From the NCBI GenBank assembly GCA_950097015.1, contig CATNEN010000038.1, positions 26,970,001-27,034,000 of the forward strand: a stretch of 64,000 nucleotides of DNA, given 5' to 3'. This DNA comes from Macrostomum hystrix. Lineage: Eukaryota; Animalia; Platyhelminthes. Positions 1 to 64,000 of the stretch are shown here, piece by piece; position 1 is the stretch's first letter, and every line of letters begins with the position of its first letter. The notes below the pieces were generated by a model. That model ran no database searches. It saw only the letters and a list, made by a program, of their open reading frames with translations, and was not told where the DNA came from. The position numbers were made by a program, and so were the translations under genes.

Positions 1-348
1 GCTGGGGAACCACAGGGAGTTGTCCAGCGGCAGAATGCCGTTCGAGTTCACCCGTTGCCATCCAGTTCGGTCCTCAACTCTCTCATCAGCCGAATCACTC
101 ACTCCGACCCATAGTTTGCAGCCGCAGCTCGCACTCGAGAAGCTGGAAAGCAGCTTCAGCGAGCTGTACGAGTTGATGAGCTCACCTCCGATCGACTCAC
201 ACTGCCTGTTAGCCGAGCACCAGGTGAAGCTATGCGCCGTGTTGAAATACACGCACCTGCCAGCCTCGAGGTTGAACGGCGTTGGGCACTGAGCCTGCAC
301 TGACAGCAGCTGAATGACTAGAGGCAGAAACACGAAACTTAGCAGCAT
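1..348 (-). CDS. Secreted C-type lectin domain protein, N-terminal part; runs off the window start
   Basis: Manual translation from ATG at 348: MLLSFVFLPLVIQLLSVQAQ (signal-peptide-like), then CPTPFNLEAGRCVYFNTAHSFTWCSANRQCESIGGEL...KLWVGVSD...GWQ...LWFPS. This fits the CTLD pattern CP..F...G.C.YF...TW..A...C...GG.L...WVG..D. Absent from the ORF track because no stop lies in the window. Confidence 0.85.
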   Translation of the reverse strand, partial: MLLSFVFLPLVIQLLSVQAQCPTPFNLEAGRCVYFNTAHSFTWCSANRQCESIGGELINSYSSLKLLSSFSSASCGCKLWVGVSDSADERVEDRTGWQRVNSNGILPLDNSLWFPS

Positions 349-2329
349 TGCAGCTGTGAGACTACCGTATTTGAAGGTTTCTTGAAGCTGAGCTCAAATG
401 AGTCTGCACTCAGCATGCAATGCTTTAATAATACGTGCGATCGGCTGGCTGACTTGACAAGCTGTTTTTCATTGGCTTTTATTGGCTTATAACTGGATTC
501 CATGATTTATGGTCTTGTTGCTGCTTTTTTCTTGTTGCATTTTGCTCCCATATTGCTCCGATATCCAGAATCCATTAGCCTGGGTGGAACTCTGCCGATC
601 CAGCTTTTTGACAATTTTTGGCTAGACTATTTGTTAACGCTTCAGTGAATCCAGGGCTACCGCTGTTACTGGGTCGATACCTTAAGTGACGTTTTGCGTC
701 AAGGTAATTCCACTCTCATTTTTTCTTGCAAAAAATCTAAAGTAAATATTTGCCACCGGCTGTAATATATAGGTCGTATGAATTAAAATAGGAGTAATTG
801 CTGAAACTCTCTGACTTATTAACTCTCATGGGGAGTGTTCGTGAATGACAGCTTCTTGCCTTCGAATGTGGTGGTTGTGTCGAACTCGATTAACTTCAGC
901 CTGTTGCCAAAGTACTGCGCTAAGTTTGGCAAGCGAAACAATGATGGGCGCATGTTCAGGGGCACCCTGAGAGCCATTGCGATCAGCAGCAGCTCCATGT
1001 CTGAGAATGAGATTCGGGACTTCTTCACCTTGGTCGTGTGAATGCCTTCTGATTTTATGTTGCGGTATCGTCGAGAAAATGAAAATTAGTACTCTTTAAG
1101 TACTTTTAAATACTTCAAATCAATTTAAAATGCTTTTCCCAACAAGCTTTTTCAATATGATATTTTGTTTTAATTTTTAATTTTTCAAAATTAATTAAGT
1201 TTTTCTTTTTTTTCTTTCTTTCCTTTTAATTAAGTTTTAATTATTCTTAATTCTCTTTTTTTGGTTTAAGGTCTTATAGTTTTTTTATCTCTAAATATAA
1301 TTTATAGTTTAGTCGAAAATTATACTATATTATGCCGAGAAAATCGGTTTCCTGCTGATTGAAGCGATTGATATCCCATTCCTTTAACAATGTCGAATCA
1401 TTGGCCTTTAAGCCCTGTGCTACAGTTCGCTGGGCCCTACCACCATTAATTGTTTTTGGAGAGGAATATTGATCTTAAATATGAAATCTGAGAATCTATA
1501 CACGAGACTACGGATCGGTTGATTTGCGATGCAGCTTTTTGTATGTCAGCAACTCATTTGGCTATTGACAAAGTTTTATCTATCCAATTTCATTATGTCA
1601 CAACGATGCAAGGCTCGTTCACGCTGAAAATCTGATCTGAAAATGTGGAAATCACTAATGAAAACTAAATTTTCGTTTTTGACTCGAGAAAGGAGTAAAG
1701 AGATTTTGCAAGCGTAAGAGTAACAGCTACGCAATATTTCTGTAGTTATTTTATCTTTCCTTCGTCGTGCACTACCTTGTACTCGTGTTTTTATACTCAA
1801 CTACTAATAGTACTGGCTGTGCATTTTTATAGTTTTTTTTTCTGGATCTTTTCCCCAGAAAACGTATATTGTATCAATATATCAATGTATCAATTCGGAA
1901 CAATATATCGTATATTGATCCGAATGATTAATCATCTTATCAATCTTAGGCTTTTGCGCTTCTTTAGCTCCCCTCCCCCAGTCCATGGACTGTGCAGCTG
2001 TGCACAGCAGCTTTTGTTAGCGCCGCGCAATGGTAGATTGCTATATGCGTAGCATCGGTAAATAATGGCCATAGATTTTGGCATTGTATTTATGACACAA
2101 TGGGGCATTATCATATAGACTATCGTTTTTTAATCCATTTTTTATGAAGCTGTTACTCGTAATTCACGATAAATTGCCAGAGATTATGAGCGAGAAATTC
2201 ACTGTTTTATTAATTTAAGCAACAAGAACTTTAACAGGAAACAGATCTAGGATGTAGCAAAGCAAACGAATACCAAAGTATTTAATTTTTGACAGTGAAG
2301 ACTTATAAGTACGAGCTATATATTCTTTG

Positions 2330-3037
2330 TTAGAAGTTGAACGTGCACCCATCGAAGAGGCAGTTGGCAAACATCGGCTGTTGCACACTTCGCATGTCAA
2401 CTTCAGCTTGCTGCATGACTGTTGCACTAGTGGTTGCACTCGTAGTCGGGTCGGTTGGTGGGGCCAAATTGTCACTAACAGCGGTAGCAACCTTCCTGAG
2501 GGTTCTGTCATGCTTGCGTGCGAGATAACGTCGAACAGTGGACTCCGATCGTTGTCCCGTTACCGCCATTATCTCACCCATAGGCATTCCTTTGTCGAAA
2601 AGATCCGCAATACGCGTGACGCGTACGCAGTGATTCGTGTACTGCTTGGAGAGGTTGCACACACGTGCTTCATGAATGCAGCCAACCAATTGACACCGCG
2701 CACTTGCGTAGCAGAGAAGCGAATTTGTCCTCCCAAATTGTTAGTCAGAGGGCGCGGAAAGAACGAGGACGAATTCTGCGGTAACAAACCCTGATAATGC
2801 AGGATCAACTCCCGCTGAGCGCCGTAGATCCGACTCTGTTTGCGCTGATTTCCTTTGCATTTTGTTGGATCGCTACTCTGGTTTTTTGTCTTTAACGCAA
2901 GATATGAATTCCCATCAGCGTCGACTTCTTCTTGGAGCGTGCCAACTTGCTTAATTGAGTTCTTCGCATGCAGTTCTTCAAGTTCTTAGCTAGCGGGCCA
3001 AAGAGAGAACACAAAAGACCACAGTGGGCCGCATTGA
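2330..3037 (-). pseudogene. Degenerate tyrosine recombinase of Crypton/DUF3504 type (transposon remnant)
   Basis: Two frames join to ...YLALKTKNQ...FFPRPL...RGVNWLAAFMKHVC/CNLSKQYTNHCVRVTRIADLFDKGMPMGEIMAVTGQRSESTVRRY. This matches Crypton-type motifs TKN, NHxxR and IMxxTGH(K/R)SxxSxxxY. In-frame TAA near 2986-2988 and a frameshift near 2660. Confidence 0.8.
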
Positions 3038-3075
3038 CTGTAGAAATATGAGATAGAGGAATAATGATACAGAAT

Positions 3076-4570
3076 AGATGACAGGGAGAGATAAGACACA
3101 GGAGAGATGAGACAAGGGAGAGATGAGACAGGGGAGAGATGAGACAGGGGAGAGATGAGACACAGGAGAGATGAGACAAGGGAGAGATGAGACAAGGGAG
3201 AGATAAGACACAGGAGAGATGAGACACGGGAGAGATGAGACAGGGGAGAGATGAGACAAGGGAGAGATGAGACACGGGATAGATAAGAAAGGGGAAAGAT
3301 GAGACACGGGAGAGATGAGACACGGGAGAGATGAGACAATGGGAGATGAGACAGTGGAGAGATGAGACAGGGGAGAGATGAGACACGGAAGAGATGAGAC
3401 AATGGGGGATGAGACAGTGGAGAGATGAGACAGGGGAGAGATGAGACACGGAAGAGATGAGACAATGGGAGATGAGACAGTGGAGAGATGAGAAAGGGGA
3501 GAGATGAGACACGGAAGAGATGAGACAATGGGAGATGAGACAGTGGAGAGATGAGACAGGGGAGAGATGAGACACGGAAGAGATGAGACAATGGGGGATG
3601 AGACAGTGGAGAGATGAGACAGGGGAGAGATGAGACACGGAAGAGATGAGACAATGGGAGATGAGACAGTGGAGAGATGAGAAAGGGGAGAGATGAGACA
3701 CGGAAGAGATGAGACAATGGGAGATGAGACAGTGGAGAGATGAGACAGGGGAGAGATGAGACACGGAAGAGATGAGACAATGGGAGATGAGACAGTGGAG
3801 AGATGAGACAGGGGAGAGATGAGACACGGAAGAGATGAGACAATGGGAGATGAGACAGTGGAGAGATGAGACAGGGGAGAGATGAGACACGGAAGAGATG
3901 AGACAATGGGAGATGAGACAGTGGAGAGATGAGACAGGGGAGAGATGAGACACGGAAGAGATGAGACAATGGGAGATGAGACAGTGGAGAGATGAGACAG
4001 GGGAGAGATGAGACAAGGGAGAGATGAGACACGGGATAGATAAGAAAGGGGAAAGATGAGACACGGGAGAGATGAGACACGGGAGAGATGAGACAATGGG
4101 AGATGAGACAGTGGAGAGATGAGACAGGGGAGAGATGAGACACGGAAGAGATGAGACAATGGGGGATGAGACAGTGGAGAGATGAGACAGGGGAGAGATG
4201 AGACACGGAAGAGATGAGACAATGGGAGATGAGACAGTGGAGAGATGAGAAAGGGGAGAGATGAGACACGGAAGAGATGAGACAATGGGAGATGAGACAG
4301 TGGAGAGATGAGACAGGGGAGAGATGAGACACGGAAGAGATGAGACAATGGGAGATGAGACAGTGGAGAGATGAGACAGGGGAGAGATGAGACACGGAAG
4401 AGATGAGACAATGGGAGATGAGACAGTGGAGAGATGAGACAGGGGAGAGATGAGACACGGAAGAGATGAGACAATGGGAGATGAGACAGTGGAGAGATGA
4501 GACAGGGGAGAGATGAGACACGGAAGAGATGAGACAATGGGAGATGAGACAGTGGAGAGATAAGAGAGGG
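3076..4570. repeat. GAGATGAGACA-core minisatellite, 15-16 bp monomers in a 63-bp higher-order unit
   Basis: Direct inspection; produces three spurious 540-580 aa minus-strand ORFs with 21-aa periodicity. Confidence 0.95.
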
Positions 4571-4649
4571 CAAAGATGAAACAGGATACTGTATAGGTGC
4601 TGGAAGGGGCAACGGAACAACCGTAACTGTGTATCAACTGTTGATAGAA

Positions 4650-5760
4650 ATAGTTACAAAAAACAAATAAAGCAGAAGATTTGACGATAAATTATTGTGA
4701 TGCTTTTTAGTTTAGATATAATTGTTTTTATTAAGGGCAGTATATATTATTGATGATTTATTTTAGTCAGAGCTTCATAAGTTAACTTTTTTCAGCTATT
4801 AAATGTTTTATTAGTGTAAATTTTAGCTTTGCAAAACAAGAAAATGAAGTTAAATTTCTTTTTAATACTAGAGAAAAGCGGCTTATAATACGAAATTTTG
4901 AAGGGACGTGACGGTACCTATTAGTGTACTAATATAGTTATTTAATAAATAGAATAAACAGTTACTATTAAAATAATGTTAGTAACGAAGCACTAAAGTA
5001 AGTTTTCTTTAAAAAATGAATAGTTTAACAATTTTACACAAGGACACTAATTGTGCGGTTATGATACGTATAAAGACTAACAAAAGTAACTAATAAGAAA
5101 AAACTATTGATTTGAATGACGATGAAGCTTGCCTGCGAAATCCGCTTGCCAAAAATGATTTCTTATAGAAAATTGAAAAATTTGACGAAAATTCCATTTT
5201 TGGAAAGAGGGCAAGCAGAAAATGTTTTGAAAAAAAAGAGAATAACAAATGACCGACACCTATTGTTCTAGTCCAAATCTAGAAGCTTGCATTTAAATTC
5301 AGTTCTACACTACTTGAAAGTAGTATATTAAAGTCTAATGAAAAACTTAACCGCAAGCTGTCGGTTTTGGACTAATTAATCGACTACAAAACACCAGTGT
5401 TAAGCGAGGTAAATCTAAGCTTTGATGATTTGATGCATTTTACAAAGTAATAATCAGATTGAATAGTGAATTACGATACGATTCTTTCACGGGAAAAAAA
5501 CTGATTATTAAGCGAAAGCATTGCAGAGAATTCTATAGTGCCTAATAAAAACTTGCTATTAATATTTTGTTGCGAAGCGAAAAATCGATGATAAATAAAG
5601 TTATAAAGTAGGGTAGGGTAGCTAGCTGCTGCTTAAATTGGTTTATTAAAAATATAATAGCAGCGAAGCAGTTAGCAGAGCGTAAATTAAATAGTCTGCT
5701 GTAACATTACATTTTTTGCTTCAGTTCGCAATTCATTAAAGATCGAAAGAATCAGTCCAC
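4650..5760 (-). other. Probable terminal 3' UTR exon of the ankyrin gene
   Basis: Strong acceptor tattcgtttttaattccag| at 5761; AT-rich downstream with several AATAAA hexamers on the minus strand; 3' end approximate. Confidence 0.5.
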
Positions 5761-5813
5761 CTGGAATTAAAAACGAATAGTAAATAAATAATCTGCTTAG
5801 GGGGAGCTTAAGG

Positions 5814-6246
5814 TCGGGTTGAGAGGCAGGGAGTGAGGTGGCTGCCTGGGGGTTGAGAGGCAGGGAGTGAGGTGGCTGCCTATGGTTTCAGAGGCAGGGA
5901 GTGAGGTGGCTGCCTACGGTTTGGGAGGCAGGGAGAGAGGTGGCTGCCTACGGTTTCGGAGGCAGGGAGTGAGGTGGCTGCCTGGGGGTTGAGGGGCAGG
6001 GAGTGAGGTGGCTGCCAACGGTTTCGGAGGCAGGGAGTGAGGTTGCTGCCTGGGGGTTGAGAGGCAGGGAGTGAGGTGGCTGCCTACGGTTTGGGAGGCA
6101 GGGAGTGAGGTGGCTGCCTGGGGGTTGAGAGGCAGGGAGTGAGGTGGCTGCCTACGGTTTGGGAGGCAGGGAGTGAGGTGGCTGCCTGGGAGTTGAGAGG
6201 CAGGGAGTGTGGTGGCTGCCTGGGGGTTAAGGTCAGGGAGTGAAGT
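5814..6246. repeat. 34-bp minisatellite (gaggcagggagtgaggtggctgcctgggggttga)
   Basis: About 12 tandem copies filling the intron between 5760 and 6306. Confidence 0.95.
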
Positions 6247-6305
6247 GGGTGCTTTTATGTGTTCCAAGCGATTTAAAATCATTCACGAGTGTCATTATTT
6301 CTTAC

Positions 6306-6391
6306 CCAGTAGAGAAAATAGTTATTAAAGTAAGCGTTTTAGTAGGCCGGTATCAGATGTAGCAGCTTCGCCTCGCTTCACTTGGCCTCCT
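6306..6391 (-). CDS. ANK2: Ankyrin alternative C-terminal/UTR exon (EEAK-stop if entered in phase 1)
   Basis: Acceptor cttcgctttcag|AG GAG GCC AAG TGA; donor TGG|gtaaga at 6305. Confidence 0.55.
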
Positions 6392-6817
6392 CTGAAAGCG
6401 AAGTAAAACAAATGGTTAAAACATACAAAACCTTTTTAAGCATAGCAGAATCGATAGAATAAAAGCAGGTATTGTTAGTACGTTTTGACACTAAATAATA
6501 ACCTTTTCATTAGTAGATAAACTGTGCTAAACGTAAGCGTAAGACATAAATTACCAATTGGTAGAAGCGTTTGTACATTTGTTTACTAAACAATCTGTGA
6601 TTCACCCACAAGCAAGCACAACAGTAAAAAACAGGCCAAATCGACGCAATCAATTGTGCAGTCAAATCAGTTCTTGGTGTGCCAAGTTAATTGTTTGCTA
6701 AATAAAATATACGAACTACAATTAGTTAGATAATACCTATTGAACAGTTTTCTGAGAATTAGTAATATTTAAGACAGGCACCTTGCACTATTACTGTGTC
6801 CCGGGTTACACCTGAAA

Positions 6818-7014
6818 TTAGCGCTTTTTCTTCTGATTGCGTCTCTTCTTCTTTCCGCCTTGCAGCTGCTGCAGCTGCTGCTGTTGCTGCTCTTCATCGG
6901 CTTCCGGCGGCTGATCTACAGCTTCCGCTGCATCGGCGCCGACATTCACTTCGTCTTCCGGAGTGCTAACGGGAGACTGAGCAACCGGTTCCGATTCCGG
7001 TATAACTTCCAGAA
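6818..7014 (-). CDS. ANK2: Ankyrin C-terminal coding exon ([10 protein letters not shown]...QQQQQ...[11 protein letters not shown]-stop)
   Basis: Phase-1 acceptor gaaccag|TT; acidic, then polyQ, then basic tail; TAA at 6818-6820; donor-like CAG|gtgtaa 6 nt after the stop. Confidence 0.75.
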
Positions 7015-10000
7015 CTGGTTCATTTAATTTCAATTAGATTATTTAGTTTTTTTAGGAATTGAAGGACGAATGGAATTTTCTAATTATAGAAAATCAAGGC
7101 AGAAGACATGTCCGCTAAATGCTACTAAATAAGTAACGCTTATGGAAAACTCATTTGAAAATAAAACAATATGCTAGCGTTGCTAAAATAGGAACAGGGT
7201 GATTTAACTACGATTTACAACACCAAAAACAGACGGGCAGCGATACTAAATTTAGTAAGCTAGTGTAGGCAATACAGATGCATAAAACCTTCAATCAGCT
7301 AGCCTCCATTTGCTAATCATACTACTGAGCGGGGCATATTAATGCGCATCCTCATAATTGTCAACTACACAATGTGTTAAGCACAGGAGCAAGCAAAAAT
7401 TGTACTTAACAAAAATGATTTTTAGGATTTTCAAGTTCAACTAATAACTAATACTATTATGACTAGGTCAGACGTGTAGCTATTTTTGTGTACTTTCGTT
7501 CTTTTACCAGACAGACAAAGACAGGCATTCAGACAGACAGAAACAGACAGGCAGTCGGACAGACAGATCTTAACAGACATCACCGCACTCAAGGCTACCT
7601 TCCAGCGCCTTCAAAGCATCGTGAACAGCTTCGTCGACAAGTTGATGGGCGGCAATGCGCAGACTAGCATTATCCGCCTCGCCATTGTCGTTGCCCTCGC
7701 CAATCTCGTCGCTAATCAGGCTGACAACTTCTCGCCTAGTCCTAGTAATAATCCTTCGCTTCACAATGCTACCATCCGGCAGTTCTTCTTCAGTTTCGGC
7801 CACCTCTTCTTCAACACCTTCAGCGTCGTCTTTATCGTCAACAGAGGCTCCACAGCCGCCGATTTCGATAGCCTGAGCTGCGGCGGCCGCATTAATATGC
7901 GGATCGCAGCCCTCAGCAACTATTCTCTCCGTCACCTCCTGTACAAGGCGACGCTTCACAACACGCCGGTGAATAATACCGCCGTCGGGTAGGGCCTCCT
8001 CGAAGTCGGCTACTTCAACGAATTCCTGGGCCGGCTCGGAGCTGACAAGCTCGCGGCGCACAGTCAGGCTGTGGTGGTGAGACTGATGATGACGATGGCT
8101 GTCGCTGGGAGCCGATTCTAAAAAAAGGGAGAATTATTTTTACTTAGATTTTTATAATTTTAGATTTTGGTGAGAATTGCCGGGAACACTATGAGATTGA
8201 TGATTCATAACCGACCAAATAGTTTTATAACTAATATTTCCGGCCTAATACATTAGTTTCAATAGACGAGAATAGGGAACATATTTAACGATAGATCGAG
8301 AGTTCGAATTCGACATTTCGAATTCCTCACGGAAACGAGATATTTAATTTCGGATAAGTTCAGTTCAACCAGGTGTGCATCCTAGGTCGAAGATTCGAAC
8401 TCTCGACCTCTGATTTAGAAGACTTAAGCTTTAATAATTAATTTGAAAACTTTTTTCAACGTTGAAACTGTTGCAATATCTAGCCGATATGTATTGAAAA
8501 ACTTATAACTAAAGTACCATTAAAGTCGGGATTAAATTTCTTGAAAGCCAACTATACAATTCATTTTTCATAGCTTAAAGTGCATAGTTGTGTGGCCGGG
8601 AAAGACTCGCGGTGCGTTTTTAGCGTGTGTGAGAGCTGTTTGAGTCACTTAAAATCATAATAAGCCAGGTGCAAGGAGTACAAGATGTAATTCTTATTTT
8701 TATAAGCTAATAAACATATACGATAGTTAGGAATACGCATTGATTAAAATAAGCCTATGGCAAATGCGCAATCCATATTGTTTATGTAGTATATTATATA
8801 ATCCTAGGGATAACTAACTTTTGGGATAATTTCTTACACAACATACAAGAGCAAACCATCTAAATATTTATTTTTTAGGCTACTAACAGTAATCTATTTT
8901 AGACTCGCGTGTACTATTATTTTCAAGCAAATAAAATAAATAAATAGTATAATACACATTTAAACTACTAATAGTAGCCTAAACAAAGTAAAAACGTTAG
9001 AAATATGAAAGCCTGACCAAAAGAATAAATACTGCCCGCTATTATTTTTCACAAAGGGGACGCAAGGACTTGGCTGAGCCAGATATGACAATAGAACAGC
9101 ACAGTTTCATTTTTACAACAATTAATTGAAACTATCTATTACAGAAGTATTTGGTAACATTCTATTTTTATTCTATCTTCAATTACTAAAAAGTAAACAG
9201 GATTGACATGAAAATTATGTATTTATATTTAGTCCTAGGATTTGTGCAACTAAAAGAACACAAATTGAATTATCATTGTTATCAGTTGAATCTATATTTA
9301 TTAGACTATAATAGAGATTTAACACCGTGTGCCGTCATAGTCACATGTCAATTCTTTGAATGATGATTGACATTCTATTCGACTGACTGACTGTCAGCGG
9401 GCTGAAATCAGTCAGGAGGCAAGGGGGGCCAATGGCATGGTTACGCATAATAAAACAGCATAAATTATGAAAATTGCTAATGTTCTTTCAACAGTAGAAC
9501 TACCAAGGGGGATTCCCCCCCCCCGCCGACAATTATTTGTGCTGCACCCGAACGGAGCAATGAAAGCACACAAAACTCAAGAACATAGGCCAACTTTTTG
9601 TTGCGCATTGACTGTCGAGATATTCAATGAATCTGGCCGAAGGTCGGATTTCATACACCCCTATACACGAATTTGCACTGCGCCTCAGTGCGGCCTTGCC
9701 AGGCCTTCAAAATTTATCAGCATCTCACCCGAATGTGCCTGCATCATCTCCGTCTTCGGTGGTCACCTGCCTTTATCTAGGACGGACTGCTGGACCTTCA
9801 AGGGCTGGAACAGGTGGAACTAGGCTACCATGGACACCCTTGACGCAAATTTCTCCAATTTCACTGATCAAGCCTAAATACGAGGCGCAGTTCAACCACA
9901 GGACACCCTCGTTTAGTCTGTTAATCAATCCGTCACCACTAAACGCTGTTAGCATTCGGGCGCGGCCAAAATATTTCGCCGTTCCTAAAAAAACCCCCTT

Positions 10001-13000
10001 TGGTATAAAAATAGCTTGGTAGTCCTACTGTTAATGATGCATTTTGTGATCTAAGAGGGAATAATAATTTAATAAAAAACTAAGTAAAAATGTAAGTAAA
10101 AATCAATGCAAAACTAATTGATAATTATTCGCGTATTGTTGCTTCATAGTGATTTAATTAGATAGGAAGCATATAAAAATAAATAGGAAAGAAACTAGTA
10201 TTGACACAAGCAAGGCAGTGCAGTCAAATTTCTCACCTGTTATTATTGGTCAATTTGTCTCCAGGTCGGTCTTAGTCCAGGTCGTTTGTTGCAGAAATTT
10301 CGAGATGCCAGCTTCCAAGAAGACACTTTTTCCCATATCTTCATCGCCTCAAAGATCACACAATCACACACAGACAGACACAGGTGCATTCATTCGATTT
10401 CATTTCAATTCATTATTGTGGCAGATTGCATGCGTTAAGCCCTGACGAAACTTATCTTCGTATTCCTAGTTGATTTAGTTAAAAGCTGGTCCGTTAAAAT
10501 AAAAGTACTTTAGAAAGCAGGCAAGATAGCAAATTAGGAATAAAAAAGTGCAAACGTTAAAATAGTCGCAATATAGCTCGTACATTGCAAGTCGTAATAT
10601 AGGGGTATAGGATTAAAGAAGTGCAAAACTAAAAGTTATTTTTTTAAGAATTTTAAATAATTTTTACAAATATAAAATCTAGTCTTACCCTGTTCGTGAC
10701 TGTCATCTTCAGTATGAGGCTGTTCATCTAAAATGGACAGGTATGGGATATTATAAATACACTGCCAAGATATACAGTTTGAAAACTTCTAGGATTTAAG
10801 AGATTGGCTGACCCAATATGAGGATCTGGGAGATTGGCTGACCCAATATGAGGATCTGGGAGATTGGCTGACCCAATATGAATATCTGGGAGATTGGCTG
10901 ACCCAATATGAGGATCTGGGAGATTGGCTGACCCAATATGAGGATCTGGGAGATTGGCTGACCCAATATGAATATCTGGGAGATTGGCTGACCCAATATG
11001 AGGATCTGGGAGATTGGCTGACCCAATATGAGGATCTGGGAGATTGGCTGACCCAATATGAGGATCTGGGAGATTGGCTGACCCAATATGAGGATCTGGG
11101 AGATTGGCTGACCCAATATGAGGATCTGGGAGATTGGCTGACCCAATATGAGGATCTGGGAGATTGGCTGACCCAACCTGAGGATCTGGGAGATTGGCTG
11201 ACCCAATATGAGGATCTGGGAGATTGGCTGACCCAATATGAATATCTGGGAGATTGGCTGACCCAATATGAGGATCTGGGAGATTGGCTGACCCAATATG
11301 AGGATCTGGGAGATTGGCTGACCCAATATGAGGATCTGGGAGATTGGCTGACCCAATATGAGGATCTGGGAGATTGGCTGACCCAACCTGAGGATCTGGG
11401 AGATTGGCTGACCCAATATGAGGATCTGGGAGATTGGCTGACCCAATATGAATATCTGGGAGATTGGCTGACCCAATATGAGGATCTGGGAGATTGGCTG
11501 ACCCAATATGAGGATCTGGGAGATTGGCTGACCCAATATGAATATCTGGGAGATTGGCTGACCCAATATGAGGATCTGGGAGATTGGCTGACCCAATATG
11601 AGGATCTGGGAGATTGGCTGACCCAATATGAGGATCTGGGAGATTGGCTGACCCAATATGAAGATCTGGGAGATTGGCTGACCCAATATGAGGATCTGCG
11701 AGATTGCCTGACTCAATCTAAGGATCTAGAAGGTTGCCTGACCCAACCTGAGGATCAGGGAGATTAAATGACCCAACCTTGGGATCTGAGACAATGGCTA
11801 ATCTGACTCACCAGCATCATCCTGTTCCTGCTGATAGCGCTGCAAATCGTCCTCTCGCTCCATGACGCCCTCAACAAACTGCCTGGCCTGCTCCTTCAGT
11901 TTGGCCTCCTCGTTCTCGGCTTCGTCAACTTCAACTGGCGTCGGTGGCGGAGTTTCTCGCTTAGCCGTAGTCGAAGGCTCGGCGTGACTGACTGGAGCAG
12001 TCTGTGGCGTGTCCAGCTCTGCTTTTGTTTAGCGAAATAGAATGCGACATTTAGAATATGTACTTTAACACCCAAGCACTTTTAGTAGTTCAAAAGTGAC
12101 AGTTATCGTGCATATTGTTAGGAATTTTTTTAAACTGCAGCGACACAACTTGGGCATGCTCGGTCCTGGGTTATTTCAGTTTAATAAGGTGAAACTAAAT
12201 CTATATTCATTTTCAATAGGCTTCACAGCACATGCTACTGTCGCATCACTGAATATTAAGTAGTTCAGAAGTAAATAAACTGAACTTTTGAAGTGAATTA
12301 AAAAATCCGATTAAGTCGTATGTGATCTAATTGTTTTGGAGTATAACGTCAAAATATTCGGTTATGTGTCACTTCGATGTACAAACGTACACAACTTAAC
12401 AGGTTAACAAACAACAGTGCGAAAACAGGAGATGCCAAATTTAAGCAAGTCGTTACACTAGCGATTGGGTCAGCTCATCTCCCAGATCCTCAAATTGGGT
12501 CAGATATTCTCCCAGATCCTCAGGTTACGTCAGCCATTCTCCCAGATTCTCGGATTGGGTCAGATATTCTCCAAGATTCTCAGGTTGGGTCAGCCATTTT
12601 CCCAGATCCTCAGATTGGGTCAGATATTCTCCCTGATCCTCAGGTTGGGTCAGATATTTTCCCAGATCCTCAGATTGGGTCAGATATTATCCAGATCCTC
12701 AGATTGGGTCAGATATTCTCCCAGATCTTCAGGTTGGGTCAGATATTCTCCCAGATCCTCCGGTTGGGTCAGCCATTTTCCCAGATCCTCAGGTTGGGTC
12801 AGATATTCTCCCAGATCCTCAGATTGGGTCAGATATTCTCCAAGATTCTCAGGTTGGGTCAGATATTCTCCCAGATCCTCAGATTGGGTCAGATATTCTC
12901 CAAGATTCTCAGATTGGGTCAGATATTCTCCCAGATCCTCAGGTTGGGTCAGATATTCTTCAAGATCCTCAGATTGGGTCAGATATTCTCCCAGATCCTC

Positions 13001-16000
13001 AGGTTGGGTCAGATATTCTTCAAGATCCTCAGATTGGGTCAGATATTCTCCAAGATTCTCAGGTGGGGTCAGCCATTCTCCCAGATCCTTAAGTTGGATC
13101 AGTTAATCTTCCAGTTTTTAAAACCAACACTAAATATAGTTGAAAAAAGAGCTGCTTTAAACAAAAGCAGAGTAGCACAACAGTTTGGCCCAGCCAGAGG
13201 AATAAAACAGCAAAACAAGAAAGTGAAAACACGGAAAACAGCAAAACAAATAAGTATTGTTTAGCAGTGCTCAAAGATTAAAAACTAATTAATACGACTC
13301 ACTCTCGCATCAAAGACGAGAAATAGGATAAAAATTATCCACAGGGAAACATGCCGACTACATACAAACCTTCGTCTCCCTCTGGGGCCATAGACATTGC
13401 TGGCAGGGAGTCCAGCTTATCAAGCAGCTCTTCAACTGCTGGATCATCCCGCGGCTGAGGCCGACTAACAGCGGCTATGTCATCCTCCTGCACCGCTTCT
13501 GACGGAGGCGACGATGATAGTTGGATGAGATGGTAAGGTTTCAAGGGAAAATGCAGCACGAATTTGTATATCCCCCAGTTCTTCAGGGGCAAGTAGCTCT
13601 ATATCCTCCAGTTCTTCAGGGGCAAGTAGCTCTATATCCTCCAGTTCTTCAGGGGCAAGTAGCTCTATATCCTCCTGTTCTTCAGGGGCAAGTAGCTCTA
13701 TATCCTCCAGTTCTTCAGGGGCAAGTAGCTCTATATCCTCCAGTTCTTCAGGGGCAAGTAGCTCTATATCCCCCAGTTCTTCAGGGGCAAGTAGCTCTAT
13801 ATCCTCCAGTTCTTCAGGGGCAAGTAGCTCTATATCCTCCAGTTCTTCAGGGGCAAGTAGCTCTATATCCCCCAGTTCTTCAGGGGCAAGTAGCTCTATA
13901 CCCCCCAGTTCTTCAGGGGCAAGTAGCTCTATATCCCCCAGTTCTTCAGGGGCAAGTAGCTCTATATCCCCCAGTTCTTCAGGGGCAAGTAGCTCTATAC
14001 CCCCCAGTTCTTCAGGGGCAAGTAGCTCTATATCCCCCAGTTCTTCAGGGGCAAGTTGCTCTATATCTCCCCCCAGTTCTTCAGGGGCAAGTAGCTCTAT
14101 ATCCCCCAGTTCTTCAGGGGCAAGTTGCTCTATATCCTCCAGTTCTTCAGGGGCAAGTAGCTCTATATCCTCCAGTTCTTCAGGGGCAAGTAGCTCTATA
14201 TCCCCCAGTTCTTCAGGGGCAAGTAGCTCTATATCCCCCAGTTCTTCAGGGGCAAGTTGCTCTATATCCTCCAGTTCTTCAGGGGCAAGTAGCTCTATAT
14301 CCCCCAGTTCTTCAGGGGCAAAGTAGCTCTATATCCTCCAGTTCTTCAGGGGCAAGTAGCTCTATATCCTCCAGTTCTTCAGGGGCAAGTTGCTCTATAT
14401 CTCCCCCCAGTTCTTCAGGGGCAAGTAGCTCTATATCCTCCAGTTCTTCAGGGGCAAGTTGCTCTATATCCTCCAGTTCTTCAGGGGCAAGTAGCTCTAT
14501 ATCCTCCAGTTCTTCAGGGGCAAGTAGCTCTATATCCCCCAGTTCTTCAGGGGCAAGTAGCTCTATATCCTCCAGTTCTTCAGGGGCAAGTAGCTCTATA
14601 TCCTCCAGTTCTTCAGGGGCAAGTAGCTCTATATCCTCCAGTTCTTCAGGGGCAAGTAGCTCTATATCCCCCAGTTCTTCAGGGGCAAGTAGCTCTATAT
14701 CCTCCAGTTCTTCAGGGGCAAGTTGCTCTATATCCCCCAGTTCTTCAGGGGCAAGTAGCTCTATATCCCCCAGTTCTTCAGGGGCAAGTAGCTCTATATC
14801 CCCCAGTTCTTCAGGGGCAAGTAGCTCTATATCCTCCAGTTCTTCAGGGGCAAAGTAGCTCTATATCCTCCAGTTCTTCAGGGGCAAGTAGCTCTGATAA
14901 ATTATTCATTTATTAGGAAGCATTAGAAAGCGTCATTTTCAATAAAAATCAAGAAAACAATAAGAACAATCTAATAGTTGTTCCACGTTAAGGAAAATTT
15001 TCAATAACCCGGAACACTTGATCATGCGATTTCAAATTTTAGGAAAACTATTCTAAACAAGACCTTGGCGACATTTAGGAAGCTGCTGAATAATACCAAC
15101 CTCGGCCATCCAATTCGCTGCCGGGCAGGTGTACCACAGGCTCCGGAGTCAAGGAGTCCATGGAGTCAATTAGGTCTAGGAAGGCTTTAGTTTTGGCCTC
15201 GCTATTCTCGGCCTGTTCAGCTTCTGTCTTAGCCGCCGGAGGCGGCCCGTGTCGTTCGTCGACCGACGGCTTAATCACGTCGTCGTCCTCGTCGTCGGCG
15301 GGTGGCTGGCTGCCGCGGCCGCCGCTTTGGCGCTCCTCGGCTTCCTGACGATCTAGGAGGTCCTTGGCCTGGCGTTTCTCGTCCTCCTCAACTACGTATT
15401 CAACGTTGCGCATGCACTTTTTAACAACGTCGTCCCGACCGATGCGACGCAGAGCGCGCTCCATCTCGTTGCCCGTGGCATCGTTGGCACGCTCGCGCTG
15501 CCACTGGCAGAGGACGGCGAAGGCGCGATCGCGATCGTCGCGGAAGTTCACCTGGATACGCACAAGTTTGTGTACGTGTAAGTTAAGATGGGATTAAAAA
15601 AGCGGTAAATTGGGAAATGGAAAACTGGAGAAATATAAAAATTACCCTTTGGGATTATTAAAACAATGGAACACTTAAGGAACGGGGTGAGTTTTGCAAT
15701 TAATGGGAGAATATTGGAAATGTGAGAATTGGAAAAAAATGAGGATTTGGAAACTGGAGATTATAGGAAATTATAGAGTTAGTAAACGGGAGAATCAGGA
15801 AACAGGAGATTAAAGGAAATGTGAGAATTGGTAAATGGGAGATTATATGAAATGTGAGAATTGTGAAACGGGGAGAATTGGGAAATGGGAGATTATAGGA
15901 AATGCGTGAATTGGGAAACGGGGAGAATTGGGAAATGGGAGATTATAGGAAATGTGTGAATTGGGAAACGGGAAACTAAATGAATTATGTGAATTGGAAA

Positions 16001-19000
16001 AGGGTAGATTATAGGAAATGTGTGAATCGGAAAATTGTGGAAATGGGAAAATAGGGAAAATGGTCAGGATAAATTAGAGATTTAGGAGATAAAAAAATTG
16101 TAAAGATTTTGGTCGGGAATTAGGCAATGGTAGGGTGCAGGATTAAGGATTACAGATCAGGGAATTAGCGAACACACGGCCCACCTTGGCGTTGGTGATG
16201 TCGGACTGTCCGACGCCCAGCTCCCTAGCCAGCATCGGCCAATCGGAGCGCACGCAGTCGGCCAGATCGCGCAGGTCCAGCTCGGATCTGGCGATGCGGT
16301 CCGTGGTGAAGCTGAGCAGCTCGGGCTGCAGCTCATCGGCGGGACTCTTGGCCGGCCGGAGGGCCGAACCGTCCGGGCTGCAGTCGGGCAGCTGGATCTC
16401 CAGGGTGCAGATTGGCTTCAGCGTCGGACTATCGGTTGGCTTCAGCGGGCGAGGATCGTTCAGGAAGGCGATCTTGCCGACCGCCGGCTCATTGGGATCC
16501 TTGATCTGGAAGGATTGAGGAGTTCAGCGATTGCTTGAGCTTGATTTCAGTAGGGGTGAGATTCGACGAGATTTGGGTGAGATTCTACGAGATCTGTGTG
16601 AGATTCGATGAGATTTGGGTGAGATTCGACGAGATTTGGGTGAGATTCGACGAGATGTTGGTGAGATTCGACGAAGTCTTGGTGAGATTCGACGACTGAC
16701 GAGGTTTTGGTGAGACTCGATGAGGTCTGTGTGAGATTCGACGAGATTTGGGTGAGATTCGACGAGATGTTGGTGAGATTCGACGAAGTCTTGGTGAGAT
16801 TCGACGACTGACGAGGTTTTGGTGAGACTCGACGAGGTCTGGATGAGATTCGACGAGATTTAGATGAGATTCGACGAGATTATGGTGAGATTCGACGAGG
16901 TCTGGATGAGATTCGACGAGATTTGGGTGAGATTCGACGAGATGTGTGAGATTGGACGTGATTTGGTTGAGATTTGATGAGATTAGGGTGAGATTTGACG
17001 AGATTAGGGTGAGATTCGATGAGTACTGTGTGAGATTCGACGAGATTATGGTGAGATTCGACGAGGTCTGGATGAGATTCGACGAGATTTGGGTGAGATT
17101 CGACGAGATGTGTGAGATTGGACGTGATTTGGGTGAGATTTGATGAGATTAGGGTGAGATTTGACGAGATTAGGGTGAGATTCGATGAGTACTGTGTGAG
17201 ATTCGACGAGATTTTGGTGTGATTCGACGAGGTCGGATCTCTAGACTCACCTTGACTGGGAAGGCCAGTCGGTTCTCGCGGAAGGCGCGGAATGGCAGGA
17301 AGAGCTGGTCGCCATTCTTACTAGCCGGGGTCAAATTGCCGACGCCTTCGATCCACTGCGGCTTGCCGTCCAGCACTTCAACTTCGCGCGATTCAGCCTT
17401 GCGCTCGAAGCCTTCATTGCACTCAAGAGTCTTGTCCACCTGACAGGGGAGAAGACAGTCGTTTTTATTACTTTATGTATAAAAAACCACCATGAATCCT
17501 ATCTGATTCAATATCTTATCTGGCTTTAAATCCCACTTGAGTAACTAGAAAGCCCGTTTGAGTAGCTAAAAATCCCACTTGAGTGGCTAAAAATCCCACT
17601 TGAGTAGCTAAAAATCCCATTTGAGTAGCTAAAAATCCCATTTGAGTAGCTAAAAATCCCATTTGAGTAGCTAAAAATCCCATTTGAGTAGCTAAAAATC
17701 CTATTAGAGAAGCTGAAAATGCCATTTGAGTAGCTAAAAATCCCATCTGAGTATCTAAAAATCCCATCTGAGTAGCTAAAAATCCCACTTGAGTGGCTAA
17801 AAATCACATTTGAGTAGCTAAAAATCCTATTAGAGAAGCTGAAAATGCCATTTGAGTAGCTAAAAATCCCATCTGAGTATCTAAAAATCCAATTTGAGTA
17901 GCTAAAAGGCTCATCTGAGTAGCTAAAAATCCAATCTGAGTATCTAAAAATCCCATTTGAGTAGCTAAAAATCCCATTTGAGTAGCTAAAAATCTCAATT
18001 AAGTAGCTAACTGCCCGACTCGGTTTAAAATGCTATCCAATCTCACAAAAAGTTCCCAATTGACTAGATCCTAACACGTGTCTGATTATCAGATCTAATT
18101 AATAAATATCCCATGAGACCTGGTTAAAAATCTTAAAATCTGGTTAACTATCACACCTTGTCATCCGTGATGCAGAAGCATCGCAATTTGGCCTCCTCCT
18201 GCTCGTTGCGTTTAGCAAAGATGACAAAACGGCCCATATAAGGCACTAGGAAGGCCTCGCGGTAGAGTCTGCCGGCCATGTCAGCAGATTCCGTGGTGTT
18301 GGGACAGTCCATTAGCCAGAATCGGGCGCTCACAGTTGTAGTGAATGAGACGCAGTCCTTCACGTAGGACAGCGGCGTGGAGCCTGTGCAGTGAGGTTAA
18401 CAAAAATAAGTCTACTTAAAACTGTAGTTCAACTACGAGCCTACATTTAAAGCTACTCAAACTGTACACAAACTACGAGCCTACATTTAAAGCTACTCAA
18501 ACTGTACTCAAACTACGAACCTACATTTAAAGCTACTCAAACTGTACACAAACTACGAGCCTACATTTAAAGCTACTCAAACTGTACTCAAACTACGAGC
18601 CTACATTTAAAGCTACTCAAACTGTACTTAAACTATGAGCCATCATTTGAAGCTACTCAAAACCGTACTCAAACTACGAGCCTACATTTAAAGCTACTCA
18701 AACTGTACTTAAACTATGAGCCATCATTTGAAGCTACTCAAAACCGTACTCAAACTACAAGTCTTCATTTCAAGCTACTCAAAACTGTACTCAAACTACG
18801 AGCCTACATTTAAAGCTACTCAAACTGTACTTAAACTATGAGCCTTCATTTCAAGCTAATCAAAACTATACTCAAAGTACGAGCTTTCCATTGCAGCTAC
18901 TCAGAACTGTTCTCAAACTATGAATCTAAATTTGAAGCTACTCAAAACTGAACTCATTTTGTACGAGCCTTCATTTTTAGCTACTCAAAACTGTACTCAA

Positions 19001-22000
19001 ACTACGAGCCTTCATTTGTAGCCACTTTAAACTGTACTCAAACTACGAGCCTTCATTTGTAGCTACTTTAAACTGTACTGAAACTATGAATCTAAATTTG
19101 AAGCTACTCAAAACTGTACTCATTTTGTACGAGCCTTCATTTTTAGCTACTCAAAACTGCACTCAAACTACGAGCCTTCATTTGTAGCTACTCAAAACTG
19201 TACTCAAACTACGAGCCTTCATTTGTAGCTACTTTAAACTGTACTGAAAGTACGAGCTTTCCCTTGTAGCTACTCAGAACTGTGCTCAAACTACAAGCCA
19301 ACATTGGCACACAAGTTTTGCTCAACTATACTAGCCACATCCCTAAACTGTACTTTTTCTATTATGAAAGCATGGATATCCATTAAGCAGCTTACCTGTG
19401 ATATCCTCCCAGGTAGCGGGCTGCACACCGCCGGTGATGCTGCACAGCAGGCGCAGGGTGGGGCTCTCGCCGGGATTAGTGATACCCCTAGTTGCCGGCT
19501 TAGGCAGGGGAATAGTCAGAGTTATCGGCTTGTGAAATTTGCGCCTACGCGGCTCGATGGTGACAACGGGCGAGACGGCGACGCGGTTGCCTAGCAACCG
19601 GCCAACCTGCTCGCTGGCAACTGGCAGGGCCTGAATGCCGACGCGAATCTTTTTGGTTAGGGCGCCCTCAGGGAACACCGCTTGCACCTGAGGCGGAATT
19701 AAATAATGAGCACATTTTTTTAATTCGAAACATTTGCTTGTAGCTCGTAGTAAAGTATGTAAAAGTATAATAAATTATATAATTTATAGTTTGAAAATAA
19801 AATACATACGATCTAGCAGCCTAGCCTCTAGATTAAGTCCCAGTATCTCTAGACATAAGTCATGCTATATACAAACTCTCAGATATGAAGCTGGCTATCT
19901 TGCGCATTATTTTTTTGAACTCCAGCAACTGCAGAATATATGAAGATACTGCCACAGTATCCCTAGATCTAGTCCTGTTTGTATCTATGGATCTATAGAT
20001 CTACACATATCTGTAGATATTGCCTAGAGTGCATCCATAGATCGAGTTCTATCAGTATCCCTACATCTAGTCCTGTCTTTATCTATAGATCTAGCCCTGT
20101 CTTTATCCATAGATCTAGCCCTGTCTTTATCCATAGATCTAGCCCTGTTTATCAATAGATCTAGCCCTGTCTTTATCCATAGATCTAGCCCTGTCTTTAT
20201 CTATAGATCTAGCCCTGTCTTTATCCATAGATCTAGCCATGTCTTTATCCATAGATCTAGCCCTGTTTATCAATAGATCTAGCCCTGTCTTTATCCATAG
20301 ATCTAGCCCTGTCTTTATCCATAGATCTAGCCCTGTCTTTATCCATAGATCTAGCCCTGTCTTTATCCATAGATCTAGCCCTGTCTTTATCCATAGATCT
20401 AGCCCTGTTTATCAATAGATCTAGCCCTGTCTTTATCCATAGATCTAGCCCTGTCTTTATCCATAGATCTAGCCCTGTCTTTATCCATAGATCTAGCCCT
20501 GTCTTTATCCATAGATCTAGCCCTGTTTATCCATAGATCTAGCCCTGTCTTTATCCATAGATCTAGCCCTGTTTATCCATAGATCTAGCCCTGTTTATCA
20601 ATAGATCTAGCCCTGTCTTTATCCATAGATCTAGCCCTGTCTTTATCCATAGATCTAGCCCTGTCTTTATCCATAGATCTAGTACTGTCTGTATCTATAG
20701 ATCTAGTACTGTCTGTATCTATAGATCTAGTACTGTCTGTATCTATAGATCTAGTCCTGTCTGTATCTGTAGATCTAGTCCTGTCTGTATCTGTAGATCT
20801 AGTCCTGTCTGTATCTGTAGATCTTGTCCTGTCTGTTTCCATAGATATAGTCCTGAAAGTATCTGTAGATCTAGTCCTGTCTGTATTTATAGATCTAGTC
20901 CTGTCTGTATCTGTAGATCTAGTCCTGTCTGTATCTGTAGATCTAGTCCTGTCTGTTTCCATAGATATAGTCCTGAAAGTATCTGTAGATCTAGTCCTGT
21001 CTGTATCTATAGATCCAGTCCTGTCTGTATCTGTAGATCTAGTCCTGTCTGTATCCGCTAGTATCTTCGGATTCCTAGACATCTGTAATTCTTCGCTAGC
21101 CTTCCTATTGCGTCAATGTTTACTAGCGAATCGCGTACCTGGCCAATCACAGTGGACGAGATGACGCCACCCTCCGGACCAATCAGAGCGCTCTCCTGTC
21201 GCACCCTGGTCACCAGGGCGAAATACTGCGGAAAGCTGTTAGTTAAGATGCGCACAATGCGCTTCTTACGCAGATCGTCATTGGTTGGCATGGAGCCGAA
21301 TACTCCACCGACGGCGTCAATAACCGACTGTTCGGTGACTTCAACGGTGTGCTCCTTCCAGGTCTCGCCGTTGTCGGATCGCAGTACAACAATTTCACGT
21401 TCGCGATCGCGCAGAGAAGCGAAATGCGGCACCTCGAGGAGGACGTTGCTATTGAAATTGGCGTTGCTAGGGCCCATCTCAATGATTCGACAGGCGAGGC
21501 CTTCGCCATCGTTGAACTGCGGCGGCCTGGTGACTCGACCTTGACGCATCAGGCGGCAGGTGATGCGAGTGGGAGCGCTGGCAGCGTTGGGCGGGATCAC
21601 AATGCGGAGGCCGGGAAACCGGCTGCCGTTCATGGCGCCGCCACGAGCGTCAACGAGGAATGAGACCAGGAATCTGCGGGTGGGGAGTTTTTGGGATATT
21701 TTTGTACCGAGGAGGACGTTGCTATTGAAATTGGCGCTGCTCGGGCCCAATTAAATGGAAACATTTAGTTGGGGGATGAGCTGTCATAGAGAAGAAGTAA
21801 GGAAATCAAGCTGTCATATATGAGAAGGGAAACGAGCTGTCATATGAGCAGGGAAACGAGCTGTCATATGAGCAGGGAAATGAGCTGTCATTTGAGCAGG
21901 GAAACGAGCTGTCATATGAGCAGGGAAACGAGCTGTCATATGAGCAGGGAAATGAGCTGTCATTTGAGCAGGGAAACGAGCTGTCATATGAGCAGGGAAA

Positions 22001-25000
22001 CGAGCTGTCATATGAGCAGGGAAACGAGCTGTCATATGAGCAGGGAAACGAGCTGTCATATATGATGAGTAGGGAAATGAGCTGACATATATGATGAGTA
22101 GGGAAACGAGCTGTCATATGAGCAGGGAAATGATGTCTAGATCTAGTGAAGATTACAACATTATGAAGTGAACAAGTTAGTATTTAAGCATTTATAGTCT
22201 GTGAAAACCGTGGTTGTACTTTTGTTTTCTAAGAAACGCGGCAAGATTTTGTTAAAACATAATTCGCAGCTTTACATTAAAGCTTCAATACAACAAACAT
22301 ACTTTTTTATAAATAAATACGTAGTCAGCTACTTTAAGTGGCTGGATTGACTAAAAGGCTGTTATTAAACTTTTTACCTTAATTAGCTTAGAAAATACAC
22401 TTTCGTTGGCTATAGGGCCATTTTAGTGTGTATCAGTTGAAGTTTTTCAGCCTGGTTAGCCTAACTAGCTACACAGACACTTGTTATGCTAATAACTACA
22501 TTTATATGTACGCATATAATCTATGTTTGTGTTTGCATAGTCAATACCTGTGTAGGTATTGGCGTGTTCTGGCTATTGGCATGCACATGTGTAATACAGA
22601 AATACTTTCTACCAGCTAATTTCACAGATCGAAATCTTCTTCAGATCAACATACTCACTTCTAGGGCTGTGTACAATTTTTCAGTCCGTAGACTTAGTCT
22701 AATTTCTGCCTAATGGTCACAAATTGTTTCCTACTGGTCAGAAGTCCACAGCTCTACTAAATAGGCGTAAATAAAAAATAATATTAGCATGAGGGCTGTA
22801 TATTGGAATTAAATAGATTCTGGCTATTCCACTGACTCCACAAGAGTATTCCACAACCCCTCCTGAGAGGTTGTAGCCTAGTGGTTAGGGCGTCGGACTC
22901 ACGACTTGAAGTTCGGGGGATCGATTCCCGACTCACTGGAACAATTTATGTCCTTAAGCTAGATACTTAACTCTGCATTGCTTCAGTTCACCCAGCTGAT
23001 AAATGGGTACCAGCATCAGCTGGGATAATTGAAGGTGGGTGTGGCGTCCCCCCAGTCCATGGACTGAACAGCCGTACGCAGCCTTCAGATGCGCCGCGCA
23101 TTAGCTGCGGCTGTGCTATCGGCTGCACATCTGACCCAATTGGGGCAGGTGTGATCAATTAAAATTGAGCACACATTTAGACAGGCGTGTACATCTGCTC
23201 TGTATTTCTCATCGTCAGGCAGTGTACACTCTCACTGTGCCTTGGAGGTTGGTCCTCAAGGGCGTAAATTGCACGACAAGCCACCAAGCCTTCTCTCCGC
23301 GGCTGCGCCCCAAATAAATGCGGCCTCACCGCGGAATCGAGCTCAGGGACCTTGGTGGGAGAGGCAAACGGGTTGCTGTCATTCACCCATAAACATTACA
23401 GAATATACTAGCATAATAAGAGCTACTCACGTTCCAGTTTCAGGATCGACTATTTTCTTCGTGACAGTCATGATTTTAAACGAAAAGAAAATCTTTAAAG
23501 ACAAATCAATCAATAATTGACTGCTTTAGATCTTGGGGACAAGCTTATTATAAAATAAGAATTTAGCATTAGCTTTCTAGAGTTGAATTATATAGAAACC
23601 AACTGCAACATAAGCCTTGCTTGCACATGTGGACACACAGTTAGTTTGTGCTTGGTGATTTGGACTACCCCTCACACCCCAATGTCCCCCTCTATCCCCT
23701 AACTCTATTTTCTCTGTCTTCTTTCGTTTTTTTTCTATTGCTAAATGGCAATGTACAAAAAGCTATATGGAGTTTGAATGTACACTAATACAAGCTCCCT
23801 AGCTAGGACTGTACAGGCTAGCTAACCAGGACTATAACAAAACACTGTCACCTTTCAATCTTCTCTCTTTCTTTGTCCCCAGACTCCTCCCAGGACCTGG
23901 AAAGGTATTGCGACTCTTTTCCGTGGGAGTCTGGTTAGTTCTGAGCTGTTTTTAGGAAGCATTGTTCTCTTTCTTTTTCCCTCTAGCGGATTGACAATTA
24001 GTATTTTAATATTTTAAACACTCAATAATTAATCAATAAGATACATATTATTAACAAGCTTAATATATAATAGTTATCTCACATTTCTAATCTCTCTCCT
24101 GTCTCATTTCCATCCTCGTCTTAACTCTCTCTCCCTAATTTCATTTCTTCTGTCTTAACTCTCCACTGTCTCTTCTCTCCCTTAGTCTTATATTTCTCAT
24201 CTTTCTCATCTAAATCATGTCTCATTTTCCGTCTCATCTCTCTCCTGTCTTGTCTCTCCCTCGTCTTATATTTCTCCGATAGTCTTATCTCTCCTCTGTC
24301 TCAATTCTCCCATTGCCTTATCTCTCCCCCGTTTCATATTTCTCCCATAGTCTTATCTCTCCTCTGTCTCATTTATCCCATAGTCTTATCTCTCCCTGTC
24401 TTATTTATCCCAGTCTTATCTCTCCCTGTCTCATTTATCCCATAGTCTTATCTCTCCCTGTCTCATTTATCCCATAGTCTTATCTCTCCCTGTCTCATTT
24501 ATCCCATAGTCTTATCTCTTACTGTCTCATTTATCCCATAGTCTTATCTCTCCCTGTCTCATTTATCCCCCACTCTTACCTCTCCCCTGTCTTCCCCCGC
24601 AGTCTAATCTTTCTCCTCTTTTTATCTTTATCATGTCTTTACGCTGTCAAATCTGTCCTCGTTTCCCCTGTCTCATGTGTCATTAGTCTCTAATGACACA
24701 TTTTTGTTAAGTTTGTAAGTTTATTGGTACAGCATGCAACGCACTGTAAAATAACATTACAGTTTTTATATTCCTAAACAGTGGCTAAAATCCATGCCGT
24801 TTTAGTCGGGTCGATTTCTGTTCTGCAGAGCAGGAAATTTATTTCTACCTATTCTATTTCAGTTTTTTGTACCACAGACAGAAGAAACAGTAATAGTACA
24901 CTCCAGTGTGTTTCAGATTTAAGGCATTGCAAAATAAATTGCCTACACATAATATACATATATATAAAGAAAAGATACGTGTGAAAAAAAGCAGAAGACC

Positions 25001-28000
25001 AAAAGTAGAGAGAAATTGGCTCTAGTTTCTTAAAGCGACTTCGCTAAAATCTACTCTCCGAATTTGACTCTACTGAAATGCATACACTGTAAAAAGAGAA
25101 ACAACGACAAAAACCAAGTCCACTATAATTCAAGATTTAATTTCAGCATAGGAAGAAAGCAAAATAAACAACACTGCCTGGAAATCAGTAGCACTCAAGT
25201 ATTCAATAACAAGGGACTAGATTAGTTAGAGGCAAAATAGAACTATTGCGAATTGACAAAACAGCAGCTTCCTAGCATACTCTATACTGAATTTCCTCTC
25301 CAATTCAGCGAATCTCCCCTCATTGTATTTCCACTCTACCATCCTTGTCTACCCATTCTACCATCCTTGTCTACCCGTTCTACCATCCTTGTCTACCCAC
25401 TATACCATCCTTGTCTAACCACTCTACCATCCTTGTCTACCCACTCTACCATCCTTGTCTACCCATTCTACCATCCTTGTCTACCCGTTCTACCATCCTT
25501 GTCTACCCACTATACCATCCTTGTCTACCCACTATACCATCCTTGTCTACCCACTCTACCATCCTTGTCTACCCACTCTGCCATCCTTGTCTACCCGTTC
25601 TGTACCATCCTTGTCTACCCACTATACCATCCTTATCTACCCACTATACCATCCTTGTCTACCCACTATACCATCCTTGTCTACCCACTCTCCCATCCTT
25701 GTCTACCCACTCTTCCATCCTCGTCTAACCACTCTCCCTCGCCATCTCCCATCCCAATGGTCTATAGGCAAAGAAGATCTCACCCAGACACTACTGGAAT
25801 TCTCTGCGGCGCCACATTGTCCTTGCCGGTGATGTAATTCTCAGGCGGTGTAATAGTCTCGGGCTCCCTGTACTGACTCATGTAGGAACTGGGCTCGATC
25901 TGCTCCATAGCAACAGTATCCTGGCAAAGCGTTGAGCAGTAATTGTAAATGGCTAGTAACAAAAATAATTTTCAGTAAAAAATTAAACGCAACAAAAGGC
26001 AGTTTTCATGGATACGTTAAGGATTAAAATCACTTTTTACTTGGCCTGCTAATAAGCATTTGGACCCGAGATTGAAGGTCAATCCACATTGCGATCAATT
26101 TCATCGCGTGTACTCATATTTCTTAGAATTAAGTTAGAAATATATCGCACATGTCTTTTTTCATGTTGTATCTCTAGTTTCTGTTTTCCAGTCACTCTCC
26201 CCTCTATCCACTTATATTTCTAATCTATCCACTCATTTCTGTCATCTATCCACTCATATCTCTTATCTATCCACTTATATATCTCTTATCTATCCACTCA
26301 TATCTCTTATCTATCCACTCATATCTGTCATCTATCCACTCATATCTGTCATCTATCCACTCATATCTGTCATCTATCCACTCATATCTGTCATCTATCC
26401 ACTCATATCTCTTATCTATCCACTTATATATCTCTTATCTATCCACTTATATTTCTCATCTATCCACTCATATCTCTTATCTATCCCCTCATATCTCTTA
26501 TCTATCCACTCATATCTCTTATCTATCCCCTCATATCTCTTATCTAACCACTTATATCTCTCATCTATCCACTCATATATTTTATATATCCACTAATATC
26601 TCTTATCTATGCACTAATATCTCTTATCTATTTTCTTATCTCTACAGAAAAAAAAACTAAATCGGTCCTGAACAACTAAACAAAAAAACAATGGTTTAAA
26701 AAACACGAAAAATAAGATTTTGAGTTTATAAGACGCACTTCCAGACAAGTGGAACAGGGGAATAACGGCAGCAGCGATTGTTGCTCGACTGCAAAACTGC
26801 TACAATTAGCTATCGGGGCTAGTTGATTGCAATGCTGCAAATAGGAACTAGTAGAGATGGGTCCGTAATCTTCAAGCTCACTGGACTGTTCGTAGGATGT
26901 CTGCTGCTGCTGCTGCTGCTGCTGCTGCTAATTTGAAAAGAGAATCACAAAGTTTCACTTACTACACGGTTAAGATTTTTAACAGCACTGGCGCCATATT
27001 TATAAGATTAATTTAAGCAAATCCAGCCTCACAAAGGTAAAAGTTTTAAACAAGAAAGTGTTTAGTGAATTTAGACCCTTAGGACTAAATTATAAAATAA
27101 ACAATATCTAGAGGGTTTTAGTATCTAGTCGAAAAGTTAATCTGAAATCATGAACTTAATAGAAAATTTTTGTTTGTAAAACTGTTACATAAACTAAGCT
27201 TAAAAATAAGATTTGGATTATATTTTTACTCTGAAATTAATTGTAAAATGAACATAAGGGATTATATGAAATGGGATTTTAATAATCGAATAAGATTTAA
27301 GAATGGCTTTAGGAATTAGTAGCGAATATAAATATTTTTTTAAATATCATTATAAGAAAATGACATTTCAAAGACCGAAAGAATATATTTAGCAATAGAG
27401 ATTTAAATGATCAAAACTGGGATTTTACGGGGATCCATCTTAAAAATCGAAAACGAATATTGGGGATTGGGGATCCAAACAATCTAAAAGGGATATTGGG
27501 GAATGGGGACCCAAACAAGCTAGAAGGGATATTGGGGAATGGGGATCTAAACAATCTAGAAGGGATGTTGGGGAATGGGGATCTAAACAAGCAAAAAGGG
27601 ATATTGGGGAATGGGGATCTAAACAATCTAAAAGGGATATTGGGGAATGGGGATCCAAACAAGCTAGAAGGGATATTGGGGAATGGGGATCTAAACAAGC
27701 TAAAAGGGATATTGGGGAATGGGGATCCAAACAATCTAAAAGGGATATTGGGGAACGGGGATCAAAACAATCTAAACGGGATATTGGGGAATGGGGATCC
27801 AAACAAGCTAGAAGGGATGTTGGGGAATGGGGATTAAAACAATCTAAACGGGATATTGGGGAATGGGGATCCAAACAAGCTAGAAGGGATGTTGGGGAAT
27901 GGGGATTAAAACAATCTAAACGGGATATTGGGGAATGGGGATCCAAACAAGCTAGAAGGGATATTGGGGAACGGGGATCCAAACAAGCTAGAAGGGATGT

Positions 28001-31000
28001 TGGGGAATGGGGATTAAAACAATCTAAACGGGATATTGGGGAATGGGGATCCAAACAAGCTAGAAGGGATGTTGGGGAATGGGGATCCAAACAAGCTAGA
28101 AGGGATGTTGGGGAATGGGGATTAAAACAATCTAAACGGGATATTGGGGAATGGGGATCTAAACAAGCTAAATGGATATTGGGGAATGGGGATCCAAACA
28201 AGCTAGAAGGGATGTTGGGGAACGGGGATCAAAACAATCTAAACGGGATGTTGGGGAATGGGGATTAAAACAATCTAAACGGGATATTGGGGAATGGGGA
28301 TCCAAACAAGCTAGAAGGGATGTTGGGGAACGGGGATCAAAACAATCTAAACGGGATATTGGGGAATGGGGATCCAAACAAGCTAGAAGGGATGTTGGGG
28401 AATGGGGATTAAAACAATCTAAACGGGATATTGGGGAATGGGGATCCAAACAAGCTAGAAGGGATGTTGGGGAATGGGGATTAAAACAATCTAAACGGGA
28501 TATTGGGGAATGGGGATCCAAACAAGCTAGAAGGGATGTTGGGGAATGGGGATCCAAACAAGCTAGAAGGGATGTTGGGGAATGGGGATCTAAACAAGCT
28601 AGAAGGGATGTTGGGGAATGGGGATCTAAACAAGCTAAATGGATATTGGGGAATGGGGATCCAAACAAGCTAGAAGGGATATTGGGGAATGGGGATCCAA
28701 ACAAGCTAGAAGGGATGTTGGGGAATGGGGGTTAAAACAAGCTAAAAGGGATATTGGGGAATGGGGATCCAAACAAGCTAAAAGGGATATTGGGGAATGG
28801 GGATCCAAACAAGCTAGAAGGGATGTTGGGGAATGGGGATCCAAACAAGCTAGAAGGGATGTTGGGGAATGGGGGTTAAAACAAGCTAAAAGGGATATTG
28901 GGGAATGGGGATCCAAACAATCTAGAAGGGATATTGGGGAATGGGGATCCAAACAAGCTAGAAGGGATGTTGGGGAATGGGGGTTAAAACAAGCTAAAAG
29001 GGATATTGGGGAATGGGGATCCAAACAAGCTAAAAGGGATATTGGGGAATGGGGATCCAAACAAGCTAGAAGGGATGTTGGGGAATGGGGATCTAAACAA
29101 GCTAAAAGGGATATTGGTGAATGGGGATCAAAACAATCTAAACGGGATATTGGGGAATGGGGATCTAAACAAGCTAAAAGGGATATTGGTGAATGGGGAT
29201 CAAAACAATCTAAAAGGGATATTGGGGAATGGGGATCAAAACAATCTAAACGGGATATTGGGGAATGGGGATCCAAACAAGCTAGAAGGGATATTGGGGA
29301 ATGGGGATCCAAACAAGCTAGAAGGGATATTGGGGAATGGGGATCCAAACAAGCTAGAAGGGATATTGGGGAATGGGGATCCAAACAAGCTAGAAGGGAT
29401 GTTGGGGAATGGGGATCTAAACAAGCTAAAAGGGATATTGGGGAATGGGGATCTAAACAAGCTAGAAGGGATATTAGGGAATGGGAATGAAAAAAAACCT
29501 TAAAAAATTAGGAATCAAGAAGCGAACACAACAAAAAAGAAACAATGAGAATAGGTATGACCATAAGTAATATACCAAAGCCAATCGATGACTCACCTTC
29601 TGAGATGACAGGGTGCCAATCTTGTCAATGTCGTGACTAGTTTCGTCAACGCTGACCGCATCGCCTAGATAAGATAAAGTGAAAAAACACGGTAATAATA
29701 AAATGTGTTAATAAAAATTGCAACTATATAAATTAACACTAAATAATATGTTGAAAAATGACAGCTGCAATTTTAGGTACAAATTGTTAATTTAGTTTGC
29801 ATTGTCGGGGGGGGAGTTTTTATTGGTCGTTGGGACAAAACTTTGATACAAAAAAGATCAGATTGTTAATTTGCTAAATTAGTAATATAAAAAATATGAT
29901 CGGAATGGAGTATTGGCAAGACTGTAGTGAGGGACAAACAGATCAGAATGCTTCAGAGGGGTGAAAACTGTGCGTATATATTGTTAGCAAACTCAGTATT
30001 AAGCTAGATTCTACACTATCGATAAAACTTGATTATGATTTTGTCTAAACCGTTTCAGATGTCATCACACATAAGCAATTCTAAATGTCGTGGAACAGAA
30101 AACTGATTGATAAATGTTATTATTTTTGGTGTCTAGGCTCTATGAGGGTGCATCCTGCACACTATAGTGCACTTCTGCTACAGGCTATTACTAAATATCT
30201 CGTATATTAAAATATCTACTGAGATAGGGGAGAGACGAGACAGGGGAGAGATTAGACAGGGGAGAGATTAGATAGGGGGGAGAGATGAGACAGAGGAGAG
30301 ATGAGACACGGGGGAGAGATGAGACAGGGGAGAGATGAGACAGGGGAGAGATGATACAGGGGAGAGATGAGACACGGGGGAGAGATGAGACAGGGGAGAG
30401 ATGAGACACGGGGAGAGATTAAACAGGGGGAGAGATGAGACAGGGGAGAGATGAGACACGGGGGAGAGATGAGACAGGGGAGAGATGAGACACGGGGGAG
30501 AGATGAGACAGGGGAGAGATGTGACAGGGGAGAGATGAGACACGGGGGAGAGATGAGACAGGGGAGAGATGAGACAGGGGAGAGATGAGACAAGGGGGAG
30601 AGATGAGACAGGGGAGAGATGAGACACGGGGAGAGATTAAACAGGGGGGGAGAGATGAGACATGGGAGAGATGAGACAGGGGAGAGATGAGACAGGGGAG
30701 AGATTAGACAGGGGGGAGAGATGAGACAGGGGAGAGATGAGACACGGGGGAGAGATAAGACGAGAGGGATGAGACAGGGGAGAGATTAGATGGGAAAGAG
30801 AAGATATGGCAGAGATCAGAGGGGGAATAGATAAGACAGGAGAGAGATCAGATAGGAGAGGTAGAGAGAACGTTTTGGAAAGTGCTTTGGATTCGGATTG
30901 AGATGCTTTGCATTGCCTTGGGTTATAATTAAAGCATTCAGTTTCTCTACAGTTTGTACTTTTATTCCACTAACTGCGAAGCTAGGCACCGAGAAATTGC

Positions 31001-34000
31001 TGTCACATCAGACTGTGCAATTCATGATTTGTTACTACCAGAACACAACTAAGTGCCAATCAGTAGTATAAATAGAATTGCTTGACTCTGTTCACTAGAC
31101 GTGTTGCAGTGTAGGGCAAGAATTATTAAATGTTAATTTTTTTAATTAAAAGCCTGTAAACAGCAGCCAAATTCTGCAACAAGAACAACAGGCATCTGGG
31201 GCATTCAATTTTGAAATCAGAGTTTATTTTCGGTTTACGAGGACCGAAAGTACTCGTTTCGGGGAAGATTCAGAAAACAAGTGGTAAATGAAAATTTAAT
31301 AGGGCAAACATTTAGTATTGAACAATAACTTGCCATCAATGGGTAGGTATCTTTTCATTCGCATTATTGACTCGACAAACCGTTGCGCAAAACAAAATAG
31401 GCAATTCCTAGGATTGTCCCGGAAACTAAAATTCCTAGAAACTATGTTTTTCTTCTAGAATCTACCCTTATTCCAGATTTTTCTTGGATTACTAGAATTA
31501 AGGATTTCTAGAATTAAGGATTTCTAGAATCTGAGATTCCTAGAATCTGGGATTCCTAGAATCTGGGATTCCTAGAATCTGGGATTCCTAGAATCTGGGA
31601 TTCCTAGAATCTGGGATTCCTAGAATCTGGGATTCCTAGAATCTGGGATTCCTAGAATCTGGGATTCCTAGAATCTGGGATTCCTAGAACTTTGGTTTTC
31701 GACCCTAATTATTTTTTTATTTTACCAGATCTAGCAGAGGATAGGTCAGAGAACTGACGCCTAGAAGTGCTCATTGGCTCAGCAAAGCCGTCGGCCCTTT
31801 TATTTTGTCGCCTCTCAGCAGGCGTTAGAGCCGAATCATCCGGCGTGCGGGCTGTGCCGCCGCTAGTTGAGAACATGGGCGAAGCTGGTAGCTGAGTATA
31901 ATCAGCAGCGTCCGTGTGATGCGCTGCAGTCAGAATGTTTTGCAGCATTCTTTTGTTTGATTTGCTTGGTTTTAAAATGCTGTCAAATGGCATTGCTAGT
32001 ATCTGATTGGCTAGTGCTAACTAACTGGGGAATATTTGCATTTTTTATTGGGACGAGGCATGAAATTAAATTAGACTTATTAGAAAAAGATGGGATCTAA
32101 AACTGGCAGTCGATATGGGATCTTAATCTGGCGGTCGATATGGGATCTTGACTGACGGTCGATATGGGATCTTAAACTGGCAGTCGATATGGGATCTAAA
32201 ACTGACGGTCGATATGGGATCTTAAACTGGCAGTCGATATGGGATCTAAAACTGGCAGTCGATTTGGGATCTTAAACTGGCAGTCGATATGGGATCTAAA
32301 ACTGGCAGTCGATTTGGGATCTTGAATGAACATTAGATATGGTATACAATTGATGTGAATGAGCAACAATTTAAAAAACAGTACAGTTTAATAATGATAA
32401 AAAACACACATGTAGAAGTACTGTTGATCCGAAAACAAGTGGCAGTGTAGTACTTAAAAAACATTGGTCAATACTTAATGCACGTAGTGGTACTGGTTTG
32501 AAAAAAATCACCTATTTACGAAAATACATACAATTACCTGCGGTTACCTTGAATTAAATTGCTGAAATAATTAGCCAATCAGCAGTTTTAAATTGTTATA
32601 ATTGGTTTCCTACAAAAAACTGACTTGCTGTGTTAATTAAACCTACAGCTTAAAACGCTTTGTTGTATAGATTTATTTATCTTTTCAATTTCTTTTTAGT
32701 GGGACTGGTTGGGTTGCTGGGCATGCTAACAAAACGACAAGACAACGAAAATTCATAAATGTAGTTTGGTTTTAGTTGCGAATAAAATGATACGACAATC
32801 AGTTATTATTGAATAGATTTTTTAAACCATAATTAATAATAATACTTGCGTTATTCGAATACAATAGCTAAGCCTCGTAAAGCGTTAAAAATGGTTACAA
32901 GAAAACTTTTTTTCACAATTTCGCTACAGTTAACGCACTACTTACCTAACTTTGTTATAAGTAGCAATTCAGAGTTTTTTTTAATGGAACGCCACTCTAA
33001 ACCAGCATAGTGTTATTTTTTATTAGATTATCGCCTACTTTTAAGTATTTTACCCTTCGATCGTTTCGAGTTTGAATGCGGAGGCGGCGATCTTGCGCCT
33101 TTAATTGAAGGCCTCGACTGAAGCTGCTGCTGGCCAATAGGCGCCTTCTTTAACTCCGGCTCATCAACTATGGGTAGAGAGGACGATTCGTCCTGCTCGC
33201 TGTACACAGCTGAGGAGGCGTCATCCGACAATAGGTACTCCGTACTGATGGCATCTCGCGGCAATAATAGGCCGCTTATTTTTGAATTAGCGGCTGCACC
33301 AGGCGATGTGTCTGACTCTAGCACTGAGCCTGTCGCGCGCGAATATTTATTATTCCTCTTTTAAACAAAGTTTAACCGCTTTTAAAACCTTTTCTAACTC
33401 ACACCTGCAGTGTACGCTGCCCAAAAGGATAGAGGGTTAGGGAAACGTGAGGCTATAAATAGCTACGCCAGAAAGAGATGTACGCACATTTCTAATGTAC
33501 ACTCTTGCCGGGTAGAGGGGAAGAGAAATGAGCCTATAAATAGCTATGCCAGAAGAGATGTGCGCACATTTCTAATGTACACTCCTAACTGGTAAAGAGG
33601 GGAAGAGAAATGAGGCTATAAATAGCCACGCAAGAAAAGATGGGTGTACAGCTTAAATGTACATTTCTGAAAGGGATAGAAGTCTAGAGGTGTGGAAAAA
33701 GATGTGACTATAAATAGTGGCTTAAGTGAGGTCAAATGCTAAAATAGCTGTATTGTACAAATGCCTCGTATAAGGACTATAATGAATGCGTCCCGAATAG
33801 TTTGAGTTCTGTGTTGGCCTGTATTGAACTGTCAATTATTATAAAGGAAAACTAACGGATTTATATATTAATAGAATATTTTATCCACTAATTACGAAGA
33901 AACAGTAAAACTTACTTTAACCATAACCAATTTAAACGTACTGAATAAATTAACTGAACTGATGGATCTACTTATAAAAATAAAAAAACTTTTTAACAAG

Positions 34001-37000
34001 GATTAAAACGCAATTAAAAAAAACAATCATCGTTTTAAAAACTTGTTGGAAAAAAAAATAATTAGCAGTTAGTTGCAATATTGTTGATTAAAAGCACGCG
34101 TTGTTAATTTTAGTATCAATTTTTTTATTTTGTTAATTTGTTAATTTAATAATTTTGGATGTCTCTTGTCAACTCTTTGAACACTAATATAAAAACGAGC
34201 TCCTATCATATAGTAACGAAGCCGATTTTGTATTGCCATAGCCTACCAGTGTTGAGCGAAGTGGCAGAGCGAAAGCTCTCCGAGCCGTCCAGTTTAGAAG
34301 ATCTGCCATCGTCTGATGATTAAAATAATTTTGTTTAAAGCAAAAAAATAATTAAATTAATTATTAAGCGCAGATGTTAAAAATTAGAGGTGTCAAATAA
34401 ATGTTAAATAGGTGAGGAATAACCGAATATATAATTTTAATTAATTAGTTCGAAAGGCATACTACTTAACCTTAATATGTGAGTAGTACTAAGCGATGTG
34501 TTATCATTATTTATATATTATTTACTAAGGAACCAGCCATTATTATAGTTTTTAGATTTTTTTGTTAACAAGTATTTACAATATTCATAGGTTTGTAGAT
34601 TAAACTAAATAAATATAATAATTTCGGAGCCCATTCTACCACCTTATACGGTATAATAACAAAGGTTAAATACCTAGCTTAGTGGTGGTGTACAGCATCT
34701 CATCTTCCAGATAGTCAATGCTAGTCGTGTACTTATTGTAAGAGTCGGATCGCATCAGGGTATTGGCGTTGGCGTGTCGTTCGTCGAAGACAGAGTCGGC
34801 GCTCTCGGAGCCGTGCGACCTGATTGTGTCGGTGCCACCGGCAGAATGCGGCGGTCGGCGAAGCTTGGGTGTCACGCCTTGTTTTTTTTAAATTGGCGTT
34901 TAATTGAAGGTAAAACAACAGTTAATAAAAAATTTGTTTGTTTCGTAAGTTAGCAGTTTTTTAAAAGCAGCATAAACAAGCAAGCATATTGTGCGCGAAA
35001 CAGAAAATGACTAGCTTATAGGAATGGGAAAAACAAATGTTGCAAGCTAAAAATAAGAAAAAAGCACAACAAAAGCGTGACCTTGCTGGCTTGCTATCAC
35101 ATTAAGTGGGTATGAATATTTCGAAACATATCGGCAAGTTTCAATCGGACCCTGTAAAGGCAACTAATGACTATAGTCTGTCTTAATATCTTTCTAAATG
35201 ACCCTAATTATGATGGACCCAAAGGTTAGGTTAGCAAAATTATGACAGTATTAACTAATCGTATATATTGACAGTAGTAAGACCTGTTTCTGTATCTCCT
35301 AAAATATCCCTGTAAAAAATTCGGCTGCTTCTTCGGCGGGTTTTTTGTGCAAAATAGGAGTGGAATCTAACAAAATCCCCCCTATCTCGCAAGAGTTAAA
35401 GAAACCACCCAGGAAGCAGCCGATGTAACGGTAAATTGTGCGGAAACCGCCGAAGAATCACCCGAACCAGTGGCCCATGGGACAACCAGAGAATTATTCC
35501 TCGGCGGTTTCTGAGCATGGAATCTTCCGAACTGGAGGACTCTTTGGGTGATTCCATTTCGCCACCAAGAAGCACCGAGAAAACGCCCAGTTGGGTAGAT
35601 TCTAAGCATGGAATCATCCGATTGGTATGTTTCCAGCGTTCGGCTGTTTATTTTTCTGGAAACACCGCAGATTCCAACTGGAATCACCCAAATAAACATC
35701 CCTATTTTTTAGCGGGATTCAACCAATCGCCCTTCAAATTCAGAATAGGGGCTAGCTAAAATTTTCCGCTGTATCCGATGAAAGAACTTTCAGAATCACA
35801 AAGCATCGGCATCGTCGAGATGTTCAACGATTCTCGTCTGGGTGTCTGGCGGCAAAAATCACCAATATAGACATTATTTTTCTGCACACGTCATGTCATC
35901 ATTTTACCATGTCGGCTATGGTTGTTGACCTTTTTGGATTTATTACTACTTGCCGATGAGGTTTATGCAGAGCAATGTTAATTGTCCTCGTCACCAGGAT
36001 CTTTGACAACAATCGCTGAATATTTCGACGACGCCGACTCGGACGGCTTTGAAAGTTAGTTAATCGCAAATGGCGGAAAATTTTGATTCAGTTCGTGAAA
36101 TTTCACGAAAATTGGTCATTCGATTTTGGGAGCTATCGTGAAGTAGGCAGTGGGTATTTGAAATACCACTGTGGTCTTTGTCCAGGGGGATAATAGCATG
36201 GTCTTTGTACTATAAACAATGCCTGATTAAATCCCGTCATTAAAAGTTAAGCTCCCTCCAGTAAAATATGACATTTGATAATGAGAAAGCGAATGGAGAT
36301 ATGTATAGCAATCGATTACAACAGCACAAATAATAAGTTCTAAGAAAGAGTGAAATAATTATTATTATGTTGTCAAGATACCGGCTAACTGGTGAAGGTT
36401 CATAACAATTTTTTACTAAGTTATAGATAAAAAACTATCTATAAGGGAGCAACTATATTCTTTGATTCCATTCCAGAAGAAATAAACTAAAAACCAAAAT
36501 ATAGACAACTTCTAGGCCACAAGATAAGGAAACAGAAATACCACCACTCAACTACTAACAGCAGGAAAGTAAACTAAATGACCAAAATGAGTGAAGTTTC
36601 CGAAATAATAAGTAAGTAGCTTATTGCTAATTTTTCATAGAAAATAAAAACTATTCATATTGTTTTGCTGCTTTGCAATCTGCTGGCATATTTCAGATGC
36701 CCTACCAGATTTGACTCCACTCGAGCTGATGATTCTATATATCTTGCGATTGCCTGTAAAGCCATTTTAAATAGGCACAAGATGTACTGAAATATTGCTT
36801 TTTTAGTAAATTTTATAAGGCTCCCCTGAGAGCCACAGACAATGGAGTTTGAACAAAAAAACTTTTGTAAAAAAATTGTTTGTAGACTGCTACTAATAGT
36901 AGTGATAAATATTTTATCGCGCGAATCTAAAAAATATCTTAAAACAAAAAACAAAAGGAACAATACAGTAGGGATAACAACACACAGCAAGGAAATCTAG

Positions 37001-40000
37001 CATTCTTTCTAATATTAACTAACTGCTTTCTCATGCTAGTAGAAAACACAGGCATGAATATTAAATAAAATGAAGCTCAAGTCTAGACAATGTAACAAAA
37101 AACACACACTAACACATGCGGGTCTAAGGACCATAGTAAATAATTAGTACTAATATTCTATAACTACTACTAATGGGTAGACACCAACATAAATACAGGA
37201 AAGTGGGAGATTCATCAGTTTTAACCTATTTTATGTTTCAACAAAGCGTTTTCTTTCTTTCTTTTGTCCATATTTAAACAACTTTTTCAAAGAAATCTAC
37301 AGCGTAAATAAGAGTTAATCTGAAAACAATAGAAAGTCATTCAACTTCATTTGAATATGGTAAGAATATACAAAATTAAAAAATCACGCAAAAAACGATC
37401 AGCACTCTTATCATACTACTAGGTAAGTAGAGCACATGGAGACTTTATTATATTTAAAGACACAAAAACTATTTTTTACATATAAATCATTGAATAAAAG
37501 CATTTTTACAAATCTGTTTCACTTACCTCCGTCATCGTCTGACTCGGACATGTGATGCTCGGCAATTGTGTCCGGCTTGCTAATCTCGATTGTCTCCTCT
37601 AGGATAATCTCCTCTTCCCAGTTCTCAATTATGGTGGTAACCTGGCGCAGCACCTCGAAGATGTTAATGTAGTTCTGCTTCTTGGCGATGTGGGCCGGAG
37701 TCCAGTTGCGCTGTTAGGGTAAAGTGTTTTGTTTAAATTAGCATTTTGTTTAGGCGCTTAGAGAATAATTAACTGACTCAAAATGTGATTCTTTAATTTT
37801 AGTATTCCAATCGCAAGCAACCCTTTTTTAACAAGATCGAGAAATATTTGGATTTTTGACCAGAATTCTTAGAAACGCAAAAAAGATCACGTGACCTGAA
37901 TTCTTAGAAAAGAATGATAAAGATCATGTGACATGAATTCTTAGAAACTAAAAATAAAGATAATTTGTCTCGAAATCTTAGCTACAAAAATATCAAGTGA
38001 CTTATTTAGGAAAAAATAACAAAGAACTACAGATGACGTGACTTTATTTCTTAGAAAAATGAAATAATGGATCAATCGACATGAATTCTTATAGAAACGA
38101 AAAAAGGAAGATCATGTGACCTGATTTCTTAGAAAAAGAGAAATAAAGATCGCGTGATCTTAATTTGTAAGAAAAGTAAATATATATATATTATGTGACC
38201 TGAATTCGTTGCTACGAAAAATTCAAGTGACTTAGATAAGAAAAAAATACAAAAAACTACAGATCACGTGACTTTAATTCATAGAAAAATGAAAAAAATC
38301 AAGTGGCATAAATTATTATAGAAAAATAGAAAAAAAACTTAAGATCACGTGACCTGAATAGTAGTAAACGAAAATAAGTTTAGATCACGTGACTTAAAGT
38401 TTTAAATAAAATAGGTCTCGGGAAAATTCATTAAGCCAAATCATATTAAAAAACATATTCAAAGATTACATGATTAATTGAAATATAAATTTCTACCCAG
38501 CAACCTAAGCGATGGCTACTCGCTATCGTAGTCACTAGACCAACCAACGAAGCCATTTAAGGCAGCCAATTTGCAAAGAAGCTAAGATTTTTAGTCCACA
38601 AAATCTGCATGCCTCTCCTTTTAATAGCGAAAATTACTGTGTGTCTGCAACTGATTTGCTTTCGGATGATGAACAGGGGAAAACTAAGAAGAGACCTGGA
38701 ACGGACAGTTACTGAAGCTAGAAATCTTACTGCCCACAGATTTACTTCAGCTAATGCTGGTACACATTTAACAGCTGGGTGAACTGAAGCAATGCAGAGT
38801 AAAGTGTCCTTCTAGAGGACAGAAATTTTTCCAGTCCAGTCGGGAATCGAAACCCCGACCTTTAAATGAAGGTGAAAAACTGCCACGATGAGAAAATAAC
38901 GGGGAAATAAGGATAAGTAGATTTACTCACCGCATTGCGCATGTTGGCATCAGCTCCGGCTTCCAACAGCAGGTAGACAACCTGCAGATGGCCCTGCTGT
39001 GAGGCCACGTGCAAAGGAGTGAACCTCTGCTGAGTCAGGGCATTGACCCCGGCACCGTTGCGCAATAGGAATCTGATCATGTTGACCTGGTTGAAGAAGC
39101 AGGCAGTGTGCAGCGGTGTATAGCCGGCCTTGGTCTGCGGATCAATCTGGCCGCCGTGTTGAACAACCAGCACCTCGGCTGATGGCACTCGGTCCTCCTG
39201 GGCCGCCAGGTGTAACGGCGTGATGCCATTGTGCGAAGCCTGATCAACGGCCGCGCCGCTAACTAGCAGGGCGGCGCACATCTCGGCGTGGCCCTCCTGA
39301 GCGGCCAGATGCAACGGGGCGAAGCCGCTCTTGGATTCGGCGCGAGTGTTGGCACTGCCGGCAATGAGTTGACGGGCCAAATCCAGGTGATTCTTTCTAG
39401 CAGCGATGTGCAACGGTGTGTAGCCATTGCTAGCCACGCAATTAGCGTTAGCTTTGTTGTCTAGCAGAGCGGCGGAAACTGCTGTGCGATTGTAGTGAGC
39501 GGCCAGGTGCAATGGTGTCAGGCCGTTGCGACCGCGAGCGTTAGCGTCGGCGCCCTTGGATAGCAACAGCTTAGCAACGTTGATCTTGTCGTATTTGGCG
39601 GCGTTGTGCAATGGAGTGGCGCCCTTCTTAGTGGCCAATTGTAGGCTGGCCTTGTGCTCCAGAAGTACAGCGGCCACCTGCGGTGGGGAGATGAAGTGGC
39701 GGGAATGCTAAACTTTGATTGGCTGTGTAAGGTCGTTTTTAATGCTTGACATATCAGATAAGAAAAATAAATTACACAAATGAGTAGTCACCTGGATTTC
39801 GATTGGTTTGGAAAGATTAGATTAAAAAGTTTACCCCTCAATAATTTTTTATTGGCTAGGGTGAAGAATTCTTTCCTTAACCACTAAAATAATTCTGATT
39901 GGTTGGCACAAAAATACTACCCCACCCTTAAAGGAATTCTAATTGGCTAAAAGATATGTAGAAATACTTTCCTTCCCCCTCAATAAATCCTGATTGGCTT

Positions 40001-43000
40001 AAAAGGTTAAATGAAATCTTTGCCTTCTGCTTTTTTGACTATTAGTAAAGTTTTTCCAAAATGAATTAAATTCCTAATTTATCTGCTGGGATAGCTTATA
40101 ATAATTATAATAATTTCAGGAGGGCTGTGGGCAATGGCATATCATTTGATGACACAGACCCGCAGCCAGTGAGGAGGCAATTCTGCACATTTCGCTGAGT
40201 CCTGAGCATACACGCACACAGATACTGTACGCAGGCACACGCTCATGACTTTCTCATCGTCAGGCAGTGTACACTTCACTGTGCCTTGGAGGTTGGCCCT
40301 AAAGAGCGTAAATTGCACGACAAGCCTCCAAGCCTTCTCTCCGCGGCTGCGCCCCCAAATGAATGTGGCCTCGCCGCGGAATCGAACTTACATTGGTGCG
40401 ATAGGCGAACGCGTTAACCGCTCTGCCATCGACCTTCTCTGTGACAAGCTTATAAAGATGCAAATAAAGATACAAATTTTTGTTAGCAACAATTTCTAAC
40501 AAAAGATTTCTATTCGCTAAAACACACCTCAACGTGGCCCTCCCTAGCGGCAACGTGAAGCGCAGTGTAATTATCCTTGCAGGTGGCATCAGGATTGGCG
40601 CCAGCATCCAATAGGACGCTGGCCATCTCGCTATTACCAAGCCGGCTGGCGATGTGCAACGGCGTCTGGTTGTCCTTGGCGCGGGCGTCCACCTGGGCAT
40701 TGCCTCGCAGTAGGACGCGAACCACTTCCACCTGCGAGTTGAGACATGCAGGCATAAAATTATGCGATTATGCGATAAATGATGTTACTTATTGCGACAA
40801 AAAAATGTACGCAAATCAAGAAGTTAGGCTTTACAGAATGTACAAAGTGATCTATGAGGACTAGGGATCTTAGGACGGATCTAGGCATAACATCTACATA
40901 TGTAGGGATCTAGGCGTCATATCTACCTATCTAAAGATCTAGGCATCCCATTTATCTATCTAGAGATTTAGGCATTATCTAGGGATCTAAGCATCTCATA
41001 TACTTATCTAGGGATCTTGGCATCCCATCTACCTATGTAGGGATCTTGGCATCCCATCTACTTATCTAGGGATCTTGGCATCTCATCGACCTATCTAGGG
41101 ATCTAGGCATCCCATCTACTTATCTAGGGATCTTGGCATCTCATCGACCTATCTAGGGATCGAGGCATCCCATCTACTTATCTAGGGATCTTGGCATCTC
41201 ATCGACCTATCTAGGGATCGAGGCATCCCATCTACTTATCTAGGGATCTTGGCATCTCATCGACCTATCTAGGGATCTAGGCATCCCATCTACTTATCTA
41301 GGGATCTAGGCATCCCATCGACCTATCTAGGGATCGAGGCATCCCATCTACCTATGTAGGTATCTTGGCATCCCATCTACCTATCTAGGGATCTAGGCAT
41401 CCCATCTACTTATCTAGGGATCTTGGCATCTCATCGACCTATCTAGGGATCGAGGCATCCCATCTACTTATCTAGGGATCTTGGCATCTCATCGACCTAT
41501 CTAGGGATCTAGGCATCCCATCTACTTATCTAGGGATCTTGGCATCCCATCTACCTATCTAGGGATCTTGGCATCCCATCTACCTATCTAGGGATCTTGG
41601 CATCCCATCTACCTATCTAGGGATCTAGGCATCCCATCTACTTATCTAGGGATCTAGGCATCCCATCTACTTATCTAGGGATCGAGGCATCCCATCTACT
41701 TATCTAGGGATCTAGGCATCCCATCTACTTATCTAGGGATCTAGGCATCCCATCTACCTATGTAGGTATCTTGGCATCCCATCTACCTATCTAGGGATCT
41801 AGGCATCCCATCTACTTATCTAGGGATCTTGGCATCTCATCGACCTATCTAGGGATCGAGGCATCCCATCTACTTATCTAGGGATCTAGGCATCCCATCG
41901 ACCTATCTAGGGATCTTGGCATCCCATCTACCTATGTAGGTATCTTGGCATCCCATCTACCTATCTAGGGATCTAGGCATCCCATCTACTTATCTAGGGA
42001 TCTTGGCATCCTATCTACCTATCTAGGGATCTAGGCATCCCATCTACTTATCTAGGGATCTTGGCATTTCATCGACCTATCTAGGGATCTAGGCATCCCA
42101 TCTACTTATCTAGGGATCTTGGCATCTCATCGACCTATCTAGGGATCTAGGCATCCCATCTACTTATCTAGGGATCTAGGCATCCCATCTACTTATCTAG
42201 GGATCTAGGCATCCTATCTACTTATCTAGGGATCTTGGCATCTCATCGACCTATCTAGGGATCGAGGCATCCCATCTACTTATCTAGGGATCTAGGCATC
42301 CCATCGACCTATCTAGGGATCTTGGCATCCCATCTACCTATGTAGGTATCTTGGCATCCCATCTACCTATCTAGGGATCTAGGCATCCCATCTACTTATC
42401 TAGGGATCTTGGCATCTCATCGACCTATCTAGGGATCGAGGCATCCCATCTACTTATCTAGGGATCTTGGCATCTCATCGACCTATCTAGGGATCTAGGC
42501 ATCCCATCTACTTATCTAGGGATCTTGGCATCTCATCGACCTATCTAGGGATCTAGGCATCCCATCTACTTATCTAGGGATCTTGGCATCTCATCGACCT
42601 ATCTAGGGATCTAGGCATCCCATCTACTTATCTAGGGATCTTGGCATCTCATCGACCTATCTAGGGATCTAGGCATCCCATCTACTTATCTAGGGATCTT
42701 GGCATCTCATCGACCTATCTAGGGATCTAGGCATTCCATCAACCCATATAGGGATCTTGGCATCAGTGGGTTTAGGAATCTAAGGATCTAGTTAAATAAA
42801 TGCATCTAGAAAACTAGGAACGATTTCCAGTAAACTGAAACAATAGATTAGCATAATAGTCACCTGGTTGCTTCTAACAGCCAGGTGTAGCGGTGTCTCG
42901 CTGCGCACAGTCGGGCTGTTAGGATTAGCGCCGTGCTGCATAAGTAAAACGGCCACATTGGTGTGGCCCATGAAGGCAGCCACATGCAGCGGTGTCAGGC

Positions 43001-46000
43001 CAGACTCGGTAGTAGCCTCAATGGCGCAGCTGTACTGCAGCAGCAGTTCGATGACCCGAATACGATTCTTCTTGCAGGCGATGTGCAACGGAGTGAAGCC
43101 GTTCAGAGCGCGCGCATTCACCATGCAGCGATGATCTAGGAGCAGCTTGGCCACTCGGGTGTAGCCGCAATGGGCGGCCACATGCAGCGGTGTCAGCAGG
43201 TCGACGGTGGTATCATCCAGATTGGCTCCACGAACTAGCAGCAGTCGGGCGCATTCAACATGATCTCCCTGGGTGGCCATGTGCAATGCGCTGAGACCGC
43301 TGCGAGACTTCATACCAAAGCTGGCTCCGCTAGACAATAGCTGTTCTACGACATTGTACTGGCCGGATCTGGAGGCGCAGTGCAGCGGTGTCAAGCCGTC
43401 CCTGGTCTTGCAGTCAACTTCGGCCGAGCTCTCGATGAGCTTCAGCACTACCGGCAGCATGCCCCATTTGGCGGCTACGTGCAACGGCGTGATGTTGTTG
43501 CGGGCCTGCGGTGGGATCAGGGAGAAATTGTTGTCATTTCTTGTCATTGTTGTCATCAGTTAAGCTACCCCTAGTCAGTCTTTATACCCCTAGACCCACA
43601 ATTAGTGGATTGATATTTAATCCTGAATCTGATGAATCTGCTAATTAGTGGATTGATATTAAATCCTGAATCTCCTAATTAGTGGATTGATATTTAATCC
43701 TGAATCTCCTAATTAGTGGATTGATATTTGATCCTAAATCTCTCCAAGCAGTGAGTGGATGATAAATCCCAAATCTCCCAAAGCAGTGGGTGGATGATAA
43801 ATCCCAAATCTCCAAAGCAGTGGGTGGATGATAAATCCCAAATCTCCCAAAGCAGTGGGTGGATGATAAATCCCAAATCTCCCAAAGCAGTGGGTGGATG
43901 ATAAATCCCAAATCTCCCAAAGCAGTGGGTGGATGATAAATCCCAAATCTCCCAAAGCAGTGGGTGGATGATAAATCCCAAATCTCCAAAGCAGTGGGTG
44001 GATGATAAATCCCAAATATCCCAAAGCAGTGGGCGGATGATAAATTCTGAATCTCCCAAAGCAGTGGGTGGATGATAATGTTTATTCTCTCAATCAATCC
44101 CAAATCTCGCAGCCAGCCTAGTAGACCGGCAGTCCATACTCACCTGAAAGTTAACATCGGCTCCCTTCTCAATGAGCAGAGCGGCCACGCTGGCGCTGCC
44201 GTAGTGGGCGGCGATGTGCAAGGCGGTGAAGCCGCTGCCAGCCTGCTGGTTGGGGTTGCTATCCGAGGTCAGCAGCAGAGTTGCCGAACGCAGGTCGTCC
44301 TTCTTGGCGGCCACGTGCAGCGCCGGCATGCGCGAACGACCGCGGCTGTCATTCTCCAGTAGGCAGGCAACAACTTTGTCGTGGCACTGCTGAAGAGCAA
44401 CGGCTAGAGGTGTGAAACCGTCGGTTGTAGCCAGAGTCTGGGAGGCGCCAGAGGCTAGGAGAAACTTGACGACCTGGAAATTAAATAAATAATTGTTAGA
44501 ATGAAAGACTCCGTATAATAACTCGACGGGCTTCTTTGTGTCATTAAATAATTATGGAGTCTTAGAGTAATAGTTGTTTTTGGGGCCATTTAGGGGTTTT
44601 AAGTGCCATTTAGGGGTTTCTTAGTGCCATTTAGGGGTTTCTTAGTGCCATTTAGGGGTTTCTTAGTGTCATTTAGGGGTTTATTAGTGCCATTTAGGGG
44701 TTTCTTAGTGTCATTTAGGGGTTTCTTAGTGCCAATTAGGGGTTTCTTAGTGCCATTTAGGGGTTTCTTAGTGCCATTTAGGGGTTTCTTAGTGCCATTT
44801 AGGGGTTTCTTAGTGTCATTTAGGGGTTTATTAGTGCCATTTAGGGGTTTCTTAGTGTCATTTAGGGTTTCTTAGTGTCATTTAGGGTTTCTTAGTGCCA
44901 TTTTGGGTTTCTTAGTGTCATTTAGGGTTTCTTAGTGCCATTTAGGGTTTCTTAGTGCCATTTAGGGTTTCTTAGTGCCATTTAGGGTTTCTTAGTGTCA
45001 TTTAGGGTTTCTTAGTGCCATTTAGGGGTTTCTTAGTGTCATTTAGGGTTTCTTAGTGTCATTTAGGGGTTTCTTAGTGCCTTTTAGGGGTTTCTTAGTG
45101 CCAATTAGGGTTTCTTAGTGTCATTTAGGGGTTTCTTAGTGCCATTTAGGGGTTTCTTAGTGCCATTTAGGGTTTCTTAGTGTCATTTAGGGGTTTCTTA
45201 GTGCCTTTTATGTTTTATGGCCATTTAGGGATTCCGAATAGTCATAAATGGATTTAATGGTGTCATTCCTAGAGTTATAATTGGATTGCTTCATTTTTAA
45301 GGGGTTTTTAATGGTTGCTTGTCATAAGATAAAGCTGACTAAAACATACCTCAAGGTGATTCTCCTGAGCGGCCATGTAGAGCGGAGTGAAGCCATTCTG
45401 AGACTGGCAATTCACTCTGGCTCCCTTCTCAACCAGCAGTTTGACAACATCCAACTGGCCAGCTAGTGAGGCGATGTGCAAAGCTGTGTTGCCCTTCTTG
45501 GTGCTGGCGTCCGGATCGGCGTTGCGCATCAGTAGTTCGCGAACTACAGCGGTGTGGCCCTCCTTAGCGGCCAGATGTAGAGCGTTGAGGCCATTCTACG
45601 AAATAGTGAATTCGGACAAAACTACAACTCAAAATGAGCTTTGTAAGCATCTGTTGTTGTCATACTCATAACGTAATGTTATAGGAAGTGCCCGCTAGAC
45701 CCGCAGCCAGCGAGGGAGACAATTCTGTCAAATTTCGCTGACTACTGAGCACACACACACACAGATACTGTACACAGTATTTCTCATCGTCAGACAGTGG
45801 CAACTCTCAATGTGCCTTGAAGGTTGGCCCTCAAGAGCATAAATTACACGACAAGCCCCTAAGCATTAGGCCGTATAAATAAAGTGAGCAATTGCTCAAA
45901 GTCTACGAGATTCTCAATTCAGTGAGCAAATGCTCAGCATGATTGTCTCAAGAGTTACTGTTCACCCCTCGAGCAATTGCTCTGTGACTGAGTAGAGACT

Positions 46001-49000
46001 CGCGTCAGCAAGAATAAACTCTGGCCATAGACAAATGTCTGAAGCATTTGCTCACGTTTTCTTGAGTCAAGTCGGCAGCGTGCTCAGCGCCTATTCAGCA
46101 TAATACTTTCCTACTGCTCTGTTAGCATGGCTGAGTTTCTTCTAGAAAGGGCACCTGCCCAAATGAAAGTGTACTTGAAGAGACGTACGATGCATGCTTT
46201 CCGCGAGGATGAATACAGAAGTTGTATCGCTTCTCGCGTGCGATCGTGGAGTTTCTAGCGCAGCGATTTCTTGGTGAACGCAGAGAAACCCGAGGCGGTG
46301 CCGTACAACCGATGCAGCGAATCGAAATGACACTTAGGTACTTGGCGAATCCAGGATTTCAGAGCGGCATCGCGAGCGAATTCGGTGTTCATCAGACAAC
46401 TGTTTCGAAGACTGCATGGGAAGTGGTGCAAAGTGTTTGCACGGATGCAAGCTCCTGGATCAAGTGGCCAACCGAGACTCCGATTACTATTCATGACGCA
46501 AAGCAGGAGTGGTTCGAACGATTTAAGTATCCCGCTGCTATTGGGGCGATTGACTGCACCCACGTACGCATAGAGAAGCCCGGTGGGATAATCGGAAACG
46601 AGTACGTCAATCGGAAGGGGTTTGCATCCATCAACGTCCAAGCAACGTGCGACGTCCAGTGCAAGTTTACAAGCATTGACGCCCCGTGGCCTGGGTATCG
46701 TCTTGCTTGGTGACGAAGGCTATGGCATTGCGCCGTTTCTGATGAAGCCATTCAGCGATCCAAACATCCCATGGGTAGGAATTTCAATGCTGCTCACTCT
46801 AGAGCCCGCGTGGTAATCGAAAACGCATTCGGCCAGCTGAAGCGAAGATTTCCCATTCTGCAGTACATGATTAGAGTGAGTCTGGAGCGGGTGCCAACTT
46901 AAATCTTGGCGTGCTGCGTGCTACACAACATTGCGAAGGAACTGAACGATCGCGCAACAGAAGATGAAGCTGTTGACGTTGACTTGGATGTTCTGGAGTT
47001 AGAGGAACACAACGATGCTACCGCGGATCAACGCAGGGCAAACTCTTGCTCAAACTCAGAGTAGGAGCATTTACTCATGAGCAATTGCTCACTTTATTCA
47101 TACGGCCTATCTCCGCGGCTGCGCCCCAAATGAATGCGGTCCTTTGCCACGGACATTGATGCGAGAGGCAAACGCGTTAATCGCTCTGCCTCTGCCACTC
47201 ACCCTCCGTGGTTGTTGTGTCTATAAGCTACTATCATTATTAAATCTTAACCGTGAATGAATATTAAGCAATCGAAGCTTCTGGGCCGCAAATATAGCTC
47301 GTAGATTGATTGTTCTGTCTCCTAAGAAGCTCGACTGATTGTCTACTTCAGATACAAGTAAAAGTATATAACACTCGTTAAAGCCTAGAAGGCAAGTCAA
47401 GTAGATATGTAACAAGTAGGCCCTTTCTACTGCCTGGTGAATGCCTCCTTAACGGCCCCCGACTGTCTCTCTATTCATGCACTTGACACACTTGACGCGA
47501 CCAAGTTGATTGAAGCGGCAAAGCTGTTGGCTTTGCTCTTCTTAAAATGAAGCCTGTTTGTGTGTGTCATCTATTTTTTCTGCGTTAATGCACTTCTTCT
47601 TTACATTGCAAATAACTTGTGCTTGGAGTGGGACCAGAAAAAGACTGAAAGAAGGCTTGTCTTTAAGACAACAGCAATCTGTTAATGGATTGTCGCAAGG
47701 AAATGTCGCATGGGAACATGCACTGATGAGTTGGAATTCGAAACCCTAAAAATGAGTTAGACAAATCAAATTGAAAATCAGAAGAGAAAAATATTCTCTT
47801 AAAGCAGAAGTTAAGGCCTATAGTCTCGACTCTCGCCTAAAATAGATAAAGAGATAATAAAGAGAAAACTGTTCGCTAGATAACAAAAAAAAAACAAATC
47901 GCGTTTGAAACGATTTTGAGAAAAATTAAACGTGACAATCAGCCAGCAGAAACATTAAGAATTTTTTTATATAAAGGACTTTGATCTTTATCTCTTGATC
48001 TAGGCTTGGTGAATAGCCATGTAAAAGATATTTTATCATTTTTGGCGATTTCACAGGATCTTGATATTGCTGATAAGATCACGGGAATAAAATATTATAC
48101 TATGATGCTAATTTTACCTAAACCATTTCGTGATTTCTTTCTGACTCTTTCATGATAGAAAATTTTCTATCTAAAGATGGGATCTAAAGAATGATCGTAA
48201 TTTGGGCTCACTTATAAAGCCAGAAAACTTCGCTGGATTAGCAAGAAATACGCTCAGGGGAACATTGGGTTCTTGACAGCACAACCTACTTTGAGCACAT
48301 TTGCATCCTAGTCACGACTTATATTTCCTTTCTCGCGGGACACGATTTAGAGCTATTAGAGCAACGAGTTCGATTCTTGCAGTCATACAACTCAAAATAA
48401 CTACTTTTTTTCACTTGAAGATGAGGTTCTTGACACAACAGCAGACCATAAAGAAAACTATCCATTTTTAGCTATAGCTACAAAGAGGTAGACTACTGCG
48501 CTTGGGTCCCGCAAAGATCCAGATTTAAGACACTTCAGTTTTACTTTTTAAGTTTTAAACTTCTAAAATATTTATCCAAGTCTAATCTCTCCCGTGTCTA
48601 ATATCTCCAGTGTTTAATCTCTCCTGTTTTTAACCTCTCCTGTTTCTGATGTTTCTCGTGTTTAATCTCCCCCGTATTTAGATCTCTCCTGATTCTGATC
48701 TCTTCCGTGTCTTATCTCTGCTCTGTCTCATCTCTTTCGTGTCTCATCTCTCTGGTGTCTAATCTCTCTGGTGTCTAATCTCTCCCGAGTAACTCTCTCC
48801 TGTTTTAACCTCTACTGTTTCTGATCTTTCTCGTGTCTAATCTCTCCCGCATTTAAATCTCTACTGAATCTTATCTCTTCCGTGTCTCATCTTTCTGGTG
48901 TCTAATTTCTCCTGTGTTTCATCTCTTCCGTGTCTTATCTATCTGGTGTCTAATCTCTCCTGTTTCTGATGTATACCGCGTCTCATCTCTTCCGTGTCTA

Positions 49001-52000
49001 ATCTCTACTGTCATATTTCTCCTGGTCTATAATTTATTGCACTTCTGGTGGGATTTATTAGTTGCTTCCCATTTAACTACAAAATATTATTTAAAATTTT
49101 GCATTACTCACAACTTTATCGTAGAAGCCGAGAAATTTTTCCATCTCAGCCGATAATACCAACCTACCGGCTGAACCAAATCGGCCTCTCTTAGCGCCGG
49201 CTAATGTCTTATTGGTATTTACAGAACGATTAGCTCCGATCGTAATTTTTTCACTGTCGGCCCGACTTCTATAGGCTGTGTTGGGGTTATTATTGAGGCC
49301 ATAATTAGCATTACAGCTACTATTGTTGCAATTGCTTCCAGTCACAGCGATGGCGCTAGTGACGTTGCTTTTCTTGCGACCAAACGAATGACGATCAGCG
49401 AAGCCAATTCGCAGCTCTTTTCTTTGCGACATTGATTATTTAACAATAGTTTAACCATCGACTCGACAGATAAATTGTGTGAAAAAGCACAGATATTCGA
49501 CAAGTGTACGGGCGCTAGTGTTCACAGTCGTGCTGAATAAATTAAGCCAAACAATATAATGTTTGCACGGAACAAGTTTGTCACTGGAGAAAGTCTGCTC
49601 TCTCGCATTATATCTTGTCTTCGTTACAGTCAGTTTTTAATCTGCAAGTTCTGATTATTCCAGTTAAAAGCTAGCAGGCTAGAACTTTGACTAAAAACTC
49701 GCATTAATGCTGCACTGCTGCGTTTCTTGTCTGCAAGGTCGATCCATCACTTTCACAAATGTATATATATATATATATGCACACACAAATTCAATGTGTG
49801 TGTATGCCTTCTCTACCGCATGCTGCACTATAGTGAGGATATGTTTTCTTGACTGTCCTCCTAGCTGCAATTGTGGGACACGGAGGAGATGGGGAAGGAC
49901 TGGCAGCAGACCTATGACTGGACGACACAACTCAAGCTCACACTGACTCGGCCCTCCATCTCTGTCTTACTATCTCTTATTTTTGTGTTTTCTTACTAGT
50001 CGAGCTGCAAGCGACCAAGTTGGTGCTAAGGTCGAGTCTACATGACTACGAGTATGCCAAGCGTAACGGAGTCGGTCTGATAACGCAAAATAGAAATGCA
50101 TGTACGAAAAAATTTGTCAATAACCAGAATGACTCTAATGAGTAAACATTTCGAATCTTAATCAAGGCTCGGCAAAGCTTCAAAATACGCTCTGCAGATC
50201 CTTTTCAACAACTTATATCCCCGATTTAATTTATCCAGTGTTTGATTTTTCGCCTGTGTTTCTCCTGCGCCTCCTGTTCTCTCCACTGATTGATTTATAT
50301 ATCACCTGTCTAATCCTCTCCATCCTCATTTGTCAACGTATTCCGTCTCCTATTTTTGTCTTATCTACCGTCTCATCATTCTCCTGCCTTATATTTTTTA
50401 TGTCTTATCTGCCTTATCTAACTGTTTCATTTCTCTCTCACGTCTAATCTTTCGCCTGTCTTATAAGCATCATATATATCTTATCACTCAGCAGTTTTAT
50501 CTCTCACCTGTCTTATTTGTAGCCTATCTTATCTCTCTTACTTTCTTATTTCTCTTACTGTCTTATCTCTCACCTGTCTTATCTTTCTGTGTAATATTTC
50601 GCCTATGTATTTTATACGTATCTCATCTGCACTATAACCTAACTATCTTAACTCTCTAAGGCTGCTTAACTAACCTAATCTAATATAATCTAAAAAACTA
50701 ACATAATTATTTAACTCACACTATTAATCACTTTAAATTCAACGCTAAATGAAAGTATTTGTCAGTTAGACACACTTCTATAGGCCTGCTTATAGGGTCT
50801 CCAATTCACAGAAGCACTATATCACATTAAATATACATTATTCACCTTAATTTACATGTACAGATGTCTTTTAACATTACAGAGACTGCGTAGGTAATGA
50901 TTGAGTTAAGTCCCAGTTGGAAATTTTTAATGAAATTCTATACGGATGGAAAATGATCTATGAACCGGCCCCAATGGGACAACGGCATGGAAAAGAATTA
51001 GCAGACTTTTAATTGAAAAATGTTTCCCAAGTTGCTTGCTAGGCATGTTTTAAGTATAATAGCGAATAAAAATAGTCCAACTATAGTTCTACAAAATGAT
51101 GACAGTAAAAAACCTTCACTCCTAAAGGGCAATCTATTATCACTGAATTAAAACAATGTCAACCCATGACAGGAAATCTAATTAAATATGCACCAGCAAA
51201 GAGTGCATTCGCCATTAGATTTTTTGATCGAAGCATAACAACAATATTTATAAATTTATACTGTGAAGAGCTGAGGTGAGCAGGGGAGAGCTGAGGTGAG
51301 CAGGGGAGAGCTGTGGTGAGCAGGGGAGAGCTGAGGTGAGCAGGGGAGAGCTGAGGTGAGCAGTGAAGAGCTGAGGTGAGCAGGGGAGAGCTGTGGTGAG
51401 CAGTGGAGAGCAGAGGTGAGCAGTGAAGAGCTGAGGTGAGCAGGGGAGAGCTGTGGTGAGCAGGGGAGAGCTGAGGTGAGCAGGGGAGAGCTGAGGTGAG
51501 CAGGGGAGAGCTGAGGTGAGCAGGGGAGAGCTGAGGTGAGAAGGGGAGAGCTGAGGTGAGCAGGGGAGAGCTGAGGTGAGCAGGGGAGAGCTGAGGTGAG
51601 CTGGGAGAGCTGAGGTGAGCAGTGGAGAGCAGAGGTGAGCAGTGGAGAGCTGAGGTGAGCAGGGGAGAGCTGTAGTGAACTAGAATAATTGCAACAAAAC
51701 TCACCGCATTGCAGGTGTCAATCTTCATGCCGCTATTGAGAAAGTCCAACACCTTGGCGAGGTTGCCGGCGCGAGCGACGCGCAGAAAATTTTGATTCGG
51801 ATCCGCCTAGTGGTAAAGTTGAATAAAAAATTATAAATAGACATGTGGCTAATAGGTTATTTTAACTCCTAATAGTTAAAGCTTAGGCTTTTAAATAGAT
51901 AGTTAGGATACTAAATAACGTCATGAGTACACAAAAGTATTGCTATGATTACCTTTAATTTAAAACCAGTGCCCATTTTATTTCTAAGCCAATACTTAGA

Positions 52001-54708
52001 GCTCTAATTAGTAATTGTAACAGAGAACTAACGAATATGCAAGTCTTTAACTGACTCAATCAATATAACTGATTAACTTTCATGTCTAGTAAATTATTAA
52101 TTAAGGTAGATTTCTCTGGAAAGATAATATAATAAAACTAAGAGTTTAACAAGCAAAACACTCGACTGTATTCAATAAAAATCAAATTTCGAGACTGTTC
52201 AAAAAAACTAAATCCGAAAACTGCGAAGGCGATAAATAACACGAAATCGATTTAGAGTTTCAATGACCGAAATACTAGCTCCTAGACCGACATTTGAAAA
52301 GCGAAACGTCGATGGAAAAAATGTTAAACCAAACTGAGAAAGAATAGCCGTAGAAATGGCTAGATTTCACAGAAAAAAATCGAAACGCAATCCTGGTCCG
52401 TCTGTCTCTCTAGCCTGTCTTTTTGTTTCAATTTTTAACATAGATTATCTCCCAGCTAAGGGTTGAACGAATACAGAAAAAATGTTCAGATTCTTCCACA
52501 TGGAAGAAATAATTCTGTACACTGTACAATAGTTTCCTGCACCAGCTGCACATCCCATCGTTTCCATTGTGCGCATACCTGGCATTAGCTAGTCGCATTC
52601 GGTCAAATCCCAAATAAAAAAACGAAGTTTCCCTGTAGTTTTATGACGAACTCGGCATTTTAACTAACACTATCGCCTGTCTCTCTGCAAACCTATTTCT
52701 TTATCTTACTTTATCTAATTTTCATCTTGGATTTGAACAAGCTGCTTTCCCAGGGAGGGATTTAATGCTATTTGGGAAGAAAGCTACAATACTTTACTTG
52801 GTATTATATACAGCTAGATTGTCTAGTATTCTATTGATTGCACAGCTACTAACCAGCTAACAGGGAATAAACATTTTAACAAGTATTTAGCAATTTTCAG
52901 TTCAGCCTACTCTAAGTAGTCAGTGTGCGACTTTGTTTTAGGCAATGATGGTCCGTCAAGGAAGGCTAAATTAAGAGGTTTTCCGTCTGGTATATCGCAT
53001 ATTTTGCGCAGGTTCCAATTATACTGAAACTCTCTTTGAGATTAAAAGAAAATATATTTTACGCATGTAGCTAGAAGTTTCTAGCGTAGAGAGTAAACTT
53101 ATTCAGTCTAACCGAATGTTAAGTCACAGCATTAGACAGAAACAAGACCGATAAGAACATAAGCCCAAGTAAAGGAAGTAATGCAATGTTAAATATCACC
53201 CCGACTGTACGATTGTATACGGCTGTGTGAAATACGATATCAACTGGCACAAAAACTATTGCATTAGTAATTAACTATGTTAGCTAATAAGACGTCCACA
53301 GATACAAACCTAATGCCAATGTACAGATTCACAGAACTACAAAATGCACTCAGGGAACTGAAGATTGGAGGATTCAGCAGTTAAGGAACCAGATGCTGTC
53401 AGTGAGGACACTCAGGGAACTGAAGATTGGAGGATTCAGCAGTTAAGGAACCAGATGCTGTCAGTGGGGACACTCAGGGAACTGAAGATTGGAGGATTCA
53501 GCAGTTAAGGAACCAGATGCTGTCAGTGAGGACACTCAGGGAACTGAAGATTGGAGGATTCAGCAGTTAAGGAACCAGATGCTGTCAGTGAGAAGGACAC
53601 TCAGGGAACTGAAGATTGGAGGATTTAGCAGTTAAGGAACCAGATGCTGTCAGTGAGGACACTCAGGGAACTGAAGATTGGAGGATTCAGCAGTTAAGGA
53701 ACCAGATGCTGTCAGTGAGGACACTCAGGGAACTGAAGATTGGAGGATTCAGCAGTTAAGGAACCAGATGCTGTCAGTGAGAAGGACACTCAGGGAACTG
53801 AAGATTGGAGGATTTAGCAGTTAAGGAACCAGATGCTGTCAGTGAGGACACTCAGGGAACTGAAGATTGGAGGATTCAGCAGTTAAGGAACCAGATGCTG
53901 TCAGTGAGGACACTCAGGGAACTGAAGATTGGAGGATTCAGCAGTTAAGGAACCAGATGCAGTCAGTGAGAAGGACACTCAGGGAACTGAAGATTGGAGG
54001 ATTTAGCAGTTAAGGAACCAGATGCTGTCAGTGAGGACACTCAGGGAACTGAAGATTGGAGGATTCAGCAGTTAAGGAACCAGATGCTGTCAGTGAGGAC
54101 ACTCAGGGAACTGAAGATTGGAGGATTCAGCAGTTAATGAACCAGATGCTGTCAGTGAGGACACTCAGGGAACTGAAGATTGGAGGATTCAGCAGTTAAT
54201 GAACCAGATGCTGTCAGTGGGGACACTCGGGAACTGAAGATTGGAGGATTCAGCAGTTAATGAACCAGATGCTGTCAGTGAGAAGGACACTCAGGGAACT
54301 GAAGATTGGAGTATTCAGCAGTTAATGAACCAGATGCTGTCAGTGGGGACACTCAGGGAACTGAAGATCTGGAGGATTCAGCAGTTAAGGAACCAGATGC
54401 TGTCAGTGGGGACACTCGGGAACTGAAGATTGGAAGATTCAGCAGTTAAGGAACCAGATGCTGTCAGTGGGGACACTCTGGAACTGAAGATTGGAAGATT
54501 CAGCAGTTAAGGAACCAGATGCTGTCAGTGAGAAGGACACTCAGGGAACTGAAGATTGGAGGATTCAGCAGTTAAGTAACCAGATGCTGTCAGTGGGGAC
54601 ACTCAGGGAACTGAAGATGGAAGGATTCTGCAGCTCCTGAATAAAGCAAAATTGTTTTTAAACACTACTCACAGCTTTTAACCTCCTCTCTTCTGTGGTA
54701 GAAAACAT
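6818..54708 (-). CDS. ANK2: Canonical ankyrin (ANK repeats-ZU5-ZU5-UPA-death domain-acidic tail), spliced gene span
   Basis: About 26 exons with GT-AG borders and matching phases. Hallmark peptides: [111 protein letters not shown]. The symbol marks family membership (ANK1/2/3 co-orthologue, unc-44-like), not strict orthology. Confidence 0.95.
7599..8117 (-). CDS. ANK2: Ankyrin C-terminal tail exon (173 codons, phase 1-1)
   Basis: Acceptor ccctttttttag|AA; GC-rich open frame; donor GAA G|gtagcc. Alternatives: G|gtgatg at 7583, or read-through to TAA at 7570. Confidence 0.85.
10237..10347 (-). CDS. Candidate alternative stop-containing exon ([32 protein letters not shown]-stop)
   Basis: Good donor CAG|gtgaga at 10236; open in phase 1; acceptor is an uncommon GAG (tctttgag). 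Confidence 0.35.
10689..10727 (-). CDS. ANK2: Ankyrin 39-nt micro-exon ([13 protein letters not shown]), phase 1-1
   Basis: ccattttag|AT...CAG G|gtaaga; length is a multiple of 3; acidic like neighbouring exons. Confidence 0.75.
10801..11790. repeat. 30-bp minisatellite (agattggctgacccaatatgaggatctggg)
   Basis: About 32 near-identical copies ending about 20 bp from the donor at 11811. Confidence 0.97.
11812..12018 (-). CDS. ANK2: Ankyrin tail exon (ELDTPQTAP...QQEQDDA), 207 nt, phase 1-1
   Basis: NAGNAG acceptor aag-cag|AG; donor G|gtgagt; open, GC-rich frame. Confidence 0.85.
12464..13101. repeat. 30-bp minisatellite, inverted relative of the 10801-11790 array
   Basis: Unit cccagatcctcagattgggtcagatattct versus the reverse complement of the other unit, cccagatcctcatattgggtcagccaatct. 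Confidence 0.95.
13370..13498 (-). CDS. ANK2: Ankyrin tail exon (EAVQEDD...APEGDE), 129 nt, phase 1-1
   Basis: Acceptor cctccgtcag|AA; donor G|gtttgt. Confidence 0.8.
13567..14895. repeat. 33-bp minisatellite (tatcctccagttcttcaggggcaagtagctcta)
   Basis: About 40 copies; source of the 445-aa plus-strand ORF. Confidence 0.97.
15101..15551 (-). CDS. ANK2: Ankyrin exon: C-terminal half of the death domain plus start of the tail
   Basis: atccag|GTG AAC TTC; [11 protein letters not shown]...[17 protein letters not shown]; donor G|gttggt (phase 1). Confidence 0.9.
15608..16140. repeat. Degenerate purine-rich tandem repeat (ggagaattgggaaatgggagattatagga-like)
   Basis: Fills most of the intron that splits the death domain. 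Confidence 0.8.
16185..16505 (-). CDS. ANK2: Ankyrin exon: end of UPA and start of the death domain
   Basis: ccttccag|[14 protein letters not shown]...[10 protein letters not shown]...[23 protein letters not shown]...NAK|gtgggc; 107 codons. Confidence 0.92.
16555..17232. repeat. 21-bp minisatellite (gtgagattcgacgagatttgg)
   Basis: Tandem copies spanning almost the whole intron. Confidence 0.95.
17251..17439 (-). CDS. ANK2: Ankyrin UPA-domain exon
   Basis: VDKTLE...[11 protein letters not shown]...GNL.P..K.GDQL...[11 protein letters not shown]|gtgagt; 63 codons. Confidence 0.95.
17528..18010. repeat. 21-bp minisatellite (atcccatttgagtagctaaaa)
   Basis: About 23 copies. Confidence 0.95.
18157..18383 (-). 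CDS. ANK2: Ankyrin exon: end of ZU5-C and start of UPA
   Basis: [27 protein letters not shown]...[13 protein letters not shown]...[10 protein letters not shown]|gtgtga; phase 1 to 0. Confidence 0.95.
18411..19297. repeat. 40-41 bp minisatellite (aactacgagcctacatttaaagctactcaaactgtactca)
   Basis: About 21 copies. Confidence 0.95.
19396..19687 (-). CDS. ANK2: Ankyrin ZU5-C exon
   Basis: [20 protein letters not shown]...[22 protein letters not shown]...[10 protein letters not shown]...WEDIT G|gtaagc. Confidence 0.97.
20037..21060. repeat. 24-bp minisatellite with 20-bp variants (atagatctagccctgtctttatcc)
   Basis: Each unit contains the TAGATCTA palindrome. Confidence 0.95.
21139..21673 (-). 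CDS. ANK2: Ankyrin ZU5-N exon (spectrin-binding DAR motif)
   Basis: ccgcag|A TTC completes GG|A to give [13 protein letters not shown]...[12 protein letters not shown]...[16 protein letters not shown]...[10 protein letters not shown]...VIGQ|gtacgc. Confidence 0.97.
21778..22130. repeat. 24-bp minisatellite (gagctgtcatatgagcagggaaac)
   Basis: About 14 copies. Confidence 0.95.
22792..23390 (-). mobile_element. tRNA-derived SINE family A copy, interrupted by a CORE-SINE
   Basis: 23180-23390 is near-identical to 40250-40390 (tttctcatcgtcaggcagtgtacac...ccgcggctgcgcccc...gcggaatcga). 22792-22866 resembles the agggctgt...cctgag end of the 40.1 kb copy, but only weakly. Confidence 0.7.
22869..23166 (+). 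mobile_element. tRNA-derived CORE-type SINE (family B)
   Basis: A box TAGCCTAGTGG and B-box-like GATCGATTCCC, then tatgtccttaagctagatacttaactctgcattgcttcagttcacccagctgataaatggg, which resembles the MIR/CORE central domain as recalled. Second copy reversed at about 38720-38861; 3' fragment at about 1974-2030. Confidence 0.8.
24090..24680. repeat. TGTCTCATCTCTC-family minisatellite (pyrimidine orientation), degenerate
   Basis: Reverse orientation of the GAGATGAGACA arrays at 3076 and 30222. Confidence 0.85.
25331..25740. repeat. 22-bp minisatellite (ctaccatccttgtctacccact)
   Basis: About 18 copies next to the donor at 25783. Confidence 0.95.
25784..25920 (-). CDS. ANK2: Ankyrin linker exon preceding ZU5-N (DTVAMEQ...[13 protein letters not shown])
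   Basis: ctttgccag|GAT; GG|gtgaga is phase 2 and joins the ZU5 exon in frame. Confidence 0.9.
26203..26643. repeat. 21-bp minisatellite (tatctatccactcatatctct)
   Basis: Direct inspection. Confidence 0.9.
26739..26927 (-). CDS. ANK2: Ankyrin linker exon starting with polyQ (Q9[14 protein letters not shown]...CSTCLE), phase 0-0
   Basis: cttttcaaattag|(CAG)9; open for 63 codons; donor GAA|gtgcgt; phase fits both neighbours. Donor choice less certain. Confidence 0.6.
27457..29490. repeat. 36-bp G-rich minisatellite (ggggaatggggatccaaacaagctagaagggatatt)
   Basis: About 56 copies; source of many spurious ORFs. Confidence 0.97.
29597..29664 (-). CDS. ANK2: Ankyrin linker exon ([23 protein letters not shown]), phase 1 to 0
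   Basis: ttatcttatctag|GC ... AAG|gtgagt; the only exon found that converts phase 1 to 0, as the gene model requires. Confidence 0.85.
30222..30870. repeat. GAGATGAGACA-family minisatellite (purine orientation), 16-18 bp units
   Basis: Same core as 3076-4570. Confidence 0.95.
31492..31690. repeat. 16-bp minisatellite (gggattcctagaatct)
   Basis: About 12 copies; unit contains the inverted repeat gattc-cta-gaatc. Confidence 0.95.
31726..32016 (-). CDS. ANK2: Ankyrin linker cassette exon (...[11 protein letters not shown]...SDLSSARS), phase 1-1
   Basis: Donor G|gtaaaa at 31725; several in-phase acceptors (32016, 32010, 31995), so the start is uncertain. Confidence 0.65.
32090..32325. repeat. 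25-bp minisatellite (gatatgggatcttaaactggcagtc)
   Basis: About 9 copies. Confidence 0.9.
33054..33329 (-). CDS. ANK2: Ankyrin linker cassette exon ([11 protein letters not shown]...SNSKRSK), 276 nt, phase 1-1
   Basis: cgacag|GC (weak pyrimidine tract); donor G|gtaaaa; Ser-rich open frame. Confidence 0.65.
33453..33717. promoter_or_regulatory. Four CTATAAATAG motifs (MEF2 consensus YTA(W)4TAR; also TATA-like) in a diverged 80-90 bp tandem repeat
   Basis: Exact matches at 33453, 33534, 33616 and 33708. Confidence 0.4.
34247..34312 (-). CDS. ANK2: Ankyrin linker cassette exon ([22 protein letters not shown]), 66 nt, phase 1-1
   Basis: ttttaatcatcag|AC ... G|gtaggc; GC-rich island in an AT-rich intron. 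Confidence 0.7.
34674..34877 (-). CDS. ANK2: Ankyrin linker exon ([10 protein letters not shown]...[10 protein letters not shown]), 204 nt, phase 1-1
   Basis: aacaag|GC (A-rich acceptor); donor G|gtattt; GC-rich open frame. Confidence 0.7.
37527..37710 (-). CDS. ANK2: Ankyrin exon: last ANK repeat and start of linker
   Basis: ccctaacag|[25 protein letters not shown]...[17 protein letters not shown]|gtaagt. Confidence 0.93.
37860..38400. repeat. Degenerate ~40-bp tandem repeat with a GATCACGTGAC core
   Basis: About 11 cores; intact CACGTG at about 37888, 38265, 38346 and 38386. Confidence 0.75.
38720..38861 (-). mobile_element. Partial CORE-SINE (family B) copy
   Basis: Reverse complement of 22915-23020 (cagctgggtgaactgaagcaatgcagagt...tcgggaatcga). 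Confidence 0.75.
38931..39677 (-). CDS. ANK2: Ankyrin ANK-repeat exon (249 codons)
   Basis: Repeated GxTPLHxAA motifs; ccgcag|GTG ... GCG|gtgagt. Confidence 0.97.
40098..40434 (-). mobile_element. tRNA-derived SINE family A, most complete copy
   Basis: Minus strand: A box TGGCAGAGCGG, B box GTTCGATTCC, body shared with the 23.2, 45.7/47.1 and 59.6 kb copies, (TTA)-rich tail. Confidence 0.8.
40528..40731 (-). CDS. ANK2: Ankyrin ANK-repeat exon (68 codons)
   Basis: [32 protein letters not shown]...[14 protein letters not shown]|gtgtgt. Confidence 0.97.
40860..42790. repeat. 29-bp minisatellite (tagggatctaggcatcccatctacttatc)
   Basis: About 65 copies; unit contains the inverted repeat gggat...atccc. 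Confidence 0.97.
42864..43505 (-). CDS. ANK2: Ankyrin ANK-repeat exon (214 codons)
   Basis: [15 protein letters not shown]...[22 protein letters not shown]...[16 protein letters not shown]...LAVRSNQ|gtgact. Confidence 0.97.
43601..44105. repeat. 34-35 bp minisatellite (gtgggtggatgataaatcccaaatctcccaaagca)
   Basis: About 14 copies with progressive divergence. Confidence 0.95.
44144..44473 (-). CDS. ANK2: Ankyrin ANK-repeat exon (110 codons)
   Basis: [35 protein letters not shown]...[12 protein letters not shown]...GADVNFQ|gtgagt. Confidence 0.97.
44583..45232. repeat. 20/21-bp minisatellite (gtgccatttaggggtttctta)
   Basis: About 30 copies. Confidence 0.95.
45350..45595 (-). CDS. ANK2: Ankyrin ANK-repeat exon (82 codons)
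   Basis: tttcgtag|[14 protein letters not shown]...[15 protein letters not shown]...[19 protein letters not shown]|gtatgt. Confidence 0.97.
45697..47192 (-). mobile_element. SINE family A copy split by the Harbinger-type insertion (45697-45868 plus 47108-47192)
   Basis: Both flanks align collinearly with the 40.1-40.4 kb copy. Confidence 0.8.
45869..47107 (+). mobile_element. Defective PIF/Harbinger-superfamily DNA transposon (HARBI1-like DDE transposase pseudogene), 1239 bp
   Basis: TIRs ggccgtataaataaagtgagcaattgctca and tgagcaattgctcactttattcatacggcc. Transposase motifs [72 protein letters not shown]. Frameshifts, an apparent deletion after WPG and a premature stop. Confidence 0.92.
48580..49025. 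repeat. TGTCTCATCTCTC-family minisatellite, degenerate (pyrimidine orientation)
   Basis: Units such as gtgtctaatctctcc and gtgtctcatctct. Confidence 0.85.
49168..49432 (-). CDS. Candidate alternative first coding exon of ankyrin ([14 protein letters not shown]...RGRFGSA)
   Basis: ATG in an aatcaATG context; 88 codons of Ser/Asn-rich frame; donor CCG|gtaggt (phase 1) and a weaker phase-0 donor TTG|gtatta at 49159. Confidence 0.45.
50270..50660. repeat. Highly degenerate TGTCTTATCTCTC-family repeat
   Basis: Recurrent tgtcttatctctc motifs. Confidence 0.65.
51266..51675. repeat. 20-bp minisatellite (gagctgaggtgagcagggga)
   Basis: About 20 copies starting about 30 bp from the donor at 51704. 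Confidence 0.95.
51705..51806 (-). CDS. ANK2: Ankyrin exon: first ANK repeat ([34 protein letters not shown])
   Basis: tttaccactag| ... |gtgagt; 34 codons; matches the ankyrin repeat-1 signature FLRAARAGNL. Confidence 0.95.
53348..54630. repeat. 62-bp minisatellite with a 65-bp variant
   Basis: actcagggaactgaagattggaggattcagcagttaaggaaccagatgctgtcagtgaggac, about 20 copies. Confidence 0.97.
54673..54708 (-). CDS. ANK2: Probable first coding exon of ankyrin ([12 protein letters not shown])
   Basis: ataaATG ... GCT|gtgagt is a consensus donor, phase 0, in frame with the 51806 acceptor. Confidence 0.65.
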
Positions 54709-55329
54709 TTATCTTATTTTCTCTTTCAATTGTTAAAAGACAGTTGTTAGAAACAGAGTTAGTAGACAAATCACTGATGAAAGAAATTTTGTTATTCGGA
54801 TTCTCCAAATAATATTGTTAGACGATTTGCTGGCAATTTTCGACAAGCTCGAATTTATATACAGTTACACACTAAAGAGGAAGTGTTCTCTGTTAACACG
54901 AGAAAGGAAAAGAGGGTGTACAAGATCGTATTTAATAATTAAACCTAACCTTCCGGTGTGAACTTTCCCTATCACGATATCTCGGACTCGCCTAAATTAT
55001 CTCCCTAACTCAGTTGCTATTATCTAGCCTATACTCTATAAAATCGATATCCCTTCCATCAATTCCATTTTCAATTGTATCTAGCATACAAACGTGCTTA
55101 CCTGACCGGAATTGTGTACTTAGATGGAAAGGGGGGATAGATACAAGCACTGGCATTTCTGCGGCCACTCAAAATCCTATTCTAGCCTCCGCCAGTCTCA
55201 TCATTCTCAATCCCGTTGGGAAATCATTGCCTCTGTTCTGCATTAATTATAGAGATGGCTGACCAAGCTCTATACAGAATCACCCGGATACATATACTTA
55301 CTTCAATAGAATTAGTGATGAGTGAGAAC

Positions 55330-57040
55330 CAGGGGGTAGAAACGTAGTAGAAGAGGTGTAGACTGTAGAGTAGGAGAAACAGAGGGGTAGAGAGGGAGAA
55401 AGAGAACGGTAGAGAGGTAGAAACAGAACGGTAGAGAGGAAGAAACAGAACGGTACAGAGGGAAAAAAAGAAAGGTAGAGAGGGAGAAAGAGAGGAGAAG
55501 AGAAGAAGAAACAGAGAGGTAGAGTGGGAGAAAGGGAGGAGTAGAGAGGGAGAAAGAGAACGGTAGAGAGGAAGAAAGAGAGAAGTAGAGAAGAAGAAAC
55601 AGAGGGGTAGAGAGGGAGAAAGGGAGGGGTAGAGGGAGAAAGAGAGGAGTAGAGAGGGAGAAACAGAGGGGTAGAGTGGGAGAAACAGTCGGGTATAGAG
55701 GGAGAAACAGAGGGGTATAGAGGGAGAAACAGAGGGGTATAGAGGGAGAAACAGAGGGGTATAGAGGGAGAAACAGAGGGGTATAGAGGGAGAAACAGAG
55801 GGGTATAGAGGGAGAAACAGAGGGGTAGAGAGGGAGAAACAGAGGGGTAGAGTGGAAGAAACAGTCGGGCATAGAGGGAGAAACAGAGGGGTAGAGTGGA
55901 AGAAACAGTCGGGTATAGAGGGAGAAACAGAGGGGTATAGAGGGAGAAACAGAGGGGTATAGAGGGAGAAACAGAGGGGTATAGAGGGAGAAACAGAGGG
56001 GTATAGAGGGAGAAACAGAGGGGTATAGAGGGAGAAACAGAGGGGTATAGAGGGAGAAACAGAGGGGTATAGAGGGAGAAACAGAGGGGTATAGAGGGAG
56101 AAACAGAGGGGTAGAGTGGGAGAAACAGTCGGGTATAGAGGGAGAAACAGAGGGGTAGAGTGGGAGAAACAGTCGGGTATAGAGGGATAAACAGAGGGGT
56201 ATAGAGGGAGAAACAGAGGGGTATAGAGGGAGAAACAGAGGGGTATAGAGGGAGAAACAGAGGGGTATAGAGGGAGAAACAGAGGGGTATAGAGGGAGAA
56301 ACAGAGGGGTAGAGTGGGAGAAACAGTCGGGTATAGAGGGAGAAACAGAGGGGTAGAGTGGGAGAAACAGTCGGGTATAGAGGGAGAAACAGAGGGGTAT
56401 AGAGGGAGAAACAGAGGGGTATAGAGGGAGAAACAGAGGGGTATAGAGGGAGAAACAGAGGGGTATAGAGGGAGAAACAGAGGGGTATAGAGGGAGAAAC
56501 AGAGGGGTATAGAGGGAGAAACAGAGGGGTATAGAGGGAGAAACAGAGGGGTATAGAGGGAGAAACAGAGGGGTAGAGTGGGAGAAACAGTCGGGTATAG
56601 AGGGAGAAACAGAGGGGTAGAGTGGGAGAAACAGTCGGGTATAGAGGGAGAAACAGAGGGGTATAGAGGGAGAAACAGAGGGGTATAGAGGGAGAAACAG
56701 TCGGGTATAGAGGGAGAAACAGAGGGGTAGAGTGGGAGAAACAGTCGGGTATAGAGGGAGAAACAGTCGGGTATAGAGGGAGAAACAGAGGGGTATAGAG
56801 GGAGAAACAGAGGGGTAGAGAGGGAGAAACAGTCGGGTAGAGGGAGAAACAGAGGGGTATAGAGGGAGAAACAGAGGGGTATAGAGGGAGAAACAGAGGG
56901 GTAGAGTGGGAGAAACAGTCGGGTATAGAGGGAGAAACAGAGGGGTAGAGTGGGAGAAACAGTCGGGTATAGAAGGAGAAACAGAGGGGTAGAGTGGGAG
57001 AAACAGTCGGGTATAGAAGGAGAAATAGAGGGTTAGAGAG
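55330..57040. repeat. 22-bp purine-rich minisatellite (agagggagaaacagaggggtat)
   Basis: About 65 regular copies plus a degenerate left end; source of the 612-aa spurious ORF. Confidence 0.97.
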
Positions 57041-58129
57041 GGAGCAAGATGGAAAAGATATGAAAAATAAAACTAGTAGTTCATAGCAAACTCCTGACTT
57101 ACCAATTCTGGCATTATTGCCAACATACAATAACAACTTTATTGAAGTTTAATTAGGCCATACTTTGCTATTTTTTCTGCGACTTTATAATAGCTTTAAA
57201 GAAAAGCAAGTCAGAACCAAGGCTTTAATGAGAGCCAAAATTCGCATGCAACATAGCTATATGCGCATGTACTAAGTGTATAAGAGATTACATTTACTGA
57301 GAATGTTAACCGAGGTCTTTAAACAAACAATATTTTTCTATCTTACTCTTTCAGGCAAAGCCAAATGTTGTATCGAACCTCTCAACTGACTAACAAGCAA
57401 TTTATATAGGGCAAAAGCAAAGCAAAGTCGGAACAAACTGCATATATTAAGGGGCCATTAAACTGTCAAAAGAGAAGCGAGACTAGAGATTTCAATGCAA
57501 CTATTCTAGTTATTTATTTGCTTACTTAAGAGTCGGACTTAATTTCATATAAATTTATTGACAGATCGATTAGTTATTTTTAAAACAGCTGCTGATAAAT
57601 TAAACAAAACAGAAAAGGATTTCCTTAGCTAAAAACTCTACTAATAGTAGATCACATGTGGCTATAAAACTGCAAAAGGGGGGGGGCAAATTTCGTGGCG
57701 AAATTACAAATAGCATAAATTTTGTCTAGTCGATGTCTAATATAAAATTGTACGCAATATAAAACGCGTTCAGCAAGCGCAATAATTATTAAGCGCACAG
57801 TGGTGAGTTAGAAGCGTGAACAAGCACGCTTTGAGAGGACAACCATTTTTCACTGATAAGAATTAACTACGAGATATTACGAGTAATTTTGGTGGGCGCA
57901 CACACACAGCAGAATGACTTGACAGTATTGATAAGAACTCTTCGACTGAAGAAAATAGACAGAAATATGAATGATTTAGCTAGGGACCTTCTGTTCAAGT
58001 GTTGGTTTTAAAGAATTTTATATAATATATAAAACTGACAAATTAACGACACCTCAAAACATTAAATATGAGAAAACATAACTGATGGCCTGAACTATAT
58101 GACAGGAGTTATAAGCAGATGTTTTTCAT

Positions 58130-58490
58130 ATGTCTTATCTCTCCCGTGTCTCATCTCTAGTGTCTCATCTCTCCCGCGTCTCATCTCTCCTGTGTCTTAA
58201 TTCTCCCGTGTCTCATCACTACCGTGTCTCATCTCTCCTGTGTCTCATCTCTCCTGTGTCTCATCTCTCCCGTGTCTCATCTCTCCCGTGTCTCATCTCT
58301 CCCGTGTCTCATCTCTCCTGTGTCTTATCTCTCCCGTGTCTCATCTCTCCCGTGTCTCATCTCTCCCGTGTCTCATCTCTCCCCTGTCTCATCTCTCCTG
58401 TGTCTTATCTCTCCTGTGTCTTATCTCTCCCGTGTCTCATCTCTCCCGCGTCTTATCTCTCCTCTGTGTCATCCCTCCCGTATCTGATCT
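58130..58490. repeat. 16-bp TGTCTCATCTCTCCCG minisatellite (pyrimidine orientation)
   Basis: Reverse complement of the 30222 and 3076 family. Confidence 0.95.
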
Positions 58491-58654
58491 CCACCTTGTA
58501 AGAATAGCCGCTGTTTTAACAGCTGTCTTTTTGTTTTCTTCCTTAGAAATTTATACCAGCCATATAACGTATAAGGTTGCCGACCACTGGTCTTCTGCAG
58601 TTATTATTTTCCGGCCTACTAAACATCGCTGCTCTATTAGGCCTTGCCGAGTTC

Positions 58655-59090
58655 CATCCTCTCTCTCTCTCTCTCTCACTATATTTTAAAGTTGCTAGCA
58701 AAGATGGCCAGATCTAATCCCCGAATCCCCAAGTTCTGTTCTTTCCCATCCCTATTCCTCAGCCCTGATGCCTCGCCCTAGCTATCGCTTCCCTCCCTCC
58801 CACCCACCCACTCTGTTCCGCCGTCTTTACCCCTCACCCCTCTCTCGCTCGCTCGCTCTCTCCCTCTTTCAGTTGTGCACAAGCAAGTATGGGGGGCAGA
58901 AGGGGCAGTAGAATAAAACTGCAATACGTATAAGAATATGATATACTGGACAGAGACGGGAAGTAAGCAATGAGACGGTTGAAAGTGGAGGGAGAGAGAG
59001 GGGTGAAAAATCGATAGTCTAGCCACCAAAACCCCCCATCCTGCAAACAACCACCCAATCCACACTCAACCAACCAAGCCTTCTCTCAAA
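58655..59090. promoter_or_regulatory. Possible promoter or 5' region upstream of ankyrin (GA/CT runs, C-rich tracts, YY1-like AAGATGGC)
   Basis: Composition shift only; no transcript evidence. Confidence 0.25.
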
Positions 59091-59584
59091 AAAATAATAG
59101 CACTAGCTACAGTAAGTCTTCCTAAATCTGTCTAGAGCCAGGGCTACAGGATCGGATTGGGTGTATGGGTAGACACAAGGGAAAGACAATTAACATTTAT
59201 TATTTTAATGAGGAAACAGATGCCTGGGAAAATCTGAAAACAGCCGACAGTCTGGTGTTTTTCATCTTCTCGACTGACAGTTGATAATTAAATAATAAAT
59301 AACATGCATCTGACATTCACATATTATCATTGAGTTTAGGAATTATATTTTAAACAAAAAGTACATACTTGATAAAAGTACATACTTTTATAAAAAAATG
59401 CTTAAACTGTGCTTGGAGGGGAACACTCGAAGTGTTTTCCTAACAATATTCTAGAATTGAAAATCGAAACATTAATTACTTACTAATACTATAAAATTGG
59501 AAAGTAGACACAAAAATTAATGCTAAAAACTTACTACTTGAAAATAAATGTGCTAAAAAGTTATCTTTACTAAATTTAGACCAC

Positions 59585-59875
59585 AAACATCACTGGCAGG
59601 GCTGACACTGACACCAAGGTCCCAAAGCTCAATTTCATGGAGAGAGAACAATTTAGGCCAACCTAGTCTACAATAGTGAGAGTGTACACTGCCTGATGAT
59701 GAGAAAACAGGGCACATGTACACAGAAAATGTCTGTGTATGGTATTTGTGTGTGTGTGCAAAGGAGTTAGCGAAATGGCCAGAATTACATCCTTGCTAGC
59801 TTCAGGTCTAGTCACTAAATGATGTGTCATTGCCAACAGCCCTGTTGCATTTTTTTAAAAGTTATTATTATGATT
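59585..59875 (+). mobile_element. Degraded SINE family A copy, opposite orientation
   Basis: gtgagagtgtacactgcctgatgatgagaaa...agcgaaatg..cagaatt...cattgccaacagccct followed by a ttattatta tail. Confidence 0.7.
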
Positions 59876-61852
59876 GTAAAATTTTGACACATGTTTAACA
59901 TTCAGTCAAATTATCTATGACAATGTCACATTAGTGTTATGCATTTTTTAAATCATGTGTTACATTGAATTCAATTTTTTTAATTTGTAAGCTTTAGAAT
60001 TTATCTGCATTATCTGTTACTTTCATTATTATGTAACTTTAGTGTAAATTTGCCAATGAATTTAAATATTCAACTTTGACTTCTTTTTTTAATCTCTGAC
60101 CAAGTGGGAGTGGCCTCTTTTGCATTTTATTGTTGTATTTTTTACTGTCTGCCTATGTGTCCTCAACTTAGAGGAACAAAAAATTGAGGTTTTAATAGAG
60201 ACAAGACAATAATCTAACTGAGTAAATTTCAGAATAAGAAAAAATATATAAAAAAGTATTTTTTATCTCTTGAAAAAAATACATTTTTTATTCTTTGCTT
60301 CTTGGTATGGCAAAGGCATAATGGTACCTTCATTTTTCATATATTCTTGTCTCATTTCAACATTTTTTATTTGAGACTTCTTAAAAGCTGAAAAAGGAAT
60401 AGATCAAATCTCAAATATTCTCTTAATAAGATCGTATTATACCTCTAGCTACTTCAAATTGTAGTAATTATCCTAAAAAACTAAATTTAAAATATTTTAA
60501 CTCATTGTATGATAATGTGCTACAATATATCATCCATGAGATTTGTCCCATCTTAATATCTTGTTTTATCTGCATTATTACATTTATATTGTTCCTTACT
60601 TCTTAATTTATTTATTTTTAAGCCTCATTGTCCATACACCAGATGATCAATAAATGTGATAAAAATGTCTACAGTGATAAAATGAATATAACAGTTTGTA
60701 TCATATAAATATTTTTTATATTTAAAACAAATGAGCATCATAAGCAGACAAACAAAACACTTATAGTGGGTATTCTAGGCAGTTATTGCCTTAGTTACAT
60801 CACTAAACACATTCATAATTGATAAAAAAAGTTCTCCTATATAGAATTGCACTGAACACATTGCTAATCTATAGCTGTTACCATAGGAACTCATCTAGGT
60901 GACTCTGAAAGAGAGCATTGTATGTCATACATGCTATAGAATTTATACTTTGCATTGGCCCATGTGCCTTCAATCATGCTAATGGCATCACATTTAACAC
61001 TTTCCCTTGGTTTTGGCCATAGAAAAAATTATGTTGCATAACTAGTTGGCTCAAAGTTAAACTAGCTATATAATGTGAAATAACAAATTCAAAATAAAAA
61101 ATTCACAAAACAAACTGCAACATTACCGCAACATGTATAGTATTCTGCCACCATCATTGCAAAGACTATAATGGTTAACTGTAATAAATACTTTAGCCAC
61201 CCAATTGTAGCCATATTGCCCAGTGTCTTAAAAAAGTAATGAGTATATATTATAGATACAAAAGCATATAGGCTATACCATAGTTAGAAGGTAGCCAATA
61301 GACCAAACAAGTTTGGCATATATATTTCGGTCTTCAATGGCTATTGGCACTCATTCATTCTTACAATTAAATCAAGTTGGGTATACAAACTATTTTCAAC
61401 CTGACACATAGTATTGCTATATACTTGGAATACACAAGTGTTAAGTTGCAAGTAAATTTATATACATTACTTACATTACATTTCTATTCAATGAAATATA
61501 TAAATCTTGCTTCTAAAGAAAAGTATACCAGTATTCTTTAATATTGTAATAGTTTGGTAAAACAATATATATACAACATTTTTAATCAAAACAAAACAAT
61601 ATATTTATAATATGCCAAAACGGCACTTAAAAAGTTATTAGCTTTTGTTTATATCATTATTTATTTATTTTTTACGCTTTGAATTGAATTGAACACTTTA
61701 ATGACAGCTTTGGGAGTTTACATACAAGTAGTAGTTCTTAATGTACACAAACAGGTAATTTTTGTTTGGCAAAGACCATGCCATGATCCAGTTTATGCCT
61801 TATAGTAGGCCTGTAGCGTCTCATCATGACCTTCCATCGTACCATACTTGCC

Positions 61853-62113
61853 ATTCCAGAAAATTCGCCGTAAAACTACAAATTGACTTTTCAATATTTT
61901 TCTAGAAACTTCCACTCTAAGAACAAATGATCTGTAAAGCACATAATAACTATAATCAAATATCATCCATGTAAATAACATCATCACGCGCTACAATATT
62001 TAAGTTACTTAAACTGTATTGCACTAGCTTTATTATAACTCTAGCAACTTTCTAGAATTTTCCGGAAATGCATGTTTTCTTCTATAAATATAGAGCCACC
62101 ATCGACGTCATTT
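61853..62113 (+). promoter_or_regulatory. Heat-shock-type promoter: three perfect HSEs, TATAAATA and Inr-like TCATTT
   Basis: TTCcaGAAaaTTC at 61854-61866; TTCtaGAAacTTC at 61900-61912; TTCtaGAAttTTCcgGAA at 62050-62067; TATAAATA at 62083-62090; TCATTT at 62108-62113. Confidence 0.6.
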
Positions 62114-63179
62114 TCTTCAACCCTGCAAGCTCACGCTCTCATTGATAATCAACAAAAGAGAAAACCACCGCCTTGCTCTTACCCTTTTTTGGGAACCAAT
62201 CCCCTACAGGCCTATATTTCATAATGGGTAAACAGATGAAGCAGTTTTCACCTACCCCCCCCCAAATTTGTTTCAGCGCACAGTGCCACAACTTTAGGGT
62301 CCATGATGTATTAGAAGAGTGTCTTAAAGAAATTTTGGAAGTGGGTTCAAAGATGTCACATACTCATGCAAAATAATATATATATCACATGACATTTATA
62401 TAAATAATCTAAAAAAACATCTAAAATGGGTTTCTGTTACCTCCATTTGGCTATAGATTTGATTTCAGAGTAAAAAAACTCTACGCGCTCTACTTTATAA
62501 AGAAGCACTATTTTAATACATTTTACTAATATTTTTATATGAATTGGCAAAAAATTATAATAGCTAGCAATTCATCAGAGTCAATTGTCAGATAATGTCT
62601 TAAAAAACTTACTGGCTGATTTCCATCCTCAGCCTGTCCTTTCTCCTCTGTTAAAGTCATCGGCTAGTACCAGAAAGGTTAAATTGAAATAGCTTATGTG
62701 AGCGGGTGAACGTCTTTAGTGTGAATGCTCGTGTCAGATTGCGGAATTCGGAAGTCTTAGAAATGTTGTGCATGCATTTGAACTATTCGTTGAGCTGTTT
62801 TTATGTTATAACAAAAGTTTTAAAACTCTATGTCGTTTCACATAATAAATGTTGATTGCACAGTAATCTTTGCTTCATTTTATAAATCAAACTTACTTTT
62901 TAATTGCTTAAAACTAGCTTCAAGAGATAAAACTTCGTTTGTTTTTCATCTCTTTTTGCGCGTAAGTCTATAGTTAACGCGTTGCACAACAACAGTCACG
63001 GAAGAACTTATTCTATCTTTACGCTCGCTCCGCATTTTTACACTTCACGGTGCTCCAGGTCCATGTGTTTTAGTTTCAATTGTCATAAACTTTCCAGAAG
63101 TTTGCAAATCGTCAATTATAAAACTTTTCCCAATTTACGATGGGGTTGGATCGTAATAATGTTCTTTTAAAAAAAACTT

Positions 63180-63718
63180 TTATCTGTTTTTTAAGAACCG
63201 CATGATGACTTTATTTAAATATTGTCTAAGGACAGACTTCAGCGTCCTGGTAAGTAACGTCTTCGGCGCCCTCATCATCCACACGAATTTATTAAGCGCA
63301 TCAAGGACCTGTTGTAATTCCTCGGTATGGTCGGCAGTTCGCCAACGCGGTAGTAGGGGTTCGGGTACGGACCGCCCAAAGCTTGCCGGGGGTGGAGGGA
63401 GGGGAAGCAGCGACCCTCGAGGCGTCCAGACACTCCGAGGAGAGACGGGGTGGACTTGGAGCGTACCGACACTCGCTAAGCCCGGACTGAAGTCTTTGAC
63501 TGCGAGCGGGTAGCCACTCGACAGCCCCAGAGAGAGGTGGATGATGGTCTGGAGGCGTACCGACACTTCGCAGACTCGAGGGAAGACTCTGGAGGAGAAG
63601 GATGATGATGAGCTTCTGACACTAGCAGAGGTCGGGCAGAGGAACAAGGTTTGAGCACGGACAAATAAATAACTCGTGAAAGCTTTTCTTTCCGGGAGGG
63701 ATTGAACGTGGCACTCAT
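63180..63718 (-). other. GC-rich segment with two overlapping minus-strand ORFs (80 and 155 aa), unidentified; GC/CCAAT-rich region upstream at 63800-63990
   Basis: ORF track, composition, and agccaatcag near 63972; no recognisable domain. Confidence 0.3.
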
Positions 63719-64000
63719 GACAAGTATTGTAGTTCAGGCTGCGTAGTTTATTATTGATCGTTTACTCTTAAGTTCGCTCTAACTGAGGGCAACGTTCTCG
63801 CAATAGTACTCGGGAGGCGCGGGGCTGGCCACGGGCAGCGCGCGCTAATAAATAACAGCGTGGGGTGGGGGCGAGGGCACATGGCTGGACGGGGTAGGGC
63901 TAAGCCACGCAGGGCTGGGGGGGCAAACACACAAGGCTGAGAGCAGAGAGAGAGAGAGAAGGAGACCGGCTAGCCAATCAGAAGTCTCCTTGGCGAGAGG

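What the first reader, a model, noticed from the sequence alone, without database searches (positions are those of the whole stretch)
10801..13101. A frame-preserving exon caged between two inverted minisatellite arrays: predicted long RNA duplex and candidate circRNA with an endless ORF
Seen: the 30-bp arrays at 10801-11790 and 12464-13101 are reverse complements (cccagatcctca-NN-ttgggtcag core), this family occurs nowhere else in the window, and the only exon I found between them is 11812-12018. That exon is 207 nt, phase 1-1, stop-free and has an in-frame ATG, so a back-spliced circle would read without a stop. Known: reverse-complementary intronic matches (inverted Alus, C. elegans RCMs) promote back-splicing, exon skipping and ADAR editing. 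Inference: locus-specific minisatellites do that job here, and tandem units allow pairing in many registers, so copy number could tune exon inclusion.
Basis: partly seen in the sequence, partly recalled or inferred. Interest (0 to 1): 0.8.

Follow-up and report, generated by a model that had tools for sequence, protein, structure and literature searches.

The report
Mirror-image minisatellites flank included ankyrin exon
Two oppositely oriented arrays of one 30-base repeat sit in the introns on either side of an ankyrin exon in a Macrostomum flatworm and are predicted to zip together in the RNA, but the assembled transcripts show this exon spliced in normally, so the layout is likely a harmless scar of local repeat copying that would at most shed a rare circular RNA.

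Summary
The arrays (10800-11790, 12464-13114) are inverted relatives, 82% alike over 652 nt, found nowhere else in the window. They flank a 207-nt phase 1-1 tail exon of a Macrostomum ankyrin; the transcript is predicted to form about 520 inter-array pairs.

The functional reading is unsupported. All 6 runs laid (of 12 listed; contigs, 3 studies) splice the exon linearly to the next one. The exon that is skipped is the upstream 129-nt exon, outside the cage, and the M. lignano orthologue shows the same pattern (caged exon in 5 of 5 records, 129-nt exon in 4 of 5). The endless ORF is trivial: all 5 frame-symmetric exons among 9 examined give one. All 8 introns examined carry a minisatellite, and a second, older inverted sister pair brackets a 227-nt frame-shifting core exon, which points to mutation rather than selection. 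Contigs cannot exclude a rare circle or editing.

Verdict: likely neutral local seeding of a minisatellite into the neighbouring intron; a known layout built from an unusual repeat. The open lead is that both adjacent sister pairs are inverted.

The parts
10800..11790 (-). 30-bp minisatellite array in the intron downstream of the caged exon (about 33 units, highly homogeneous; the 3 exon-proximal units are degenerate; begins 21 nt from the donor)
12464..13114 (+). inverted sister 30-bp array in the upstream intron (about 21-22 units, more varied; 445 nt from the acceptor)
   Evidence: inner junction bridged by a contig of run X3
11812..12018 (-). 207-nt phase 1-1 coding exon of the ankyrin acidic tail; included in every transcript form seen
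   Evidence: 60-63% identical to the M. lignano orthologue
13370..13498 (-). 129-nt phase 1-1 cassette exon outside the cage; the exon that is alternatively skipped
   Evidence: included in X10 and X11, skipped in X9; M. lignano P0003 lacks it, P0005/P0090/P0091/P0092 have it
10689..10727 (-). 39-nt phase 1-1 exon, the downstream splice partner of the caged exon
15101..15551 (-). death-domain/tail exon (451 nt, phase 0-1); joined directly to the caged exon when the 129-nt exon is skipped
12415..12452 (+). short patch in the upstream intron complementary to the caged exon's 3' end and donor; possible decayed relic of an inverted copy (weak, post hoc; coordinates approximate)
17528..18010 (.). 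21-bp array, one arm of a second, older inverted sister pair
18412..19299 (.). 41-bp array, the other arm of the second pair
18157..18383 (-). 227-nt phase 1-0 core exon caged by the second pair; skipping it would shift the frame

Best explanation
A 30-base minisatellite lies in opposite orientations in the two introns around a 207-base ankyrin exon that the assembled transcripts splice in normally; one array likely arose as a short backwards copy of the other made during local DNA copying or repair, and the predicted RNA duplex is likely a tolerated by-product rather than a selected switch. Steps: (1) shown: common ancestry of the units and inverted layout; (2) shown: each array has its own consensus, which implies separate expansion and homogenisation after seeding (inferred); (3) inferred: seeding by a short-range inverted templated copy; (4) computed: the pre-mRNA can pair over about 520 bp; (5) shown: linear inclusion is the form seen; (6) inferred: linear splicing usually wins, probably because the exon is short and its upstream intron can be committed before the downstream arm is made; any circle or editing would be low-level noise.
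For: Linear junction from the caged exon to the 39-nt exon in 4 of 4 runs and 4 of 4 runs: 6 distinct runs of 12 listed, 3 study codes. The skipped exon is the uncaged 129-nt neighbour, as in M. lignano, where 5 of 5 orthologous records keep the caged exon and 4 of 5 keep the neighbour. 8 of 8 consecutive introns examined carry an array, so arrays are the background here. A second related inverted pair (z 6.9) cages a frame-shifting core exon and has decayed to weak pairing (net -16 versus -389 kcal/mol over 480 nt), as expected if nothing maintains complementarity. Consensus units differ at 5 of 30 sites; mean distance is 2.0 and 3.8 within arrays and 5.8 between. Short local copying occurs in this gene: a 50-bp, 90% direct copy of exon sequence lies about 270 bp away in the adjacent intron. 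Many exons flanked by complementary repeats do not circularise (PMC4617980, passages), and repeat-driven circles are argued to be splicing by-products (PMC8516420, passages).
Against: The predicted duplex is very strong (-924 kcal/mol, against -172 and -245 for self-folding) and has the same identity as the ZKSCAN1 Alu pair over a longer stretch (82% over 287 nt; PMC4201285, passages). In C. elegans, deleting such matches abolished circles at six genes (PMC8330042, passages). Only contigs of unknown library type were laid, and these drop rare forms; 102 loose ends were not shown. With no genome, the family could be dispersed rather than locally seeded. The relic that would mark a local inverted copy is weak (p about 0.005 for a region picked after seeing the fold, 0.047 for the whole exon). 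The M. lignano records are gene models and not all independent.
Confidence: 0.62

Rival explanations
1. The arrays act as a reverse-complementary clamp that yields an appreciable, perhaps neural or regulated, 207-nt circular RNA, possibly translated by rolling circle.
For: 519 predicted inter-array pairs; canonical splice sites; downstream arm 21 nt from the donor; long repeats favour co-transcriptional back-splicing, and (CA)n simple repeats drive the Semaphorin-2b circle (PMC4617980, passages); the circle's coding frame is endless and has an ATG.
Against: All junctions seen are linear. In X3 the exon and the 39-nt exon form one unbranched 248-nt contig, while contigs do break at the alternative upstream junction; X2 and X4 show the same 208-letter run-on. 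This is only a weak hint. The exon is under 300 nt. The endless frame holds for 5 of 5 symmetric exons, 3 of them with an ATG.
Confidence: 0.15
2. The duplex loops the exon out and tunes in-frame skipping, with array copy number acting as a dial.
For: The exon is frame-symmetric; such matches promote skipping in C. elegans (PMC8330042, passages); the fold also buries the donor in a short helix with the upstream intron.
Against: The only listed upstream partner of the 39-nt exon is the caged exon, in 4 of 4 runs; the skipped exon is the uncaged one; all three internal tail exons are phase 1-1; tandem arms pair in many registers, so once both are long, further copies should add little (inference).
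Confidence: 0.08
3. The 30-bp unit is a dispersed genome-wide family, and two copies face each other here by chance.
For: Another family in the window (16-bp based) occurs at 6 places in both orientations; simple and tandem repeats make up 15% of the M. lignano assembly (PMC5730564, passages).
Against: The only two occurrences in 64 kb are in adjacent introns, and the same holds for the second pair.
Confidence: 0.1
4. The arrays are the modular terminal inverted repeats of a foldback-type transposon, or the inversion is an assembly error.
For: Long inverted arms built of about 30-bp units resemble foldback elements (recalled, not tested against a library); no listed contig bridges the left array.
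Against: The 'loop' is an ancestral exon with an orthologue and paralogues in M. lignano; the outer flanks show no homology (p 0.78); the arms have different consensus units and the left one decays into unique donor-side sequence; the right junction is bridged in a run from a separate study.
Confidence: 0.05

Closest known systems
Exonic circRNA loci flanked by inverted Alu pairs (human ZKSCAN1, HIPK3, EPHB4; PMC4201285, passages read)
   Same: Complementary arms of about 82% identity in the two flanking introns, one close to a splice site.
   Different: The arms are tandem minisatellite arrays, not SINEs; the exon is only 207 nt; no circle has been shown here.
Drosophila laccase2 and Semaphorin-2b circRNA loci (PMC4617980, passages read)
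   Same: Semaphorin-2b uses complementary simple tandem repeats, the nearest precedent for tandem repeats as the clamp.
   Different: There the match is under 30 nt of (CA)n and circle production was shown; here the units are 30 bp, the match is about 650 nt, and the exon is below the 300-nt size that circularised efficiently in that study.
C. elegans reverse complementary matches (zip-2, Y20F4.4, arl-13; PMC8330042, passages read)
   Same: Inverted matches in the flanking introns of an invertebrate gene.
   Different: There the circular and skipped forms were detected and depended on the match; here only inclusion was seen and conservation of the arms could not be tested.
Macrostomum lignano ankyrin (PAA92749.1 = P0003; UniRef A0A1I8GR71 = P0005)
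   Same: Orthologue: 96% identical in the ZU5 exon; same tail exon order and the same optional 129-nt exon.
   Different: Tail about 60-80% identical; its intron sequences could not be fetched.

Membership tests
Repeat-driven exonic circRNA locus | Reverse-complementary sequences in both flanking introns that can pair | tested here: met
   82% over 652 nt; 519 predicted pairs
Repeat-driven exonic circRNA locus | Canonical splice sites in use at both exon ends | tested here: met
Repeat-driven exonic circRNA locus | Exon long enough for efficient circularisation (300 nt or more in the laccase2 vector; a tendency, not an absolute rule) | tested here: not met
   207 nt; PMC4617980 passages
Repeat-driven exonic circRNA locus | Back-splice junction observed | tested here: inconclusive
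   No joint listed in 4 runs; contigs only, library type unknown
Repeat-driven exonic circRNA locus | Circle depends on the repeats | not testable with these tools
   needs deletion or a minigene
Structure-driven exon skipping | Isoform that skips the bracketed exon | tested here: inconclusive
   Only inclusion listed in 4 of 4 runs (102 loose ends not shown) and in 5 of 5 M. lignano records
Rolling-circle translated circRNA | Length a multiple of 3, no stop, start codon | tested here: met
   also true of 2 other exons among the 9 examined, so not diagnostic
Rolling-circle translated circRNA | Circle on ribosomes or a junction-spanning peptide | not testable with these tools
   no data
ADAR-edited intronic duplex | A-to-G changes in the paired arms | tested here: inconclusive
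   No other letters listed, but only one unit of each arm was laid, as contigs, with no matched DNA
Foldback-type transposon | Shared terminal sequence at the outer ends of the two arms | tested here: not met
   outer flanks p 0.78
Foldback-type transposon | Target-site duplication and further copies in the genome | not tested
   no genome held; duplication not formally searched

The most novel reading that the evidence does not exclude
In Macrostomum, where most introns of this gene grow their own minisatellite, arrays spread to the next intron preferentially in inverted orientation (2 of 2 related pairs among 7 adjacent intron pairs here). This would keep building and eroding long RNA duplexes around single exons genome-wide: a transposon-free, length-polymorphic source of circRNAs, exon skipping and ADAR substrates.
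Probability: 0.15. Interest if true: 0.62.

Novelty: new variant of a known kind. Interest (0 to 1): 0.24.

Why it matters
As one locus it matters little: an exon stays included despite a very strong predicted clamp, a useful counter-example to reading function from inverted repeats. If the inverted-neighbour pattern holds genome-wide, it would show how intronic minisatellites spread, and it would give a transgenic flatworm model in which duplex length varies naturally and its effect on back-splicing, skipping and editing could be measured.

Tried and rejected
No whole genome is held, so genome-wide copy number and enrichment were not tested. No RNA holder is on record among the 12 runs listed; their RNA nature is inferred from spliced junctions. 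No back-splice joint, no skip of the caged exon and no A-to-G change were listed; with contigs this is not evidence of absence. No run behaving as pure DNA was laid: X2, tagged 'DNA?', showed splice joints, and X1, the possible source, was left out. A protein search with the exon alone found nothing, although orthologues exist, so that search was insensitive. The idea that the unit grew out of the exon's donor site was rejected (p 0.40; another donor scored higher). Flank homology of the second pair: none (p 0.96-0.98). A strict two-unit pattern found 0 matches in metagenome contigs (uninformative for an animal repeat). Rfam gave 0 matches in 7000-24000. Paper searches for Macrostomum + minisatellite + intron and minisatellite + inverted orientation + adjacent introns returned 0 papers; minisatellite + intron + inverted + circular RNA returned 6, of which 5 were listed and none was on this layout by title or abstract start. 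None of the 12 papers listed held 'Platyhelminthes'. The library lacks most subscription papers, and no supplements were opened. Earlier scan notes held nothing for this genome or this repeat.
Full report
Context. The window holds a minus-strand canonical ankyrin gene: ankyrin repeats, ZU5/UPA, death domain and an acidic tail. Its ZU5 exon is 96% identical to Macrostomum lignano ankyrin, against 71-80% for M. lignano paralogues and at most 68% for the other flatworm records listed. The tail is only about 60-80% identical, so the organism is likely a related Macrostomum species. No genome is held. Tandem arrays are everywhere: 84 rows, about 30 distinct arrays, and each of the 8 consecutive introns from 21138 to 10728 carries one. 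In M. lignano simple and tandem repeats make up 15% of the assembly (PMC5730564, passages).

Observation. The two 30-bp arrays are inverted relatives: 82% over 652 nt, z 17.4 at unit level, the best of 870 pair-orientations. All 52 window matches to the core lie in them. The consensus units differ at 5 of 30 positions, with mean distances of 2.0 and 3.8 within arrays and 5.8 between them, which implies separate expansion. The exon 12018-11812 is 207 nt and phase 1-1. Folding the transcript strand of 10689-13498 gives 519 inter-array pairs in helices of at most 24 bp; the duplex is -924 kcal/mol against -172 and -245 for the arms alone. The three degenerate units next to the donor are not part of it. 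One contig of run X3 enters the right array in the assembled orientation; no listed piece bridges the left array.

What the RNA shows. Twelve runs hold the stretch, none on record as RNA; I laid 6 of them, all as contigs. In one search, 4 of 4 runs splice the exon at its predicted ends and continue into the 39-nt exon ending at 10727, with 35 to 255 letters beyond the joint. In one search, the only listed upstream partner of the 39-nt exon is the caged exon, in 4 of 4 runs from 3 study codes; X3 and X10 were laid twice, X2 shares a study code with the possible source run, and 102 loose ends were not shown. Upstream, X10 and X11 join to the 129-nt exon. X9 joins straight to the death-domain exon ending at 15101 (located), skipping the 129-nt exon. 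That joint has only 27 letters on its short side, below the tool's 31-letter bridging rule, and the two X3 contigs that appear to show both forms (depths 51 and 37) are read from lengths and a mixed consensus. The M. lignano records agree: 5 of 5 orthologous proteins keep the caged exon, and 1 of 5 (P0003) lacks the 129-nt exon. So the conserved optional exon lies outside the cage. No back-splice, skip or editing was listed, but contigs drop rare forms and the library types are unknown, so this is not proof of absence.

The endless ORF. Among 9 exons with a verified continuous frame, 5 are frame-symmetric; all 5 give a stop-free coding frame as circles, and 3 of them contain an ATG. All three internal tail exons are phase 1-1. 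The property follows from being a symmetric coding exon and carries no information about the arrays.

A second pair. The arrays at 17528-18010 (21 bp) and 18412-19299 (41 bp) share an 11-base core and are inverted relatives (z 6.9; about 57% over 395 columns). They bracket a 227-nt phase 1-0 core exon whose loss would shift the frame. Their net pairing is weak (-16 against -389 kcal/mol over 480 nt). Of 7 adjacent intron pairs, 2 hold related arrays and both are inverted. This is a small sample: elsewhere among the 29 neighbouring array pairs there are two direct related pairs, one contiguous (43633/43731) and one of the dispersed 16-bp family (48580/50479), and some non-neighbouring pairs reach z 5-6. 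The second pair suggests a repeated mutational route that ignores exon phase and then decays.

Origin. Short local copying is seen in this gene: 50 bp of the ZU5 exon is copied directly into the adjacent intron at 90% identity. A patch at about 12415-12452 is complementary to the caged exon's 3' end and donor (-33.4 against -23.2 +/- 2.6 kcal/mol in shuffles, p about 0.005; six other exons gave 0.11-0.85). I chose that region after seeing the fold, and an unanchored test gives p 0.047, so it is a hint only. Seeding of the unit from the donor motif was rejected (p 0.40). The outer flanks are unrelated (p 0.78) and the loop is an ancestral exon, which argues against a foldback element. A template-switch or repair mechanism is inferred from general knowledge, not shown.

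Comparison. The layout matches known repeat-flanked circRNA loci: inverted Alu pairs (PMC4201285, passages), Drosophila laccase2 and the (CA)n-driven Semaphorin-2b circle (PMC4617980, passages) and C. elegans matches that promote both circles and skipping (PMC8330042, passages). The same Drosophila paper reports that only inserts of 300 nt or more circularised efficiently in its vector and that many repeat-flanked exons do not circularise. PMC8516420 (passages) argues that many such circles are by-products of splicing. Planarian ADARs are described (PMC8797187, search listing only); I did not test for ADAR in Macrostomum. It could work like such a locus, but membership is not shown. Two searches for minisatellite-built cases returned no papers, within the limits of the library. 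Earlier AI notes on similar layouts in other genomes reached similar verdicts; they are unchecked and not independent support.

Verdict. A real and striking layout, likely a neutral product of local inverted seeding (0.62). A regulated circle (0.15), tuned skipping (0.08), chance pairing of a dispersed family (0.10) and a transposon or assembly error (0.05) are less likely. Interest 0.24. The lead worth following is the genome-wide count of inverted sister arrays in adjacent introns.

Noticed in passing
window 17528-19299: Second, older inverted sister pair (21-bp and 41-bp units sharing an 11-base core) around a 227-nt asymmetric core exon.
   Followed up: yes
window 13370-13498: 129-nt cassette exon skipped in run X9 and in one M. 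lignano record: conserved alternative splicing of the ankyrin tail.
   Followed up: yes
window 6391-10727: Several alternative 3' ends after the 39-nt exon: to about 6391 with an early stop (X10), read-through to 10237 then splicing to 8117 (X2, X3, X4), and a further terminal exon near 7009-6820 that matches the M. lignano C-terminus.
   Followed up: partly
window 21708-21757 vs 21435-21484: 50-bp, 90% direct copy of ZU5 exon sequence in the upstream intron, just before the acceptor.
   Followed up: partly
window 3088, 24230, 30220, 48580, 50479, 58131: A dispersed purine-rich 16-bp-based minisatellite family in both orientations; inverted pairs within the gene bracket multi-exon blocks, e.g. 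24230/30220.
   Followed up: partly
window about 9490-10010: High-copy dispersed repeat with very high contig depth in runs X2, X3 and X4.
   Followed up: no
window 22900-23375, 38750-38865, 40100-40430, 45700-45870, 47080-47190, 59675-59870: Copies of a short interspersed, possibly SINE-like element in both orientations; class not tested.
   Followed up: no
window about 2330-3040 (minus): Open stretch after the 63-bp array that looks by eye like the C-terminal part of a tyrosine-recombinase (Crypton-like) gene; label recalled, not tested.
   Followed up: no
window 1-390 (minus): Start of an ORF with a hydrophobic leader and C-type-lectin-like cysteines; label by eye, not tested.
   Followed up: no
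window 23430-23900 (minus): Small candidate exons upstream of the ZU5 exon that could be micro-exons or an internal start; M. lignano P0005 (923 aa) begins near the ZU5 region.
   Followed up: no
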